Assembly (NCBI GenBank): GCA_023251875.1 | Contig: JAHEXY010000004.1 | Coordinates: 130,359 to 194,358, forward strand | Reading direction: 5' to 3' | Source of the DNA: Bacteroidota bacterium | GTDB taxonomy: Bacteria > Bacteroidota > Bacteroidia > JAHEXY01 | Length of the DNA stretch: 64,000 nt | In this document: piece after piece, positions 1-64,000 of the stretch | How positions within the stretch are numbered: position 1 is the stretch's first letter | Layout of the letters: every line of letters begins with the position of its first letter | Translations under genes and position numbers: made by a program | The notes under the pieces: model-generated | Database searches by the model: none | The model's input: only the letters and a program-made list of their open reading frames with translations | Told to the model about the DNA's origin: nothing

Positions 1-78
1 ATTCAAAAAATTGTTTAGGAAGTGGAAAATTAATAATAGAATAAACAAAACATAATAGTTCGGTAATTTTTAAGATCA

Positions 79-173
79 GGGCTGAAGCCCAATAATATCA
101 AAGTTTTTCAACAACCCAGCCTTAAGGCTGGGGTTAAATGAATCCCTAGTTATCAAGGGCTTTAGCCCAAACA
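79..173. repeat. Cluster of three short GC-rich palindromic REP-like hairpins (GGGCTGAAGCCC, CCCAGCCTTAAGGCTGGG, GGGCTTTAGCCC)
   Basis: Perfect short palindromes read directly in the AT-rich region upstream of the RM gene; the same GGGCTTTAGCCC unit recurs at 4429-4440 and as GGCTTTAGCC at 11049-11058. Confidence 0.6.
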
Positions 174-251
174 AGAAAAAACTACCGAACCATTGAAAAT
201 ATAAACAACATTTTAAATCGTATTTTAGCATATAAATTATAAACGAATAAA

Positions 252-3200
252 ATGTCATTGTTTCAAAAAACAGTAGTCAAAAAATATACTAAACAACTCG
301 ATTCACAAAAGATTCAAGAAGCTTATGCCCTTTTTCAAGCTTATTTTTTAAATTCTGCCATACAAGAGAACATTAGAGAAGCCAAGGAAGAACAATTTCA
401 AGAAGGATTTTTAAGAGAATTGTTTGGTAACATTTTAGGCTATACATTAAATCCCATCCCTAATTTTAATCTCACAACAGAACTCAAAAATACAGCCAAT
501 AGCAAAAAAGTTGATGGCGCTATTTTAATTGAAAATAAAGCCATTGCTGTAATAGAACTAAAAGGTACCGATACCACAGACCTTGCAAAAATTGAAGCGC
601 AAGCTTTCGGTTATAAGAATAATCAATCGCATTGTACCTATGTAATTACTTCTAATTTTGAAAAACTACGCTTCTATATCGATAATGCAATTGAATTTAT
701 AGAATTCAATTTATTTAAGCTGAATAGAGAAGAATTTAATTTGCTTTGGCTATGCCTATCATTAAAAAGTATTGAACAAAATATTCCAAAAAGAATTAAA
801 GACGAATCGGTAAGCCATGAGGATGTAATTACAAAAAAGCTATATAATGATTATTCCGTTTTTAAAAGAGAACTGCATCAAAATTTAGTGAAGCTAAATC
901 CCCAATACCAAGCAATAGAACTTTTTAAAAAATCACAAAAACTTTTAGACCGCTTTCTTTTTATATTTTTTGCCGAAGACCGACAATTACTACCCACCAA
1001 CTTGATTTTTAGAATAAACAAAGAATGGCAGCAATTAAGGCAAATGCGTATTGAAGTATCGTTGTATGATAGATATAAAATTTACTTTAACGATTTAAAC
1101 AAAGGCGCAATAGTTAAATTACCCGCTTTTAGTGAAACCGCTTCGCAACAAAAAGAAGAATTTCAAATTTTTGCTTACAATGGCGGCTTATTTGAAGAAG
1201 ATACAATATTGAACGACATAAAAATTGATGATGCCTTACTTTTTAAACATTCTGAAATTTTAAGCAATTATGATTTTGTAAGTGAAATTGATGTAAATAT
1301 ATTGGGGCATATTTTCGAAAATTCATTAAATGAATTGGATGAAATAAAAGCACAATTAGATGGGCAAATAATAGACAAAAGCAAAACCAAAAGAAAAAAG
1401 GATGGCGTTTTTTACACACCCAAATACATAACCAAATACATTGTAGAAAATACTGTTGGTAAATTGTGTGTAGAAAAAAAAGAAAGCATACAACTCATAG
1501 AAGAACAATATACCAATGATAAAAAGAAAACAAGCAAAACAAAAAAAGAACTACTTGATAAATTAAATACCTACCGCAGTTGGTTACTTCAACTTACCAT
1601 TTGCGACCCGGCCTGTGGCTCAGGCGCATTTTTAAACCAAGCGCTTGATTTTTTAATTAACGAACACCGCTATATTGATGAACTGCAAGCCAAACTATTA
1701 GGCGCATCTTTAATTTTAAGCGATATAGAAAACAGCATATTAGAAAATAATTTATTTGGTGTAGATATTAACGAAGAAAGTGTAGAAATAGCTAAACTCT
1801 CTTTATGGTTACGCACAGCCCAACCCAATAGAAAACTGAATGATTTAAGTAATAATATTAAATGCGGCAATTCTTTAATTGATGATCCGGAAGTGGCAGG
1901 GGATAAGGCGTTTGATTGGTATGCAGAGTTTCCAAAAGTATTTCCTCGTTATAAAAATAAAAAGAAAGAAAATGCCGTAGTTGAAGTTAAAAAGAATGCT
2001 GATGGAGATTCATTAGGTAAATACATTGATGATTCTCATGGATTATTTAATGAATTTCATGAACCTCCTGCACCATACTCCTATAAAGAAAATAGCAAAG
2101 GTTTTGAGAAGCATGGTTTTGATGTAGTGATTGGCAATCCGCCTTATGTGAGACAAGAATTAATAGGAAATTATAAAGATTACTTTTCTAAAAATTACAA
2201 AGTATTTAATTTTTCAAGTGATCTATTTGCTTATTTCTATGAAAAAGCATTTTCGCTTTTAAAACAACATGGTATATTGGGTTTCATATCAAATACGTTT
2301 GATAAAACAACTGCAGGGATTAATTTAAGAGGTTATTTAAAAAACAATACCCAATTTAAAAGACTTATAGATTTCACCGAAGTTCAAATATTTGAAGGTG
2401 CTACAACTTACCCGATAATATTAATTGCCCAAAATGAGGATTCAGAAAATAATACATTTGAGTATATAAAAATTCCTAGAACAACTAATACTATTACAAT
2501 TGATATTGATTTTTATTCTGCTGTTTCGGTTAAACAACAATCATTGGATAACTCTAACTGGATTTTTAAATCAAATGTGGCAAATCTCATTTTAGCTAAA
2601 ATTCAAAAGCATAAATCAATACGAGATAAATTTGGAAAATGTTATTATGGAGTAAAAACTGCCTTAAATGAAGCTTTCATTATACAAAATGACATTGAAA
2701 TTGATGAGCATGTCAAACCGATTTATGAAGGCAAAGAACTTGATAAGTGGATAACACGGCCAGCTAAACAAAAACTACTTTTATTTAAAAGTAAATGGAC
2801 TAAAGAAAAATATGGAAATGATATTAACGAAAAGCTAGCATTAGAAAAATTAAATAAAGATTATGCAAAACATTTTGAAATACTTTTACCTTTTGAAGAT
2901 CCAGCAAAAAAAAGATATGACAAAGGTGATTTTTGGTGGGAGTTACGAAATTGTGCATACTACAATTTATTTGACAAGTCTAAAATAATATTCCCAAATC
3001 TCCAGAATAAAAATAAATTTTGTTTCGATGATAAAGGTGTTTTTGTAAATGCTCCTGCTGTATTTACACCAACAGAAAGTAAAGCATTGTTAGCTATTCT
3101 AAATTCAAAATTAGTTTGGTATTATTTAACCTCTATTTGTGTAGTTAGAAATGGTGGTTATATTGAAGTAAAACCACAGTATTTTGAACAAATACCAATT

Positions 3201-3578
3201 CCTGATTTTGATTTATCAAACATGTCTCCATTGGCAACAAATGCTAATGGAATAATAGAACTAACCCAACAGCAACAAGAAATTAATACAAAATTTATTC
3301 GTTTTCTATCCTCAAAATTCATCTCAATAAATATTAATAGGAAACTTGAAAACTGGTTTACATTATCATTTAATGAATTTGCTAAAGAGATTGTAAAACA
3401 AAAATTTAAGTTAACTATATCTGAACAAGAGGAATGGCTCACTTATTTTGAAGAGAAGAAGAAAAATATGAGTGATATGCTAATTCAAATTAGAAAGAGA
3501 GAAAAAGAAATTGATAAAATGGTTTATGAATTATATGAATTATCAGAAGATGAAATTAAAATCGTGGAGGGGGAATGA
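252..3578 (+). CDS. Type IIG (MmeI-like) fused restriction endonuclease / N6-adenine DNA methyltransferase
   Basis: 1108-aa ORF. N-terminal PD-(D/E)xK-like motif VDGAILIENKAIAVIELKG (D...ExK) as in MmeI-family nuclease domains; gamma-class MTase motif I DPACGSGAFL and motif IV NPPY (VIGNPPYVRQE); long C-terminal region consistent with a target-recognition domain; no Walker A or helicase motifs noticed. Confidence 0.8.
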   Translation: MSLFQKTVVKKYTKQLDSQKIQEAYALFQAYFLNSAIQENIREAKEEQFQEGFLRELFGNILGYTLNPIPNFNLTTELKNTANSKKVDGAILIENKAIAVIELKGTDTTDLAKIEAQAFGYKNNQSHCTYVITSNFEKLRFYIDNAIEFIEFNLFKLNREEFNLLWLCLSLKSIEQNIPKRIKDESVSHEDVITKKLYNDYSVFKRELHQNLVKLNPQYQAIELFKKSQKLLDRFLFIFFAEDRQLLPTNLIFRINKEWQQLRQMRIEVSLYDRYKIYFNDLNKGAIVKLPAFSETASQQKEEFQIFAYNGGLFEEDTILNDIKIDDALLFKHSEILSNYDFVSEIDVNILGHIFENSLNELDEIKAQLDGQIIDKSKTKRKKDGVFYTPKYITKYIVENTVGKLCVEKKESIQLIEEQYTNDKKKTSKTKKELLDKLNTYRSWLLQLTICDPACGSGAFLNQALDFLINEHRYIDELQAKLLGASLILSDIENSILENNLFGVDINEESVEIAKLSLWLRTAQPNRKLNDLSNNIKCGNSLIDDPEVAGDKAFDWYAEFPKVFPRYKNKKKENAVVEVKKNADGDSLGKYIDDSHGLFNEFHEPPAPYSYKENSKGFEKHGFDVVIGNPPYVRQELIGNYKDYFSKNYKVFNFSSDLFAYFYEKAFSLLKQHGILGFISNTFDKTTAGINLRGYLKNNTQFKRLIDFTEVQIFEGATTYPIILIAQNEDSENNTFEYIKIPRTTNTITIDIDFYSAVSVKQQSLDNSNWIFKSNVANLILAKIQKHKSIRDKFGKCYYGVKTALNEAFIIQNDIEIDEHVKPIYEGKELDKWITRPAKQKLLLFKSKWTKEKYGNDINEKLALEKLNKDYAKHFEILLPFEDPAKKRYDKGDFWWELRNCAYYNLFDKSKIIFPNLQNKNKFCFDDKGVFVNAPAVFTPTESKALLAILNSKLVWYYLTSICVVRNGGYIEVKPQYFEQIPIPDFDLSNMSPLATNANGIIELTQQQQEINTKFIRFLSSKFISININRKLENWFTLSFNEFAKEIVKQKFKLTISEQEEWLTYFEEKKKNMSDMLIQIRKREKEIDKMVYELYELSEDEIKIVEGE

Positions 3579-4264
3579 AAAAGACTAATTACATATTAAA
3601 AAATCAATCTACCATTAATGTTTCATTTTGGGCTTCTAATTATATTCAAAACCAAGCACATACTGAAAAATTAAAAAATATTGCTGATACACTTGATGGC
3701 ATAATTGACGATCTTTCGAAATATGGATGGTATATTAATGCCAATTTTTCTATAAACTTTATTCTAGAGCTCGCTAATTATGTTAAACAAAAAAACGCAA
3801 AAGAATTAGAAAATGAAATAATCAAATATTATAAGCATAATATTGACGGAATAAGAAAAAATCTATTAATAAAATATAATGATAGACAAATTTTACTAGA
3901 AGAAGCCTTTAATGCTCATAAAAGAGAAATGTATTTTTCCTCAACCATATTATTCTTATCTCAAGCAGATGGGTTATGTGATGGGAATTTCTTCCTGTTA
4001 GCTAAAAACAAAAAAAAACTTAAGACTTTTCTTAACCAAAAACAAAGTCCAGATGTTGTAAATATTGTTCTTGGCAAAGAAAGCGCTATTGATTCATGGA
4101 CTGGTCATAAACAAAAATATTTTAGTGATCTAAATAGACATGATATTATGCATGGATACTGCTTTGATTTTGGCAATGAAGTTAACAGCTTTAAGGCATT
4201 ATCGTTATTATGTTTTATGTCAGATTTTATTGATAGCTATAATAAATTTGAAAAATATAAGTAG
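3575..4264 (+). CDS. Hypothetical protein, translationally coupled to the RM enzyme (ATGA stop/start overlap); no recognisable domain
   Basis: 229-aa ORF whose ATG overlaps the TGA of the upstream gene (GGGGAATGAAAAAG); no signal peptide or TM segment evident; no motif I can assign. Confidence 0.6.
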   Translation: MKKTNYILKNQSTINVSFWASNYIQNQAHTEKLKNIADTLDGIIDDLSKYGWYINANFSINFILELANYVKQKNAKELENEIIKYYKHNIDGIRKNLLIKYNDRQILLEEAFNAHKREMYFSSTILFLSQADGLCDGNFFLLAKNKKKLKTFLNQKQSPDVVNIVLGKESAIDSWTGHKQKYFSDLNRHDIMHGYCFDFGNEVNSFKALSLLCFMSDFIDSYNKFEKYK

Positions 4265-4267
4265 CTA

Positions 4268-4933
4268 TCATGGCTAAAGCCCTTTATACCCTACATTGTT
4301 TTTTTCTCCGCCATAAATGGCGGAGTTAGTTGAGCGAGAACGGTATAGTTAATGCAAATAAAGATAAATGCAGAATACCAACCCCAGCTTAAAAGCTGGG
4401 GGGCATAAGAATAAGCAAGAAGTAAAATGGGCTTTAGCCCAAAAAAATAAAATATTATGGCTTTTGTAAAAATATGGGTACACGCAGTTTGGGGCACAAA
4501 AAATAGATTTCCTTTTCTTGTTAATGGAGTTAAACAACAAGTAATTCAGCATATAAAAGAGAATGCCATAAAAAAGCAAATTTATATTGATTGTATTGAT
4601 GGCCATACAGAACATCTTCATGCATTAATAGCTCTTAATGCAGATAGAGATATTGCCAAAACAATGCAATTGATAAAAGGCGAATCTACACATTGGATAA
4701 ATCAACAAAAAATTACACGAAGTAAATTTGAATGGGCCGATGAATATTTTGCAGTTTCGGTAAGTGAATCAATGTTAGATAAAGTAAGAGAATATATCCA
4801 TGGACAAGAAGAACATCATAAAAAAACAACTTTTACCGAAGAGTATAATAATTTTATAGGCAAATATAATTTTCAAAATCATGGCTAAAGCCAATTCCAT
4901 TTTTCAGTCTATTTTAATCTCCGCCATAAATGG
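4268..4933 (+). mobile_element. REPtron-like unit: RAYT gene flanked by REP hairpins and ~55-bp direct repeats
   Basis: Left flank 4268-4325 and right flank 4878-4933 both contain ATCATGGCTAAAGCC...TCTCCGCCATAAATGG; palindromes CTCCGCCATAAATGGCGGAG (4306-4325), CCCCAGCTTAAAAGCTGGGG (4382-4401), GGGCTTTAGCCC (4429-4440) lie between the left flank and the RAYT gene. Confidence 0.65.
4457..4888 (+). CDS. REP-associated tyrosine transposase (RAYT; IS200/IS605-like Y1 HUH transposase)
   Basis: 143 aa; HUH motif HTEHLHALI; N-terminal HAVWGTKNR; C-terminal catalytic-Tyr region VREYIHGQEEHH; flanked by REP hairpins. Confidence 0.8.
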   Translation: MAFVKIWVHAVWGTKNRFPFLVNGVKQQVIQHIKENAIKKQIYIDCIDGHTEHLHALIALNADRDIAKTMQLIKGESTHWINQQKITRSKFEWADEYFAVSVSESMLDKVREYIHGQEEHHKKTTFTEEYNNFIGKYNFQNHG

Positions 4934-7109
4934 TAGGTTTATAAGTTTACTATGCATGCTTGGTATAAGCTTTTCTAGCTTCTCCCAAACCGATTCTACC
5001 TTTTTTCTCCCCAATCAACATCCCGAAATAATGCTTTCAGGATTTGGTTTTAATAATTCAGGCGGAAGTGATGTTTTTAATCATTGTGCCGGTATTATAA
5101 GCGATGGAACAAGATTATTTTTGTGCGACAGGTGGAATAATAGAGTATTGATTTGGAATACAATTCCTCAAACTAATCTTGAGCCCGATCTTGTACTTGG
5201 ACAAAAAGATTTTAATACAAACGATCCGGGATCTAAATTAGATCAATTTGATTGGCCTGGTGCTGTTTCTGTTTCAAGTGATGGTAAATTGCTTATTGCT
5301 GATACCTATAACAATCGGGTTTTAGTTTGGAATACTATTCCAACAACAAATGGGCAGGCTGCTGATTTTGCAATAACTGATAATATATCATGGCCCTGGG
5401 GGGTGTGGAGCAACGGAAAAAAACTAATTATTGTTAATACCCAGCAAACGCAATCAAATGCAATAATGGTATGGAATACTTTTCCTGCAAGCAGTTCTGT
5501 AAAATATGATTTCAAACTTACTGCCGGTGGAGATTTGGGAACACCTAGAACAATTACAACAAATGGTGATTTTTTAATGATAGGTGATCACAATTCAAAA
5601 AATGCGAATGGGCCTCAGGGAAATTATGTATGGACAACATTTCCGCAATCAGATGTTGTTTATGATTATTTTACTACTGACCCTTATGATAAAAATTATG
5701 CTTGGCTACAAGGAACTGTTACTTCAGATAGTATGCTAATTGCATTGGGCCGCCAACTGCATATTTGGAAAACACTTCCAAACACATCTTCTCAAAAACC
5801 GGATATTTCATTAAGCTATAATTTTAATGGGGGAGATGGTTCAGATGTGGCAGTAGCCGGAGGAAAAGTATTTGTCTCTTGCATGAATGACAATCGTGTT
5901 TTTGTTTTTAATAGTATCCCAACATCTTCTTCGGCCCAGCCCGATTTTGTATTGGGAAGTCCTGCCATTGACACAAACACACTTACAATAAATCATTTTA
6001 TTACCAATCCGGTTCCTGTTTCTGATGGTGAGCATTTATTTGTTTCTTCTGATTTTGATAAAACCTTAAGCATCTGGGAAAATTTACCGGATTCAAGTGC
6101 AACCCCTCCCGATACAATTATTAATCTTCAAGAAGCCCCTTGGGATAACGAACTCCATGGCGATACACTTGTTTTGGCTGGAAAAAAAACAATTTTTATT
6201 TGGAAATCACTTCCCTTAAACGGCCAGCAGCCCGATTTTACCCTTCAAGATCATATAGGATCCATTTATTTTAATGAAATTAGAGGTGTAGCTTTTGATG
6301 ATAGCTATTTTTACATTGCTGATAATAATACGGTATATGTATGGAGTGGCTTTCCAACTACCTCTTCTTATGCTGATCCTATGCTAACATTACATTTTGC
6401 AAGTGTTATGAAATTATGCAGTGATGAAGGTTATTTATCAATAACCGAAATGGAAGCAGCTCCTCCCAAAGCAGTGCTTTATAAAATTTCTAATTTTCCA
6501 AATGATACCAATCCTTATAAAACCATTGAAGGGCAGAATGGATATTATTTTAATTTACCTATGCACACCATTACTTCAAACGGGCATTTATTTTTAGCAA
6601 ACTCTATTTTTAATGTTGTGTATGCTTGGAAAGACATCAATGATGCCGGAGATTTTTCAAAAGTAATTGTATTGGGCAGCGATACAACAATAGAAACCAT
6701 TCCTTGCATTGGTGATAGTACATTATTTTGGCCTGCAAGTTTAAGTTTTGATGGCAAACACCTTTGGGTAGGAGAATTTAAATTTTCAGGAAGGATTTTA
6801 AGATACACCATTCCCTCTGAATTAACGAGCATTAAGAAAATAAATACAAAAACTAATTTAGTTTCAAATATTAAAATATATCCCAATCCTGTAAGTGATC
6901 AAATAAACATAAATTTTCCGTCTATAATAAATGAAAGTAAAGTTGAAATTTCTCTTTTCGATTACACGGGAAAATGCGTAAAAAAATATGAAACTGGTCT
7001 TTTTAAAACTTTCTCTATTGATGTGAATAGCTTTGCATCCGGACTATATCAATTAAGAATTTCAAATACAAATACTGTATTTAGCCAAAAAATCTTAATT
7101 ATTAGGTAA
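4881..7109 (+). CDS. Secreted NHL-repeat beta-propeller protein with T9SS type-A C-terminal sorting domain
   Basis: Repeated NNRVLxWNTIP-type units (DRWNNRVLIWNTIP, DTYNNRVLVWNTIP, MNDNRVFVFNSIP); C-terminus IYPNPVSDQININ...GLYQLRI typical of the Por secretion tail. First 25 codons are encoded by the right REP repeat, so the true start may be the ATG at 4956. Confidence 0.65.
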   Translation: MAKANSIFQSILISAINGRFISLLCMLGISFSSFSQTDSTFFLPNQHPEIMLSGFGFNNSGGSDVFNHCAGIISDGTRLFLCDRWNNRVLIWNTIPQTNLEPDLVLGQKDFNTNDPGSKLDQFDWPGAVSVSSDGKLLIADTYNNRVLVWNTIPTTNGQAADFAITDNISWPWGVWSNGKKLIIVNTQQTQSNAIMVWNTFPASSSVKYDFKLTAGGDLGTPRTITTNGDFLMIGDHNSKNANGPQGNYVWTTFPQSDVVYDYFTTDPYDKNYAWLQGTVTSDSMLIALGRQLHIWKTLPNTSSQKPDISLSYNFNGGDGSDVAVAGGKVFVSCMNDNRVFVFNSIPTSSSAQPDFVLGSPAIDTNTLTINHFITNPVPVSDGEHLFVSSDFDKTLSIWENLPDSSATPPDTIINLQEAPWDNELHGDTLVLAGKKTIFIWKSLPLNGQQPDFTLQDHIGSIYFNEIRGVAFDDSYFYIADNNTVYVWSGFPTTSSYADPMLTLHFASVMKLCSDEGYLSITEMEAAPPKAVLYKISNFPNDTNPYKTIEGQNGYYFNLPMHTITSNGHLFLANSIFNVVYAWKDINDAGDFSKVIVLGSDTTIETIPCIGDSTLFWPASLSFDGKHLWVGEFKFSGRILRYTIPSELTSIKKINTKTNLVSNIKIYPNPVSDQININFPSIINESKVEISLFDYTGKCVKKYETGLFKTFSIDVNSFASGLYQLRISNTNTVFSQKILIIR

Positions 7110-7192
7110 TTATTCCGGTTACACTTTTAGCAAATGCTTGATATATGCCGAAAAAACTTTATACTTGCCATCCCATTTTATTTTAAAAATTT

Positions 7193-10100
7193 ATGCAAAT
7201 GAAAAATATTTTTAAGCTCCTTTTTATAGGTACAATATTTATAAATACTAGTGTATTTTCACAAACTTCTTCTAGCTTAGAAAAAGGCTGGCAAAGTTTT
7301 TATGTTAACGATATAAAAAATGCTCGAACTTATTTTACAGAGGCTACTTCTTCAGTATCAGATAAAGCTGAGGCTTATTTGGCACTTTCATTTTTAGCTA
7401 CAGTTGATAAAAAACCCGAAGATGCTTTTGCGCAATTCATGAATTTTTATAAATCGACAGATAATCCACAGCCTTATCTTTTTGCCTTATGGACAGATCA
7501 AAATTTATTTGAAGGCTATACTAAAAAAGATAAAGATCAACTAGCTTTATTAAACACATTAGAAAAAGACCCTAGTTTAAATAGCACGCTCTTGGCATTA
7601 ACACATGCACAATTGGGTTACCACTATAATATTGTAAATGACGAAAAAACATCTCAAGCAGAGTTTAAAAAAATTGGAGCTATTGAAGATTGGCAAGTGG
7701 TGGGTGAATTTGAAAATATTTCTGCCAGCGGATTTGATAAAAACTATGATCCTATTAATTATCCAAAACAAGACCACGCCTTCGTAAATAAATACGGTGC
7801 ACAGGTATATTGGTTTGATATACCCGCCATTAAAAATGACAAATGGCTCGATTTAACCTATCACCTGCATGCTCGCAGTTCTGTTGCTTATGCTCAAACT
7901 TTTATCAATAGCCAGGCTGATCAAGCCATACAATTGCGAATGGGCAATTCCGGTTCTTTAAAAGTATGGCTAAATGATCAATTGGTTTTTTCTGAATCAG
8001 AAGAAAGAAACAATGATATGGATACTTATGTTGTGCAAACAAAACTGCACAAAGGCTATAATAGATTATTGGTTCAAGTTGGAGAAAGTGAAGTTAACCG
8101 ATCAAATTTTTTAATACGAATAACCGATGTTTCAGGTAAAGTACTTGAGGGATTAACATATTCAAAATCGTATCAAGTTTATACAAAAGAAACTGCTGCT
8201 GAAGCAAAAGTAATTCCTATAGCTGCCGAAGATTATTTTTTGAAATTAATTGAACAGTATCCTACAAAAATGATCAATTACTTATTGCTTGCTGAAACCT
8301 ATTTAAGAAATGATAAAAATTTTGAAGCACGTAAAATATTGATCAAAGCACAAAAATTTGCTCCTGAATGCAGTTATCTCTACACTCAATTAATTGAACT
8401 TTATACAAGAGACGACAATAAAACAGAACTTGCCGTTGCCTTAGAATGGATGAAAGATCATGATCCAGCCAATCCTTATTCTTTATTATTACAAATAGAA
8501 GAAGAACTAGGAAAAGAAAATTACAATGTTGCCGAAGAAAAAATTAAACTATTAGAAACTCTTTATGGTGAAGATGAGAAAACCATTGCCTACCACATTG
8601 GCCTTGCAGGTCATTATCAAAAACAAGCAGAGGTAATTGATTTAGTTGAACAAGCCTATAAAAAATATCCCGATTACTATGCTTTTGTTAATTTAAAACA
8701 CATGGTTGAATTGCAAGTAAATAAAGATTACAATGCAGCAATTGCAGTACTAAAAAAATACATGAAAAATAATAATTATGATGATGTGGCATTGTCTATT
8801 GCATCTGACTATTTTGATAAAGGAGATAAACAAACCGGTATTGAAATTTATAAAAATGTTGTTAAAAATAATGTAGCAGCTCCCGGATACCGTGATAAAT
8901 TAGCTGCTATTTATTTTCAGTTACAAGATTATACCAATGCCGAAATGTATTATAAAGAAGCATTAAAAATTGCCCCCCAAATTGACGCATACTGGTTTGA
9001 TCTGGGAAAAATTTATGAAGCAGAAAACAACACCAATGCTGCCGCAGATGCTTATAAAAAAGCCATCAATTATTCTCCCAACTATTATGAAGCAAGACGC
9101 CAATTAAGAAAACTATTGGGGCAAAAAGAAGTGTACGATTATTTTGAACAGCCGGATGTGTATGCTACTTATAAAAATGCTCCTAATAAATCAGCTTTTC
9201 CTGAAGACAACAGTTTAATCCTTTTAAACGAAGTACAAAAAGTAGTGTATAGCGGAGGAGCTTCGGAAGAAAAACACATTTTTGAAGTCAAAATTTTCAA
9301 TGCTCAAGGCATAGATGTTTGGAAGCAATACCAAATTAATTACAACTCCATGCAAGATTTATTAATTGAAAAAGCTGAAGTAATAAAATCGAATGGAAGT
9401 AAGGTAGCTGCATCAACAAAAGGAGGTACTGTTGTATTTAATTCATTAGAAGAAGGAGATGCCATTCACATTACTTACCGAGTAGAAAACTATCAAGTAG
9501 GAAAACTGTCTCCCCATTTTTGGGATCAATGTTATTTTACGCACTACTATCCTTCTATAAAAACGAAATATTCTTTACTGATTTCTCCTGACGTAAAATT
9601 TACTTATAAATTTACCCAAGAAGATATTAAGCCTATTACTTCTAAACAAGATGGTTTCGATATGTACATTTGGGAAAGTGATAACAAAGAAGGCATAAAA
9701 GAAGAAGACCGTATGCCAACCATTGCCGATGTTGCCAATGTATTGCATTTATCTTCCTTTCCAGATTGGACTTTTATTTCTAATTGGTATTACGATCTTG
9801 CTTCAACAAAAGCCAAATCAGATTTTGAAGTACAAGAAATAGTTTCTAATCTTTTTGCAGGCAAAAAAGATATGCCTACCCTTGATAAAGTGAAAGAAAT
9901 TTATAATTACATCGTAAAAAACATTCGTTATAGCGAAGTTTCTTTTTTGCAAAGCGGACTCATTCCTCAAAAAGCATCTAAAGTGTTGAATACAAAAATT
10001 GGTGACTGTAAAGATGTGTCAACCTTATTTGTTGCTATGTGTAAAGAAATTGGTGTTGATGCCACTTGGGTTTTGGTTGATACCAGAGATAAAGGAAAAA

Positions 10101-10942
10101 AAGATCTTTTTCTGCCTTCTATAGATTTTAACCATTGCATCGCCAAGTTTAAATTAGATGGAAAGGAATATTACATTGAGCTTACTTCAGATTATCTGCC
10201 CTTCAATTCTTTTTATGGAGATTTATTAGATGCTTATACAATTGATATTGTAAATGAAGCACAAAAAATAACGGTTCATCCAACTTATTTAAATCCTGTT
10301 GGTAGAAAACTAAATGTTATCCATCGTAATACTTCTATTACCATCGACAATACAGATCTAAACATTAAACAAGATTATTACAAAACAGGTGTATATGCGG
10401 CCGGCATGCGATCAACCTATAGAGATTTAGGCAAGCAAGAACAAGAAAAGAAAATGGAAAGCATTATTGGAGATGATTTTTCGCAAGTAAAATTACTCAG
10501 CCTCAATTTTAAAGGATTAAACGAACGTACAGATACTGTTTTTGCAGATTATTCTTATACGGCTTCAAATGCAGTAACTTCTGTAAGTGGATTATCTTTG
10601 TTTACTATTCCATGGGTAAGCAAAACATCTTCAAAAGATTTTATTTTTAATTCAAATCGAAAATTACCAATGGAATTTGAAAATAGTTTAGATGCTGATG
10701 TTGAAACCATGAATATTGCAATTCCTGTAGGAAAAACTTTAGCAGAAATGCCAAAAAATATTAATTATACCTGCTCTGTTGCCGACTATAATGTAACCTA
10801 TAAAATAGACAAAGGCTCCATTACTGCAACACGCGAATTAAAATACAAAAAAGACAATGTGCCTTTAACAGAAATAAATGAATTCTCTGAATTTTATAAA
10901 AAAGTGGTGGCAGCAGATTCGAAGCAGATTGCTTTTAAATAA
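7193..10942 (+). CDS. Large secreted TPR-repeat protein with C-terminal transglutaminase-like cysteine protease core
   Basis: 1249 aa; signal peptide; TPR-like helical repeats in the N-terminal half; transglutaminase-like Cys motif IGDCKDVSTLFVAMCKEIGVDATWVLV. Confidence 0.65.
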   Translation: MQMKNIFKLLFIGTIFINTSVFSQTSSSLEKGWQSFYVNDIKNARTYFTEATSSVSDKAEAYLALSFLATVDKKPEDAFAQFMNFYKSTDNPQPYLFALWTDQNLFEGYTKKDKDQLALLNTLEKDPSLNSTLLALTHAQLGYHYNIVNDEKTSQAEFKKIGAIEDWQVVGEFENISASGFDKNYDPINYPKQDHAFVNKYGAQVYWFDIPAIKNDKWLDLTYHLHARSSVAYAQTFINSQADQAIQLRMGNSGSLKVWLNDQLVFSESEERNNDMDTYVVQTKLHKGYNRLLVQVGESEVNRSNFLIRITDVSGKVLEGLTYSKSYQVYTKETAAEAKVIPIAAEDYFLKLIEQYPTKMINYLLLAETYLRNDKNFEARKILIKAQKFAPECSYLYTQLIELYTRDDNKTELAVALEWMKDHDPANPYSLLLQIEEELGKENYNVAEEKIKLLETLYGEDEKTIAYHIGLAGHYQKQAEVIDLVEQAYKKYPDYYAFVNLKHMVELQVNKDYNAAIAVLKKYMKNNNYDDVALSIASDYFDKGDKQTGIEIYKNVVKNNVAAPGYRDKLAAIYFQLQDYTNAEMYYKEALKIAPQIDAYWFDLGKIYEAENNTNAAADAYKKAINYSPNYYEARRQLRKLLGQKEVYDYFEQPDVYATYKNAPNKSAFPEDNSLILLNEVQKVVYSGGASEEKHIFEVKIFNAQGIDVWKQYQINYNSMQDLLIEKAEVIKSNGSKVAASTKGGTVVFNSLEEGDAIHITYRVENYQVGKLSPHFWDQCYFTHYYPSIKTKYSLLISPDVKFTYKFTQEDIKPITSKQDGFDMYIWESDNKEGIKEEDRMPTIADVANVLHLSSFPDWTFISNWYYDLASTKAKSDFEVQEIVSNLFAGKKDMPTLDKVKEIYNYIVKNIRYSEVSFLQSGLIPQKASKVLNTKIGDCKDVSTLFVAMCKEIGVDATWVLVDTRDKGKKDLFLPSIDFNHCIAKFKLDGKEYYIELTSDYLPFNSFYGDLLDAYTIDIVNEAQKITVHPTYLNPVGRKLNVIHRNTSITIDNTDLNIKQDYYKTGVYAAGMRSTYRDLGKQEQEKKMESIIGDDFSQVKLLSLNFKGLNERTDTVFADYSYTASNAVTSVSGLSLFTIPWVSKTSSKDFIFNSNRKLPMEFENSLDADVETMNIAIPVGKTLAEMPKNINYTCSVADYNVTYKIDKGSITATRELKYKKDNVPLTEINEFSEFYKKVVAADSKQIAFK

Positions 10943-11006
10943 TGAGCTGATTTGGTAATTAGCAAATGTGATGATTAGCTGATTAGCTGATGAAGATTTA
11001 TAATAG

Positions 11007-11058
11007 CCACGACCTTTAGGTCGTGGAAAAGGAAGACTAAGAGTAATTGGCTTTAGCC
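11007..11058. repeat. REP-like hairpins (CCACGACCTTTAGGTCGTGG and GGCTTTAGCC)
   Basis: Perfect 8-bp stem palindrome at 11007-11026 and a copy of the GGCTTTAGCC unit at 11049-11058, in the intergenic region before queE. Confidence 0.55.
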
Positions 11059-11123
11059 AAAACAAATTTAATCCAAAAACTCCCAAATTGAACATTGAAC
11101 TTATAAACTTAAAACTCCCCATC

Positions 11124-11705
11124 ATGGAACAATTCTACACCATACAAGGTGAAGGATTTAATTCCGGCAAACCGGCCTATTTTATTAGGCTTGGAGGTTG
11201 TGATGTTGGTTGTGTTTGGTGTGATGTAAAAGATTCTTGGGATATCAATGCACATCCCTTTAAATCAATTGAAGAGATTATTGAGGATATAAAAAAATAC
11301 AATTGTAAAAATGTAGTAGTTACGGGAGGCGAACCCCTTATGCATAACCTAGACGCATTATGTGAAGCATTGAAGAAAAATAATTATAATACTTGGATAG
11401 AAACTTCTGGAGCTTATCCTTTATCAGGCCAATGGGATTGGATTTGTATTTCGCCCAAAAAATTTAAAGCTCCATTAAAAGAAGTATTAGAGAAAGCCCA
11501 TGAACTTAAAATAATTGTATTTAATAAATCTGATTTTGATTGGGCAAAAAAATATGCTGTTGAAGTGTCATGCAATTGTCAACTTTTTTTACAAGCAGAA
11601 TGGAGTAAAGAAAAAGAAATGCTGCCATTAATTATTGAGTTTGTAAAATTAAATCCTAATTGGAGAATTTCTTTGCAAACGCATAAGTACATGAATATTC
11701 CCTAA
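11124..11705 (+). CDS. queE: 7-carboxy-7-deazaguanine synthase QueE (radical SAM)
   Basis: Radical-SAM cysteine cluster GGCDVGCVWCD; TGGEPL motif. The longest ORF begins at 11088, but those codons are encoded by a repeated leader motif, so the ATG at 11124 (MEQFYTIQGEGF) is preferred. Confidence 0.8.
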   Translation: MEQFYTIQGEGFNSGKPAYFIRLGGCDVGCVWCDVKDSWDINAHPFKSIEEIIEDIKKYNCKNVVVTGGEPLMHNLDALCEALKKNNYNTWIETSGAYPLSGQWDWICISPKKFKAPLKEVLEKAHELKIIVFNKSDFDWAKKYAVEVSCNCQLFLQAEWSKEKEMLPLIIEFVKLNPNWRISLQTHKYMNIP

Positions 11706-12382
11706 TTCAACTCCTTAAAAAAATCTTTATCACTAGAAACAGCATACCAGTTTTCGGCAAGTTTTCTATATTTTATTGGATAGTAAGGAAACTGCTGTTT
11801 ACGGCTAATTAATTTTTGTAAATCTTTTTCATCTTTTAATCCTTCAATATAAACAAGGCCGGATGCACGAGTATTTTGCTTAAATGTTACAAATACCACT
11901 GTTATCACTTTATCGTCATCACAAAAGCGAACCATTGAATCTGCCGACAAATTGTAATACCCTACCGGTAATTTAAGATCTCCGTTAGCATCAGTAGGCC
12001 ACTCTCTAAAATAAACTTTATCCACTACTTTTTTTCTTTGAGCCAGATTTTGTTTGAATTCACTATCAACAGAAATTCGTGTAAATGGAAAAAACAAAGC
12101 AATTAACAGTGCTACAAGCATTATTAGAACAGGCAATCCACGATAAGTATATAAATTTCTATTAAAAATAGCCATTGAAGCACTTCTTAAAAAGACAGTA
12201 AGAAAAAACAACATCAAAACAGCTATAGCAAACATAAATTCAGGTGATGCAGCTGCAAAATAATCGAGTTGCTGTGAATAAAATGCAGCAATACCAACAG
12301 CAGTTAAGGATAAAACAATAGCTGCTTTGTATTCGAAAGTAGTAGTTATTTTTTTTAAATTATTTTGAGGCATCTTGTACAA
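11702..12382 (-). CDS. Hypothetical integral membrane protein
   Basis: 226 aa with several hydrophobic helices; no assignable motif. Confidence 0.5.
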   Translation of the reverse strand: MYKMPQNNLKKITTTFEYKAAIVLSLTAVGIAAFYSQQLDYFAAASPEFMFAIAVLMLFFLTVFLRSASMAIFNRNLYTYRGLPVLIMLVALLIALFFPFTRISVDSEFKQNLAQRKKVVDKVYFREWPTDANGDLKLPVGYYNLSADSMVRFCDDDKVITVVFVTFKQNTRASGLVYIEGLKDEKDLQKLISRKQQFPYYPIKYRKLAENWYAVSSDKDFFKELN

Positions 12383-13361
12383 TATCTTTTACATCTATAC
12401 TTAAAGCACAAAGAAAATGATTTTTCGGACACTTTCTAAATCCATGCAAACCACATGGCCTACAATTGAGTTTTTGTTTGGTTTGAATAATTTTTGATTG
12501 ATCAGCCAAAGGACCAAAGCCAAAATCAGGAACCGTAGAACAAAATATAGCAGTAGTAGGAGCATTCATTGCCGATGCAATATGCAAGGGGGAAGAATCA
12601 TTCACGTAATTCATTTGAGCATTTTTCATTAATGCTGCTGATTGTAATAAACTAAGTTTACCTGCTAAACTCATCACTTTTTTTTGTGGAAATTGACGAA
12701 TAATATCATTGCATAATTGAATATCATCCGGACCTCCCAATAAATAAATACTAAGTGAGGAAGCAATTTGTTCAATCAATTCTATCCATTTTTCTTTTGG
12801 AAATTGTTTGGTAAACCAAACAGAAGCCGGTGCAATACAAATATAAGCTTCCGTTTTATATTGTTTCACTTCATCCCAATCTTGCTGAGAAGGATATAAC
12901 TTAATTGTTTTTTCAGGATTATGTACAATCCGATTGATTAACAATAAATTTCTGTCAACTTCATGTATAGGTCTTTCTTTATTACCGAGTAAGTGACTTA
13001 CTTTTTTAGAGAAGAAAAATGACAAGGGATTTTTATTAAATCCTACCTTTAATTTTGCTTTAGAGAGAATGGTTAATAATCCTGTAGAAAAAAAACGTTG
13101 AACATTAACTACAATATCATATTCTTCTTTTCGTATTTCTTTTACTACGCCAAACCAGTATTTGTATTTTCTTGAACTTTTATCCCAACTAATAATTTTA
13201 TTTACAAAAGGATTATTATTCAATAGGGATTCATTGCCCTTTCTAAGGACAAAGTCGATTTTAGTACCAGGAAATTCTTTAGCTATATTTTCAATAATTA
13301 CTGTAGCAAGAATAACATCTCCAATAAAAGCTGTTTGTATAACAAGAACTTTTTTTGCCAT
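12360..13361 (-). CDS. Glycosyltransferase family 9 (LPS heptosyltransferase-like)
   Basis: N-terminus MAKKVLVIQTAFIGDVILATVIIENI and overall length typical of RfaF/RfaC-type GT9 enzymes. Confidence 0.75.
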   Translation of the reverse strand: MAKKVLVIQTAFIGDVILATVIIENIAKEFPGTKIDFVLRKGNESLLNNNPFVNKIISWDKSSRKYKYWFGVVKEIRKEEYDIVVNVQRFFSTGLLTILSKAKLKVGFNKNPLSFFFSKKVSHLLGNKERPIHEVDRNLLLINRIVHNPEKTIKLYPSQQDWDEVKQYKTEAYICIAPASVWFTKQFPKEKWIELIEQIASSLSIYLLGGPDDIQLCNDIIRQFPQKKVMSLAGKLSLLQSAALMKNAQMNYVNDSSPLHIASAMNAPTTAIFCSTVPDFGFGPLADQSKIIQTKQKLNCRPCGLHGFRKCPKNHFLCALSIDVKDIVQDASK

Positions 13362-13362
13362 C

Positions 13363-14184
13363 TTATACCGCCACGTTGTATTCTCTTAAAGCATCATTCA
13401 AAGAAACCTTTGTATCTGTAGAAGATTTTCGTTTTCCAATAATAAGTGCACAAGGAACATGATAAGCACCTGCATTAAATTGTTTAGAATAGGATCCCGG
13501 TATTACAACAGAACGTTCAGGTACATAACCCTTATATTCAAGAGGAGAAGAACCTGTAACATCAATTATTTTGGTTGATTGTGTTAATACTACGCCAGCC
13601 CCTAAAACGGCTTCTTTTTTTATAACCACACCTTCTACAACAATACATCTTGAACCAATAAAGCAAGCATCTTCAATCACAACCGGACCTGCTTGTACAG
13701 GTTCAAGTACACCTCCAATACCCACTCCCCCACTCAAATGTACATTCTTACCTATTTGTGCACATGAGCCCACTGTAGCCCAGGTATCAACCATGGTACC
13801 TTCATCAACATAAGCACCAATATTTACGTAGCTTGGCATCATGATAACTCCTTTAGCCAAATAAGCTCCATAACGTGCAACAGCATTCGGAACTACTCTT
13901 ACTCCTAATGCACTGTAATTTTTTTTCAAAAGCATTTTATCATGGTATTCAAATGGGCCTACTTCAATAACCTGCATTTTACAAATAGGAAAATAAAGAA
14001 TAACTGCTTTTTTTACCCATTCATTTACCTTCCAAGCTCCCTCTTGAACCTGTTCTGCTACCCTTATTTCACCTTTATCCAACCATTCTATCACTTCAGC
14101 AATACTCTTTTGTGTATCAGCGTTAGTAAGTAAAGTTCTGTCGTTCCAAGCAAGTTCAATAGCCTTAATATGATTTGTATACAT
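13363..14184 (-). CDS. dapD: 2,3,4,5-tetrahydropyridine-2,6-dicarboxylate N-succinyltransferase DapD
   Basis: Left-handed beta-helix hexapeptide repeats (GAYVDEGTMVDTWATVGSCAQIGKNVHLSGGVGIGGVLEP); N-terminal EWLDKGEIRVAE typical of DapD. Confidence 0.85.
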   Translation of the reverse strand: MYTNHIKAIELAWNDRTLLTNADTQKSIAEVIEWLDKGEIRVAEQVQEGAWKVNEWVKKAVILYFPICKMQVIEVGPFEYHDKMLLKKNYSALGVRVVPNAVARYGAYLAKGVIMMPSYVNIGAYVDEGTMVDTWATVGSCAQIGKNVHLSGGVGIGGVLEPVQAGPVVIEDACFIGSRCIVVEGVVIKKEAVLGAGVVLTQSTKIIDVTGSSPLEYKGYVPERSVVIPGSYSKQFNAGAYHVPCALIIGKRKSSTDTKVSLNDALREYNVAV

Positions 14185-14321
14185 TTACAATATGTTTGTT
14201 TTAATTATCAATATTCTTCGCAAAAGTACATTAATATTGACAGAGCTCTATAGGATAAATTCAATAAATTATCAGCGAAACATAAAATCTGATATTTGAG
14301 TAATTGTGTTAGTGCTTTATG

Positions 14322-14352
14322 TTGACTATATTGCCTTAGAATGTTATATTTG
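14322..14352 (+). promoter_or_regulatory. Putative Bacteroidetes sigma-A promoter (-33 TTG, -7 TATATTTG)
   Basis: TTGAC at 14322-14326 and TATATTTG (TAnnTTTG) at 14345-14352, 20-bp spacer, ~25 bp upstream of the TTG start of the adhesin gene. Confidence 0.35.
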
Positions 14353-14377
14353 TTAAAATGGTGTAATTTTTTTCATT

Positions 14378-17300
14378 TTGAAGCAAATCAACAAAATATA
14401 TTTACTCCTTTTATTTTCTCTTGTTGCATCTACAACATCATTTGCTTCCCATTATATGGGTGGAGAAATTACTTGGACATGTCAAGGCAATGGTCAATAT
14501 GTATTCCGGTTGGTTTTATATCGCGATTGTAATGGCATTACCATTACTTCTACCAGTGAAATTATTAGTGTTGAAAATAATTCTAATTTATTTAGCATAA
14601 CAGCCAATCTTGTTTCTAAAACGGATATTTCTCCTGCTTGTGCAATTGCTAATTTAGAATTAAGCTGTGGTGGTGGTGGGCCTTATGGTGGTAATGGAGC
14701 AGGAGCTGTTGAGGAATTTGTTTTTGAATCCAATCCGGTTACCCTTTCCGGAGTGCCACCTGTTGGTGGGTGGGCATTTACTTGGAGTGGAGGAAATAGA
14801 AATGGGGCAATTATTAATTTACAAACACCAGATACATATGGAATGACATTAAGAGCGATTATGTATTCTTATAATGGGCAAAATACGGATCCTTGTTATG
14901 ATTCATCACCTGGATTTGCAGCCCCAGCTTCAACTGCATTGTGTATGGGCTATCCTTTTACCTATAATCATTTAGCAACTGATATTGATTTTGATTCTCT
15001 TTCTTATTCTTGGGCAGAACCACTTAAAGATTATAGCGGTACATTTAATCCGCCTACCAATCCTATTCCTTGTCCATTTATGGCAGGCTATTCTTATACA
15101 AGTCCTTTGCCCGGAACAAGCCAAAATGCAAATAATGTACCTGCAACTATTGATGCATATACAGGAGAAATAAATTTTACAAGTTATACAACAGGAAGTT
15201 TTGTTACCGTAATAAAAATTGAATCATGGAGAAATGGTCAATTAATTGCTGAAATATACCGTGACATCCAAATCACATTGAACGACTGTGGGGGAAATTT
15301 ACCTCCAAGTGTAACTGCACCTTTTCAAGATCCCAATACACTTTTATATACATTATATGCTGATACATTTCAGGCAGGTGATTTAATTAAATTTGATTTA
15401 ACAGCTACTGATTTTGGAACTTTACCAAATGGTAATCCTCAAACATTAAATCTTGAAGCTTATGGTATTCAGTTTGGTACTAATTATACAAGTACTACAG
15501 GATGCCTTAATCCTCCTTGTGCAACATTAAATCCTCCGCCCCCATACTCTCAAACATTTGGCTTGCAAACAACTTTCGACTGGCAAACAGATTGTAGTCA
15601 TCTTACCCTTCCGAATGGAAGTGTTAAACAATCCAATACCTTTACTTTTGTTGTGAATGTATATGATGATTATTGTCCGGCTCCTAGTATTAATAATGTT
15701 ACTTTTACAATTACAGTAATTGGGCTAACGGTAATTGATCCTCCTATAATTCGATGTGCTTCTGTAGCCAATACAGGAGATGTTGCTTTAACATGGGATT
15801 TCCCTGTTGATACCGATTCTACATTTAATAGTTATCATGTTTATGTTTCAAATAGTTTAACTGGTACATATACCGATGTAGATAGTATTTTTAATTTTTA
15901 TCAAAATACAAGCACAATTACAGCGACACAACAATCAACCTTATTTGGAACAACGGCATTAAGCGATACACTTTATTTTTACATTCAATCACGTTCGGGT
16001 TGTGGAGGCACTCATTATAGCGCATCTTCTGATACTATTAAAACTATTTTATTAAATGTTGCAAATGTTAATCAAATTGCTGTTTTAACTTGGAATGCCT
16101 TGTATTCACCTACTAATCTTCCTACATCAAGCAATTTTTATTACATCTATAGAGAATATCCTATTGGCACATGGGCTTTACTTGATTCTACATCTGATTT
16201 AACCTATTCCGACTCAATAAGTGTGTGTAATGACTCTGTTGCCTATAGGATAGAAATTTATGATTCTATTGGCTGTTATTCTTCATCCAATATTGATGGA
16301 AATTGGTTTAAAGATAATATAGTTCCGGAAATTCCTGTATTAGATTCTGTAAGTGTAGACGCTAATAATTTAGCTACTATAGGATGGGAATCGAGCACCT
16401 CTTTAGATACCAAAGGATATATTGTTTACGAAATGATTAATGGTGTTTGGCAACCTATAGATTCTGTATGGGGTATTAGCAATACATCTTACCTTAATTT
16501 AAATTCTAATGCTGCTACTACTTCAGAAAAATACAGAGTAGCCGCTATTGATAGTTGTGATAATACCAGTCCAATGGGAGATATTCACAATACGATATTC
16601 ATGACCCCCATTCTTGACGTTTGTACAAGTGAAAATACTTTAACCTGGAATGCTTATGATGGTTGGGGAAGTGGAGGTGTAGCGCAATACAATGTTTATG
16701 CATCAGAAAACGGAGTAGATACCATTTTGATTGGTCAAACAAATAGTGTTACCACTTCATTTGTTCATTCCGGCCTTACTCAATACTCAACTTATTGCTA
16801 TTATGTGCAAGCTGTTGATACCAGTGGAAACAATTCATCTTCTTCAAACGATACTTGTATTTTTGCAAATGTGCCTCAACAACCCACTTTTTCATATCAT
16901 AACTTAGTTACAGTAATGAGTCCGAATAATGTGTATGCAACGTGTTATATTGATTTAAATGCAGATGTTTTAGAATATAAAGTGATGCGTTCAACTGTAT
17001 CCATTGGCCCTTATGAATTGTTAGATTATGTGCCTGTTGATACTGTAAATAAAATTCCATTTGTTGAATATTACGATAAATCAGCCAATACTGCCGGTCA
17101 AAGCTATTACTACAAATTTATTTCTGTTGATACTTGTGGTAATGATGGGCTAGAGTCAAATATTAGCAGAACAATTTTACTTAAAGCTTATGCCGCAGAT
17201 CATGAACAAAACTATTTATACTGGAATGATTATGAAGGTTGGTTGGGTAATGTAAACGAATATAACATTTACAGAAGTATTGATGATGGTTCAGAACAAC

Positions 17301-17755
17301 TTCTTTCTTCACTTCCCTATGTTGGTACTACAACTAATAAATATACCGATGATGTGAGTGCTTATATTACATCAGAAGGAAATTTCTGTTATCGTATTGA
17401 AGCTATTGAAGGTAACGGCAACCCTTATGGTATGTTAGATACCAGTTACTCCAATTATGCATGTGCAATTCAATTGCCGGATGTATATACAGCCAATGCC
17501 TTTACTCCTGATGGCGATGGATTAAACGATACTTATATTCCTGTAGAAGCCTATGTAAGCAGTGATGGCTATAGTTTTTCTGTTTATGACAGTTGGGGGG
17601 CACAGATTTTTGCTGCTACTGATCCTAAAAAAGGATGGGATGGTTCATCCAATGGAACCGCTTCTCCGGAAGGCGTTTATCTTTATATTGTAAAATATAA
17701 AGTGATGGGAGAGACTTATGAAGAAAAACGAGGAACCATTACTTTGATAAAATAA
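14378..17755 (+). CDS. Large secreted cell-surface protein with T9SS type-B (gliding-motility-associated) C-terminal domain
   Basis: 1125 aa; TTG start followed by signal peptide KQINKIYLLLLFSLVASTTSFA; C-terminus YTANAFTPDGDGLNDTYIP...WDGSSNG...GVYLYIV matches the type-B sorting domain. Confidence 0.75.
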   Translation: MKQINKIYLLLLFSLVASTTSFASHYMGGEITWTCQGNGQYVFRLVLYRDCNGITITSTSEIISVENNSNLFSITANLVSKTDISPACAIANLELSCGGGGPYGGNGAGAVEEFVFESNPVTLSGVPPVGGWAFTWSGGNRNGAIINLQTPDTYGMTLRAIMYSYNGQNTDPCYDSSPGFAAPASTALCMGYPFTYNHLATDIDFDSLSYSWAEPLKDYSGTFNPPTNPIPCPFMAGYSYTSPLPGTSQNANNVPATIDAYTGEINFTSYTTGSFVTVIKIESWRNGQLIAEIYRDIQITLNDCGGNLPPSVTAPFQDPNTLLYTLYADTFQAGDLIKFDLTATDFGTLPNGNPQTLNLEAYGIQFGTNYTSTTGCLNPPCATLNPPPPYSQTFGLQTTFDWQTDCSHLTLPNGSVKQSNTFTFVVNVYDDYCPAPSINNVTFTITVIGLTVIDPPIIRCASVANTGDVALTWDFPVDTDSTFNSYHVYVSNSLTGTYTDVDSIFNFYQNTSTITATQQSTLFGTTALSDTLYFYIQSRSGCGGTHYSASSDTIKTILLNVANVNQIAVLTWNALYSPTNLPTSSNFYYIYREYPIGTWALLDSTSDLTYSDSISVCNDSVAYRIEIYDSIGCYSSSNIDGNWFKDNIVPEIPVLDSVSVDANNLATIGWESSTSLDTKGYIVYEMINGVWQPIDSVWGISNTSYLNLNSNAATTSEKYRVAAIDSCDNTSPMGDIHNTIFMTPILDVCTSENTLTWNAYDGWGSGGVAQYNVYASENGVDTILIGQTNSVTTSFVHSGLTQYSTYCYYVQAVDTSGNNSSSSNDTCIFANVPQQPTFSYHNLVTVMSPNNVYATCYIDLNADVLEYKVMRSTVSIGPYELLDYVPVDTVNKIPFVEYYDKSANTAGQSYYYKFISVDTCGNDGLESNISRTILLKAYAADHEQNYLYWNDYEGWLGNVNEYNIYRSIDDGSEQLLSSLPYVGTTTNKYTDDVSAYITSEGNFCYRIEAIEGNGNPYGMLDTSYSNYACAIQLPDVYTANAFTPDGDGLNDTYIPVEAYVSSDGYSFSVYDSWGAQIFAATDPKKGWDGSSNGTASPEGVYLYIVKYKVMGETYEEKRGTITLIK

Positions 17756-17774
17756 GTTTCTATTCTTCTTTCTT

Positions 17775-18482
17775 CTATTTTTTAATTGCATCTATAAAAT
17801 ATTTCCACAAATTATCGCTTGCAGGAGGCATAGCTTCAAGACTAATTAAGTTTTTAGTTACAGGATGTAAAAATTCTGCTCTGCGTGAATGTAAACTAAT
17901 AGAAGCATCTTCGTTTGAGCGTGGTGCTCCATATTTTAAATCTCCTTTAATTTCGCAACCAATATGAGACAGTTGAGCTCTTATTTGATGATGCCTTCCT
18001 GTTTTTAAAGTAATTTCTAGTAAATGATAATGATCAGAACTTGCAATTAATTTATAATCTAATTCAGCCCGTTTAGAATCACGAATTAATTTATCGTAAA
18101 CGTATGACTTATTATTTTTCTCGTTCTTTTTAAGATAATGGACTAAAGTACCTGATGGTGGTTCCGGTTTATTTTTAACAATGGCCCAATATGTTTTTTT
18201 TATTTCTTTCAAGCGAAACATTTCATTAATGCGCGTAAGCGCTTTGCCTGTTTTTGCAAAAATAATAATGCCACTTACGGGCCTATCTAAGCGATGTGTA
18301 ACACCAAGAAAAACTTCTCCAGGTTTGTTGTATTTTTTCTTTATGTATTGTTTGATGTGTTCTGAAAGAGGAGTATCACCGGTTTTATCTCCCTGCACAA
18401 TTTCCGATGGCCTTTTATTTACAATTATAAGGTGGTTGTCTTCAAATAAAATTTCAGGAATGATATCCATGTTGTTTTTCAT
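17775..18482 (-). CDS. RluA-family RNA pseudouridine synthase
   Basis: Catalytic motif HRLDRPVSGIIIFAKT. Confidence 0.85.
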   Translation of the reverse strand: MKNNMDIIPEILFEDNHLIIVNKRPSEIVQGDKTGDTPLSEHIKQYIKKKYNKPGEVFLGVTHRLDRPVSGIIIFAKTGKALTRINEMFRLKEIKKTYWAIVKNKPEPPSGTLVHYLKKNEKNNKSYVYDKLIRDSKRAELDYKLIASSDHYHLLEITLKTGRHHQIRAQLSHIGCEIKGDLKYGAPRSNEDASISLHSRRAEFLHPVTKNLISLEAMPPASDNLWKYFIDAIKK

Positions 18483-18554
18483 TATTCCAACAAATATACA
18501 AGATTAAGGTACAATTTGATTGTAATTTATAGACTAAATCAGAGGCAAGCTTTT

Positions 18555-18581
18555 ATAAAGTTTCAAAATTTGAAACTTTAT
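18555..18581. promoter_or_regulatory. 27-bp perfect palindrome ATAAAGTTTCAAA-A-TTTGAAACTTTAT upstream of higBA (candidate operator)
   Basis: 13-bp arms around a single central base, 29 bp upstream of the higB start; the same core recurs at 43154-43198. Confidence 0.45.
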
Positions 18582-18609
18582 TGCTATTTTTACGTAAAAT
18601 GTTTATAGC

Positions 18610-18918
18610 ATGAATATTATTGCAAGAGGTACTTTGTGGTATTATATGAAAAGATATTCTCTTGCAGCTAAACAATTAGAATTGTGGCACAACGATGTAA
18701 GAAAACTTAAATGGAAGAAATCAACTGATGTATTAGTTGATTATCCTAAAGCAAGAACCATAAAAAACAATAGGGTTATTTTTCCCATTTTGGGAAATGC
18801 ATATTGTTTGATAGTAGGAGTTGATTATCGTTTCGAAAGAGTGTTTATTATTTTCTTCGGCACGCATGCTGAATACGATGAAATAAATGCAGAAACAATT
18901 GATTATAAAAAGCCATAA
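18610..18918 (+). CDS. higB: Type II toxin-antitoxin system toxin, HigB family (RelE superfamily)
   Basis: 102 aa; pattern GNAYCLIVGVDYRFERVFIIFFGTHAEYDE resembles the HigB GNxYRLI...THxEYDK signature; sits upstream of an HTH antitoxin, the reversed order typical of HigBA. Confidence 0.75.
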   Translation: MNIIARGTLWYYMKRYSLAAKQLELWHNDVRKLKWKKSTDVLVDYPKARTIKNNRVIFPILGNAYCLIVGVDYRFERVFIIFFGTHAEYDEINAETIDYKKP

Positions 18919-18929
18919 ATATATAAGCT

Positions 18930-19304
18930 ATGAATATAAAACCTATAAAAAACAAAAAAGACTATACCCTTGCTTTAGAAAAGATATATGCTTTTATGAA
19001 TAAAGATGTTAAAAAAGGAAGTATTGAAGCTGACGAATATGATATCCTTTGTACGCTTGTAGAAAAATACGAAAATGAATATTATCCAATAGCTCCCCCG
19101 CATCCAATTGAAGCCATTAAATTTAGGATGGAACAATTAGATATGAAAACACAAGATTTGATTGATATAATTGGAAATAAAAGTCGTGCCTCTAAAATAT
19201 TAAATAAAAAAGAGGGCTTGACTCTTAAAATGATTCGTAAAATACATGATGCGCTAAAAATTCCTTTAGATATTTTGGTTATGGAATATGCTTTACATTC
19301 TTAA
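18930..19304 (+). CDS. higA: Type II toxin-antitoxin system antitoxin, HigA family (HTH)
   Basis: 124 aa; MNIKPIKNKKDY...PIEAIKFRMEQLDMKTQDLIDIIGNKSRASKILNKKEGLTLKMIRKIHDALKIP matches the HigA HTH antitoxin pattern; 11 bp downstream of higB. Confidence 0.75.
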   Translation: MNIKPIKNKKDYTLALEKIYAFMNKDVKKGSIEADEYDILCTLVEKYENEYYPIAPPHPIEAIKFRMEQLDMKTQDLIDIIGNKSRASKILNKKEGLTLKMIRKIHDALKIPLDILVMEYALHS

Positions 19305-19954
19305 TTTTCCGTATTAGCACTATAAGAATAACCCACTTCCACTTCTTTCGCTTTGTGTTCAAATGAAATTCTAATATAAAACTCATCGTATTTTTCATGT
19401 GGGAAAGAATAAAATTTTACATCTTCTCCTTTTGTAATATCATATTCATGCGTTTCTATATCTTTTTTCATTAGTTCATAATCGCCTTTATCAAATAAGT
19501 CTTTAGCATAGCTTAATGCTGTATTAAACCAAAATACACTATCATCAATTGAATTATCTTTCGTTACTGTTTTTAGATTAATGGAAAATTCGAAATAATG
19601 GCAACCACCATGGTGTATAGTTAAAGTATCTTTTCCATCAAGCAAAAGCACGGCTTCTTTTTGTTGGTTGTTCCATTTGTAATTAGCAAACTGTGGCTTA
19701 TCTTTTAAAAAATCCGAAGTTTGTTGTTTCATATCAAACTCACAATGCTCTATTTTTTTCTTAGGGCTAACTTTTGAAATTACTTTTTGAATAAACGTTT
19801 GCGAGCTATCTTTTATTTTTCCTGAAGCATCATTGCTTTCTGAATTTGAACTTCCGCAAGAATTAAGAATAATAGACAAAAGTATAAAGGCAAACCCAAT
19901 CCCTTTTAATTGAAAAGCAGCTAAACAAAAGCTCTTAGTATTGTTCTTTTTCAT
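19301..19954 (-). CDS. Hypothetical lipoprotein
   Basis: Signal peptide with lipobox (ILNSCGSS). Confidence 0.5.
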
Positions 19955-20750
19955 TAGGAAAATCTAGTGATTTAACATCTTTAATATACCGTTGAACGGC
20001 TCCTTTAATTTCATCATGTAAATTAAGGTAGCGTCTTAAAAAGCGTGGACTAAAATCTTTATTAATGCCCAACATATCGTGCATTACTAAAACTTGTCCA
20101 TCTATACCGCTTCCTGCTCCAATGCCAATGATTGGGATTGTTATTTCTTTTGCTACTCTAGCTGCTAATTTAGCAGGAATTTTTTCTAATACAATAGCAA
20201 AACAACCGGCTTCTTGTAATAAATGGGCATCTTCTAACAATCTTTTTGCTTCTTCTTCTTCTTTAGCACGTACCACATAGGTGCCAAATTTATAAATAGA
20301 TTGAGGGGTTAATCCCAAATGCCCCATAACCGGAATACCGGCAGATAAAATTCTAGCAACCGATTCTACCACTTCTTTTCCGCCCTCCAATTTAACGCTA
20401 TGCGCTTGAGCCTCTTTCATAATTCTGATAGATGAATTAAGCGCTTCTCTTGAATTGCCTTGGTAAGAACCAAAAGGAAGATCAACTACTACCAAGGCTC
20501 TACCTACAGCCTTTATTACAGAACTGGCATGATAAATCATTTGATCGAGTGTGATAGGCAATGTAGTTTCATTTCCAGCCATCACGTTTGAAGCTGAATC
20601 TCCTACCAATATAATATCAATACCTGCAGCATCAATAATTTTAGCCATAGAATAATCATACGCAGTAAGCATGGAAATTTTTTCTCCTTTAATTTTCATC
20701 TCTTGGAGCGTATGCGTTGTTACACGGGTAACTTTTTTGTTTACTGACAT
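19935..20750 (-). CDS. panB: 3-methyl-2-oxobutanoate hydroxymethyltransferase PanB
   Basis: Conserved N-terminal region [36 protein letters not shown]. Confidence 0.9.
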
Positions 20751-20773
20751 ATCGATGATTTATTAAAATTATT

Positions 20774-21928
20774 TTATGACTTCTTCACAGCCTTTTTTAC
20801 TTTTACTTGTATAGGTTGATTTTTATTTTTTTTTGATGATTCTACACTAACAATTGGATTTGTTCTCTCCATTACATTTGCATCCGTACTAGCTTCTATT
20901 TTATTAGGAATTTGAGTAGGCTGAGGCTTTTTTTGTTCCACATGGTTTTCTTTAGGTGCTTGAGCTTGCTCTTCTTTTTTGGTTGGTATTTTAATACCAT
21001 GTTTATTTAATTGTTGTAATAGTTCACCATTAATGGCTTGTAATTTAGAAAGTGTATCCAATAATGACTTGTTGGTGTTTTTCAAATTTTCATTTTCAGT
21101 TCGCACTTCTTCAATTTGCTTTTCTAATATTTCATTTGCGGCTACAATATATTTTGACGAATCGAGTGCTTGTTTTAATTTATTATTTTCTTCAGCAAGC
21201 AATGTAATTAATGCTGTTAATTTAGTGCTTGCATCAACTTCATTGTTTTTAGCAATTGTATCATTGGTAGCATTAATATAAAAATAATCGCATTTAGCTT
21301 TTGTAGCAGGACCAATAACAATTCCCATTCCACCAGATTTATATTCCGGAACAGCAAATGAAGTTAAATAGATATCATTAATATAAACATCATAAGTTCC
21401 TTTAAAAGCTTTTACCTCAAAAATATTGTACTCATCGGCAGGCTTAATAGCTGTGTTTTTTATCCAACCTAAATGATCTTTATCTCCCGTAATATATTTT
21501 AGATAATCACCAATAAATTGTTTTACTCGATATTGTTTAGATTTATTTACTTCAAAAACCAATGCATTTTTACCATCAGCCTGTCCCATAAATAAAACAC
21601 CAATGGTTTGTTCGTTGGTTTCAGATGGCCCTAATTTGAGAGATGTTTTTATATCAAAAGAATTCAATGCATTTGACCAACGCGGCAAAATTACATACGA
21701 AGCAGAAGTTGAACGCCTATATAAAAAATAGCTTCCTTTATCAATTAAAAATAAATTATCGGCATTGTTAATATTGGGCCACAATGACTCAACTGTTGTA
21801 CTGTCAAAATTTTCTGCCAAAGCACTTAGCTCAAATTCCTGAGTAATTTGTTGTGAATAAGAAGCTTTATATCCTAAGAGATACAACAAATAAAAACATA
21901 CAATACATCTTATAAGAAATCTTGCCAT
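20774..21928 (-). CDS. Hypothetical secreted protein with coiled-coil region and lysine-rich C-terminus
   Basis: The longest ORF extends to 22042 but overlaps the divergent gene; the in-frame ATG at 21928 gives a hydrophobic N-terminus MARFLIRCIVCFYLLYLLG. Confidence 0.5.
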   Translation of the reverse strand: MARFLIRCIVCFYLLYLLGYKASYSQQITQEFELSALAENFDSTTVESLWPNINNADNLFLIDKGSYFLYRRSTSASYVILPRWSNALNSFDIKTSLKLGPSETNEQTIGVLFMGQADGKNALVFEVNKSKQYRVKQFIGDYLKYITGDKDHLGWIKNTAIKPADEYNIFEVKAFKGTYDVYINDIYLTSFAVPEYKSGGMGIVIGPATKAKCDYFYINATNDTIAKNNEVDASTKLTALITLLAEENNKLKQALDSSKYIVAANEILEKQIEEVRTENENLKNTNKSLLDTLSKLQAINGELLQQLNKHGIKIPTKKEEQAQAPKENHVEQKKPQPTQIPNKIEASTDANVMERTNPIVSVESSKKNKNQPIQVKVKKAVKKS

Positions 21929-21989
21929 ATTTTGCCTAAATTTGCAGGCTCGCGAAGTTACAAAATAATCAAATAAGCTGCGTTGATAT

Positions 21990-22991
21990 ATGATTAAGGA
22001 TAAATTCTCTATAGTTCCATTAACTTTTTTAGTGGTTGGCATTATGCTTATTGCTTCATGTAGTACTGATGTGGATGTAATAGGTGATTGGCAAGAAACT
22101 TCGGTAGTATATGGCTTATTAAACCAAAGCGATACTGCTCATTATATTAAAGTGTCAAAGGCATTTTTAGGTGATGAAAATGCAATGGTAATGGCTCAAG
22201 AATACGATTCATTGTATTACGGAAGCGAACTTACAGTATCATTAGAAAGAGTAAAGAACGGGAATGTGCTTGAAACAATTACTTTACAAAGAGATACTAG
22301 CATTCCAAAAGAAAGTGGTACTTTTTCTTCTCCTAACCAAGTGCTTTATAAAACAACAAAAACGCTTCACGATGATAGCAAATACAATCTTAAAATTTCT
22401 AATTCAAAAACAGGAAACGAAGTAAGTGCTTCTACAACTTTAGTAAAAGACTTTACTATTGATAAACCTAAAAGTACTGAATCTATTAATTGGAATTTGG
22501 TGAATAGTGATTACAAAGTAAAATGGCAATCGCCTGTGAATGGGAAACTAAGCCAAGTCACCATCCGATTCTATTATACGGAACAAGATAAAACTACCAC
22601 CCTAACAGAAGATAAATACATTGATTGGGTATTTACTGCTCAAGAATCGGATAATACAGAAGGAGGAGAAGACATGGAAGTTGCTATTGCCGGTCAATCC
22701 TTTTATACTTTTCTTTCGAGCATGATTGAAGTAAATTCAAATGTAAACAGATTTATTGGGAAACTTGATTTTACAATAACGGTAGCCGGAGAAGATTTTA
22801 CTACCTATATGGACGTTAACCAGCCATCAACAGGTATACTCCAAGAGAAACCCATCTATACCAATATTGATAATGGAATTGGAATATTTTCTTCTCGCTT
22901 TGAAAAAAGTGTAAAGGGTTTATCTATGGTAACATCTTCTCAAGATTCCATACGTTATGGGCAGCACACAAAAAATTTAGGATTTCAATAA
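21990..22991 (+). CDS. Hypothetical lipoprotein
   Basis: Lipobox IASCSTD after a hydrophobic signal; no assignable domain. Confidence 0.5.
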   Translation: MIKDKFSIVPLTFLVVGIMLIASCSTDVDVIGDWQETSVVYGLLNQSDTAHYIKVSKAFLGDENAMVMAQEYDSLYYGSELTVSLERVKNGNVLETITLQRDTSIPKESGTFSSPNQVLYKTTKTLHDDSKYNLKISNSKTGNEVSASTTLVKDFTIDKPKSTESINWNLVNSDYKVKWQSPVNGKLSQVTIRFYYTEQDKTTTLTEDKYIDWVFTAQESDNTEGGEDMEVAIAGQSFYTFLSSMIEVNSNVNRFIGKLDFTITVAGEDFTTYMDVNQPSTGILQEKPIYTNIDNGIGIFSSRFEKSVKGLSMVTSSQDSIRYGQHTKNLGFQ

Positions 22992-23000
22992 GCAACGAAA

Positions 23001-25697
23001 TTACTCCTGTTGATCGTACCAACCTCGTTTGCGATTGAGTTTTAAATCTTGAAGCACTTGTGCTTTTACACTAATTTTAAACTCATAACTTTTATAGGTT
23101 CCAAAGGGCACTACATAAAGGCTCATCTCCCAACAATGTAGGTCTCTATAAAATGTAAAATTGGTTGGCGTTGGTTTTTTATTTTTCAAATCATATCCTG
23201 TCGCGAATGTTACTTTCCATTTTGGTGTAATACTCAGTTCTCCATTACAAGTAATGCTATGTGTTATGCTTGAATCCATTGCTCCGTTAGCTTGCCTTGT
23301 CAATCCTAATTTGTAATTATAACTGATGTTTAATTTCCAAGGAATAGTAAAATCAACATAAGCCCCAGGATTTTTATTAATATCATTTATTTCTCCTTCG
23401 GAGGCTTTTGTACTTGTTTTATCCGATTTATTTTTTGCTGATGGAGGCGTTAAATTAAGTCCAACTACGAGAGATGAACTTGAATTTGAAAACCGCGCTA
23501 GGCGATGATTTTTAGTCCACTCAAATTGATTGCTTCTCACTCCATTTGTGTCCATCACGTAGGGGTCATAACTAGCCGTATATGAAAGTTGTATTTTATT
23601 TTTCAAGAACGATGTTCTTGCATTTATTGAAATGGGATCCAAATTCAATGAATCTTTTGCCAAATCATAAGCAGTAGAAATACTCAAACTTTCAAAGATG
23701 GGAACATTAACATAAGTAGGAATAGAATCATTTTTAGTTCTTACTTTTATTTCTAACCTATTACCCAGGGAAAAACGCACCTTTCCACTTTTATATTGAG
23801 GCGCAGTACCATACAGCATGTCTGCATATTTAGAATAGGTTTCTTGTTTTACAATAACGCCCGTATCAGTATCTGTTTTTTTATTATAAGTTCCATAATA
23901 ATCTACGCTACTGTTATCTGTTCCAAATGAAGGATTGTAAGCAAAAGATAGTAAGGGTGAAATGGTATGTCTGATTCCTTTTACAACATCATTTTTAAAA
24001 ACTTTTGTACCATAAATAGTAGTAGAAAGTGAAGCGGTAAAACCATAATCATGTACATAATGAACTTCGTTTAACGTATCTGTAATAACAGAATCGGCCA
24101 AAGTATGTTTATATATTTGTTTAAAATATACCCTACCTGTATAACTAAGCCCTGAATTGAGCTTGAAATATTTAAAAATACTCAAGGTTGGCAAAGCAAT
24201 ACTTGGATTTAACTGTATTCCATTTTTAAGTTTTGACAAAGCATTTTCACTTAAAAAAGAGGGGCCAAAGCCTTTTTGAGAATCAGAAAAATAATTGAAG
24301 AATTTACTGAGTTGAAATTCCGGGTTAAACAATAAAGAATCAACAGTACTAATTTGATTTCGTGCGTTAATCGAATACCTAAACTTTACATCTTGAATGC
24401 TTGCAAGAAATTTATTTGCCGGTACAGTTTTGCTCCATTTTAAAAAATAAATGTCTTTTGTAGAGGTTAAATTAAATTCAGGCAAGGTTACATCAATTGC
24501 ATGAGTTTTGGTTATTTGATTATGCCTCGCACTAGTAGTAATATTAAACCATTGAAAATTGTGAGAATAAGAAATATTAGAAGTATAGTTATTATTTAAA
24601 TATTCCGTTGTGTTTTGAAGATTATTGGTATAATAATTACTCGTCCCAAATTTAACATCAGCCGCAAAAGTACTGTTCGGTTTGGCCTTTGAGTCTTGAT
24701 TGTGTTTCCATTGAAAAATAAAGCCGGTTGTTTTATAATAATCGGCATCTTGTTTTTCTCCAAACTGCATCGAAGTTCTACTAAAATTTACTGATCCATA
24801 ATATTTGTAACGTTTTTTATAATTGGTAAGATTACTCAATTGCCAGCTACCTTTGGTATAAGCATCGGCTGTAATGGCATCATCAAAAAAATCGCTAAAA
24901 CCAAAATAATACCCCCCCTTGCTCAAGTAATAACCTTGAGATTGAGAATACCCATACGAAGGAATTAAAATGCCGGAAGTTTGTCCTTTCTTATTGGGAA
25001 AAAACCCAAATGGAAGCGCCAAAGGTGTTGGCACATCGGCAACTGCTAAATAAGCCGGCCCCGTAACAATTTTATCATTCTTGATGATTTTTAATTTCAT
25101 GGCAAATATCTCATAATGCGGATGCTCTAAATCACAAGTAGTATATTTCCCACTTTTAATATACAAATCGTCATTACTTAATTTTTTTACTTGCAATCCA
25201 TGAATATAGCTATCTCCCTCTTTTGCAATTATTTCTTTTATTTTGCCCTTTTTAGTGGTAAAATTATATTTTAAAGTAAGCGCCTTAAAACTTTCTGTAC
25301 CCTCTGTAAATTCTGGTTTACCTGTAATTTTTCCTAGGCTGTCTGTTACACCTTCGGCATATACCGTGTTATCAATCCAGTTAATTTCAATATAGGCCGA
25401 CTTTAAAGTTATCTCTTCGTATTTTACTTGAGCATCGCCAAACAAATACACTTTTTTATTTGCCAAATCAAAGCGAATAGAATCCCTTGCCGAATATTCT
25501 ACCTTTGACTGAATGGCATCTTTAGAAATATTGATCGTATCTTTTTTTACAGAATCTGCTTTGCTAACAATACTAGTATCAGATTGGGTTTTATTTAAAG
25601 AATCATTAAGGATAACAGCCAATGAAATATGTTTGGTTGAATCAGGAGTTTGAGTCTTTGCCTCAAAAACATTTAGTAAGCATAGCCATAATGCCAT
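23001..25697 (-). CDS. lptD: Putative LPS-assembly outer-membrane protein LptD (OstA family)
   Basis: ~900-aa beta-rich protein with an OstA-like N-terminal region (DAQVKYEEITLKSAYIEINWIDNTVYAEG) and a conserved segment GKYTTCDLEHPHYEI...GPAYLAVADVPTPLALPFGFFP. Start placed at the ATG at 25697 (MALWLCLLNVFEA) because the longer ORF would read through an intergenic repeat element. Confidence 0.6.
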   Translation of the reverse strand: MALWLCLLNVFEAKTQTPDSTKHISLAVILNDSLNKTQSDTSIVSKADSVKKDTINISKDAIQSKVEYSARDSIRFDLANKKVYLFGDAQVKYEEITLKSAYIEINWIDNTVYAEGVTDSLGKITGKPEFTEGTESFKALTLKYNFTTKKGKIKEIIAKEGDSYIHGLQVKKLSNDDLYIKSGKYTTCDLEHPHYEIFAMKLKIIKNDKIVTGPAYLAVADVPTPLALPFGFFPNKKGQTSGILIPSYGYSQSQGYYLSKGGYYFGFSDFFDDAITADAYTKGSWQLSNLTNYKKRYKYYGSVNFSRTSMQFGEKQDADYYKTTGFIFQWKHNQDSKAKPNSTFAADVKFGTSNYYTNNLQNTTEYLNNNYTSNISYSHNFQWFNITTSARHNQITKTHAIDVTLPEFNLTSTKDIYFLKWSKTVPANKFLASIQDVKFRYSINARNQISTVDSLLFNPEFQLSKFFNYFSDSQKGFGPSFLSENALSKLKNGIQLNPSIALPTLSIFKYFKLNSGLSYTGRVYFKQIYKHTLADSVITDTLNEVHYVHDYGFTASLSTTIYGTKVFKNDVVKGIRHTISPLLSFAYNPSFGTDNSSVDYYGTYNKKTDTDTGVIVKQETYSKYADMLYGTAPQYKSGKVRFSLGNRLEIKVRTKNDSIPTYVNVPIFESLSISTAYDLAKDSLNLDPISINARTSFLKNKIQLSYTASYDPYVMDTNGVRSNQFEWTKNHRLARFSNSSSSLVVGLNLTPPSAKNKSDKTSTKASEGEINDINKNPGAYVDFTIPWKLNISYNYKLGLTRQANGAMDSSITHSITCNGELSITPKWKVTFATGYDLKNKKPTPTNFTFYRDLHCWEMSLYVVPFGTYKSYEFKISVKAQVLQDLKLNRKRGWYDQQE

Positions 25698-25809
25698 CAA
25701 CACCCATTTGAATAAAGGACGGATTTTAATTATTTTAGTATTTTGAGATGAAAGCAATTTATTAAATACTATTTTTGCATTAATGGTGTTTACTAAATTA
25801 TTTATTAAA

Positions 25810-25895
25810 GGCTTTCTAAAAATTACAATTTTTGTGTCCCTCTCTTTGAGAGGGATTAAGGGAGAGAACATAAATAAAATAATTTTTAGAAAGCC
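25810..25895. repeat. MITE-like element (~85 bp) with 15-bp terminal inverted repeats GGCTTTCTAAAAATT / AATTTTTAGAAAGCC and internal CCCTCTC hairpin
   Basis: TIRs read directly; core TCCCTCTCTTTGAGAGGGATTAAGGGAGAGA; homologous copies at 33954-34032 and 55910-55992. Confidence 0.6.
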
Positions 25896-25953
25896 CTTAA
25901 TAATTACGAAGATAAATTATTAAAAAGAGGCTAACAAAATAATCAGTCGTATC

Positions 25954-27252
25954 GTGAACAATTCAAACAATGTGAATTTCATTATAACAAGGCTCAAAGG
26001 CCTGTCGATACTGACATTTTTATGTTTTTTACTACTAATTGCATTAACATCATTTAACGCCCCTATAGTTGAAAGTAATAAGGTGAATACCATCGCAGAA
26101 TCATTGTTTCTTCGAATTCCCAACATGCAGGGTATAAAAAAAGTTGTAATTGATGCCGGCCATGGAGGAGGCGATTCTGGTTGTCTTGGTTCTAAAGCCA
26201 AAGAAAAGGATGTGGCCCTCTCTGTTGCCCTTAAATTAGGTAAATTGATAGAAGATAACTGTAAAAATGTACAAGTAATTTATACCCGAAAAACAGATGT
26301 ATTTATTGAACTGCATAGGCGTGCAGAAATAGCCAATGAAAATAAAGCCGATCTTTTTATCTGTATTCATTGTAATTCTGGACCTAAAACCGCCTATGGA
26401 ACGGAGTCATGGGTAATGGGCCTTCATAAAACAGAAGATAATTTAGTAGTAGCCAAAAGGGAGAATGAATCTATATTAATGGAAAGTAATTATGAAGGAC
26501 ATTATGATGGCTTTGATCCAAAATCTCCGGAAGCTAATATTATATTTTCATTGTATCAAAATGCCTACATGGATCAGAGTTTAGATTTTGCGTCTTTAAT
26601 ACAAGCTCAAGTACATGATAATTTAAAACGTTATGATAGAGGCATAAAACAAGCGGGTTTTTTAGTTTTATATAAAACTACCATGCCAAGTGTATTGGTT
26701 GAAACCGGTTTTTTAACCAATGAAAATGAACAAAAATATCTTACTTCAGTAGATGGGCAAAATCATATTGCTTCAGCAATTTTTGAAGCCTTTAAAAATT
26801 ATAAAACAAAAATGGAAGGTGGTGTAGTTGCTAATGTTACAAGTATACCTATTAATGCAAGTAATAATGATGATTCTACCATTGAACAAACAAAAGAAGA
26901 GCCTTCTTCACCTAGTAAAAATGAAAAAACAAATGAATCCTTAAAAATTGATTCTGATAACAACACTGTATCTTCTAATCAAATAATATACAGAATTCAA
27001 GTAGCTTCATCAGTAGCAAAAATTACATCCAATGCTCCAGAACTTAAGGGATTAAAAAATGTAAAAGAAATAAAGCTAAATAATTCTTATAAATATTACT
27101 TTGGAGAATACGCTAAATTTGAAGAAGCAATTGATATGCAAGCAAAAATTCGATATAAGGGATTTAAAGATGCTTTTGTAGTTGCCTTTAATAATGGAAA
27201 AATTATTTCAGTAGCTGAAGCAAAAAAATTAAATAGTAATCAAGTTAATTAA
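25954..27252 (+). CDS. N-acetylmuramoyl-L-alanine amidase (Amidase_3) with C-terminal SPOR-like domain
   Basis: Signature VVIDAGHGGGDSG; zinc-amidase core; C-terminal region resembling a SPOR domain. Confidence 0.8.
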   Translation: MNNSNNVNFIITRLKGLSILTFLCFLLLIALTSFNAPIVESNKVNTIAESLFLRIPNMQGIKKVVIDAGHGGGDSGCLGSKAKEKDVALSVALKLGKLIEDNCKNVQVIYTRKTDVFIELHRRAEIANENKADLFICIHCNSGPKTAYGTESWVMGLHKTEDNLVVAKRENESILMESNYEGHYDGFDPKSPEANIIFSLYQNAYMDQSLDFASLIQAQVHDNLKRYDRGIKQAGFLVLYKTTMPSVLVETGFLTNENEQKYLTSVDGQNHIASAIFEAFKNYKTKMEGGVVANVTSIPINASNNDDSTIEQTKEEPSSPSKNEKTNESLKIDSDNNTVSSNQIIYRIQVASSVAKITSNAPELKGLKNVKEIKLNNSYKYYFGEYAKFEEAIDMQAKIRYKGFKDAFVVAFNNGKIISVAEAKKLNSNQVN

Positions 27253-27343
27253 ATAAACATTGAAACATTCATGCGCCATTTTCACAAAGAGAGATGAAAA
27301 TAACAGGAATGTTCCATTTGACTAAAAAACAAATTATTTTCAA

Positions 27344-28306
27344 ATGAAAATAAGTAAAGAAGTTAAGGTAGGTGGGGTAATGATTTTATCATTAGCTATT
27401 CTTTTTTGGGGACTAAATTTCTTGAAAGGTAATGATGTATTTAGATCGCATCGTACCTTTTATGGAAAATACAACGGTGTTGATGGCCTTGCCGTTTCAA
27501 GCAAAGTTTTGGTAAATGGATTTAAAGTAGGTAAAGTAACCAACATTTTTTTAGCCAAAGATCAAACGCAAGTTGTAGTTGTTTTTGATGTAGATAATAA
27601 TGATTTAGTTATCCCTAAAAACACAATAGCCAAAATGATTAGCGAAGATTATTTTGGAACCAAAGCTATATCATTAATTATTGGTGATACCAATGCTACT
27701 GCTGAAAACAAAGATACTTTGCAAACAGAAGCACAATCTTCTTTAACGGATGAAGTAAACAAACAAGTTTTACCCATAAAGAAAAAAGCCGAAAGTTTAA
27801 TTAGTTCAGTTGATTCTGTGGTAATAGCTTTTAGAGCCGTTTTTAATCCTAAAACCAATGAATCAATCAGGCAGGCTATTGCAAGTATTCAATCTACTTT
27901 GAAAAATGTAGAAACCATTTCATTTGGCTTAGATACAATATTAGGTTCTAAAAATTCAGAATTAGCTCAAATTGTAAATAATATAAAAGTGGTTTCTTCG
28001 AACATTAAAAAGAATAGTTATGAGCTTTCAACCATTATAAAAAATGTAAATGGGATAACAGATTCTTTGGCTGCCTCAAATATTACCAGTGTTATTAATC
28101 ATGCGAATGGATCATTAATGGAATTAGAATCAATTATTCATAAAGTAAATAGTGGAGAAGGCACCTTGGGTATGCTTATTAACAATGATAGTATTTATAA
28201 TAATTTAGCAACTTCATCAGCCGATTTAGATAAATTGCTCAAAGATTTAAAAGAAAATCCAAGTAGATACGTGCATGTTTCAGTATTTGGAAAAAAGGAT
28301 AAATAA
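27344..28306 (+). CDS. MlaD/Mce-family protein (lipid-asymmetry ABC system substrate-binding component)
   Basis: N-terminal TM helix followed by Mce domain (FYGKYNGVDGLAVSSKVLVNGFKVGKVTNI). Confidence 0.7.
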   Translation: MKISKEVKVGGVMILSLAILFWGLNFLKGNDVFRSHRTFYGKYNGVDGLAVSSKVLVNGFKVGKVTNIFLAKDQTQVVVVFDVDNNDLVIPKNTIAKMISEDYFGTKAISLIIGDTNATAENKDTLQTEAQSSLTDEVNKQVLPIKKKAESLISSVDSVVIAFRAVFNPKTNESIRQAIASIQSTLKNVETISFGLDTILGSKNSELAQIVNNIKVVSSNIKKNSYELSTIIKNVNGITDSLAASNITSVINHANGSLMELESIIHKVNSGEGTLGMLINNDSIYNNLATSSADLDKLLKDLKENPSRYVHVSVFGKKDK

Positions 28307-28324
28307 AGCCCTAAAAAATCACCT

Positions 28325-29647
28325 ATGATTGCAAACATACTCTTCCTTATACTTCTTATTGCAGGCTCCGCTCTTTTTACTATTAATGTTCGCAAGGTTA
28401 TTCGCAATATTAACCTAGGTAAAGATATTGACAGAAAAGACAATCCCTCTAAAAGGCTTAGCTCCATGATTAAGGTAGCTCTTGGCCAATCGAAAATGGT
28501 AGTGAGGCCGGTTGCCGGAATTTTACATATTATAGTTTATGCAGGTTTTATTATTATCAATATTGAAGTAATAGAGATAATAATTGATGGCATATTTGGT
28601 ACCCATCGTGTACTTTCATTTATGGGTCCTTTGTATAATTTTCTTATTGCCTCGTTTGAGTTTTTAGGTTTTGGAGTAGCTGCAGCCTGCGCCATTTTTT
28701 TAGTGAGAAGAAACATTATTAAAATAAAACGCTTTTGGAGCAAAGAAATTACATCTTGGCCTCGTACAGATGCAAACCTTATTCTTTGCACAGAAATTGC
28801 TTTAATGACAGCTTTCTTAACCATGAATGCGGCCGATTATTTACTTCAGCAACAACATTACGAACATTATATTTCTGTAGGATCATTTCCAATAAGCTCA
28901 AGTCTTATTGCTCCACTCCTATCCGGATTTTCATTACCCACCCTTGAAATGATCGAACGTATTTGTTGGTGGTTTCATATAATAGGTATTGTTTCTTTCT
29001 TAAATTATTTACCCTATTCAAAACATTTTCATATCATTCTTGCATTTCCTAATGTCTACTTTTCCAATCTTAACAATAAAGGAAAGTTCACCAATATGGA
29101 AGCCGTAACAAAAGAGGTAAAACTAATGCTTGATCCTAATGCAAATCCTTATGCCGCTGCTGACCCTAATGCTGCTCCGGTGCATAATAAATTTGGGGCC
29201 AAAGATGTTACCGATCTTACCTGGAAACAATTAATGGATGCATACTCCTGTACAGAATGTGGAAGATGCACATCAAACTGTCCGGCTAATATTACGGGTA
29301 AATTACTTTCTCCACGTAAAATTATGATGGATACCCGCGATCGATTAGAAGAAGTTGGAAAAGGCATTGATAAAAATGGAAAAGATTTTCAAGATGGGAA
29401 ATCACTTTTAGGCGATTATATTTTAGCTGAGGAATTATGGGCATGTACATCATGTAATGCATGCGTAGAAGCATGTCCGGTAAATATTGATCCTCTTTCT
29501 CTTATTGTCGACTTACGCAGATTTTTAGTAATGGAACAGTCTGCAGCACCACAAGAATTAAATATGGTATTTAACAATATTGAAAACAATGGAGCGCCTT
29601 GGCAATTTGCTCAGGCCAATAGATTAAAATGGACGGAAGAAAATTAG
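28325..29647 (+). CDS. Membrane-anchored iron-sulfur oxidoreductase subunit (two 4Fe-4S ferredoxin motifs)
   Basis: N-terminal TM helices; CTECGRCTSNCP and CTSCNACVEACP cysteine clusters. Confidence 0.7.
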   Translation: MIANILFLILLIAGSALFTINVRKVIRNINLGKDIDRKDNPSKRLSSMIKVALGQSKMVVRPVAGILHIIVYAGFIIINIEVIEIIIDGIFGTHRVLSFMGPLYNFLIASFEFLGFGVAAACAIFLVRRNIIKIKRFWSKEITSWPRTDANLILCTEIALMTAFLTMNAADYLLQQQHYEHYISVGSFPISSSLIAPLLSGFSLPTLEMIERICWWFHIIGIVSFLNYLPYSKHFHIILAFPNVYFSNLNNKGKFTNMEAVTKEVKLMLDPNANPYAAADPNAAPVHNKFGAKDVTDLTWKQLMDAYSCTECGRCTSNCPANITGKLLSPRKIMMDTRDRLEEVGKGIDKNGKDFQDGKSLLGDYILAEELWACTSCNACVEACPVNIDPLSLIVDLRRFLVMEQSAAPQELNMVFNNIENNGAPWQFAQANRLKWTEEN

Positions 29648-29719
29648 CTGATTAGCCAATGAGATGATGTGCTGATGGATATTTAAAAACATTGAACTCT
29701 AAACTTTGAACTTATACTC

Positions 29720-30502
29720 ATGAACTTTACCGTGCCCACAATGGCTGATTTAGCTGCTAAAGGAGAATCTCCCGAAATACTTTTTTGGGTTGGATGTTCA
29801 GGCAGTTTTGATGATAGAGCAAAAAAAATTACACGTGCTATTGCCAATATTTTACATCATGTTGGAATAAAATATGCTGTATTGGGAACAGAAGAGAGTT
29901 GTACAGGAGATCCTGCAAAACGCGCGGGAAATGAATTTCTATTTCAAATGCAAGCCATGCAAAATATTATGGTATTGAATGGTTATTCAGTAAAAAAAAT
30001 AGTTACCGGCTGCCCGCATTGTTTTAACACAATAAAAAATGAATATCCAGAATTAGGTGGTACTTATGAAGTAATTCATCATACCCAATTAATTCAGCAA
30101 TTAATAAATGAAGGAAAATTAAGTGTGCAAGGAGGGGCATTTAATGGCAAAAAAATCACCTTTCATGACCCCTGTTATTTAGGCCGAGGTAATGGTGTGT
30201 ATGAAGCTCCACGAGAAATAATTTCAAAACTAGATACTGAATTGGTTGAAATGAAACGCTCAAAAGCAAATGGCCTTTGCTGTGGAGCAGGAGGTGCTCA
30301 AATGTTTAAAGAACCTGAACATGGAAACAAAGATGTTAATATTGAAAGAACGGAAGAAGCTTTATCACTACAACCTAATATTATTGCTACCGGCTGTCCA
30401 TTTTGCATGACCATGATGACAGATGGTGTAAAACACAAAGAACAAGAAAAAACAATTCAAGTACTCGATGTAGCAGAATTGGTGAATCAATCTATAAAAT
30501 AA
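29720..30502 (+). CDS. CCG-domain (cysteine-rich) iron-sulfur protein, heterodisulfide-reductase/LutA-like
   Basis: Two CCG-type motifs (GCPHCFNT...CCGAGG and GCPFCMTMM); immediately downstream of the ferredoxin-type subunit. Confidence 0.7.
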   Translation: MNFTVPTMADLAAKGESPEILFWVGCSGSFDDRAKKITRAIANILHHVGIKYAVLGTEESCTGDPAKRAGNEFLFQMQAMQNIMVLNGYSVKKIVTGCPHCFNTIKNEYPELGGTYEVIHHTQLIQQLINEGKLSVQGGAFNGKKITFHDPCYLGRGNGVYEAPREIISKLDTELVEMKRSKANGLCCGAGGAQMFKEPEHGNKDVNIERTEEALSLQPNIIATGCPFCMTMMTDGVKHKEQEKTIQVLDVAELVNQSIK

Positions 30503-30619
30503 TAGACTGTATATCAAATACTACATTCTTATTTACTCATATTTTTAAAACCTTTTGTTACCTTTCTTCGTAAGAATGATAATTAGCCTAAAGCCTATTA
30601 TTTACTTTTATCGAAATGT

Positions 30620-31102
30620 ATGGTACACTATAGTGAAATGTCGGCAGAATCTAGAGTATGGGTTTACCAAAGTAATCGAGAATTTACATCTACAGAAATT
30701 GCAGAAATAAGAAAAAAAGGTGAGGTATTTGTAAACAATTGGACTGCTCATAAGCAAGAACTGAAAGCATGTTTTGATATATACTATAATTGGTTTATTG
30801 TTCTTATTGTTGATGAGGAACAAGCAAAAGCTTCTGGTTGTTCAATTGACAAATCTATTGCATTTATGAAACAACTAGAAAAAGAATACAACATCAATCT
30901 CTTCGATCGTTTAAATATCTGCTACGTAAAAAACGAAAAAGTAACTTCATGTAAATTAGCAGATTTTGAACCCTTAATTGAAAAAGGTGAAATATCCGGT
31001 TCTACATTTGTATTCAATAATCTTATCCGAACTAAAGAAGATATGGAATGCAATTGGCGAATTCCCCTGAAAGAAAGTTGGCACAAGAAATTTGTAGACT
31101 AA
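30620..31102 (+). CDS. Hypothetical protein
   Basis: 160-aa ORF without assignable motifs; likely start at the internal Met (MSAESRVWVYQ). Confidence 0.45.
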   Translation: MVHYSEMSAESRVWVYQSNREFTSTEIAEIRKKGEVFVNNWTAHKQELKACFDIYYNWFIVLIVDEEQAKASGCSIDKSIAFMKQLEKEYNINLFDRLNICYVKNEKVTSCKLADFEPLIEKGEISGSTFVFNNLIRTKEDMECNWRIPLKESWHKKFVD

Positions 31103-31121
31103 AATTATATACTTCCAAACT

Positions 31122-31157
31122 CCCCTCTCCTTTTTCAAGGAGAGGGATGGGGTGAGG
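31122..31157. repeat. CCCTCTCC/GGAGAGGG hairpin element (member of the CT-rich palindromic family)
   Basis: CCCCTCTCCTTTTTCAAGGAGAGGGATGGGGTGAGG; related copies at 35203-35232, 37171-37208, 37330-37366, 50440-50490. Confidence 0.5.
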
Positions 31158-31242
31158 TTTCAAAATTTTATTTCCCATTATTTTTTACTCCCAAATGTAA
31201 TCCGTATTATTAGGTTTAGATCATTTTAAAAAGCACAAGCTT

Positions 31243-33321
31243 ATGAAAAAACTCATACTCCTTTTTATACTCATATCTACCATTACCAAAGCTCAAGATT
31301 ATAAATGGACCCAATCTTTTGGCGGTACAAATTCTGATTATAGCCGAGGTGTGGTTATTGATAAAGCAGGAAACATGTATATAGCAGGATCTTTTAAAGG
31401 TACTGTAGATTTTAACCCCGGCTCAGGAACCGATTCTCATACTTCAGGCACTTATGATGATATTTATATTGTAAAACTCGATGCCTCAGGAAATTTTATT
31501 TGGGCTAAAACATATGGCAGTGCCGATTACGATTACCCCAATGCTATTGCCATTGATGAATCTGCTAATCTTTATATTGCAGGAACCTTCACGGGAACAA
31601 CAGATCTAAATCCATCTTCATCCAGTACAGATGCGCATACTTCAAATGGTAGTTATGATGTTTTTATTGAAAAACTGGATAGTGCAGGAAAATTTAAATG
31701 GGGGAAATCTTTTGGTGGAACTGGCAGTGATTACGTACGTAGTATTGCATTGGATGCATCAGATAATGTATACGTAACCGGTTATTATGCAGATGAAGTA
31801 GATTTTGATCCGAGTTCAGGCACTGATAAAAATACATCAAAAGGAGGCGATGATGTTTATATTGAAAAACTGGATGCTTCCGGTAATTTTGTTTGGGTTA
31901 CTACTTTTGGCGGAAGCTCTACTGACAAAGGTTATGGCATTGCAACTGATGTTTCAGGTAATGTTTATGTAACAGGAAGTTTTACTGATACAGTAGATTT
32001 TAAACCTTTTTCTATAGTATCGTTTGAACATATTTCAAATGGAGGTACGGATATTTTTGTAGAAAAATTAAATGATGCAGGAAGTGCACAGTGGGTAAGA
32101 ACTTTTGGAAGTACTCAAACCGATTATGGTTTATCACTTGGTATTGATGCATCCAACAATATTTCAGTTACCGGATACTTTGAAGATGTGGCGGATTTTG
32201 ATCCTTCTTCATCAGGAACAGATTCTCATACCTCAAAAGGCGGATATGATGTTTTTGTTCAAAAACTAGATGCTTCCGGAAATTTTAAATGGGCGCAAAC
32301 CTATGGAGGCACGAGTGATGATTATCCTTCTTGCATTGCTACAGATTCTAAAAACGCTAATTATGTAATTGGTAATTTTAAAGGCACTGCCGATTTTGAT
32401 CCTTCCTCATCCGGTACAGATTCCCATACATCTAGCGGAAGCGCAGATATATTTATTCAAAAACTCGATAGTTTAGGAAATTTTCAATGGACCCATACTT
32501 TTGGTGGGAGCTCCGGTGATTATGGATATTATATTACTACAGATGCTTCAAACAATTTGTATTCCTTAGGATATTTCGAATACACCATCGATTTTGATCC
32601 CACATCCGGCACCGATTCCCATACTTCTAATAACGGATATTACGATGTATTTATTAGTAAATATGGTGAGGGTTGTAACAACTCTTATGGCAGTATTAAT
32701 GCAAGTGAATGTTATAGTTATGCTTCTCCAAGCGGTAATTACAATTGGACATCTTCCGGAACGTATACTGATACCATTGCCAATACAGGTGGGTGTGATA
32801 GCATTATTACAATTACTTTAACAATTGAAACGGTTGATACATCAGTAACTTTTTTAAACAATATCTTAGCTGCAAGTGCCAGTAGTGCCACTTTTCAATG
32901 GCTCGATTGCGATAATGGCTATACTTTTGTTACAGCACAAACCAGCCAAATTTTTATTCCTACCAGTTCAGGAAACTATGCTGTAATGGTTACACAAAAT
33001 GGTTGTACGGATACGAGTTCTTGTTATGCAATTACAGTAGTTGATACGGGATCAGGAAGCAGCATTCAAGAAAATAGTTTTGAAAAAAATATTACTATCT
33101 CTCCTAATCCAACAAAGGGAGCATTAAATATTTTGCTCGAAAAAAATTACAATACCATTGAATTAGAAATTCATAATTGCTTGGGTGAAAAAATAGAAAA
33201 ACAAATTTATAGCAATACCCAAACTATTAATCTTACTATTAATGCGCCACAAGGAATTTATTTCTTAATGCTTAAAAACGATCAAGAACAAAAAGCACTT
33301 ATAAAAGTACTTAAAGAATAA
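31243..33321 (+). CDS. Secreted SBBP beta-propeller-repeat protein with T9SS type-A C-terminal sorting domain
   Basis: At least eight repeats of the form SGxDxxxxIxxDxxGNxY..G.F.GTxDFxP.SG.D; C-terminus ISPNPTKGALNIL...GIYFLML. Confidence 0.75.
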   Translation: MKKLILLFILISTITKAQDYKWTQSFGGTNSDYSRGVVIDKAGNMYIAGSFKGTVDFNPGSGTDSHTSGTYDDIYIVKLDASGNFIWAKTYGSADYDYPNAIAIDESANLYIAGTFTGTTDLNPSSSSTDAHTSNGSYDVFIEKLDSAGKFKWGKSFGGTGSDYVRSIALDASDNVYVTGYYADEVDFDPSSGTDKNTSKGGDDVYIEKLDASGNFVWVTTFGGSSTDKGYGIATDVSGNVYVTGSFTDTVDFKPFSIVSFEHISNGGTDIFVEKLNDAGSAQWVRTFGSTQTDYGLSLGIDASNNISVTGYFEDVADFDPSSSGTDSHTSKGGYDVFVQKLDASGNFKWAQTYGGTSDDYPSCIATDSKNANYVIGNFKGTADFDPSSSGTDSHTSSGSADIFIQKLDSLGNFQWTHTFGGSSGDYGYYITTDASNNLYSLGYFEYTIDFDPTSGTDSHTSNNGYYDVFISKYGEGCNNSYGSINASECYSYASPSGNYNWTSSGTYTDTIANTGGCDSIITITLTIETVDTSVTFLNNILAASASSATFQWLDCDNGYTFVTAQTSQIFIPTSSGNYAVMVTQNGCTDTSSCYAITVVDTGSGSSIQENSFEKNITISPNPTKGALNILLEKNYNTIELEIHNCLGEKIEKQIYSNTQTINLTINAPQGIYFLMLKNDQEQKALIKVLKE

Positions 33322-33342
33322 GATGATAAATTTAGACTCTGC

Positions 33343-33909
33343 TTACAGTTTGTTTTTCATGAGCAATTGCATTGCTTGATAAATTGCAATTCCCACAAGG
33401 CTGCCAACAATTGCTCCTGCCAATACATCAGTAGGATAATGTACACCCAAATAAATTCTACTATAACATAAGAGTAATGCCCAAAATAGCATAGCCCACC
33501 ATAAATATTTTATTTTGTCTTTAATTTGGGGTGTAAGAAAAACCAAAATGCTAAAAGAATTAGCAGCATGCGAAGAAACAAATCCATAAGTACCGCCACA
33601 ACTATTATTTACTAAATGCAAAGAGTTTTGGATTTCAGTATTATGACAAGGTCTTAATCGCTGAACCAATTCTTTAAAAAGGTGAACTGAAATTTGATCT
33701 GAAAGTGTAATGGTAATGATTGCGAAAAAGACAATCAGAATACTGTCTTTTTTATAATGTTTAATCAGCAAAGCAACGATGAGAATATAAAACGGAATCC
33801 AGGTAAAACGTTCAGATGCCTGAAACATAATAAAATCAAGCCATTCTGTATGGAGGCCATTAATTTTTAAAAGAAGCCCAATATCGATATTTTTTAATTG
33901 TTCAATCAA
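33343..33909 (-). CDS. PAP2-family phosphatase (membrane)
   Basis: Motifs SFVSSHAANSFS and GVHYPTDVLAG. Confidence 0.75.
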   Translation of the reverse strand: MIEQLKNIDIGLLLKINGLHTEWLDFIMFQASERFTWIPFYILIVALLIKHYKKDSILIVFFAIITITLSDQISVHLFKELVQRLRPCHNTEIQNSLHLVNNSCGGTYGFVSSHAANSFSILVFLTPQIKDKIKYLWWAMLFWALLLCYSRIYLGVHYPTDVLAGAIVGSLVGIAIYQAMQLLMKNKL

Positions 33910-33953
33910 TTTCTCAATTATAACATTGAACTTAAAAACGTTGAACGACTAAT

Positions 33954-34032
33954 GGCTTTTAAAAAATTTATTATTTATTTCCTCTCCCTACCCTCTCAAA
34001 GAGAGGGACAAAAATGATAATTTTTAAAAGCC
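33954..34032. repeat. MITE-like element copy (TIRs GGCTTTTAAAAAATTT / AATTTTTAAAAGCC; core CCTCTCCCTACCCTCTCAAAGAGAGGGA)
   Basis: Same architecture as 25810-25895 and 55910-55992, in inverted orientation relative to the 25810 copy. Confidence 0.6.
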
Positions 34033-34033
34033 A

Positions 34034-35020
34034 TTATTCGTTAAGATTTTTCCAAAGTAAATCTTTTAATTCAGTAATACCCTTATCTGTAACTGCTGAA
34101 ATAAATACATGAGGAATATCCGGTAATTTTTTAGTGAGTTTTTTTACTGCTTTGGCATCAATCAAATCTAGTTTTGTGATTGCCAATATTCTTTTCTTAT
34201 CAAGCAACTCGGGATTATACTGTTCCAGCTCATTTACCAAAACCTCATATTCATGTTTGATATTTTCAGAATCAGCGGCCACCATAAAAAGTAAAATGGA
34301 GTTTCTTTCAATATGTCTCAGAAATCGTAAGCCTAAACCCTTGCCTTCATGAGCTCCTTCTATAATGCCCGGTATATCGGCCATTACAAAAGACTGAAAA
34401 TCTCTATAGGCTACAATTCCTAAATTAGGAACCAATGTAGTAAACGGGTAATTACCAATTTTAGGTTTTGCTGCAGACACTACCGAAAGTAAAGTTGATT
34501 TACCTGCATTTGGAAATCCCACCAATCCCACATCAGCCAATATTTTTAATTCTAGAACTTTCCAAGATTCTTGGCCTTCTTCTCCTGGTTGCGCATAACG
34601 CGGAGTTTGTTTAGTAGGCGTTTTAAAATGAGCATTACCCATGCCTCCTTTTCCTCCAGATACTAAAATTCTTTCTTCTCCTTCCTCTGTAATTTCAAAA
34701 AGTATTTTTCCGGTTTCAAAATCTTTAGCAACTGTACCAAGTGGTACTTCAAGAATTACATCTTCACCGGTTCGTCCGGTACACATACCGCCTTGCCCAT
34801 TTTTCCCATCTTGGGCAACCACATGTTTACGGTATTTAAGATGAATAAGCGTCCAAAGTTGTTTGTTACCTTTTAAAATTACACTTCCTCCTTTACCTCC
34901 ATCCCCACCATCGGGCCCACCTTGAGCGGTAAATTTATCTCTATACAAATGAACAGAACCTGCCCCACCCTTTCCGGACTTACAATTTATTTTTACGTAA
35001 TCTACAAAGTTTGATTCCAC
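34034..35020 (-). CDS. obg: GTPase Obg
   Basis: Obg fold N-terminus [21 protein letters not shown], glycine-rich [15 protein letters not shown]-binding motifs GFPNAGKST. The longest ORF starts at a TTG at 35071 inside a repeated leader motif; the GTG at 35020 gives a typical Obg N-terminus ([11 protein letters not shown]). Confidence 0.85.
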
Positions 35021-35221
35021 AGGTTTTAGTTCTAGGTTTAACAGTTCAAAGTTATAAAGTTCAATGTTCAATTTACCATTCTTTATAACTTATGTAAAAT
35101 AATTTATCTTGCGTTTAATTAAATGCAATAACTGAAAGAAGTTTTTTATTTTCTCTAGACTTGATAGAGTAAATATCAAAATAAATCTAAGAAGATTTTA
35201 TTCTCTCCCCTTTGGGGAGAG

Positions 35222-35806
35222 CTAGAGAGGGGTTTTACAATTATCAATTGCATTACTCAAGCGCGAAGTTATTTCTTCCACTTCTCCAATACCATTAATA
35301 GCAACATGTTTATTTTGTTTGCTATAATAATTCATTACCGGAGTAGTTTCATTGGTATAAACGTCAATACGTTTTTTAATTATGTTTTCGTCTTTATCAT
35401 CACTCCTACCTGACGACTCTCCTCTACCAAGTAATCTTTTAATTAATTCATCCCTGTCAACATTTAAAGACAATAAAACAGTAATAGATTCTCCCATTTT
35501 AGTAAGCATAGCATCTAATGCCTCAGATTGGGCCACCGTTCTTGGAAATCCATCAAAAATAAATCCTTCAGCATTTGGATTTTTCTTTACTTCTGATTCT
35601 AACATTTTAATGGTTACTTCATCAGGCACTAATTGTCCGGCATCAATAAAGCTCTTAGCTAAAGTGCCCAATTCAGTTGCTCCTTTAATATTGGCTCTAA
35701 AAATATCTCCGGTTGAAATATGTACAAGGTTATATTTAGTAATGAGAAGCGATGCTTGTGTACCTTTACCGGCTCCGGGAGGGCCAAATAGAATGATGTT
35801 CAACAT
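35222..35806 (-). CDS. adk: Adenylate kinase
   Basis: P-loop GPPGAGKGTQ; AMP-binding and LID segments. Confidence 0.9.
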   Translation of the reverse strand: MLNIILFGPPGAGKGTQASLLITKYNLVHISTGDIFRANIKGATELGTLAKSFIDAGQLVPDEVTIKMLESEVKKNPNAEGFIFDGFPRTVAQSEALDAMLTKMGESITVLLSLNVDRDELIKRLLGRGESSGRSDDKDENIIKKRIDVYTNETTPVMNYYSKQNKHVAINGIGEVEEITSRLSNAIDNCKTPL

Positions 35807-35885
35807 TGTTTTTATATGATTAAGTGAAACTTAAGCTTTATTAACGATGGCAAAGATACGGTTTTTAAACGGATATTTTTAACTT

Positions 35886-36392
35886 GTGCACCTTAATGTT
35901 AAAGCCATGATACGCAATCAATACTTAAGCTTAGTATTTTTAGTTGTTGCAAGCTTAAATGCTTGTTCTCAAGACAAAAGCAAAACAGAAACAAAACAAA
36001 AAACGGATAGCACTATGCATTACAATAAACTTACACCCGAAGAAGAAAATGTAATTATTAATAAAGGAACTGAAAGGCCTTATAGCGGTCAATATTATAA
36101 ATTTACTGAAACCGGAACTTATGCTTGCAAAAGATGCAATGCTCCATTGTATCGATCAGGCGATAAATTTGATGCCGGTTGTGGTTGGCCAAGTTTTGAT
36201 GATGAAATTAAAGGAGCAGTAAAAAGAGTTCCGGATGCTGACGGAGAACGCACTGAAATTATTTGTGCTAATTGCGGAGCACATTTAGGCCATGTTTTTT
36301 TAAACGAAGGCTTAACGGATAAAGAAACACGACACTGTGTTAATTCTGTTTCATTGATTTTTATTCCTGGGGCAAAAGATTCGGTAAAGTAA
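35886..36392 (+). CDS. msrB: Peptide-methionine (R)-S-oxide reductase MsrB (with signal peptide)
   Basis: Zinc-binding CxxC pairs ([20 protein letters not shown]); catalytic GCGWPSF. Confidence 0.85.
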
Positions 36393-36403
36393 AATATTTA
36401 ATT

Positions 36404-36551
36404 AACCACATAGATACATAGAAAATTAGAAGCTTCGCTTTACATAGATAATTTTTCAACAGTTATTATGTCGTAACCCATTTATCATTTATATATCTAT
36501 GTTTTAAAAATTTATTTCTATGTATTTTAAAAACTATGTATCTATGTGGTT
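36404..36551. repeat. 148-bp element bounded by perfect 18-bp inverted repeats (AACCACATAGATACATAG / CTATGTATCTATGTGGTT)
   Basis: Inverted repeats at 36404-36421 and 36534-36551 between convergent genes; internal CATAGATA/TATCTATG sub-repeats. Confidence 0.55.
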
Positions 36552-36562
36552 TTATTTTTTTT

Positions 36563-37150
36563 CTATTTGGTTATAAACTTAGGCTGATGAGCCGGCCTTG
36601 TATTTACATTTCCTTTTTGAATAGTTAAACGATAATTTAATTTGCCTTCTTTCTTTTCAATAATCACAGGAACAGTATCACTTACTACATCTATACCGGT
36701 TTTATAACTTTCATCATAATGCATGTGATAGCCTTCAGGATCGCAAATAAGCATAAAATAAGTATCCATTCCATCAGCACCGGGCACACCATTGGGTTCT
36801 CCCGGTTGACCAAGGTTAATCCATATTTCATAAGTACCGTACCAATATTCTTCCGGATTTACAAAATATTCAAAATTATAAGTACCGGGAGCAGTTTCAT
36901 AATAATAACCTAAATCAGGGTTATATGGAATAGACGAATTATCATCCCAATAACTATAAGGAGCATACGTTTCGTAATCAACACCAAAAAATGCCAAACC
37001 ATCACGACCAAATGGTCCCGGAGCATTGTTTACTACCACAACATCACATCCATTAAAAAAGAGCAGGCTTATTATTGATAATAAGAGTACAAGAAATTTT
37101 ATTTGAGTTTTCATAAAACAAAAATGATTGGTTCTACTGTGTAGAACCAA
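36563..37150 (-). CDS. Hypothetical lipoprotein
   Basis: Signal peptide with lipobox (LFFNGC); Tyr/Pro-rich mature region. Confidence 0.5.
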   Translation of the reverse strand: MVLHSRTNHFCFMKTQIKFLVLLLSIISLLFFNGCDVVVVNNAPGPFGRDGLAFFGVDYETYAPYSYWDDNSSIPYNPDLGYYYETAPGTYNFEYFVNPEEYWYGTYEIWINLGQPGEPNGVPGADGMDTYFMLICDPEGYHMHYDESYKTGIDVVSDTVPVIIEKKEGKLNYRLTIQKGNVNTRPAHQPKFITK

Positions 37151-37367
37151 TCATCGTGCCAGAAATTAAGCCCTCTCCCTCAATCCCTCTCCCAAAAGGA
37201 GAGAGAAGAAAGCCTTGAGCCTAGTATATATTATAACTTCTTAGACTTACTATTTTAAAAACATAAAAAAAATGAATTTTAAAAAATCAGACTTTCAAAT
37301 CAAAGTACATTCTTTAATCAGAGAACTTCCCTTCTCCCTTCGGGAGAAGGGCTAGGGATGAGGGCTT

Positions 37368-39422
37368 TTACCAAATTTTTATTCTCTTATCCTTTGGCTT
37401 ATACATCTTATCACCTTCTTTCATTCCAAAAGCTTCTTGAAAAGCATCCAGATTGGTAAGTGGAGCAAAACCTCTTATATCTTTTGGTGCATGTGGATCT
37501 GTAATAATTCTTTGTTTACGATCTTCATCAGTAGATGTATATTTCCATGAATTTGCCCAAGCCATAAAATATCTTTGCTCAGCAGAAAATCCATAAAGGG
37601 AATCTTTTCCTGCATTTGAATGTTGAAGTGCATCAAGTGCGATTGTGATACCCCCTAAATCGGCAATATTTTCACCTAATGTTAATGCACCATTTACATG
37701 AATTGTATCAAGCACCGTATAATTATTAAACTGCTCAACAATAGCTCCGGTTTTAGCAACAAATTTTGTTGAATCTTCACTAGTCCACCAATTTTTTAGA
37801 TTACCATCAGCATCAAATTGTCGTCCTTCATCATCAAATCCATGAGTCATTTCATGACCAATCACGGCACCAATAGCACCATAGTTATAGGCATCATCAA
37901 CATTCATATCAAAAAATGGTGGTTGTAAAATACCGGCCGGGAAAACAATTTCATTAAGTGAAGGATTATAATAAGCATTTACTTCTTGCGGATTCATGAT
38001 CCATTCTGTTCTATCAACAGGCTTTCCAATTTTAGCTAACTTTCTATTGTATTCAAAAGCATTCGCTCTCATTACATTTATTACATAAGCTTGTGTTGGA
38101 TCAATTTCAAGACTTGAATAATCTCTCCATTTATCTGGGTATCCAATCTTAATTAAAAATTTATCCAATTTCGCAATAGCTTTTTGTTTTGTTGCATCAC
38201 TCATCCAATCTAAATTCTGTAATCTGGTTTTAAAAGTAGCCTGCATATTTTTTACCATATCAAGTACTCTTTGTTTAGCTTCTGGGGTAAATGATTTTTC
38301 AACAAATAATTTTCCTAATGCCATCCCTAAATTTGCATTAATGCTTAGCATTGTTCTTTCCCATCTTGGTTTGTTTTCCTTTTGACCTTGCAAAATTGAT
38401 CCATTAAAATGGAAGAACTCGTTTACAAAATCATCACTTAAAGCACCCCCGAAATTTGAAACTACCGCCCATCTTAAATATGTTTTCCAGATATCAAGAG
38501 GTTCTGTTTGTATTAATTTATCTAGTCCTTTAAAATAATCTGGTTGAGAAACAATAACAGTATCAACTAATGGAAGTCCAATTTTAGAATTCACCTCAAG
38601 CCAATTAATAGAAGGGGTTATTTTGGCAAAATCTTTTACTGAATACTTATGATAGGTTGCATAAGGATTTCTCATTGTTAATCTATCCATAGAAATTTCA
38701 GCCATTTTAGTTTCAAGTGCAAGAATAGTTTCAGCTTGTTTCCTAGCCGTAGCAAATGCATCTCCCATTAATTGAAACACATTAGTCATGTGTTTTACAT
38801 ATTCATCACGTATTCTTTTTGAGTCCTCATCATTTTTCAAATAATAATCTCTGTCAGGCAAAGAAATTCCTCCCTGATAAAAATATGGTACAATGGCATT
38901 ACTGTTAGTTTGATCTTGATCTGCATAAACACCAAAAACAATTTGAATAGCCTGAGACTGAAATGCTGTAATTATATCTACCAATTGTTTTTTATCATTG
39001 ATATTTTTTATTTGATCAAAAAATGGAGTAAGTGGTTGTACGCCTAATTTATTAATGGAAATAGAATCCATCCCACACTTATAAAAATCTCCTATTTTTT
39101 GTTTATCACTCCCTTTAGGAGAATTAGAATTTGCAGCTTCTTCTAATATTTCCTTCAAAATAATTTTATTGTTTTCATTTACCTGGTTAAAACTTGTCCA
39201 TGAAGATTCAGTAGAAGGAACCGGATTATTTTTTAACCATTTTCCAACAGCCCATTTATAAAAATCATTAGCAGGAGATTCAGAAGAATCAATATAGGAT
39301 AAAAATACAGGTAGGGGTTTATCTGATTTTTTTTCTTCTTTAGTTTGATTGGTGCAAGAAATAATGAAACCACTAACTAAAAAAGCTAGAAGAAATAATT
39401 TAATCGTATTTTTTTTGTACAT
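37368..39422 (-). CDS. M13-family zinc metallopeptidase (neprilysin/PepO-like)
   Basis: HExxH zinc motif VIGHEMTHGFD, ENIADLGG, NAYY motif; lipoprotein-like signal. Confidence 0.85.
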   Translation of the reverse strand: MYKKNTIKLFLLAFLVSGFIISCTNQTKEEKKSDKPLPVFLSYIDSSESPANDFYKWAVGKWLKNNPVPSTESSWTSFNQVNENNKIILKEILEEAANSNSPKGSDKQKIGDFYKCGMDSISINKLGVQPLTPFFDQIKNINDKKQLVDIITAFQSQAIQIVFGVYADQDQTNSNAIVPYFYQGGISLPDRDYYLKNDEDSKRIRDEYVKHMTNVFQLMGDAFATARKQAETILALETKMAEISMDRLTMRNPYATYHKYSVKDFAKITPSINWLEVNSKIGLPLVDTVIVSQPDYFKGLDKLIQTEPLDIWKTYLRWAVVSNFGGALSDDFVNEFFHFNGSILQGQKENKPRWERTMLSINANLGMALGKLFVEKSFTPEAKQRVLDMVKNMQATFKTRLQNLDWMSDATKQKAIAKLDKFLIKIGYPDKWRDYSSLEIDPTQAYVINVMRANAFEYNRKLAKIGKPVDRTEWIMNPQEVNAYYNPSLNEIVFPAGILQPPFFDMNVDDAYNYGAIGAVIGHEMTHGFDDEGRQFDADGNLKNWWTSEDSTKFVAKTGAIVEQFNNYTVLDTIHVNGALTLGENIADLGGITIALDALQHSNAGKDSLYGFSAEQRYFMAWANSWKYTSTDEDRKQRIITDPHAPKDIRGFAPLTNLDAFQEAFGMKEGDKMYKPKDKRIKIW

Positions 39423-39626
39423 AAAGAGAATTTTATTTGTTAAAGGGGCAAAGATAAAGATTTGGTTGGAATTTTAACTATGAAAGTTGGAAGTCAGAAG
39501 ACGGGAGACAGAAGTTGGAAGTTAGAAGAACGTGTTAATTTATTTTCTAAGAATGAATCTTATTAAAAACACAAAAGCACGATAACCTTTGGCTACCGTG
39601 CTTTGTGAAGCTTTTAACTTTGCTAA

Positions 39627-39710
39627 TTACTTCTTTTTAGAAGTTTTCTTAGCAGCAGTTTTTTTAGCAGCTGGTTTTTTAGCTGCAGCTTTTTTTGTTG
39701 TCTTTGCCAT
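39627..39710 (-). CDS. Candidate small lysine/alanine-rich basic protein (27 aa, histone-H1-like tail composition)
   Basis: Own translation of the minus strand gives MAKTTKKAAAKKPAAKKTAAKKTSKKK; a hairpin (AAAGCACG...CGTGCTTT) followed by TTGTGTTTTT lies immediately downstream on the same strand; not present in the ORF track because of length. Confidence 0.3.
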   Translation of the reverse strand: MAKTTKKAAAKKPAAKKTAAKKTSKKK

Positions 39711-39846
39711 AGTTGTAAAATTTAATTGGTTAATAAAAAACTTTAATTAATTTATAAAAGTTTTGATAAAAATACAAATTAATTTTCATGTATGTCAACA
39801 AATAAATGTCGAAATTTGTTAACAATAAAAATCTAATACGACCTGA

Positions 39847-40893
39847 ATGCCTGTAAAAACAATAGATTGCGATATGTTAATAAGTGTGAATAACGTTTCG
39901 ATAATTGATGTACGTTCTCCTAAAGAATTTTTTCAAGGACATATTTTTGCTGCGCACAACATTCCTCTTTTTGAAAATGAGGAAAGAGAAGAAGTCGGAA
40001 AGGCCTATAAACAAAGGGGAAGAGAAGATGCAATTGAATTAGGATTAAAAATTGTTGGATCAAAACTTCACGAATTTATTTCTCGCACAAAAAAAATTTC
40101 ACCAGAAAAAAAAATAATTATTCATTGTTGGAGAGGAGGAATGCGATCAGAAAGTTTTGCATGGCTTTTAAATTTAGCAGGATTTGAAGTTTACAAATTA
40201 CATAAAGGATATAAAGCATACAGAAATTTTGTTCTTCAAACTTTCGAAAAAAAAATCCAAATAATTATTCTTGGTGGAATGACGGGAAGTAGGAAATCAG
40301 AAATTTTAAAATCAATTGCAGATGCGGGAGAACAAATAATAGATCTTGAAAGCCTTGCCAATCATAAAGGTTCAGCATTCGGGCAAATAGGAATGCACCC
40401 TCAACCAACACAAGAACAATTTGAAAATAATTTATCTCATGCTCTAAATAAATTAGATGTAACCAAACCTATTTGGGTGGAAGACGAAAGTCATGCCGTT
40501 GGATTGGTTAGAATTCCCAACGCATTATTTTCTCAAATGCGAGAGGCGCCTGTTGTAAAAATTGAAGTAAGCAAAGAAGAAAGAGTAAAACATCTTATTA
40601 ATGGATATGCATCTGCGCCTTATGGAGAATTAAAAAATGCATTGGAGAAAATTCAAAAACGCTTAGGCGGATTAAATACATCATTAGCACTTGACGCATT
40701 AGAAAAAAAAGATTTTGCCGCTGTTGCATCATTATCATTGGAATATTATGATAAAGCATATAATTTTGGCCTTGCTAAACGATCACCATATAATATTTAT
40801 AATTTAGCACTTGAAAAAATTTCAGATAAAGAAAACGCAAATAAAATAATTGAATATGCCTACAACAACATTACCTACAGAAAAAGAAGTTAA
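39847..40893 (+). CDS. mnmH: tRNA 2-selenouridine synthase MnmH (rhodanese + P-loop domains)
   Basis: Rhodanese active-site region [13 protein letters not shown]; P-loop-like [10 protein letters not shown]. Confidence 0.8.
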
Positions 40894-41914
40894 ATTAACA
40901 CAGTATAGTCATGGTGCGGGCTGTGGATGTAAAATTGCCCCAAAAATTCTAGATCAAATTCTACAATCGAATTTTAGTTTTCCGGATAATGATAAACTCC
41001 TTGTTGGTAATTCTACCAAAGATGATGCGGCCGTTTATGATATTGGAAACAGACAGGCTATTATAAGCACTACTGATTTTTTTATGCCCATTGTTGATGA
41101 TGCATTTGACTTTGGCAGAATAGCCTCTGCCAATGCAATCAGTGACATTTATGCTATGGGAGGAAAACCATTGCTTGCCATAGCCATTCTTGGATGGCCT
41201 ATTAATAAACTTACACCGGAAGTTGCTCAAAAAGTAATTGAAGGAAGTAGAAAAATTTGTAGTGAAGCAGGTATACCACTTGCAGGCGGACATAGCATTG
41301 ATAGCCCCGAACCTATTTTTGGTTTAGCCGTAACCGGAATTATAGAAAAGCATAAAGTAAAAATGAACAGTACTGCTACCGAAGGCTGCAAATTATTTTT
41401 AACCAAACCAATTGGGATAGGCATTCTTACAACAGCACAAAAGAAAAATGTATTAAAGGACGAGCATAAGTTTATTGCCCGTGATCAAATGATTAAGCTC
41501 AATGCCATTGGTGAAAAAATTTCTCAATTTGATTTTGTAAAAGCAATGACTGATGTTACAGGATTTGGATTACTAGGCCACTTAAGTGAAATGTGTGAAG
41601 GAAGTAATCTTTCAGCAGAAATTTATTTTGACGCAGTTCCTACATTGCCTTATATTAATGAATACATTGCTCTAAATTGTATTCCGGGAGGAACCAATCG
41701 AAATTGGGATAGCTATGGACATTTAATAGACACGATAACCGAAGATCAAAAAAAGATTTTATGTGATCCTCAAACCAGTGGAGGTTTATTAATTGCTGTT
41801 TCTCCCGAAAGTGAAAACGAATTTCTTACTTTTATGAAAGCAAATGACTTTGATTTAAAAGCTATTGGAGTATTGAAGAAAAAAATGGGAGAAAAATTAA
41901 TTAAAGTAAATTAA
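40850..41914 (+). CDS. selD: Selenide, water dikinase SelD (Cys-type)
   Basis: N-terminal [11 protein letters not shown] motif with Cys at the catalytic position; AIR-synthase-like fold segments; overlaps mnmH by 44 bp. Confidence 0.85.
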
Positions 41915-41972
41915 CCACAGAGACGCGGAGACACAGAGTATTCTATTTCTCTGTGTCTTTGTGCCTCTGTGG
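41915..41972 (+). terminator. Long imperfect hairpin downstream of selD (CCACAGAGACGCGGAGACACAGAG ... CTCTGTGTCTTTGTGCCTCTGTGG)
   Basis: Nested complementary 8-bp segments read directly after the selD stop. Confidence 0.45.
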
Positions 41973-41987
41973 TTGCAATTATTAAAT

Positions 41988-43106
41988 TTGAAAAAAGTAA
42001 TCATATCCGTATCAAACGACCTTAGCACCGACCAACGGGTTCATAAAGTTTGCATAGCTCTTTCTCAATGGAATTGTGATATTTTATTAGTGGGTTGTTT
42101 TCGCGAAACAAAAATTCCACTTGAAAGAAAATACAAGATACATCGACTTTCTCCTGTTTTTAAAAAGGGTCCATTTTTTTATGCTGAATTTAATATCCGA
42201 CTCTTTTTATTTTTGCTTTTTCATAACGCAGATTTTATTGTAGCCAATGATTTAGATACTTTACTTGCAAATTATCTTGCATCTAAACTAAAAAGCATCC
42301 CTGTAGTTTATGATAGTCATGAATTGTTTACTGAAGTGCCTGAATTGGCCCATAGAAAATTTGTGAAGAGTATTTGGGAACGTATTGAGAAATTTATTTT
42401 CCCAAAACTAAAATACGTTTATACCGTTAATAATACCATAGCCAATATATTTAAGCAAAAATATAATGTAGAGGTAAAAGTAATTAGAAATGTATCTCAT
42501 AAAAATATGGTAACAAAATTTGATTCGAAAAATGAATTAGGATTGCCTACTGATAAAAAAATTATCATTTTACAAGGAGCTTTTATTAATGTAGAAAGAG
42601 GTGCCGAAGAAGCTGTGCTTGCCATGCAATATGTCGAAGGCGCTATTTTATTGATAATTGGAGGCGGTGATGTATTTAATAAATTGAGAAAGATGGCTGT
42701 TGATTTAGACTTAACGCCTAAAGTAAAGTTTATTGATAAAGTTCCATATAATCGCTTAATGCATTATACCGCTAATGCAGATATTGGATTGTCTCTCGAT
42801 AAAGACACTAACTTAAATTATAAATATAGCCTACCCAATAAATTATTCGATTACATACAGGCAGGAGTTCCTGTTTTGGTTTCCAACTTGGTTGAACCAA
42901 AAAAAATTATTTCGGAATTTAACATTGGCGAAATTATAGAGAGCCATAATCCCAAACACATTGCTGAAAAAATAATGCACATGCTTTCAGCTACTGATAA
43001 GATTGAATTATGGAAAACCAACCTAAAAAAAGCTGCTGAAGTATATTGCTGGGAAAATGAGGAGCAGAAGTTAAAGGAGATTTATAAAAAAGTAATTGAA
43101 GATTGA
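41988..43106 (+). CDS. Glycosyltransferase family 4 (group 1)
   Basis: GT-B fold C-terminal half. Start uncertain: the track ORF begins at a GTG at 41961 inside the selD hairpin; the TTG at 41988 gives MKKVIISVSNDL. Confidence 0.65.
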   Translation: MKKVIISVSNDLSTDQRVHKVCIALSQWNCDILLVGCFRETKIPLERKYKIHRLSPVFKKGPFFYAEFNIRLFLFLLFHNADFIVANDLDTLLANYLASKLKSIPVVYDSHELFTEVPELAHRKFVKSIWERIEKFIFPKLKYVYTVNNTIANIFKQKYNVEVKVIRNVSHKNMVTKFDSKNELGLPTDKKIIILQGAFINVERGAEEAVLAMQYVEGAILLIIGGGDVFNKLRKMAVDLDLTPKVKFIDKVPYNRLMHYTANADIGLSLDKDTNLNYKYSLPNKLFDYIQAGVPVLVSNLVEPKKIISEFNIGEIIESHNPKHIAEKIMHMLSATDKIELWKTNLKKAAEVYCWENEEQKLKEIYKKVIED

Positions 43107-43153
43107 AAATTGGGAAATTAGATATATATGTTGGCTAAGGCGCTAAATGTTAG

Positions 43154-43198
43154 TTTGCGGTGATAAAGTTTCAAAATTTGAAACTTTATCACCGCAAA
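43154..43198. promoter_or_regulatory. 45-bp perfect palindrome containing the same core as the higBA-upstream palindrome
   Basis: TTTGCGGTGATAAAGTTTCAAA-A-TTTGAAACTTTATCACCGCAAA between convergent genes; core identical to 18555-18581. Confidence 0.45.
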
Positions 43199-43214
43199 TA
43201 CAAAACAACATAAT

Positions 43215-43877
43215 TTAATAAAGATTTGAATTCCCGAAAGGCAAAACTGCTTCTACATTTTTTAAAGAAATATATACAGTATCTGCTAAAGACGCATCAT
43301 AATAAAACAAATTACAATCAAATTGAACTTTAACTTTTCGCATGCGCTCTGACTCTTCCTTTTCATCAACATTGTACCATTCATAGTAATCCTCTACTGA
43401 TAAAATGGTAAATGAGTTTCCACTTTGATTCGTTATTGAACGATATTGATTATAATTTTCATCATAATATGTTATTTCAATTTTTCCATAAGGATTTTGA
43501 TCGGATTCAGCAATTTGATAATTGCCAACTCTCAAAACAGAATCAATGTTAGAAGAAGGTATACTATCATCATTTATATCCACATATATTCCATTTCTAT
43601 ATTCGTATGTTATTCCGGTATATTTTGCTGTTATCATTTTTGAAACAAAAATTTCTGATCCATAATATAAATGATTATTTGGATCAAAGGCATCAACCGT
43701 ATTGCTATAAGATTCAAATCCATTAACCCCAGCTGTATAATCAAAACTTTCACTTCCAATTTCTCCTCTTATATAAAAAACAGGATCAATTGGTAAATCT
43801 ATTGTTACATCTTTTTTACAAGACATTTGTATCATAACTATCGCTAACAATACAACTAAAATGTTTTTATTTTTCAT
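43215..43877 (-). CDS. Hypothetical lipoprotein
   Basis: Signal peptide with lipobox (IQMSCKKD). Confidence 0.5.
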   Translation of the reverse strand: MKNKNILVVLLAIVMIQMSCKKDVTIDLPIDPVFYIRGEIGSESFDYTAGVNGFESYSNTVDAFDPNNHLYYGSEIFVSKMITAKYTGITYEYRNGIYVDINDDSIPSSNIDSVLRVGNYQIAESDQNPYGKIEITYYDENYNQYRSITNQSGNSFTILSVEDYYEWYNVDEKEESERMRKVKVQFDCNLFYYDASLADTVYISLKNVEAVLPFGNSNLY

Positions 43878-43897
43878 AGTAAGGTGGAGTAAATGGT

Positions 43898-45253
43898 TTA
43901 ATAAATTCTACATTTTATATAAGCTTGCAAGGGTGAATTAAATTGATTAAGTGCAGCATACCAAGATGCAAAGTCATCATTAGATAAATCTCTAAGGCCG
44001 AGGCAATATCTTGCTCCAAAAGAAATTCGCTTATTCAATGTAATTTCATACCCTAGCATTAGACCTATATCTAGTTTTGGAAATAATCCATCATGAGAAA
44101 GCTTTTCTCTTAAATCAGTAGATAGCACTAGTATCTCATTTCCATCCTTATCCAATAAACAATCTCTCCATGGGCTAAATAAGTAACCTAATCTTACGCC
44201 AGCTTGAAAAGCATTTCGCATCCCTACTTTTCTTTCTAACAAAATTGGGAATTGCAAGAAATTTAATCTTGGCGCATTGATTATGTATTCTTGTGTTCCG
44301 TATACAGGATAACTAAAGTCCTGGCCAACTTTAACATATTGATATTGAAGTTCTGCTAATAGGTTAAATTGTTTGCCCAATTTATATTTCACAAATATTC
44401 CGGGTAAAGGCGTAATAGATGCATCCCAATTACCGAGATCATTTATATAATTTACCCCGGCTAAAATCCCGATACTAATTCGGCTGCCCTTCTTAGAAGT
44501 AGAATCAATTAATCCGGGAGATGGGTTAGTAATTACACCTGCATTAGCTAATGAGATATTTTCTCCACTTATATTTATTCCATTCTCATGGTCTTTATTA
44601 TTAATCTCATTAGATTTCGAGTTGTTATCATTTGAAATAATATCTTCTTGCGGAAGAGATGACCCTACTTCATTATTATTTTCTAATTTGCTTAAAGATG
44701 CTTGTTTGCCAATTATTAAATCATCTACAATAGCAAGATCATTTTTGGTTTGGTTAACATCATTATTTGAATTTGCTTGAACGCCAGCAGATGTTGCAGC
44801 ATGATGGCTGTTATTTTTTTCTGTAGCAGATTTTTTCTTTTCTAAATATTTTTTTGCTTTGTTAAAGGCTATAGGTTTTGACGCATTCTCTTTTATATTA
44901 CTTTTTTTATTTTCTTTAAGTAAACCGGATAAATTTGTAGTCACCACTTTTTCTTGAATAGGAATTTGGGTATTCTCTACAATATGTCCTTTTTCTTCTA
45001 CTTGAATTTGTGCTTGAGTATTAGCTTTATTAAAATGTAAAAATGTAAACAAAGTGACTACAACACTCAGTACCGCTATGCCCCCTTTAGCAAACCATGA
45101 ACTTATGGCTCTTTTAAATAAAGATGGTTTCACAAGCATCTTTTGATTCAATAAATTTTCCATCCCATTCCAATCTTCATCAGAAAATTGGGTGCTTACA
45201 TCTTTAATTTTTCTATTAAAGATGTTTCTTAAATTTTCGTCATTGTTGCTCAT
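43898..45253 (-). CDS. Hypothetical membrane protein; possible anti-sigma factor with C-terminal outer-membrane beta-barrel-like domain
   Basis: Single TM helix (GGIAVLSVVVTLFTFLHF) after a cytoplasmic N-terminus; C-terminal beta-strand-rich region; located downstream of an ECF sigma factor on the same strand. Confidence 0.5.
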   Translation of the reverse strand: MSNNDENLRNIFNRKIKDVSTQFSDEDWNGMENLLNQKMLVKPSLFKRAISSWFAKGGIAVLSVVVTLFTFLHFNKANTQAQIQVEEKGHIVENTQIPIQEKVVTTNLSGLLKENKKSNIKENASKPIAFNKAKKYLEKKKSATEKNNSHHAATSAGVQANSNNDVNQTKNDLAIVDDLIIGKQASLSKLENNNEVGSSLPQEDIISNDNNSKSNEINNKDHENGINISGENISLANAGVITNPSPGLIDSTSKKGSRISIGILAGVNYINDLGNWDASITPLPGIFVKYKLGKQFNLLAELQYQYVKVGQDFSYPVYGTQEYIINAPRLNFLQFPILLERKVGMRNAFQAGVRLGYLFSPWRDCLLDKDGNEILVLSTDLREKLSHDGLFPKLDIGLMLGYEITLNKRISFGARYCLGLRDLSNDDFASWYAALNQFNSPLQAYIKCRIY

Positions 45254-45310
45254 ATATTTTATTTTTTACAGTTAAATATTTTTACCTCTTAATTTATCCG
45301 CGCTTCTATT

Positions 45311-45558
45311 TTGCTCAGCCAATGTCATTTTTTAAGCCCGAAAGGGCTTGAATTTTAATAACCTCTAGTGCAACTAGAGGAGAAATAAACTATTTTTTTA
45401 CAACCCTGAAAGGGTTGAATGCACTAGAAATTAAACCCTTTCAGGGTTACACTAATCTTGACTTACTTCCCCCAATTTTATTGGGGGTTATTAAAATTCA
45501 AGTCCTTCGGACTTTTTTTCCTCAGCATGGCAACACTCAAAACAGGCTGAGTCGAAGG
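45311..45558. repeat. Hairpin-rich ~250-bp repeat element (paralogue of 54292-54565)
   Basis: Shares GCTCAGC...ATGTC(A/G)TTTTTTAAGCC(C/T)GAAAGG(G)CTT and a terminal GGCTGAGTCGAAGG with the 54.3-kb element; internal stem-loops AAGCCCGAAAGGGCTT, CCTCTAGTGCAACTAGAGG, AACCCTGAAAGGGTT, ACCCTTTCAGGGT, CCCCCAATTTTATTGGGGG, AGTCCTTCGGACT. Confidence 0.6.
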
Positions 45559-45574
45559 ATATACAAATGCGTTT

Positions 45575-46201
45575 CTAGTTCTTTTTAAATTCAGCCATTG
45601 CCAGTATTGCTTTAGGATAGCTTTCAATCCTTTCATAACGAACTACCCTCCGAGACTCAACATCAAATTCCTTTTTCAAAATCTCTTTTAATTTTTTCTT
45701 TGCATTTAATAAATGCCATTTCGAAACACCTTCCGAAATATTTAATAATTCAGCTATTTCTTTATGAGAATAGCCTTCTATGATAAATAGCGTAAAAACA
45801 TGTCGGCTTGGTAATGAAATTTGCTGTACTAGTTTTAAAATATCTTCACCACTCATTTTATTAAAAATTTCAGGTTCAATAGTAATGTCATCATCTAAAT
45901 CAAATTTCATAATGGACTCATAATGCACTTTACTTTTTATATAATTCAAAGCTGTATTGATCACAATTTTTCTGATCCATCCTTCAAAAGAGCCGGCCCC
46001 TTTATAAGTTTCAATTGCTTCAAATACTTTAAAAAATGCATTGTTCAACACTTCTTTGGCTTCTTGTCGATCTTTTGTATAACATATAGTGGTTCTAAGC
46101 ATATCTTCATAAAACTTAGCATACAAATATTTTTGCGCCATTCTATCGTTCTTAATACACCCTTGTATAAGTTGGGGATCTGGGCTATTTTTGCTGTACA
46201 T
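45575..46201 (-). CDS. RNA polymerase ECF-type sigma-70 factor
   Basis: Sigma-70 region 2 and region 4 HTH (HKEIAELLNISEGVSKWHLLNAKKKL). Confidence 0.8.
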   Translation of the reverse strand: MYSKNSPDPQLIQGCIKNDRMAQKYLYAKFYEDMLRTTICYTKDRQEAKEVLNNAFFKVFEAIETYKGAGSFEGWIRKIVINTALNYIKSKVHYESIMKFDLDDDITIEPEIFNKMSGEDILKLVQQISLPSRHVFTLFIIEGYSHKEIAELLNISEGVSKWHLLNAKKKLKEILKKEFDVESRRVVRYERIESYPKAILAMAEFKKN

Positions 46202-46434
46202 AAGCTAATTTAATTTGGCGTTTGTGTTGGCTTTCTGTTTATATAGACAGTTCAAAAACCAGAAAGGTTAGTGAGTATTATAAATTATTTTTAGAATAAT
46301 TAAAATGACAACAAAAAAGGGAGATTATTAGGGGCTATAAAATTAAGAAAAATATACCTGAAATTTAGTTCTAATTATTACATTGCCTCATTAATCAATA
46401 AATTTATATTTATTGCAAATATTCTTATAGTAAT

Positions 46435-47283
46435 ATGAACCTCATCGAATGCCCACGTGATGCCATGCAAGGAATAAAAGAGTTTATTTCTACAGAGCAA
46501 AAAATTGAATACATCAACCTATTATTAAAGGTAGGTTTCGATACTATTGATTTTGGAAGTTTTGTTTCTCCACAAGCCATTCCTCAATTAAAAGATACCG
46601 CTGAGGTAGTAAAAAAACTCGATCTCCATAATTCTAAAAGCAAACTACTTGCTATAATTGCTAATAAACGAGGCGCAGAAGATGCTGCTAAATTTGAAGA
46701 AATAACTTATTTAGGTTTCCCCTTTTCGGTTTCAGAAACTTTTCAAAAAAGAAATACCAATTCAACTATTGAACAAGCTTTACAAACCGTTCATGAAATT
46801 CAAAATATTTGTGTAAAAAATAAAAAGCAATTGGTGTTGTATTTATCAATGGCATTTGGCAATCCTTATGGAGATGAATGGAACACGGATATAGTTGCAC
46901 ACTGGGCAATGAAGATGGTTGAAATGGATATTAAAATTATTTCTTTGGCTGATACCATTGGTGTTTCAACTCCAGAAAATATTAATTATTTATTTTCTCA
47001 TCTTATTCCTCAATTTAAAAATATAGAATGGGGAGCTCATTTACATACAAGGCCTGATAATTGGCAAGAAAAACTAGAAGCAGCTTATACTAGTGGATGC
47101 CGAAGATTTGATAGTGCACTAAAAGGATTTGGAGGTTGCCCAATGGCTAAAGACGAATTAGTAGGAAACCTAGCAACAGAAAACCTCCTTCTGTTTTGTG
47201 AACAAAAGGAGGTTCGCATACATGTTAACCAAAACATATTAAATCAAGCCATGGCAAAAGCTGATGTTATTTTTAGTTGGTAA
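46435..47283 (+). CDS. Hydroxymethylglutaryl-CoA lyase-like (HMGL family)
   Basis: N-terminal MNLIECPRDAMQG and TIM-barrel aldolase-like segments; conserved Cys in GGCPMA. Confidence 0.75.
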   Translation: MNLIECPRDAMQGIKEFISTEQKIEYINLLLKVGFDTIDFGSFVSPQAIPQLKDTAEVVKKLDLHNSKSKLLAIIANKRGAEDAAKFEEITYLGFPFSVSETFQKRNTNSTIEQALQTVHEIQNICVKNKKQLVLYLSMAFGNPYGDEWNTDIVAHWAMKMVEMDIKIISLADTIGVSTPENINYLFSHLIPQFKNIEWGAHLHTRPDNWQEKLEAAYTSGCRRFDSALKGFGGCPMAKDELVGNLATENLLLFCEQKEVRIHVNQNILNQAMAKADVIFSW

Positions 47284-47284
47284 A

Positions 47285-47551
47285 TTAATTTAAAATTATT
47301 TTATCAATACTTTCTAGCAAGTCAACTTCAATAGTATGTGACGAAACATTTTCAACCTTTACAGATTTAAATAATGTAATTTCATCTTCCGCTACCATTT
47401 CTACAATTGACCCTGTTTTTAAATAATCTTCAAAGCTTGCTTCAATTAAAAAAGTATCACTATCCTGCATATCACGAATAACGGTTAAACGACCATTATA
47501 AATTACTTCGTCTCCTATTTTAAACTGAGTGTCGTATTTAATATTTTTCAT
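47285..47551 (-). CDS. Hypothetical small protein
   Basis: 88-aa ORF, acidic; no assignable motif. Confidence 0.4.
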   Translation of the reverse strand: MKNIKYDTQFKIGDEVIYNGRLTVIRDMQDSDTFLIEASFEDYLKTGSIVEMVAEDEITLFKSVKVENVSSHTIEVDLLESIDKIILN

Positions 47552-47817
47552 ACTCTATTAATGGGGATTAATTTGTTTACTCTCCTAAAATACTACCTAG
47601 TTCAAGTTAGTAAAAGAACATTTTTTATACAATAATCAGGCGTTCTTATTGGAATTAAAATATTAACCTCAATTTGTTGAGAAATATTAAATCGCTAAAA
47701 ATCAGAATATTACATTCAATTATAGTCTTAAATAACAGGTGGTTAAATACAGAAATTTATCAAAATAGATAATTCTATTATTCTTATTAATTTTACTTCC
47801 TAAATTTCAAAAATACT

Positions 47818-48570
47818 ATGAAACGTAAATATTTTACATTTATCACACTACTATTATTATACAGTCTTACTTCCTTTAGCCAAGCCGACACTACCAATAA
47901 AACAGACTTAAATGGCTTAAAACAAGGTCATTGGGAAGAAAAAACGGGTAATGCTAAATTTGCCGGTAATTACGTTAATGGCAAAAAAGATGGAAATTGG
48001 ACAAAATATTTCGACAATGGCTTTCTTAACACATTAACTTGCTTTAAAAACGATCAAAAAGATGGTATATACCTCGAAATAAATAATAAAGGCAACCTTG
48101 TAACGGAAGGTAATTACAAAGCAAACATGTTGCATGGTTCCTACAAAACTTACTATAATGGTATTCGTGTAAAGTCAGAAGATAATTATGTTAATGGAAT
48201 ACTTAATGGCCCATCAAAAAAATATTATGCCAATGGCGTATTGCAAGAAGAAACTTTTTTTAAGAATGGAAAACGAGATGGAGTAACAAAATGGTATGCC
48301 GAAGATGCAAAACTTTCTATTGAATACAATTATAAAGATGGAAATTTTGAAGGACCCAAAATAACTTATTATAAAAATGGAACGGTACAAACAAAAGGTG
48401 CTGCAAAAAATAATTTAGACGAAGGTGATTATACTGAGTTTTATGAAAATGGACAAATTAAATTAGGTGGTAAATATGTTGATGGAAATAAAGATGGGGA
48501 TTGGAAAGAATACGATGAAACTGGAAAGTTGACAAAGACTACTAAATATAAAAACGGTAAAGAGAAATAA
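47818..48570 (+). CDS. MORN-repeat (MORN_2 variant) protein with signal peptide
   Basis: Repeats of the form G.YK.G..DG.W..YY.NG.L...G.Y.NGKKDG. Confidence 0.7.
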   Translation: MKRKYFTFITLLLLYSLTSFSQADTTNKTDLNGLKQGHWEEKTGNAKFAGNYVNGKKDGNWTKYFDNGFLNTLTCFKNDQKDGIYLEINNKGNLVTEGNYKANMLHGSYKTYYNGIRVKSEDNYVNGILNGPSKKYYANGVLQEETFFKNGKRDGVTKWYAEDAKLSIEYNYKDGNFEGPKITYYKNGTVQTKGAAKNNLDEGDYTEFYENGQIKLGGKYVDGNKDGDWKEYDETGKLTKTTKYKNGKEK

Positions 48571-48584
48571 ATATATTAAATAAC

Positions 48585-49478
48585 ATGAAAACAATTGGAG
48601 TTATAGGGGCAGGAACCATGGGCAATGGCATTGCACATACATTTGCTCAATATGGATATCAAGTTGCATTAATTGATGTAAGTGAAGAATCATTAAAAAA
48701 AGCAATTGCCACTATTGGTAATAATTTAGATAGAATAATTGCAAAAGGAAAACTTACAGAAGCTGATAAAACTAAAACACTTTCTCGTATTAAAACATTT
48801 ACCAAATTAGAACAAGCTATTGGTAATTGCGATTTAGTTATTGAAGCCGCTACTGAAAATATGGAAATAAAACTTAATATTTTTCGTCAGCTTGATCAAT
48901 TGTGTTCTTCTCAAACTATTTTAGCGAGCAATACATCTTCTATTTCTATTACTAAAATTGCTTCGGTAACCAAGCGAGCTGATAAAGTTATTGGCATGCA
49001 TTTTATGAATCCCGTTCCGGTAATGAAACTGGTAGAAGTAATTAGAGGTTATAAAACATCTGATGCTACTACTGAAACCATAATGACACTTTCTAAATCT
49101 CTTGAAAAAACTCCCGTTGAAGTAAATGATTATCCCGGTTTTGTAGCCAATAGAATTTTAATGCCCATGATTAATGAAGCTATTTATTCATTATATGAAG
49201 GCGTTGCCGGTGTTGAAGAAATTGATACTGTAATGAAATTGGGTATGGCTCATCCAATGGGCCCTCTACAACTTGCCGATTTTATTGGATTGGATGTATG
49301 TCTTTCTATTTTAAATGTTTTACATGATGGTTTCGGAAATCCTAAATACGCTCCATGTCCTTTATTAGTGAATATGGTAACAGCAGGAAATTTAGGTGTA
49401 AAAACCAAAGAAGGATTTTATGCTTACCAAAGTGGGACAAAAGAATTAAAAGTAAGTTCTTTATTTTTACACAAATAA
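48585..49478 (+). CDS. 3-hydroxybutyryl-CoA / 3-hydroxyacyl-CoA dehydrogenase
   Basis: NAD-binding Rossmann motif IGVIGAGTMGNGIA; conserved C-terminal dimerisation region. Confidence 0.85.
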   Translation: MKTIGVIGAGTMGNGIAHTFAQYGYQVALIDVSEESLKKAIATIGNNLDRIIAKGKLTEADKTKTLSRIKTFTKLEQAIGNCDLVIEAATENMEIKLNIFRQLDQLCSSQTILASNTSSISITKIASVTKRADKVIGMHFMNPVPVMKLVEVIRGYKTSDATTETIMTLSKSLEKTPVEVNDYPGFVANRILMPMINEAIYSLYEGVAGVEEIDTVMKLGMAHPMGPLQLADFIGLDVCLSILNVLHDGFGNPKYAPCPLLVNMVTAGNLGVKTKEGFYAYQSGTKELKVSSLFLHK

Positions 49479-50435
49479 TTGATCTACAAAACCAGTAAAA
49501 AGTTCTGTAAGATCAATACCGGCAACTTTTGCTTGTTTGGGAAGAATACTTGCAGGACTTAAACCTGGCAATGTATTTACTTCAAGTAAAAAAGGCACAT
49601 TATCTTTTATAATAAAATCAATACGCGACATATTTCTACATCCCAATAATTTAAAAACCTTTACAACTGTTTCCTGAATTTCTTTTGTTATTGCAGAAGA
49701 TAAACGAGCAGGAGTAATTTCATCGGCACCATTGGCAGAATATTTTTGTTCATAATCAAAAAAAGCAGTTTTAGGAACAATTTCAGTAATCGGCAATGCT
49801 CTTATTTCTCCTTTAAAATCAACAACTCCGCAAGTAACTTCCGTACCCGCTAAATATTCTTCTATGATAATTTCAGCATCAACTGAAAAAGCTTTTTCAA
49901 TGGCAGCATTTAAATCATTTCGAACATTAACTCTAGAAGCCCCTACACTAGATCCTCCGTTATTAGGTTTTACAAAGCAAGGAAAGCTTAATTGATTTTC
50001 TATACTACTTATAGCATCTCCTTTTTTAAATAAAAAAGAGTTGGCTGTTCGAATTCCAAATTGATTCAAAAAGCGATTGCAATATAATTTACTAAAGGTT
50101 AAAGCTGATACAAGAACGCCACATGATGTATAAGGTATACCCAATATATCCAAATATCCTTGAATTTTACCATCTTCACCCGGTGTACCATGAATGATGA
50201 TAAAAACTGCATCAAATTTTATTTTTTTATTATTAGATGTAAATGAAAAATCATTTTTATCAATAGCATGCTCTTTTTCATTTTCAAGTACATTCCATTC
50301 TTTACCATTAATAAGCACTTTAAAAGTATTGTACTTATTGGTATCAATATGATTCAAGATAGTTTGAACGCTTTTTAAAGAGATTTCTCTTTCTCCTGAA
50401 GTTCCTCCTGTTATAACGGCTATGTTTTTTTTCAT
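49467..50435 (-). CDS. ddl: D-alanine--D-alanine ligase
   Basis: ATP-grasp motifs; N-terminus MKKNIAVITGGTSGEREIS. The track ORF starts five codons earlier (50450), but those codons overlap a CT-rich repeat element. Confidence 0.85.
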   Translation of the reverse strand: MKKNIAVITGGTSGEREISLKSVQTILNHIDTNKYNTFKVLINGKEWNVLENEKEHAIDKNDFSFTSNNKKIKFDAVFIIIHGTPGEDGKIQGYLDILGIPYTSCGVLVSALTFSKLYCNRFLNQFGIRTANSFLFKKGDAISSIENQLSFPCFVKPNNGGSSVGASRVNVRNDLNAAIEKAFSVDAEIIIEEYLAGTEVTCGVVDFKGEIRALPITEIVPKTAFFDYEQKYSANGADEITPARLSSAITKEIQETVVKVFKLLGCRNMSRIDFIIKDNVPFLLEVNTLPGLSPASILPKQAKVAGIDLTELFTGFVDQLFV

Positions 50436-50567
50436 GATACCTCTCCCCAACCCTCTCCAAAACTTGTCCCGATTTTTCGGGAGGAGAGGAAGATTATATA
50501 TTAGTTTATAAAACTAAACTTAAGATAATTTTATAATTCCACAATACAAAAAGATGTTTTGTTCAAA

Positions 50568-51287
50568 TTAATTCACATTTAAAGTGGTATTGCTTATACC
50601 TGCTTCAATAAAATTATTGAGTTCTTTAAGAAGATTAAGGGATGTATTCCCAATTTTTTTATTTGTAGATTTTGCCATTTTATTTAAAATCTTCTTCATA
50701 TCGTCTGCATGTTCATACAAAACAGCAAAATTTTCTATTTCATTCAATTCATTTAAGGCCTCTTGAAGTTTTAATATTAAAGCATCAAATTCATTAAAAT
50801 CATAAAAAGCCTCACAATATCTAATCAGCCATACCAATTTGGTTTCTTTAGGAGCATTAATATACAAACCTCTTAATGAATAAAGTGTTGAATTTTTAAG
50901 CTGCAGTGTTTTTTGATTCATTTCTGTTTTCAAGGCTGCGCTATGTTCTGCAAACTTTTGATCGAGTTCGTTATTTTTTTGGTTCAATATTTTTTCTGTT
51001 TTGCTCGACAAATTATTATAAACAGCATAACCCAGCCCTAGCATTAAAAAAAGCACTACAATAGAAAATAAAAACAAATTATTCGACATTATTTTTTTCT
51101 CAGCCAAACTTTGAATACTTATTGCATTCAATTCCTTATTTCTTTGACTTAGTTTGTTTACATCCAATTTTAATTGCTCAATTTGTTTGGCTTGGTTTTC
51201 TGTACGCAATGAATCATTAGTTTGAGAAAATAATAAAATACTTTTAAGACTAATAAATAATGTAATGATGAATAGTTTGGCGTTCAT
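50568..51287 (-). CDS. Hypothetical protein (signal/TM plus coiled coil)
   Basis: Two hydrophobic segments and a coiled-coil-like region; no assignable motif. Confidence 0.45.
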   Translation of the reverse strand: MNAKLFIITLFISLKSILLFSQTNDSLRTENQAKQIEQLKLDVNKLSQRNKELNAISIQSLAEKKIMSNNLFLFSIVVLFLMLGLGYAVYNNLSSKTEKILNQKNNELDQKFAEHSAALKTEMNQKTLQLKNSTLYSLRGLYINAPKETKLVWLIRYCEAFYDFNEFDALILKLQEALNELNEIENFAVLYEHADDMKKILNKMAKSTNKKIGNTSLNLLKELNNFIEAGISNTTLNVN

Positions 51288-51354
51288 TTGATTGCATTTT
51301 AAAGTATTGGGGGAATAATAATTTTTGCAAAGGTATTTTTAATGCATGGGCTTA

Positions 51355-51573
51355 TCAACAGAAAATATTTCTTTTTATTAACAAAATAATGATGTAAGAT
51401 TTGATAGGCTCAACAATAATTTTATTGTTTACATAATCAGAAACTTGATATTTTTTTGAATCAGGTGCCTCTAGAAAATAAGCTCGTTCTTTAAAAATTA
51501 TCTCAGCAAAAAATTTGATACGATAATTGTCATATTCAAATTCATGACTCTCCGAATAATTTGCGCCTTTCAT
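51355..51573 (-). CDS. Hypothetical small protein
   Basis: 72-aa ORF; no motif. Confidence 0.3.
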   Translation of the reverse strand: MKGANYSESHEFEYDNYRIKFFAEIIFKERAYFLEAPDSKKYQVSDYVNNKIIVEPIKSYIIILLIKRNIFC

Positions 51574-51642
51574 ATTATTGATTAAGAAATATATTCATCA
51601 GTGCTAATCTTAAAAATCCGCATTATCCGAGTTTCAATATAT

Positions 51643-51720
51643 TTAAATCGTCTCTGGCAACGTATATTTTCTTCCTTTATTTTGCTCTTTTAAATATTGC
51701 ATAAGGGAAGCAAAATATCT
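51643..51720 (-). pseudogene. Displaced duplicate of the 3' end of the M2 peptidase gene (encodes RYFASLMQYLKEQNKGRKYTLPETI-stop)
   Basis: Own translation of the minus strand: this fragment encodes the same 25 C-terminal residues (one P/S change) and stop as the intact gene at 52332-52406, with differences mostly at synonymous positions. Confidence 0.7.
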
Positions 51721-51721
51721 T

Positions 51722-52099
51722 CTATGCAACCTTTAATTTAAATTTTGTATAAATTTCATCCGCTATTAAACCATGCAAAGAAATATCTGCTTGCGGTATT
51801 TCTTTCCACAAGATGCCTGTACCCATATTTTCATAATTATTCAGTTGCTCCATATTTGCATTTGCTAGACCAAGTATATCTGTAATATTTTTTTCAATTA
51901 TTGTTCCATTATTTAAAACAAACAGAATTCTATTTACATTTTTTTGAATCACTAAATGTGTAATTTCAAGTTTATTTGATTCAATTGCATCATCAATGGG
52001 ATCTATATCTTTAGAATAAAATTGAACCGTTTCATTTTCATTTTTAGTTTCAAGATTTTTCAAAAAATCTTCAGTTTCTTTATTTATTAAAGGTTTCAT
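51722..52099 (-). CDS. DUF2442-like protein (partner of DUF4160)
   Basis: 125 aa; C-terminal W...ADISLHGL segment resembling DUF2442; overlaps the upstream DUF4160 ORF by 20 bp. Confidence 0.55.
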   Translation of the reverse strand: MKPLINKETEDFLKNLETKNENETVQFYSKDIDPIDDAIESNKLEITHLVIQKNVNRILFVLNNGTIIEKNITDILGLANANMEQLNNYENMGTGILWKEIPQADISLHGLIADEIYTKFKLKVA

Positions 52100-52316
52100 T
52101 CCATTTGTTTATTAAAAGTTCATAATTTAAAATCACTATTTCTACTATTTGTTTAAGTTCTCTTGGTTTAAAATTACTGGCTTTTATAATTTTAATATCT
52201 GGCACTAAAATAATTTTAGCTTTACCACTAGCCTTTGCCACATGAATATGAATAGGTTCATGTTCATTCATAAAAAAATAAAATCTATATCCATTTATTT
52301 CAAATATTGTTGGCAT
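52080..52316 (-). CDS. DUF4160-family small protein
   Basis: 78 aa; MPTIFEINGYRFYFFMNEHEPIHIHV matches the DUF4160 signature (MP.I....G.RF.FY.NDH.P.H.HV). Confidence 0.7.
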   Translation of the reverse strand: MPTIFEINGYRFYFFMNEHEPIHIHVAKASGKAKIILVPDIKIIKASNFKPRELKQIVEIVILNYELLINKWNETFNK

Positions 52317-52331
52317 ATATATATAACAAAT

Positions 52332-54239
52332 TTAAATAGTTTCCGGCAAGGTATACTTTCTTCCTTTATTCTGCTCTTTTAAATATTGCATAAGCGGTGC
52401 AAAATAATCCATAATGGCTTTAGCACTCATTTCAGAACCTAATTCATCTTTTAAAACCAATCTCCAATCTTTAGAAGCTCCTGTACTCATTACTTCTTTT
52501 AAAAAGTTTCCAATTTCTTTGTTGCCGTAATAATTGGTTGAATGCGGATCTTGATGTAAAATATCTTTTGCGATGTGCTCATGAAATTGAAAAAGCAACA
52601 CATTAGCAATAGCATAATCATAATACTGTGCAGGATCATCATTAATATGTGTTTTAGAAGCTGCATCACAAAATTCTTCACCTCTTGTTGATGGAGGAAC
52701 AATACCTTGGTATTTTAATGCTAATTCCCACCATTTTTTGTTATACTGATCTACAGGTAAATTTTGTGCATATAAATTGTATTCGAACTCCGTCATAACA
52801 CCTGCAGCCCATGGAAGAACAACAACATAACTCAAAGCTTCTTTTAAAAGTTTTTGTGTATCATCTGTTTTTGTATTGGGATCTATTAATCCAAAATTGG
52901 CTAAGAAAGGTTTTTGCATAGAGGCTAATCCCATCATGGTTCCGAAAGCTTCATGAAAACCACGATTAGCGCCTTCTCTTAAAATAATAGGTACTTGTGG
53001 TGTTGAATAAGAACGGTAGTAATAAATATGTCCTAATTCATGTAGTGCAGTTTCCCACCAACGAGAATTAGCTTCAATGCTCATTAATGAACGTATATCA
53101 TCATCATGATTAATATGCCAAGCCGAAGCATGGTTATTTTTTTTGTAGCCTGCATCAAGCGGAGCGGGATACAAACTTGATTTTTCCCAGAAAGATTTTG
53201 GTAATGAATCAAAACCTAGGCTTACATAAAAACCTTCTGATTGTTTAATAATCCACTCCGGAGTTTTTTCTTTTAAAGCAGAATCAACGTTTAATCCCTT
53301 TACATCAACCAAATCATCCCATGATTGCCCCCAGCGATTAGGTAGCCAATGCGCAGGAAGCATATCCGGTACAGGTTGCTTGTATTTATTTGCCAATTCA
53401 TATCGGGCCCAGGTATGCAATTCACGAAAAAGCGGCCAAATGTCTTTTACCATATCATGGCAAACGTTCATCATTTCATCAGTAGTCATATTATAATCAG
53501 AAACCTGATACGAGAAAAAATCTTTATAACCCAATGCTTGCACCGACTGGTTTCTCAATTGTTGCAAATTTGCAAGCCCCGGTTTTAAACCTACGCCCAC
53601 TTCTTTACTGGCTTCCCAAGCTTTTAATCTTTCATTTAAATTATTAGATGCACCAAGAATAGAATCAATTTGGTTTACACTTACAGATTTGCCATCAATT
53701 TTAAAATCGTAACCAAATAGTTTTTCTGTTTGCTCATTATTGGCTTTAATAAGAGATTTTATTACGTCTTTTATGGTTTCAGGTCCACCGGCTGCAGAAT
53801 ACAAAACAGCATTGAGTTGACGAACCTCTATATCACTCAACTCATCTTTATGTTTTAAATATTCCGTTGCTTTATTAATATTATAGGCACTTCCACTAAA
53901 ATGATTATAAGCTTCACTTGCTACTTGAGCATTGTGTTTGGCAACAGTATCTCCTTCAACAATATGTGTATTCAATGCCCAATCTGCTTCTGATGATGCA
54001 TTGAGCAATTGTTTCATGGTATCATTATAAGCAACTAGATATTGATCTACTTCTTCTTTAATACTTTTTTGTTGGGTAGATGTTCCGCAAGCTGCAAATA
54101 AACAAATAGAGCTTAGAATTAAATAGTTTTTAAAATGCATACTATAAATTTTATGGTTAGAAATAAGAATGCAAAAGTAGGGAAAAGAGATGAAGCTTGA
54201 AAGGAGTATGAGAATATGAAAATCCGTTTTGCTAATCAA
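52332..54239 (-). CDS. M2-family (angiotensin-converting-enzyme-like) peptidyl-dipeptidase with signal peptide
   Basis: HELGHIYYY...LREGANRGFHEAFGTMMGL parallels the ACE zinc-binding HEMGHIQYY...LRRGANPGFHEAIGDVLAL region. Confidence 0.8.
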   Translation of the reverse strand: MISKTDFHILILLSSFISFPYFCILISNHKIYSMHFKNYLILSSICLFAACGTSTQQKSIKEEVDQYLVAYNDTMKQLLNASSEADWALNTHIVEGDTVAKHNAQVASEAYNHFSGSAYNINKATEYLKHKDELSDIEVRQLNAVLYSAAGGPETIKDVIKSLIKANNEQTEKLFGYDFKIDGKSVSVNQIDSILGASNNLNERLKAWEASKEVGVGLKPGLANLQQLRNQSVQALGYKDFFSYQVSDYNMTTDEMMNVCHDMVKDIWPLFRELHTWARYELANKYKQPVPDMLPAHWLPNRWGQSWDDLVDVKGLNVDSALKEKTPEWIIKQSEGFYVSLGFDSLPKSFWEKSSLYPAPLDAGYKKNNHASAWHINHDDDIRSLMSIEANSRWWETALHELGHIYYYRSYSTPQVPIILREGANRGFHEAFGTMMGLASMQKPFLANFGLIDPNTKTDDTQKLLKEALSYVVVLPWAAGVMTEFEYNLYAQNLPVDQYNKKWWELALKYQGIVPPSTRGEEFCDAASKTHINDDPAQYYDYAIANVLLFQFHEHIAKDILHQDPHSTNYYGNKEIGNFLKEVMSTGASKDWRLVLKDELGSEMSAKAIMDYFAPLMQYLKEQNKGRKYTLPETI

Positions 54240-54291
54240 ACCTCTACGAGCAATGTCATTAAGTTAAGGAGAAAATTAAGCCAACGCGCAT

Positions 54292-54565
54292 GCTTCGACT
54301 TCGCTCAGCACGACCTTTGCTCGGCTGTCATGCTGAGCGAACTATGTCGTTTTTTAAGCCTGAAAGGCTTTAATATCAATAGCCTCCGATTTTATCGGAG
54401 GTAAGAGTTTGATTGTTGATTATTGAACCCCTACGGGGTTCAACTGATTTGTTTGCATTTCCCCCTGATTTCATCAGAGGTTATTCAAATTTAATCCCTT
54501 CGGGATTGGGTGAACAACAAAGCATTACTCCTTAAAAAACGACATTGGCTGAGCGAAGTCGAAGC
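54292..54565. repeat. 274-bp hairpin-rich element bounded by perfect 18-bp inverted repeats (MITE-like or structured RNA)
   Basis: GCTTCGACTTCGCTCAGC (54292-54309) and its exact reverse complement (54548-54565); nested GTCGTTTTTT / AAAAAACGAC; internal stem-loops AAGCCTGAAAGGCTT, CCTCCGATTTTATCGGAGG, GAACCCCTACGGGGTTC, ATCCCTTCGGGAT. Confidence 0.65.
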
Positions 54566-54942
54566 GTCCAAAAAAAATCCTTTTGGTACCTTAAATAATG
54601 ACATTACTCTACGAGGTATGAATACGAACGGCCTTGCGTTTCTACAATACTATATGCCCTACAGGCAATTAATTAAAAATACGACATAGGCGTTAAAGTT
54701 TTGTAGAAGGCTATAGGTTGGGCATTAACACTTCCCGTAGCAATTTCTGTAGCGGCTGTTGTAATAAAACTTTACCATCATAAAGATATTATTGCAGATT
54801 TTAAAATATTTGCCATTCCAATCTTAATTGGAATTTGTTTAGCCGTACCATTAATGTATGTTACCTACAGAAACTTATATGAAAAAAACATGGATGAAGT
54901 AAAATCTATGTTAGAAGATTTAAAAGAATAATATTACAAAAT

Positions 54943-55103
54943 GGCTTCGGGAGCCTCAGCCATCGATGTAATTGGCAACTGAGGCTCTCGAAGTCACAAA
55001 AAACAAATCCTTCAAAGTTTAAAAAACCTTGAAGGATTTTTATAGAACTTGGCTTCGAGAACCTCAGCCAACATATACAAGGGTGCCTGAGGTTCCCGAA
55101 GGC
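54943..55103. repeat. Two paralogous ~52-nt hairpins separated by a perfect terminator-like hairpin
   Basis: Unit 1 54943-54994 and unit 2 55051-55103 (GGCTTCG(G/A)GA(G/A)CCTCAGCC ... CTGAGG(C/T)TC(T/C)CGAAG), with a G-C to A-T compensatory change in the stem; middle hairpin AAATCCTTCAAAGTTTAAAAAACCTTGAAGGATTT (55005-55039). Confidence 0.6.
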
Positions 55104-55112
55104 ACAACTAGA

Positions 55113-55751
55113 TTAATGTTTTCCGTTACCATTCATTTTCATACCCGCATTTACCAAAGCCATTTCAGGCTTATAACGTAAATGCGTTACTGATTTATAT
55201 TGTTTGCCTGTACTAGTAAAAGTGCGAAGTTCTTTTTGTGTTTCTTTATCCACAAATTTCATAATGGGTTGAGCAACCGTTTCTGATTTTAAAATAATTT
55301 TCTTTAGTTTTTTATCCCAGTCTTTATAATACGTATCAAAATCAGTTATACGTAAACGTTTACGGCAATTTTCATATCCGCAAGAAAGATCCATTTCATA
55401 TTCAACATTAAACAAACCGTATTCATCGGTAATTTGTTCTCCCGGAAAAATATCTCGGGTGGCAATTTCAAAACCATAGCCGGTACTCATGGTATTGCAA
55501 TTGCAGCAGTGATTTACATATTTAGCAATATCCCAACTAATGATTCGGTTTCCTTTATCATCAATAAAAGAATATTTGTCAATGATTTCTCGGTAATTGT
55601 TATCCAGAATAAGATAATTATCGGGTGAGATACTCACCTCTAATTGATCTTTTACATATACTATTGTTCCTTCAGGTATTAGATTGGTGGCGAAAACTCC
55701 GTATCCAACTGTGGAGTTCACCCATCGCAGTTCAGTGTCTGGATGTATCAT
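55113..55751 (-). CDS. SET-domain protein (putative protein-lysine methyltransferase)
   Basis: SET signature motifs YVNHCCNCN (NHxCxPN-like) and EQITDEYG (ELxxDYG-like), followed by a Cys-rich post-SET segment CGYENCRKRL. Confidence 0.7.
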   Translation of the reverse strand: MIHPDTELRWVNSTVGYGVFATNLIPEGTIVYVKDQLEVSISPDNYLILDNNYREIIDKYSFIDDKGNRIISWDIAKYVNHCCNCNTMSTGYGFEIATRDIFPGEQITDEYGLFNVEYEMDLSCGYENCRKRLRITDFDTYYKDWDKKLKKIILKSETVAQPIMKFVDKETQKELRTFTSTGKQYKSVTHLRYKPEMALVNAGMKMNGNGKH

Positions 55752-55909
55752 GACGGCTTAATGAGAAGATTTAAATGGTTATTAAATAATGTTGATTTGT
55801 AATTGAATTCTAAAATATGAATTATATATATAAACGACTGCAATTTACGAGCTATTTTTAAATAATTGTTAATTTTTTAGGTTAAATGTTAAGATCAAAA
55901 AGAATTTAA

Positions 55910-55992
55910 GGCTTTCAAAAAATTATATTTTTCTATTCCTCTCCCTTAATCCCTCTCTAAAGAGGGATACAAATTGTAATTTTTAAAAAGCC
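55910..55992. repeat. MITE-like element copy (TIRs GGCTTTCAAAAAATT / AATTTTTAAAAAGCC; core CCTCTCCCTTAATCCCTCTCTAAAGAGGGA)
   Basis: Third copy of the ~85-bp element seen at 25810-25895 and 33954-34032. Confidence 0.6.
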
Positions 55993-56008
55993 TTAAATAG
56001 ATTACAAC

Positions 56009-57442
56009 TTAATTCCATCCCCCGCCTAATGCTTTATATAAATTGGTTATTGAATTGTATTGGCGTTTTTTTGTTTCTATTAATTCTAATTTTGAATCCA
56101 AGGCTTCACGTTGTACCATTAACACTTCTAGATAGTCTGCCTTTCCCGACTTAAAAAGATCATTCGATATATCAATGGAATTTGTTAATGCATCAACCGC
56201 TTTCATCTTTTGATCGTATAACTTTTGTAAGTTAGAGATGTTAGACATTTCATTTGAAACTTCTACATATCCGTTCAGAATTGTTTTTTGATAATCGTAC
56301 ATTGCCTCCAATTGATAAGCTTTCGCTTTATTAAATTCTGCTTTGATGGCGCTTCGATTGATTAGGGGGGCTGTTAAATCTCCCAATATAGAATAAATCA
56401 TAGATTCAGGTGTAATAAATAGATAGGAGGGTTTAAAACCTTGAAAACCCAATGCACCCGTAATACTTATAGACGGATAAAATTCTGCACGCGCAACTTC
56501 TACATCACATTTAGTAGCATACAATTCTAACTCTGCTTGTTTGATATCAGGCCGATTCTTTAACAATTGAGAAGGAATACCTGCTTTTACCTGCATAGGC
56601 AATTGATCCTTAAAAGCTGTTGCATCACGAGTAATGGGTTGAGGATATCTTCCTAATAAAAAATTCAATTTATTTTCGCTTTCAAGAATCTGTTGCTGTA
56701 TATCGTATTCCATACTTTGCGTATTGAACACTTCTGCTTCAAATTGTTTAACGGCTAATTCCGTTGCCAATGAGGCCTCTTTTTGAATTCTTACAATTTC
56801 CAAAGCATTTTTTTTCAACTGAATCATTTGTTGAATGTATTCCAGCTCATTATCTAGCGAAAGCAATTCATAATACGTGTTAGCAACTTCTGCAACCAGA
56901 TTGGTAAGTACAAAATTTTTACCTTCAATGGAACCTAAATACCTTGAAAAAGCAGCCTTTTTAGCATTGCGCATCTTAGCCCATACATCAACCTCCCAAC
57001 TCGTTTGCAAACCCAGGTAAAAATCACTGAGATTTTCGGGTACCTTTTTTCCAGGGATGATATCAGCAGAAGCATCTCCTGCTCCTTGACTCGTATATAG
57101 ACCCACTTTTTCTAGTCCTGCTCCTACTCCAGCTGAAACGGTTGGGAATAATAAACCTTTCCTAAATTTTACATCACTTTTTGCAATTTCAATTTCTTGA
57201 AGGGTTATCAAAAGCTCCACATTATTTTTTAAAGCAGTATCGATAAGTGCAACCAAATACTTATCAGCAAAAAAATCTTTCCAATTTATCTCTGCCGAAT
57301 TGATGGAGTCTTTTGAGGTAGTATAGGATGACGGTAAGGATTTAACCTCGGTTTGTTGCATAGGTGCAATGGTTTTACAACTTGCATAAACTATGCATAT
57401 CAATAAAACACCAATCCTTTTATTTTTTCTAAATAAGTTCAT
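56009..57442 (-). CDS. TolC/NodT-family outer-membrane efflux protein
   Basis: Two tandem coiled-coil/beta-barrel repeats typical of outer-membrane factors; lipoprotein-like signal (VYASCK); last gene of the RND operon. Confidence 0.8.
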   Translation of the reverse strand: MNLFRKNKRIGVLLICIVYASCKTIAPMQQTEVKSLPSSYTTSKDSINSAEINWKDFFADKYLVALIDTALKNNVELLITLQEIEIAKSDVKFRKGLLFPTVSAGVGAGLEKVGLYTSQGAGDASADIIPGKKVPENLSDFYLGLQTSWEVDVWAKMRNAKKAAFSRYLGSIEGKNFVLTNLVAEVANTYYELLSLDNELEYIQQMIQLKKNALEIVRIQKEASLATELAVKQFEAEVFNTQSMEYDIQQQILESENKLNFLLGRYPQPITRDATAFKDQLPMQVKAGIPSQLLKNRPDIKQAELELYATKCDVEVARAEFYPSISITGALGFQGFKPSYLFITPESMIYSILGDLTAPLINRSAIKAEFNKAKAYQLEAMYDYQKTILNGYVEVSNEMSNISNLQKLYDQKMKAVDALTNSIDISNDLFKSGKADYLEVLMVQREALDSKLELIETKKRQYNSITNLYKALGGGWN

Positions 57443-57470
57443 GTTTACTATTTGTAATTATAAATTGGTA

Positions 57471-60400
57471 TTATTCATCAATTTCTTCAGTTAAAGGATT
57501 TTCTTCTTCATTTTCAACTATAGGATGTTTTTCAGAAATGCTTGCAAAAATGAAATACAGTCCGGGAATGAGCATTACACCAAATAGAGTTCCAAACAAC
57601 ATTCCTCCTGCTGCTGCAGATCCAATGGTTCTATTACCAATTGCACCAGGACCTGTTGCAAGCATAAGAGGAATTAATCCGGCAATAAAAGCAAAGGATG
57701 TCATTAAGATTGGACGCAACCTCACTGCCGCACCTTCAATTGCTGCTTTAAAAGGAGTCATTCCTTCGCGGTGTTTCTGAACAGCAAATTCAACAATCAA
57801 TACGGCATTCTTGCCTAACAATCCAATTAACATTACCATCGATACCTGTGCATAAATATTGTTTTCAAGGCCCAACATTTTAAGAAAGAAAAAAGCCCCA
57901 AAAATTCCGGTTGGTAGTGACAGGATTACAGGAAAGGGTAAAATAAAACTTTCGTACTGAGCAGCTAGAACGAGGTACACAAAAATCAAACAAATGAGAA
58001 AAATATAAATAGCCTCATTTCCTCTTCCTACTTCATCTTTTGATATTCCGGCCCAGTCAATTCCAAAACCTCTTGGTAATTTTATTTTTGCTTCTTCCTG
58101 AATAGCAGCAATAGCTGCTCCACTACTATAACCAGGTGCTGCACTACCACTAATTTCAGAAGAATTATACATATTGTGTCGGGTAATTTCTTCCATTCCG
58201 TATACTTTATCAACCGTCATAAATGCTGAATAGGGAACCATTTCATCCTTATCATTTTTCACATAAAGTTTCAAAATATCCTGAGGCTGTTCTCTGTATT
58301 GAGGCAATGCCTGCACCATTACTTTGTACTGGCGGTCGTACTTAATAAAGTTGGTTTCATAATTACTTCCAATAAGTGTTGACAAGTTATTCATTGCATT
58401 ATCGATGGTTACTCCTTTTTGCTGCGCTTTATCATTATCAATATTTAGCATGTACTGAGGAAAGCTTGCGCTGTAAAAAGTAAAAACAGATGAAAGCTCA
58501 GGTCTTTTATTTAATTCTTTTACAAAGTCCTTATTCACCGTTTCCATTTTTTTGTAATCACCACTTCCACCTTTATCTAATAAACGCAATTCAAACCCAC
58601 CTGCAGCACCATAGCCTGGAACTGCAGGAGGAGGGAAAAACTCAATATTGGCACCTTTAATATCTTTTGTTTTTTCTTCTAGCTCTTCCATTACTTCAGC
58701 CGTTGAATGTTTTCTTTCATCCCAACTCTTGAGGTTAATAAGACAGGTTCCGGAATTAGCTCCTTCACCTTCTGATAAAATTTCAAAACCCGCCAAAGAT
58801 GAAACAGATTTTATGTCTTCTAATTCTTCTGCAACTTTTTGAATCTGAAAAGCAACAGCATTAGTTCTTTCTAATGTTGAACCCGGAGGCGTATTAATAA
58901 TAGCATAAAAAACGCCTTGATCTTCATTGGGAATAAATCCGGATGGAATAACAGTATTTAAGCCCCAACTGGCGATGCAGAAAATGATCAAGGCTAAAAA
59001 TGTAACCGCTCTTTTATTTACAATTACATTCAATACTTTTTTATACTTGCCTAATATGCGACCAAACCAGTTATTGAAAGCATCCAGAAAACGATTGATT
59101 GGCGTTTTTCTTTTTTCAATTCCGTGCATATTTTTTAACATGATGGCACACAATGCAGGAGTTAATGTTAAAGCAATAACACCCGATAAAATAATGGACG
59201 TTGCCATGGTTACAGAAAACTGTCGGTAGAAGATTCCTACAGGTCCGGTCATAAATGCAACAGGAATAAATACTGCAGCCATAACTAAAGTAATAGCAAT
59301 GATGGCCCCACTTATTTCGTGCATGGCTAATTCTGTTGCTGCTTTTGGATCTAGATTTTTTTCTTCCATTTTTGCGTGAACGGCTTCTACCACAACAATT
59401 GCATTATCCACCACAATGCCAATAGCAAGCACTAGCGCAAACAAAGTGATCATGTTAAGCGTGATTCCAAAAAATTGCATGAAGAAGAATGTTCCTACTA
59501 AAGATACAGGCACGGCAATAGCGAGGATAAGGGTAGAACGCCAGTCTCCTAAAAATACAAATACTACTAAGCCCACTAATAAAAATGCTTCTATTAATGT
59601 GTGAATTACTTTATCGATAGAAGCGTCTAAGAATTTGGATACATCATAACTTATTTCATAATCCATTCCTTTAGGAAATGAATTTTCTTTTATTTCTTCC
59701 ATTTTCTTTTTAATCTTCTTGATCACATCGCTTGCATTGCTGCCATACGATTGTTTAACCATTATCGCAGCAGCCGGTTTTCCATTGAGCGTTGAATAGA
59801 TATCATAATAGGCAGTACCGAATTCAACTTGAGCAACATCTTTAATCCGAAGTATTTCTCCATCAGGACTCGATCTCAAAATAATATTCTCGTATTGCTC
59901 CTTGGTAGTATACCTACCGGGATATTTTAATACATATTCAAAAGCTTGTGATTTTTTTCCGGAGCTTTCACCTGTTTTTCCCGGTGCAGCTTCTAAACTC
60001 TGTTCGTCTAATGCTTTTAAAACATCATCTGCTGAAATTTTATAGGCTAACATTCTGTCCGGTTTCAACCAAATACGCATCGCATATTCTCTGTCTCCAA
60101 GAATATCAGCAAATCCAACACCATCAACACTTTTTAATTCAGAAAGTATATTTATATCAGCAAAGTTGTAAATAAAATTTACATCAGAACCCTTGTCTTT
60201 ACTATACAAATTAATATACATAAGCATATTTGATTCTTCTCTGCTGATTTTAATACCTTCTCTAACAACAATGGGAGGTAATTTATTGGTTACTGCTGCT
60301 ACCCTATTTTGAATATTAACAGCAGCAATGTTAGGATCTGTTCCTAACTCAAAAACTACGGTTATTAAACATTCTCCATCGTTACCGGCATCAGAGGCAA

Positions 60401-60632
60401 TATATTTTACTCCGGGTGTTCCATTTATAGCACGTTCCAACGGAATAACCACGGCTTTAATCATCAGCTCTCCATTTGCACCCGGATACTCTGCATTGAT
60501 ATTTACTTTAGGAGGAGATATGGATGGAAATTGAGTAACGGGTAATTTTATTAATGCTAAAATACCCAACAGGGAAATTATCAAGGAAATAACAATAGCT
60601 AATACCGGTCTGTGTATGATTTTTTTGAACAT
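57471..60632 (-). CDS. RND-family efflux transporter permease (AcrB/CzcA-type)
   Basis: 1053 aa with 12 TM helices in a 1+5/1+5 arrangement and two large periplasmic loops. Confidence 0.9.
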   Translation of the reverse strand: MFKKIIHRPVLAIVISLIISLLGILALIKLPVTQFPSISPPKVNINAEYPGANGELMIKAVVIPLERAINGTPGVKYIASDAGNDGECLITVVFELGTDPNIAAVNIQNRVAAVTNKLPPIVVREGIKISREESNMLMYINLYSKDKGSDVNFIYNFADINILSELKSVDGVGFADILGDREYAMRIWLKPDRMLAYKISADDVLKALDEQSLEAAPGKTGESSGKKSQAFEYVLKYPGRYTTKEQYENIILRSSPDGEILRIKDVAQVEFGTAYYDIYSTLNGKPAAAIMVKQSYGSNASDVIKKIKKKMEEIKENSFPKGMDYEISYDVSKFLDASIDKVIHTLIEAFLLVGLVVFVFLGDWRSTLILAIAVPVSLVGTFFFMQFFGITLNMITLFALVLAIGIVVDNAIVVVEAVHAKMEEKNLDPKAATELAMHEISGAIIAITLVMAAVFIPVAFMTGPVGIFYRQFSVTMATSIILSGVIALTLTPALCAIMLKNMHGIEKRKTPINRFLDAFNNWFGRILGKYKKVLNVIVNKRAVTFLALIIFCIASWGLNTVIPSGFIPNEDQGVFYAIINTPPGSTLERTNAVAFQIQKVAEELEDIKSVSSLAGFEILSEGEGANSGTCLINLKSWDERKHSTAEVMEELEEKTKDIKGANIEFFPPPAVPGYGAAGGFELRLLDKGGSGDYKKMETVNKDFVKELNKRPELSSVFTFYSASFPQYMLNIDNDKAQQKGVTIDNAMNNLSTLIGSNYETNFIKYDRQYKVMVQALPQYREQPQDILKLYVKNDKDEMVPYSAFMTVDKVYGMEEITRHNMYNSSEISGSAAPGYSSGAAIAAIQEEAKIKLPRGFGIDWAGISKDEVGRGNEAIYIFLICLIFVYLVLAAQYESFILPFPVILSLPTGIFGAFFFLKMLGLENNIYAQVSMVMLIGLLGKNAVLIVEFAVQKHREGMTPFKAAIEGAAVRLRPILMTSFAFIAGLIPLMLATGPGAIGNRTIGSAAAGGMLFGTLFGVMLIPGLYFIFASISEKHPIVENEEENPLTEEIDE

Positions 60633-60655
60633 AATTTTATTGTTTGATATTAAAT

Positions 60656-61762
60656 TTATTGTTCAATTAGCTGTAAATGGTCAATTACTTGCTTGGCCGG
60701 AATAAATTCTGAATGAATCGTATCATCCTCTTTTACACTTTGAAGTCCTTCGAGCAGAATTTTATCCTTTTCTGAAAGATCGTTTTCAATAACGTATATA
60801 TTCGATAATTTTTGTTTGACGGAGATATTTTTTGATTTCACAACATTGTTCTGATCCACCCCATATACATAGATTTTATCTTGTATCTCAAATGTTGCTT
60901 TTTGAGGAATAATTAAAGCATTTTTGATATCCATAATTAATCGCACTTTTCCTGTTTCACCATGTTTCAATAAAAGATCAGGATTAGGAAATTTGGCTCT
61001 GAATGCAATACTTCCCACTTCTTTATCAAATTCTCCTTCGATGGTTTCAATGGTACCTTTATATTTATGTTCTTGGCCATTTGCTAAAATGAGTGCAACA
61101 TTGTTTTTATTATCTCCTGCATTGCGAGCCTTATAATCTAAATACTCTGCTTCAGAAACATTAAAATAAGCGTAAACTTCTTTATTGTTTGAAAGAGAAG
61201 TCAACAATGAGCCATCATCTATAAGACTTCCAACTTTAAAATGAATTCTATCAATAATTCCTTCGAAAGGAGCCCTTACTTCAGTATAAGAAAGATGTAA
61301 TTCTGCTATTGCTTGTTCGGCTTTTGCCTGATCCAGCTTTGCTACCGCCAATGCCAATTCGGTTTGAGAAACAATATTTTTATCGGCAAGAATTTTTGTA
61401 TTCTGCATTTCAAGCTCAGCCGTTTTAGTTTCTGCTTTGGCTTTTGCCAATTCAGCCTCATATTCTCTTGGCCTTATTGTAAAAAGAAGTTGACCTTCAT
61501 TTACATGCTGCCCTTCATCAACATTTATGGTTTCTATGTATCCATCAACCTTTGCACGTATCTCAATATTTTGTAACGATTGTATCTCGGCAACATATTC
61601 CTTTGTATAAGAAGTATCAATTAAAATTGGATTCGTAACAGGAAATTTACCCTCTTCACTTTTTTCTTCTTGTTTTGAAGTACAAGCGGTAAAATTAACT
61701 ATGGCATATATGCTCAATAGTAATGCTGTTTTGTTCATTGGATATGAATATTTGAGAAACAA
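60656..61762 (-). CDS. Efflux RND periplasmic adaptor subunit (membrane fusion protein)
   Basis: Lipoyl/coiled-coil hairpin (AELAKAKAETKTAELEMQNTKILADK), beta-barrel segments; upstream of the RND pump on the same strand. Confidence 0.8.
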   Translation of the reverse strand: MFLKYSYPMNKTALLLSIYAIVNFTACTSKQEEKSEEGKFPVTNPILIDTSYTKEYVAEIQSLQNIEIRAKVDGYIETINVDEGQHVNEGQLLFTIRPREYEAELAKAKAETKTAELEMQNTKILADKNIVSQTELALAVAKLDQAKAEQAIAELHLSYTEVRAPFEGIIDRIHFKVGSLIDDGSLLTSLSNNKEVYAYFNVSEAEYLDYKARNAGDNKNNVALILANGQEHKYKGTIETIEGEFDKEVGSIAFRAKFPNPDLLLKHGETGKVRLIMDIKNALIIPQKATFEIQDKIYVYGVDQNNVVKSKNISVKQKLSNIYVIENDLSEKDKILLEGLQSVKEDDTIHSEFIPAKQVIDHLQLIEQ

Positions 61763-61828
61763 AAATTATTGATTAATTAATTTTGCATGAGAAAAAAACT
61801 ATTTCCACACAGTATTAACAAAGCAAAA

Positions 61829-62191
61829 TCAGAGTCTAAATACTCTTAGGGAAATAAAATAAGAAGGGAGAAGGTGAAATATAAAGCTGGTATACGAGGG
61901 CTTTTTAAAAAGGTCATCAAAAAAATTAGTTGATGCAAACAAAAAAGCTTTGAAAGCTGTTTTTGCACTAGAAAAATTTTTTCTTTCAGAATCATTTACG
62001 TCTTCATCTTCGATATCAATTAGAAATTCATCAAAAAGAAGTTTTTCGCCTTGTATATAATAATTAGGGTAAATCTCAGATTCCTGCTGAACAATTTCAA
62101 TATGATAAATAGATGTCGCCTTTAAGGCGCAAGAATATGTTGGATGAAAGAATACCAACACAATACTAAGGATGAAAAATATTTTTTTCAT
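61829..62191 (-). CDS. Hypothetical secreted/lipoprotein
   Basis: Signal peptide with Cys (HPTYSCAL); no assignable motif. Confidence 0.4.
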   Translation of the reverse strand: MKKIFFILSIVLVFFHPTYSCALKATSIYHIEIVQQESEIYPNYYIQGEKLLFDEFLIDIEDEDVNDSERKNFSSAKTAFKAFLFASTNFFDDLFKKPSYTSFIFHLLPSYFISLRVFRL

Positions 62192-62281
62192 AACACCGAC
62201 AAAAATAATATGGAGATTATTAATCTTACACCTTGTTAGTAATATTTAACATTTTTTTAGAATCAAATAAATATGCTTGCA

Positions 62282-62935
62282 TTAAGCAATAAGATAGCCA
62301 TCTTGCATAACCAATTTTCTATCAGCCATAGTTGCAAGCTCAGCATTGTGAGTTACAATTACGAAAGTTTGTTGAAATTTTTCTCTTAAGGAGAAAAATA
62401 AATCATGTAATTCTTTAGCATTTACCGAATCAAGATTACCTGAGGGTTCATCGGCTAAAATAACAGAAGGGGCATTTATTAATGAACGAGCAACTGCAAT
62501 ACGCTGTTGTTCACCACCCGATAATTGAGAGGGTTTGTGATGGGCTCGTGCTGATAAATTCAAATAACCCAATAATTCTTTTGCTTTTTCTTCGGTTTCC
62601 TTTTTATTTTTTTTAGCTATAAATGCAGGAATACAGATATTTTCAAGAGCTGTAAATTCTGGTAACAGATGATGAAATTGAAAAATAAAGCCAATGTGTT
62701 TGTTTCTAAAATCAGAAAGTTGATTGTCGTTTAATTTCTCAAGGCTAGTGTTGTTTATTTTTACAGAACCATGATCTGCTTTATCAAGGGTGCCTATTAT
62801 TTGCAACAATGTACTTTTGCCGGCACCTGATGCTCCCACAATAGAAACTACTTCAGCTTTTTTAATGCTTAAAGTAATTCCTTTCAGTACTTGAAGTGAG
62901 CCGTATGATTTGCTTATATTTTCTGCAGTAATCAT
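62282..62935 (-). CDS. ABC transporter ATP-binding protein (LolD/MacB-like ATPase)
   Basis: Walker [13 protein letters not shown] signature LSGGEQQR, Walker B ILADEP. Confidence 0.85.
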
Positions 62936-63828
62936 TTATTATTTTGTTTTATCCATTCTAACACCATTTTAAAATGATCATTAATAGCATTGGGATGCGT
63001 TAACAAATTGATGTGATCATAATCGTGTAAATATCCATTTTCTTTTCCAATTATTTTATATTCTTTAGGGTGATGTTCTCCAATTTCATTTATTAATAAT
63101 TGCATATCTCTTGGATGGCACAAAACATCATCATTTTTACCTGTTAAATAAAGAGTGGGAGGTAAAGTAATATTTTTTAATTGTTCATTATAATTAAATC
63201 CGTCATCAGTATCCATCCAATTTTTCATTTTTACCCATTCTCGTGATTGCCTATGTGATTTATTAGTTTCATTATCAGAACCCATTTTTAATTCTGATGC
63301 AGGCAAATAACCTACAATTGGTTTTATGATACGGGGCATAAAATTCCACATGAGATCGATCATGTAAATTTTTTTGAAACTTTTTACGCTAATTCTTCTT
63401 TTGGTGCCAAAAAACACCATTGCTTTCACTTCATTCACCAATTGGGTTCTTGCTAAATAAGAAAGTAATAAAACACCTCCCCATGAATGGCTCATCCAAA
63501 TTTGTTTTACATTTCCCTTTATTTCTTTTATTTTTTTTATAAAAGCAGGAATCTCATAAATTATACTTTCTGTTTGTCCGTATTTTGAATGGCGATTAAT
63601 TTTAGGAGAACTTTGTCCGCGGCCTCTTAAATCGGCTACAAAAACATCATATCCATTTTGTGCAAGAAATGGAGCTAAGCCTTTTCCTGAATTTGAATAA
63701 AATATTTTTCCATTTTCGATGGCTCCATGAAGCATAAATACAGGAATGCCATTGGGGTTTGTATAAAAGCGTTTTAAATGCAGTTGGTCGCTTTTATCAA
63801 AAGGTATGTATAAGGATTCTTGAGTCAT
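62932..63828 (-). CDS. Alpha/beta-fold hydrolase
   Basis: Nucleophile elbow MSHSWGG (GxSxG-like), HGA oxyanion region, C-terminal His; 4-bp overlap with the downstream ABC ATPase. Confidence 0.6.
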
Positions 63829-64000
63829 TTTTAATTACTTCTTGCTTTAGGTTTAATTCTTTTTCTGCAATAGTTCTAAGTAAGCTAAGTAATTTATTTC
63901 TATCATCAATATTATATGAATTTGTATCGACTATTTTATCATAAATTAAATTAATTTTTCCGGGTTTTATTTTCCAACTACCATAAGGCATACATTCATA

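Follow-up and report, generated by a model that had tools for sequence, protein, structure and literature searches.

SET domains are best known from eukaryotes, and a gene encoding one in a Bacteroidota genome, bracketed by repeat elements, raises the question whether it is a recent import or a long-standing resident of its lineage. The gene lies in a window of 64 kb, by which we mean the whole stretch of DNA that was analysed (64,000 nucleotides). A preliminary description had read here a 212-aa SET-domain protein with a Cys-rich post-SET segment, flanked on one side by a repeat-filled intergenic region of about 900 bp with hairpin elements and a start-less reading frame, and on the other side by a MITE-like element. 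It called SET domains sporadic in bacteria and the gene likely horizontally acquired. As checks it named a profile search, a phylogeny of the closest homologues and a comparison of composition with the flanking genes, and it regarded universal conservation in syntenic position as speaking against acquisition.

The SET gene and its setting

The ORF call gave exactly the same 212-aa frame with an ATG start, and an identical gene is present in two independent assemblies. The gene and its neighbours are arranged as follows.

55113-55751, minus strand: SET methyltransferase gene (ORF call, Pfam SET match, family alignment from M1 in all members)
55752-55896, minus strand: AT-rich 5' spacer, presumed SET promoter region, which aligns in part with the sequence upstream of SET in the two close relatives
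55005-55039, minus strand: terminator hairpin serving SET, 16-bp stem followed by a T-run (terminator scan)
52332-54140, minus strand: Peptidase_M2 (ACE-like) lipoprotein gene, downstream of SET (Pfam PF01401, E = 1.2e-102)
56009-57442, minus strand: OEP/TolC-like outer-membrane factor, whose gene ends an RND efflux operon (Pfam)
57471-60632 and 60656-61762: AcrB and HlyD, the other genes of the RND operon (Pfam)

Besides the RND pump genes and Peptidase_M2, the neighbours include a DUF4160/DUF2442 pair and Ddl; no tRNA was found anywhere in the window. The longest Peptidase_M2 ORF starts at TTG 54239; with ATG 54140 as the start, the protein has a lipoprotein-type signal peptide and its beginning lines up with the orthologue. 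Depending on the start used, the spacer between SET and Peptidase_M2 measures 873 nt or, with the ATG, 972 nt (54141-55112).

The SET terminator is conserved in the relative L083, as seen in an alignment of the downstream regions, and appears to be bidirectional, with a T-run also following the hairpin on the plus strand. In the 5' spacer the promoter scan found no exact Bacteroidota -7 box, and promoter-like matches were no more frequent than expected from shuffling. The conserved MIHP forms the very start of the protein, and reading its sequence revealed no signal peptide, T9SS C-terminal domain or accessory targeting domain; the SET protein is stand-alone and probably cytoplasmic.

The catalytic core

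The profile search supported the SET fold, with Pfam PF00856 matching over the full-length model (positions 1-105) and scoring 43.2 bits where the cutoff is 22.4 (E = 5.9e-11).

55416-55706, minus strand: SET catalytic core, residues 16-112 (Pfam, alignment to ASH1L/MLL SET, fold match)

All signature motifs of the domain, GxG, NHxC and ELxF/xDY with the catalytic Tyr, are present. The core residues are G16-Y-G18 in the AdoMet loop, W73-D74, N80-H81-C82-C83 and E105...D109-E110-Y111, where Y111 is the catalytic Tyr. In the HMMER alignment the window motifs YVNHCCNCN (residues 78-86), EQITDEYG (105-112) and LSCGYENCR (122-130) stand opposite ARFINHSCDPNCE, GTELTYDYN and CKCGFEKCRG of ASH1L. The columns of the catalytic core are invariant or nearly so in sets of 43 and 150 diverse family members. 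G16, G18, W73, D74, N80, H81, Y111, C124, C129 and R130 are conserved in the 43 members, which cover at least nine phyla, and the same ten residues are kept in about 90% or more of the 150 representatives of clusters at 50% identity. Since the catalytic and cofactor-binding motifs are all intact, the window enzyme is predicted to be active, and its sequence points to an AdoMet-dependent SET methyltransferase.

The AlphaFold model matched ASH1L, MLL, NSD and SETD2 with a Foldseek probability of 1.0 and has the SET beta-fold, in alignments to solved structures that span only about 147 columns. The profile of the SET family, run against the PDB, retrieved ASH1L/MLL at E = 1.5e-10 over residues 10-134. 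Profile, sequence alignment and fold all bear out the SET domain of the preliminary description. The best matches in both sequence and fold belong to the eukaryotic SET2/Trithorax class (ASH1L, MLL1-4/KMT2, NSD1-3, SETD2), with which the window protein has in common the SET fold, GxG, NHxC, the ...DY motif, the catalytic Tyr and a Cys cluster after the core. Unlike this class, it is a stand-alone protein of 212 aa without AWS/pre-SET or chromatin-reader domains, reaches only 20-24% identity to the best eukaryotic matches in the PDB, has L122 in place of the first post-SET Cys and extra Cys residues at NHCC-x-C, carries a unique helical tail of about 70 aa and resides in a bacterial host without histones.

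Cysteines of the post-SET segment

55362-55388, minus strand: post-SET-like segment, residues 122-130 (L-S-C124-G-Y-E-N-C129-R130), aligned to ASH1L CKCGFEKCR

The Cys-rich segment behind the core was recognised by the alignment to ASH1L. It departs from the canonical CxCx4C in that the first Cys is replaced by L122 (L122-S-C124-x4-C129), and C124, C129 and R130 are invariant among the 43 family members. The canonical arrangement, NH-S-C together with CxCx4C, occurs in 81 of the 150 representatives. In another 19 of the 150 the first post-SET Cys is missing and C82 is present; in 8, position 126 holds an additional Cys. Four Cys are retained in most of these configurations, and the window clade has at least four, with C82 and C85 among them. 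The pattern of the window protein, CC-x-C plus Cx4C, is common to 175 of 200 close relatives.

In the window clade the fourth zinc ligand is probably supplied by the extra Cys near NHxC (C82, also C85). As the model has a pLDDT below 50 at residues 78-80, exactly at the NHCC motif, this swap of zinc ligands is read from sequence covariation only. The apparent move of a ligand from the post-SET motif to the NHxC motif is a testable point in SET structural biology.

A compact bacterial SET family

The window protein belongs to a family of compact stand-alone proteins of about 195-215 aa, which comprises 1,676 clusters at 90% identity. Nearly all members are single-domain proteins that align from residue 1. 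Among 1.84 billion sequences, 88, 381 and 1056 representatives of 50%-identity clusters were found at E-values of at most 1e-30, 1e-10 and 1e-3, respectively. Among 185,579 species genomes, a pattern-limited scan gave 276 matches, so that "sporadic in bacteria" describes the distribution broadly well. The carriers of these 276 loci belong to Bacteroidota, Balneolaceae, Planctomycetota, Cyanobacteria, Acidobacteriota, Verrucomicrobiota, Nitrospinota, Nitrospiraceae, Gammaproteobacteria, Desulfobacterales and Turneriella. The range thus extends over Bacteroidota and at least eight other phyla, in free-living lineages from marine, soil and wastewater habitats. The family is purely bacterial, old, widespread and conserved.

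Its signature starts with an invariant N-terminal M-x-H-P, followed by the SET core with GxG, WD, NHxC and the catalytic Tyr, the post-SET Cys cluster, an invariant Arg and a helical tail with WD and QP.

55140-55343, minus strand: family-specific C-terminal helical extension, residues 137-204 (AF2 helices, conserved across phyla)

The AF2 helices of the tail cover residues 137-158, 162-166, 169-180, 188-191 and 195-204, and its conserved residues are W145-D146 and Q161-P162-L163. Foldseek found no counterpart of the tail in solved SET structures, and against Pfam the tail gave nothing at or above the curated cutoff, with sub-threshold matches at E = 0.085 and 0.12. An NCBIfam scan of the whole SET protein matched no family model. 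Literature searches returned no paper on this SET family and no characterised homologue. The family is hereby delimited; it is experimentally untouched, and cultured carriers are available in Reichenbachiella, Neolewinella, Wandonia and Phaeodactylibacter.

Substrate and possible role

The methyl group would most likely go to the epsilon-amine of a lysine in one of the bacterium's own proteins, a proposal made only because of the resemblance to eukaryotic lysine methyltransferases at 20-24% identity. In such an enzyme the post-SET zinc cluster may close the lysine channel, and the helical tail may provide substrate recognition. Other prokaryotic SET-domain lysine methyltransferases are Chlamydia NUE/cpnSET, Legionella LegAS4/RomA (PDB 8swi) and Go1-SET; none of them is among the sequence-level PDB matches and none is a close homologue. 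Of these, cpnSET and Go1-SET, the latter from the archaeon Methanosarcina mazei, methylate endogenous histone-like or chromatin proteins (PMC3980110).

No gene-neighbour partner is universal to the family, and no conserved neighbours were found outside Saprospirales. In Saprospirales and in some Cytophagales and Flavobacteriales the gene stands beside genes for a 2OG-Fe(II) oxygenase, an AstE/AspA-like protein and a GSH-S/RimK-like ATP-grasp protein, which would fit either peptide or small-molecule chemistry. SET and a P4H-type 2OG-Fe(II) oxygenase lie on the same strand with a gap of 4-94 nt in Saprospirales and some Cytophagales and are probably co-transcribed there. The window itself holds no homologues of the 2OG oxygenase, AstE or ATP-grasp neighbours, and no Lys/Ala-rich small ORF, a candidate substrate, was found near SET in 83 related loci.

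A more far-reaching reading combines these observations. In it, the family would be an endogenous protein-lysine methyltransferase within a bacterial protein-modification module, for which the oxygenase/AstE/ATP-grasp arrangement suggests writer/modifier chemistry directed at a common target in the cytoplasm, for instance a nucleoid protein, a ribosomal protein or a translation factor. In the window clade the post-SET region would be a natural variant with swapped zinc ligands, and separately the repeat element R2 described below would be a new structured RNA. As a whole we regard this reading as rather doubtful.

It is unlikely that the enzyme instead methylates a small molecule or a free amino acid, as an N- or S-methyltransferase in the manner of BurB. 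BurB, a SET-domain enzyme from Burkholderia thailandensis (PDB 9l4t), is a methionine S-methyltransferase that uses free Met as substrate and belongs to the DMSP/malleicyprol gene cluster (PMC12542666). The AstE/AspA-like deacylase, the GSH-S/RimK ATP-grasp ligase and the 2OG oxygenase beside SET genes of other lineages speak for such a role. However, this neighbourhood is conserved in few orders only, and BurI/BurD/BurE-type genes are absent from the commonest recurrent neighbour clusters that were profiled. BurB lacks anything like the helical WD/QP tail at the C-terminus and matches the window protein over residues 80-134 only, whereas the similarity to the SET2/TRX lysine class is stronger and longer. 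In addition, the family has a post-SET Cys cluster like the lysine-methylating ASH1L/MLL class. Such a cluster generally helps to form the lysine channel.

Repeat elements around the SET gene

Both sides of the SET gene carry hairpin-forming repeats, of which three kinds (R1, R2 and R3) were distinguished.

55897-56006, plus strand: R1, dispersed MITE/REP-like element of about 100 nt with a CCCTCTC hairpin core, directly after the OEP/TolC-like stop (inverted repeat)
55050-55104, unstranded: R3 hairpin copy b with a stem of 21 bp, 8 nt beyond the stop codon of SET (inverted repeat)
54942-54996, unstranded: R3 hairpin copy a with a stem of 18 bp, across the terminator from copy b (inverted repeats)
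54707-54931, plus strand: start-less open frame of 74 codons closed by TAA, whose hydrophobic product has two TM-like stretches (translation)
54233-54624, unstranded: R2, composite multi-hairpin element of 392 nt with 5-6 short GC-rich hairpins (inverted repeats)

The MITE-like element of the preliminary description corresponds to R1, whose inverted repeat (55904-55998) has 28-nt arms that are 86% complementary. Two more full copies (25798-25909 and 33938-34045) and a partial one (37166-37233) bring the number in the 64 kb to three full copies and one partial copy. The Whalefall-1 RNA (Rfam RF01762), whose gathering score is 37, reached 29.7 bits in R1 (55936-55970) and 19.5 bits in the partial copy (37170-37207). 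R1 lacks the second hairpin of the model, and the copy at 25798-25909 gave no match. The R1 core had 0 matches in a scan of viral contigs.

A search with the R3 motif gave 3 matches where 0.01 were expected, and in viral contigs there were 5 matches in unrelated contexts only. Both R3 hairpins are absent from the same site in L083, where the terminator is kept. No clear target-site duplications were found at the R1 ends or, in comparison with L083, at the R3 insertion points.

R2 has nested outer inverted repeats of 29 nt (79%), 18 nt (100%) and 15 nt (100%), and its ends bear the REP-like motif GCTGAGCGAAGTCGAAGC. A second copy, about 70% identical, lies at 45297-45562. The 18-mer of the R2 ends was found in 51 IMG/VR contigs of high and low GC, many in REP-like palindromic contexts and often as inverted pairs, and none of these matches contained a further R2 copy.

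The start-less frame is likewise real; ATG, GTG and TTG are absent from it until 24 codons from its end. It had no homologue in a search of 5.8 billion proteins and against Pfam only a weak 8xMP match below the cutoff (E = 0.039), and the relative L084 has no counterpart of it between SET and Peptidase_M2. The frame is probably a gene remnant or an orphan. Without R2, whose 392 nt equal 2 mod 3, it would be in frame with ATG 54216. As the segment 54625-54706 would still hold two stop codons, this rejoining was rejected.

The hairpin elements first noted beside SET make the spacer far more structured than expected by chance. Its RNA folding energy (MFE z = -14.4 for the whole spacer) is the most extreme of the 19 intergenic regions in the window, and the part 54225-54700 alone gives z-scores of -11.6 and -10.2 on the two strands. 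Several other intergenic regions of the window are also rich in hairpins, with z-scores of -6 to -8.

We consider it quite unlikely that the spacer, and especially R2, encodes a functional structured RNA, that is an sRNA or a cis-regulator of Peptidase_M2. In its favour are the extreme folding scores, a -7-box-like TACTTTTG between R2 and the Peptidase_M2 start (seen on reading the sequence and in the promoter scan) and the comparison of the two R2 copies, in which 8 of 48 pairs differ at both positions and pairing is preserved throughout in spite of only about 70% identity. However, both strands fold equally well, as DNA palindromes would, and there are only two copies in 64 kb, in opposite orientation relative to co-directional flanking genes. 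The element is missing from the orthologous junction in L084, where SET and Peptidase_M2 are separated by a plain spacer of 35 nt, and its ends consist of the REP-like motif that recurs in assorted viral and metagenome contigs. Rfam searches of the locus at E of at most 1, and of the whole window at gathering thresholds, gave only generic miRNA-hairpin matches and the sub-threshold Whalefall-1, and the R2 24-mer GCTCAGCCAATGTCNTTTTTTAAG had 0 matches in one metagenome scan.

R1 and R2 have several features of MITEs, being small, non-coding and present in multiple dispersed copies with terminal inverted repeats. Like bacterial REP/BIME repeats and MITEs, R1-R3 are short, intergenic, palindromic, multi-copy and variable between relatives. 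R2 differs from typical elements of this kind in being unusually long and composite and in the compensatory changes between its copies, and no transposase, neither RAYT nor IS, was found among the window ORFs with the families checked. R1, R2 and R3 are best explained as repeats of a REP/MITE-like kind, selfish or structural, which build up between genes throughout this genome.

Import or long-standing resident

It is very unlikely that the SET gene, as an ultimately eukaryote-like gene, came in recently by horizontal transfer and sits in a mobile, repeat-bounded context. This view draws on the eukaryotic prominence of the domain, the sporadic occurrence of the family among bacteria, the repeats that bracket the gene, a GC3 that lies 1.7 SD above the window mean, and the two close relatives, each of which differs in one flank. 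The comparison of composition, however, showed an ordinary gene. The window mean for GC is 0.323 +/- 0.027, and the SET gene has 0.341; in codon bias B the gene stands at 0.281 and genes of comparable length at 0.267 +/- 0.045. Its GC3 of 0.272 equals that of the adjacent RND genes, from which the gene is indistinguishable in all three measures.

The nearest relatives of the window protein are all bacterial, with 55-65% identity across Bacteroidota, whereas eukaryotic SETs are far more distant and the viral SETs on IMG/VR contigs reach only 28-30% identity. In a neighbour-joining tree that is mostly coherent by phylum, the window clade is nested among Bacteroidota. A few sequences are misplaced and orders are intermixed within Bacteroidota, and transfers between bacteria are therefore conceivable; ancient ones are possible. 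For bacterial SET genes in general, a eukaryotic origin has already been rejected in the published view (PMC3980110).

Synteny gave a divided answer. The gene is kept in two close relatives (n = 2), whose SET proteins are 79% and 87% identical to that of the window, while each of them shares one orthologous flank only, so that the universal syntenic conservation named as speaking against acquisition was not seen either. In L084, SET is followed 35 nt downstream by Peptidase_M2, 77% identical to the Peptidase_M2 of the window, and in L083 an ABC ATPase gene, 82% identical to that at 62282-62935 of the window, lies 138 nt upstream of SET. Each flank is thus individually kept in relatives at 79-87% identity. 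The repeats on the two sides are generic, unrelated to each other and found elsewhere in the window, and no integrase, transposase or other mobility gene flanks SET. Composition, relatives and synteny give no support to a recent or eukaryote-derived import, and the horizontal acquisition first proposed is not upheld. In all probability the gene has long belonged to this Bacteroidota lineage.

A secreted effector that methylates host or prey histones, like Chlamydia NUE or Legionella LegAS4/RomA, which carry extra domains, is barely credible for a 212-aa protein starting with MIHP and showing no secretion or targeting domain on sequence reading, from an uncharacterised family of free-living lineages in many phyla and without secretion-system genes in its context.

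Taken as a whole, it is highly probable that the locus represents a native bacterial SET methyltransferase, a resident gene, next to a spacer filled by inserted repeats. The ancestral order was probably ABC-ATPase gene, SET and Peptidase_M2 gene. Upstream of SET, the RND operon and R1 stand where L083 has only 138 nt, which would reflect an insertion here or a loss there. Downstream, the roughly 940 extra nt between SET and Peptidase_M2 consist of the two R3 hairpins around the terminator, the start-less frame and the 392-nt R2, and hairpin repeats would have been inserted between two once-adjacent genes.

Because the family is old, widespread and long in the lineage, and the spacer is a pile-up of repeats, the finding is real yet fairly ordinary. 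If this reading is true, it adds one more example of SET enzymes native to free-living bacteria, in line with published reviews, and little that is new. The locus also illustrates that REP/MITE-like hairpins may pry apart a probable two-gene operon of SET and Peptidase_M2, with a terminator left behind SET and a candidate promoter ahead of Peptidase_M2 after the separation.

SET-domain protein and its bacterial family

The ORF of the preliminary description was reproduced exactly in coordinates and length, and is listed here with the features around it.

Features around the SET gene in window positions (R1, R2 and R3, hairpin repeat families; M2, Peptidase_M2 gene)
55897-56006: R1, directly after the OEP/TolC-like stop codon
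55113-55751, - strand: SET gene, ATG start, 212 aa
55050-55104: R3 hairpin b, first element after the SET stop codon
55005-39: 16-bp terminator hairpin, T-run on the - strand and, by sequence reading, also on the + strand
54942-54996: R3 hairpin a, beyond the terminator
54707-54931, strand opposite to SET: start-less hydrophobic frame of 74 codons
54640-54708: 22-nt-arm hairpin between the start-less frame and R2
54233-54624: R2, 392 nt, 5-6 GC-rich hairpins enclosed by three nested inverted repeats
Before M2: short promoter-like stretch TTTGCA-16-TAAAAT, overlapping a TAnnTTTG-type box

In a profile search the Pfam SET model matched end-to-end on residues 16-112 with 43.2 bits (E 5.9e-11; cutoff 22.4 bits), and an NCBIfam scan gave no model. 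When phmmer was run on PDB sequences, AKYVNHCC..NCN, GEQITDEYG and LSCGYENCRK were aligned with ARFINHSCDPNCE, GTELTYDYN and CKCGFEKCRG of ASH1L, respectively, so that the SET motifs and the Cys-rich post-SET segment first noticed by eye have canonical counterparts. With a 43-member family profile the ASH1L/MLL matches improve to E about 1e-10 (residues 10-134). The catalytic and cofactor motifs are all intact (G16-x-G18, N80-H81, Y111). Given the Pfam match and the ASH1L/MLL alignments, the assignment as SET domain is secure.

The family is compact, with 1,676 clusters at 90% identity in a word-indexed HMMER search. The best 120 of these are all 55-65% identical to the window protein and 195-226 aa long, with Reichenbachiella, Wandonia, Neolewinella, Ekhidna, Saprospiraceae, Crocinitomicaceae and Cyclobacteriaceae as named carriers. 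When 1.84 billion 50%-cluster representatives were searched exhaustively with phmmer, 88, 381 and 1056 of them matched at E<=1e-30, 1e-10 and 1e-3; nearly all of these are about 190-215 aa long, with alignments that begin at residue 1. Scanning one genome per species for exact peptide patterns, which yields a lower bound, found the family in at least 276 loci; identities are 50-63% in Bacteroidota and 42-54% in Balneolaceae, Planctomycetota, Cyanobacteria, Gammaproteobacteria, Desulfobacterales, Nitrospinota, Nitrospiraceae, Turneriella, Acidobacteriota and Verrucomicrobiota. Invariant in a 43-sequence alignment are M1, H3, P4, T6, G16, G18, W73, D74, N80, H81, C83, Y111, C124, C129, R130, W145, Q161 and P162; these are kept in most of 150 representatives, a set that includes many fragments. 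IMG/VR viral contigs hold only distant SETs (28-30% identity) without the C-terminal tail. The family is annotated but uncharacterised, and the window gene is one more member.

Cysteines and a putative zinc site

The canonical post-SET zinc site consists of the Cys of NHxC and of CxCx4C. The exact pattern NH-S-C ... C-x-C-x4-C occurs in 81 of the 150 diverse representatives. In the window protein the first post-SET Cys is absent (L122), and C82 stands beside C83, with C85 in addition. Representatives that lack Cys122 and keep C124 and C129 carry C82 (19 sequences), an extra Cys126 (8) or neither (4), and C82 together with Cys122 is rare (3 cases). Of 200 closer relatives, 175 have the CC-x-C plus Cx4C pattern of the window protein. 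Such sequence covariation points to a possible relocation of a zinc ligand out of the post-SET segment and into the SET core, and it is one of only three leads here worth following up. The structure model has poor confidence at residues 78-80. Within residues 80-130 (window 55362-55514), NH-C-C-x-C plus Cx4C characterises the window clade, NH-x-C-x-C plus CxCxxC defines a third type in the family, and the total is four Cys in most configurations.

Origin of the gene

The preliminary description had considered the gene likely horizontally acquired. Nothing in its composition stands out. The GC content of 0.341 compares with 0.323 +/- 0.027 for window genes, GC3 (0.272) matches that of the neighbouring RND genes (0.27-0.28), and the Karlin codon bias of 0.281 compares with 0.267 +/- 0.045 obtained for 22 genes of comparable length. 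An NJ tree of 50 members places the window protein with two close relatives in a clade that lies within Bacteroidota sequences. Other phyla mostly fall into their own groups; the Bacteroidota orders are intermixed and a few sequences misplaced. In the relative L084 the SET gene (79% identical) is followed by a plain AT-rich 35-nt spacer and a Peptidase_M2 gene 77% identical to window 52332-54140. In L083 (SET 87% identical) an ABC ATPase 82% identical to window 62282-62935 lies 138 nt upstream, and the same terminator hairpin follows downstream. Thus, each flank is orthologous in one relative. No integrase, transposase or tRNA was found near SET. Taken together, these results do not support recent or eukaryotic transfer, and bacterial SET genes were already viewed as native rather than eukaryote-derived (PMC3980110). 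The simplest history would be that SET is a resident gene from an ancestral ABC-ATPase - SET - M2 order, and that its surroundings were later altered by insertions or rearrangements. Ancient inter-bacterial transfers are possible and, if they occurred, would account for the patchy distribution of the family.

In the window an RND efflux operon (120-aa ORF, HlyD, AcrB, OEP/TolC; 56009-62191) separates ABC ATPase and SET, which in L083 (7212-8633) have only the 138-nt gap; this is either an insertion in the window or a deletion in L083. R1 is located at the SET-side junction of the operon.

Repeats in the spacer and elsewhere

Counted from the ATG at 54140, chosen for M2 because of its lipoprotein signal peptide and agreement with the orthologue, the SET-M2 spacer (54141-55112) comprises 972 nt. 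Among the 19 window intergenic regions with 100 nt or more, it ranks first in both length and structure (MFE z -14.4). The repeat-filled region, first put at about 900 bp, is confirmed, as is the start-less frame, for which a search of 5.8 billion proteins found no homologue. L083 has the terminator and lacks both R3 copies, and L084 has none of the spacer material between SET and M2; the spacer content is therefore a lineage-specific insertion.

The element first described as MITE-like is R1, which recurs at 25798-25909 and 33938-34045 and, in part, at 37166-37233. Its inverted arms remain complementary via paired changes between copies, and its core gave only a sub-threshold hit to Whalefall-1 (RF01762). 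R1 is about 100 nt long with 28-nt inverted arms and a CTCTCCCTTAATCCCTCTC hairpin core; two of three full copies lie immediately downstream of a stop codon. Compared with the first, a second R2 copy (45297-45562) lies the other way round with respect to the genes on either side; the copies are about 70% identical and range from 270 to 390 nt. Of 48 consensus pairs, 8 differ between the copies in both bases and none has lost its pairing, and no Rfam model matched R2. A functional, undescribed structured RNA is a minority possibility for R2. The R2-end 18-mer GCTGAGCGAAGTCGAAGC occurs in 51 IMG/VR viral or metagenome contigs, both GC-rich and AT-rich and typically as inverted pairs, and is therefore a generic REP-like motif. 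Additional window intergenic regions are likewise hairpin-rich. Because of the dispersed copies, the end motif and these regions, R1, R2 and R3 are classed as REP/MITE-like elements, and those flanking SET are ordinary insertions; R2 is one lead worth following up. A perfect 21-bp-stem palindrome TTTGCGGTGATAAAGTTTCAAAATTTGAAACTTTATCACCGCAAA (43154-43198) lies in the 108-nt spacer of two convergent genes (MFE z of that spacer -7.1).

Predicted function and gene context

The protein has the SET fold and a cysteine cluster, its AdoMet and catalytic motifs are intact, and the family shows strong purifying conservation across phyla. Its architecture is stand-alone, and on reading the family sequences no signal peptide or secretion domain was seen. 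The inferred role is AdoMet-dependent methylation of an endogenous target. A protein lysine is the most probable one, as post-SET-bearing lysine methyltransferases are the nearest relatives in sequence and fold. A small-molecule substrate is improbable: the small bacterial SET enzyme BurB is able to methylate free methionine (PMC12542666), but it matches the window protein more weakly than lysine methyltransferases do. For the favoured protein-lysine target, the product of a Lys/Ala-rich 27-aa ORF MAKTTKKAAAKKPAAKKTAAKKTSKKK at 39627-39710 (- strand) is a conceivable substrate candidate. It is histone-H1/Hc2-like in low complexity (Pfam HC2 E 0.15, not significant), and no similar ORF was found near SET in 83 related loci. 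By eye, an apparent terminator hairpin follows the ORF.

Gene context is of limited help. In 20 loci a P4H-type 2OG-Fe(II) oxygenase gene lies immediately upstream of SET on the same strand, with gaps of 4-94 nt in most. The pairing is found in Saprospirales and a few Cytophagales and Flavobacteriales, lineages with AstE/AspA-like and GSH-S/RimK-like ATP-grasp genes downstream of SET; outside these no conserved neighbourhood was found, and the 64-kb window has none of the three genes. Together with SET they may form a modification cassette, and the Saprospirales neighbourhood is one lead worth following up for the family. The 2OG-FeII_Oxy_3 (P4H-like) loci of Saprospirales-type genomes are L007, L014, L017, L021-L023, L030-L032, L037, L042, L045-L047, L051, L063, L067, L070 and L076, with the feature around locus position 6000; the two downstream genes often follow SET there.

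M2 (52332-54140, - strand) encodes a bacterial Peptidase_M2 of the angiotensin-converting-enzyme family, another mainly eukaryotic family, with HExxH and a lipoprotein-type signal peptide. Just downstream, DUF4160 (78 aa) and DUF2442 (125 aa) genes (51722-52316, - strand) look like a putative toxin-antitoxin pair, as they are small and overlapping; at this position L084 has an HTH plus HipA module instead.
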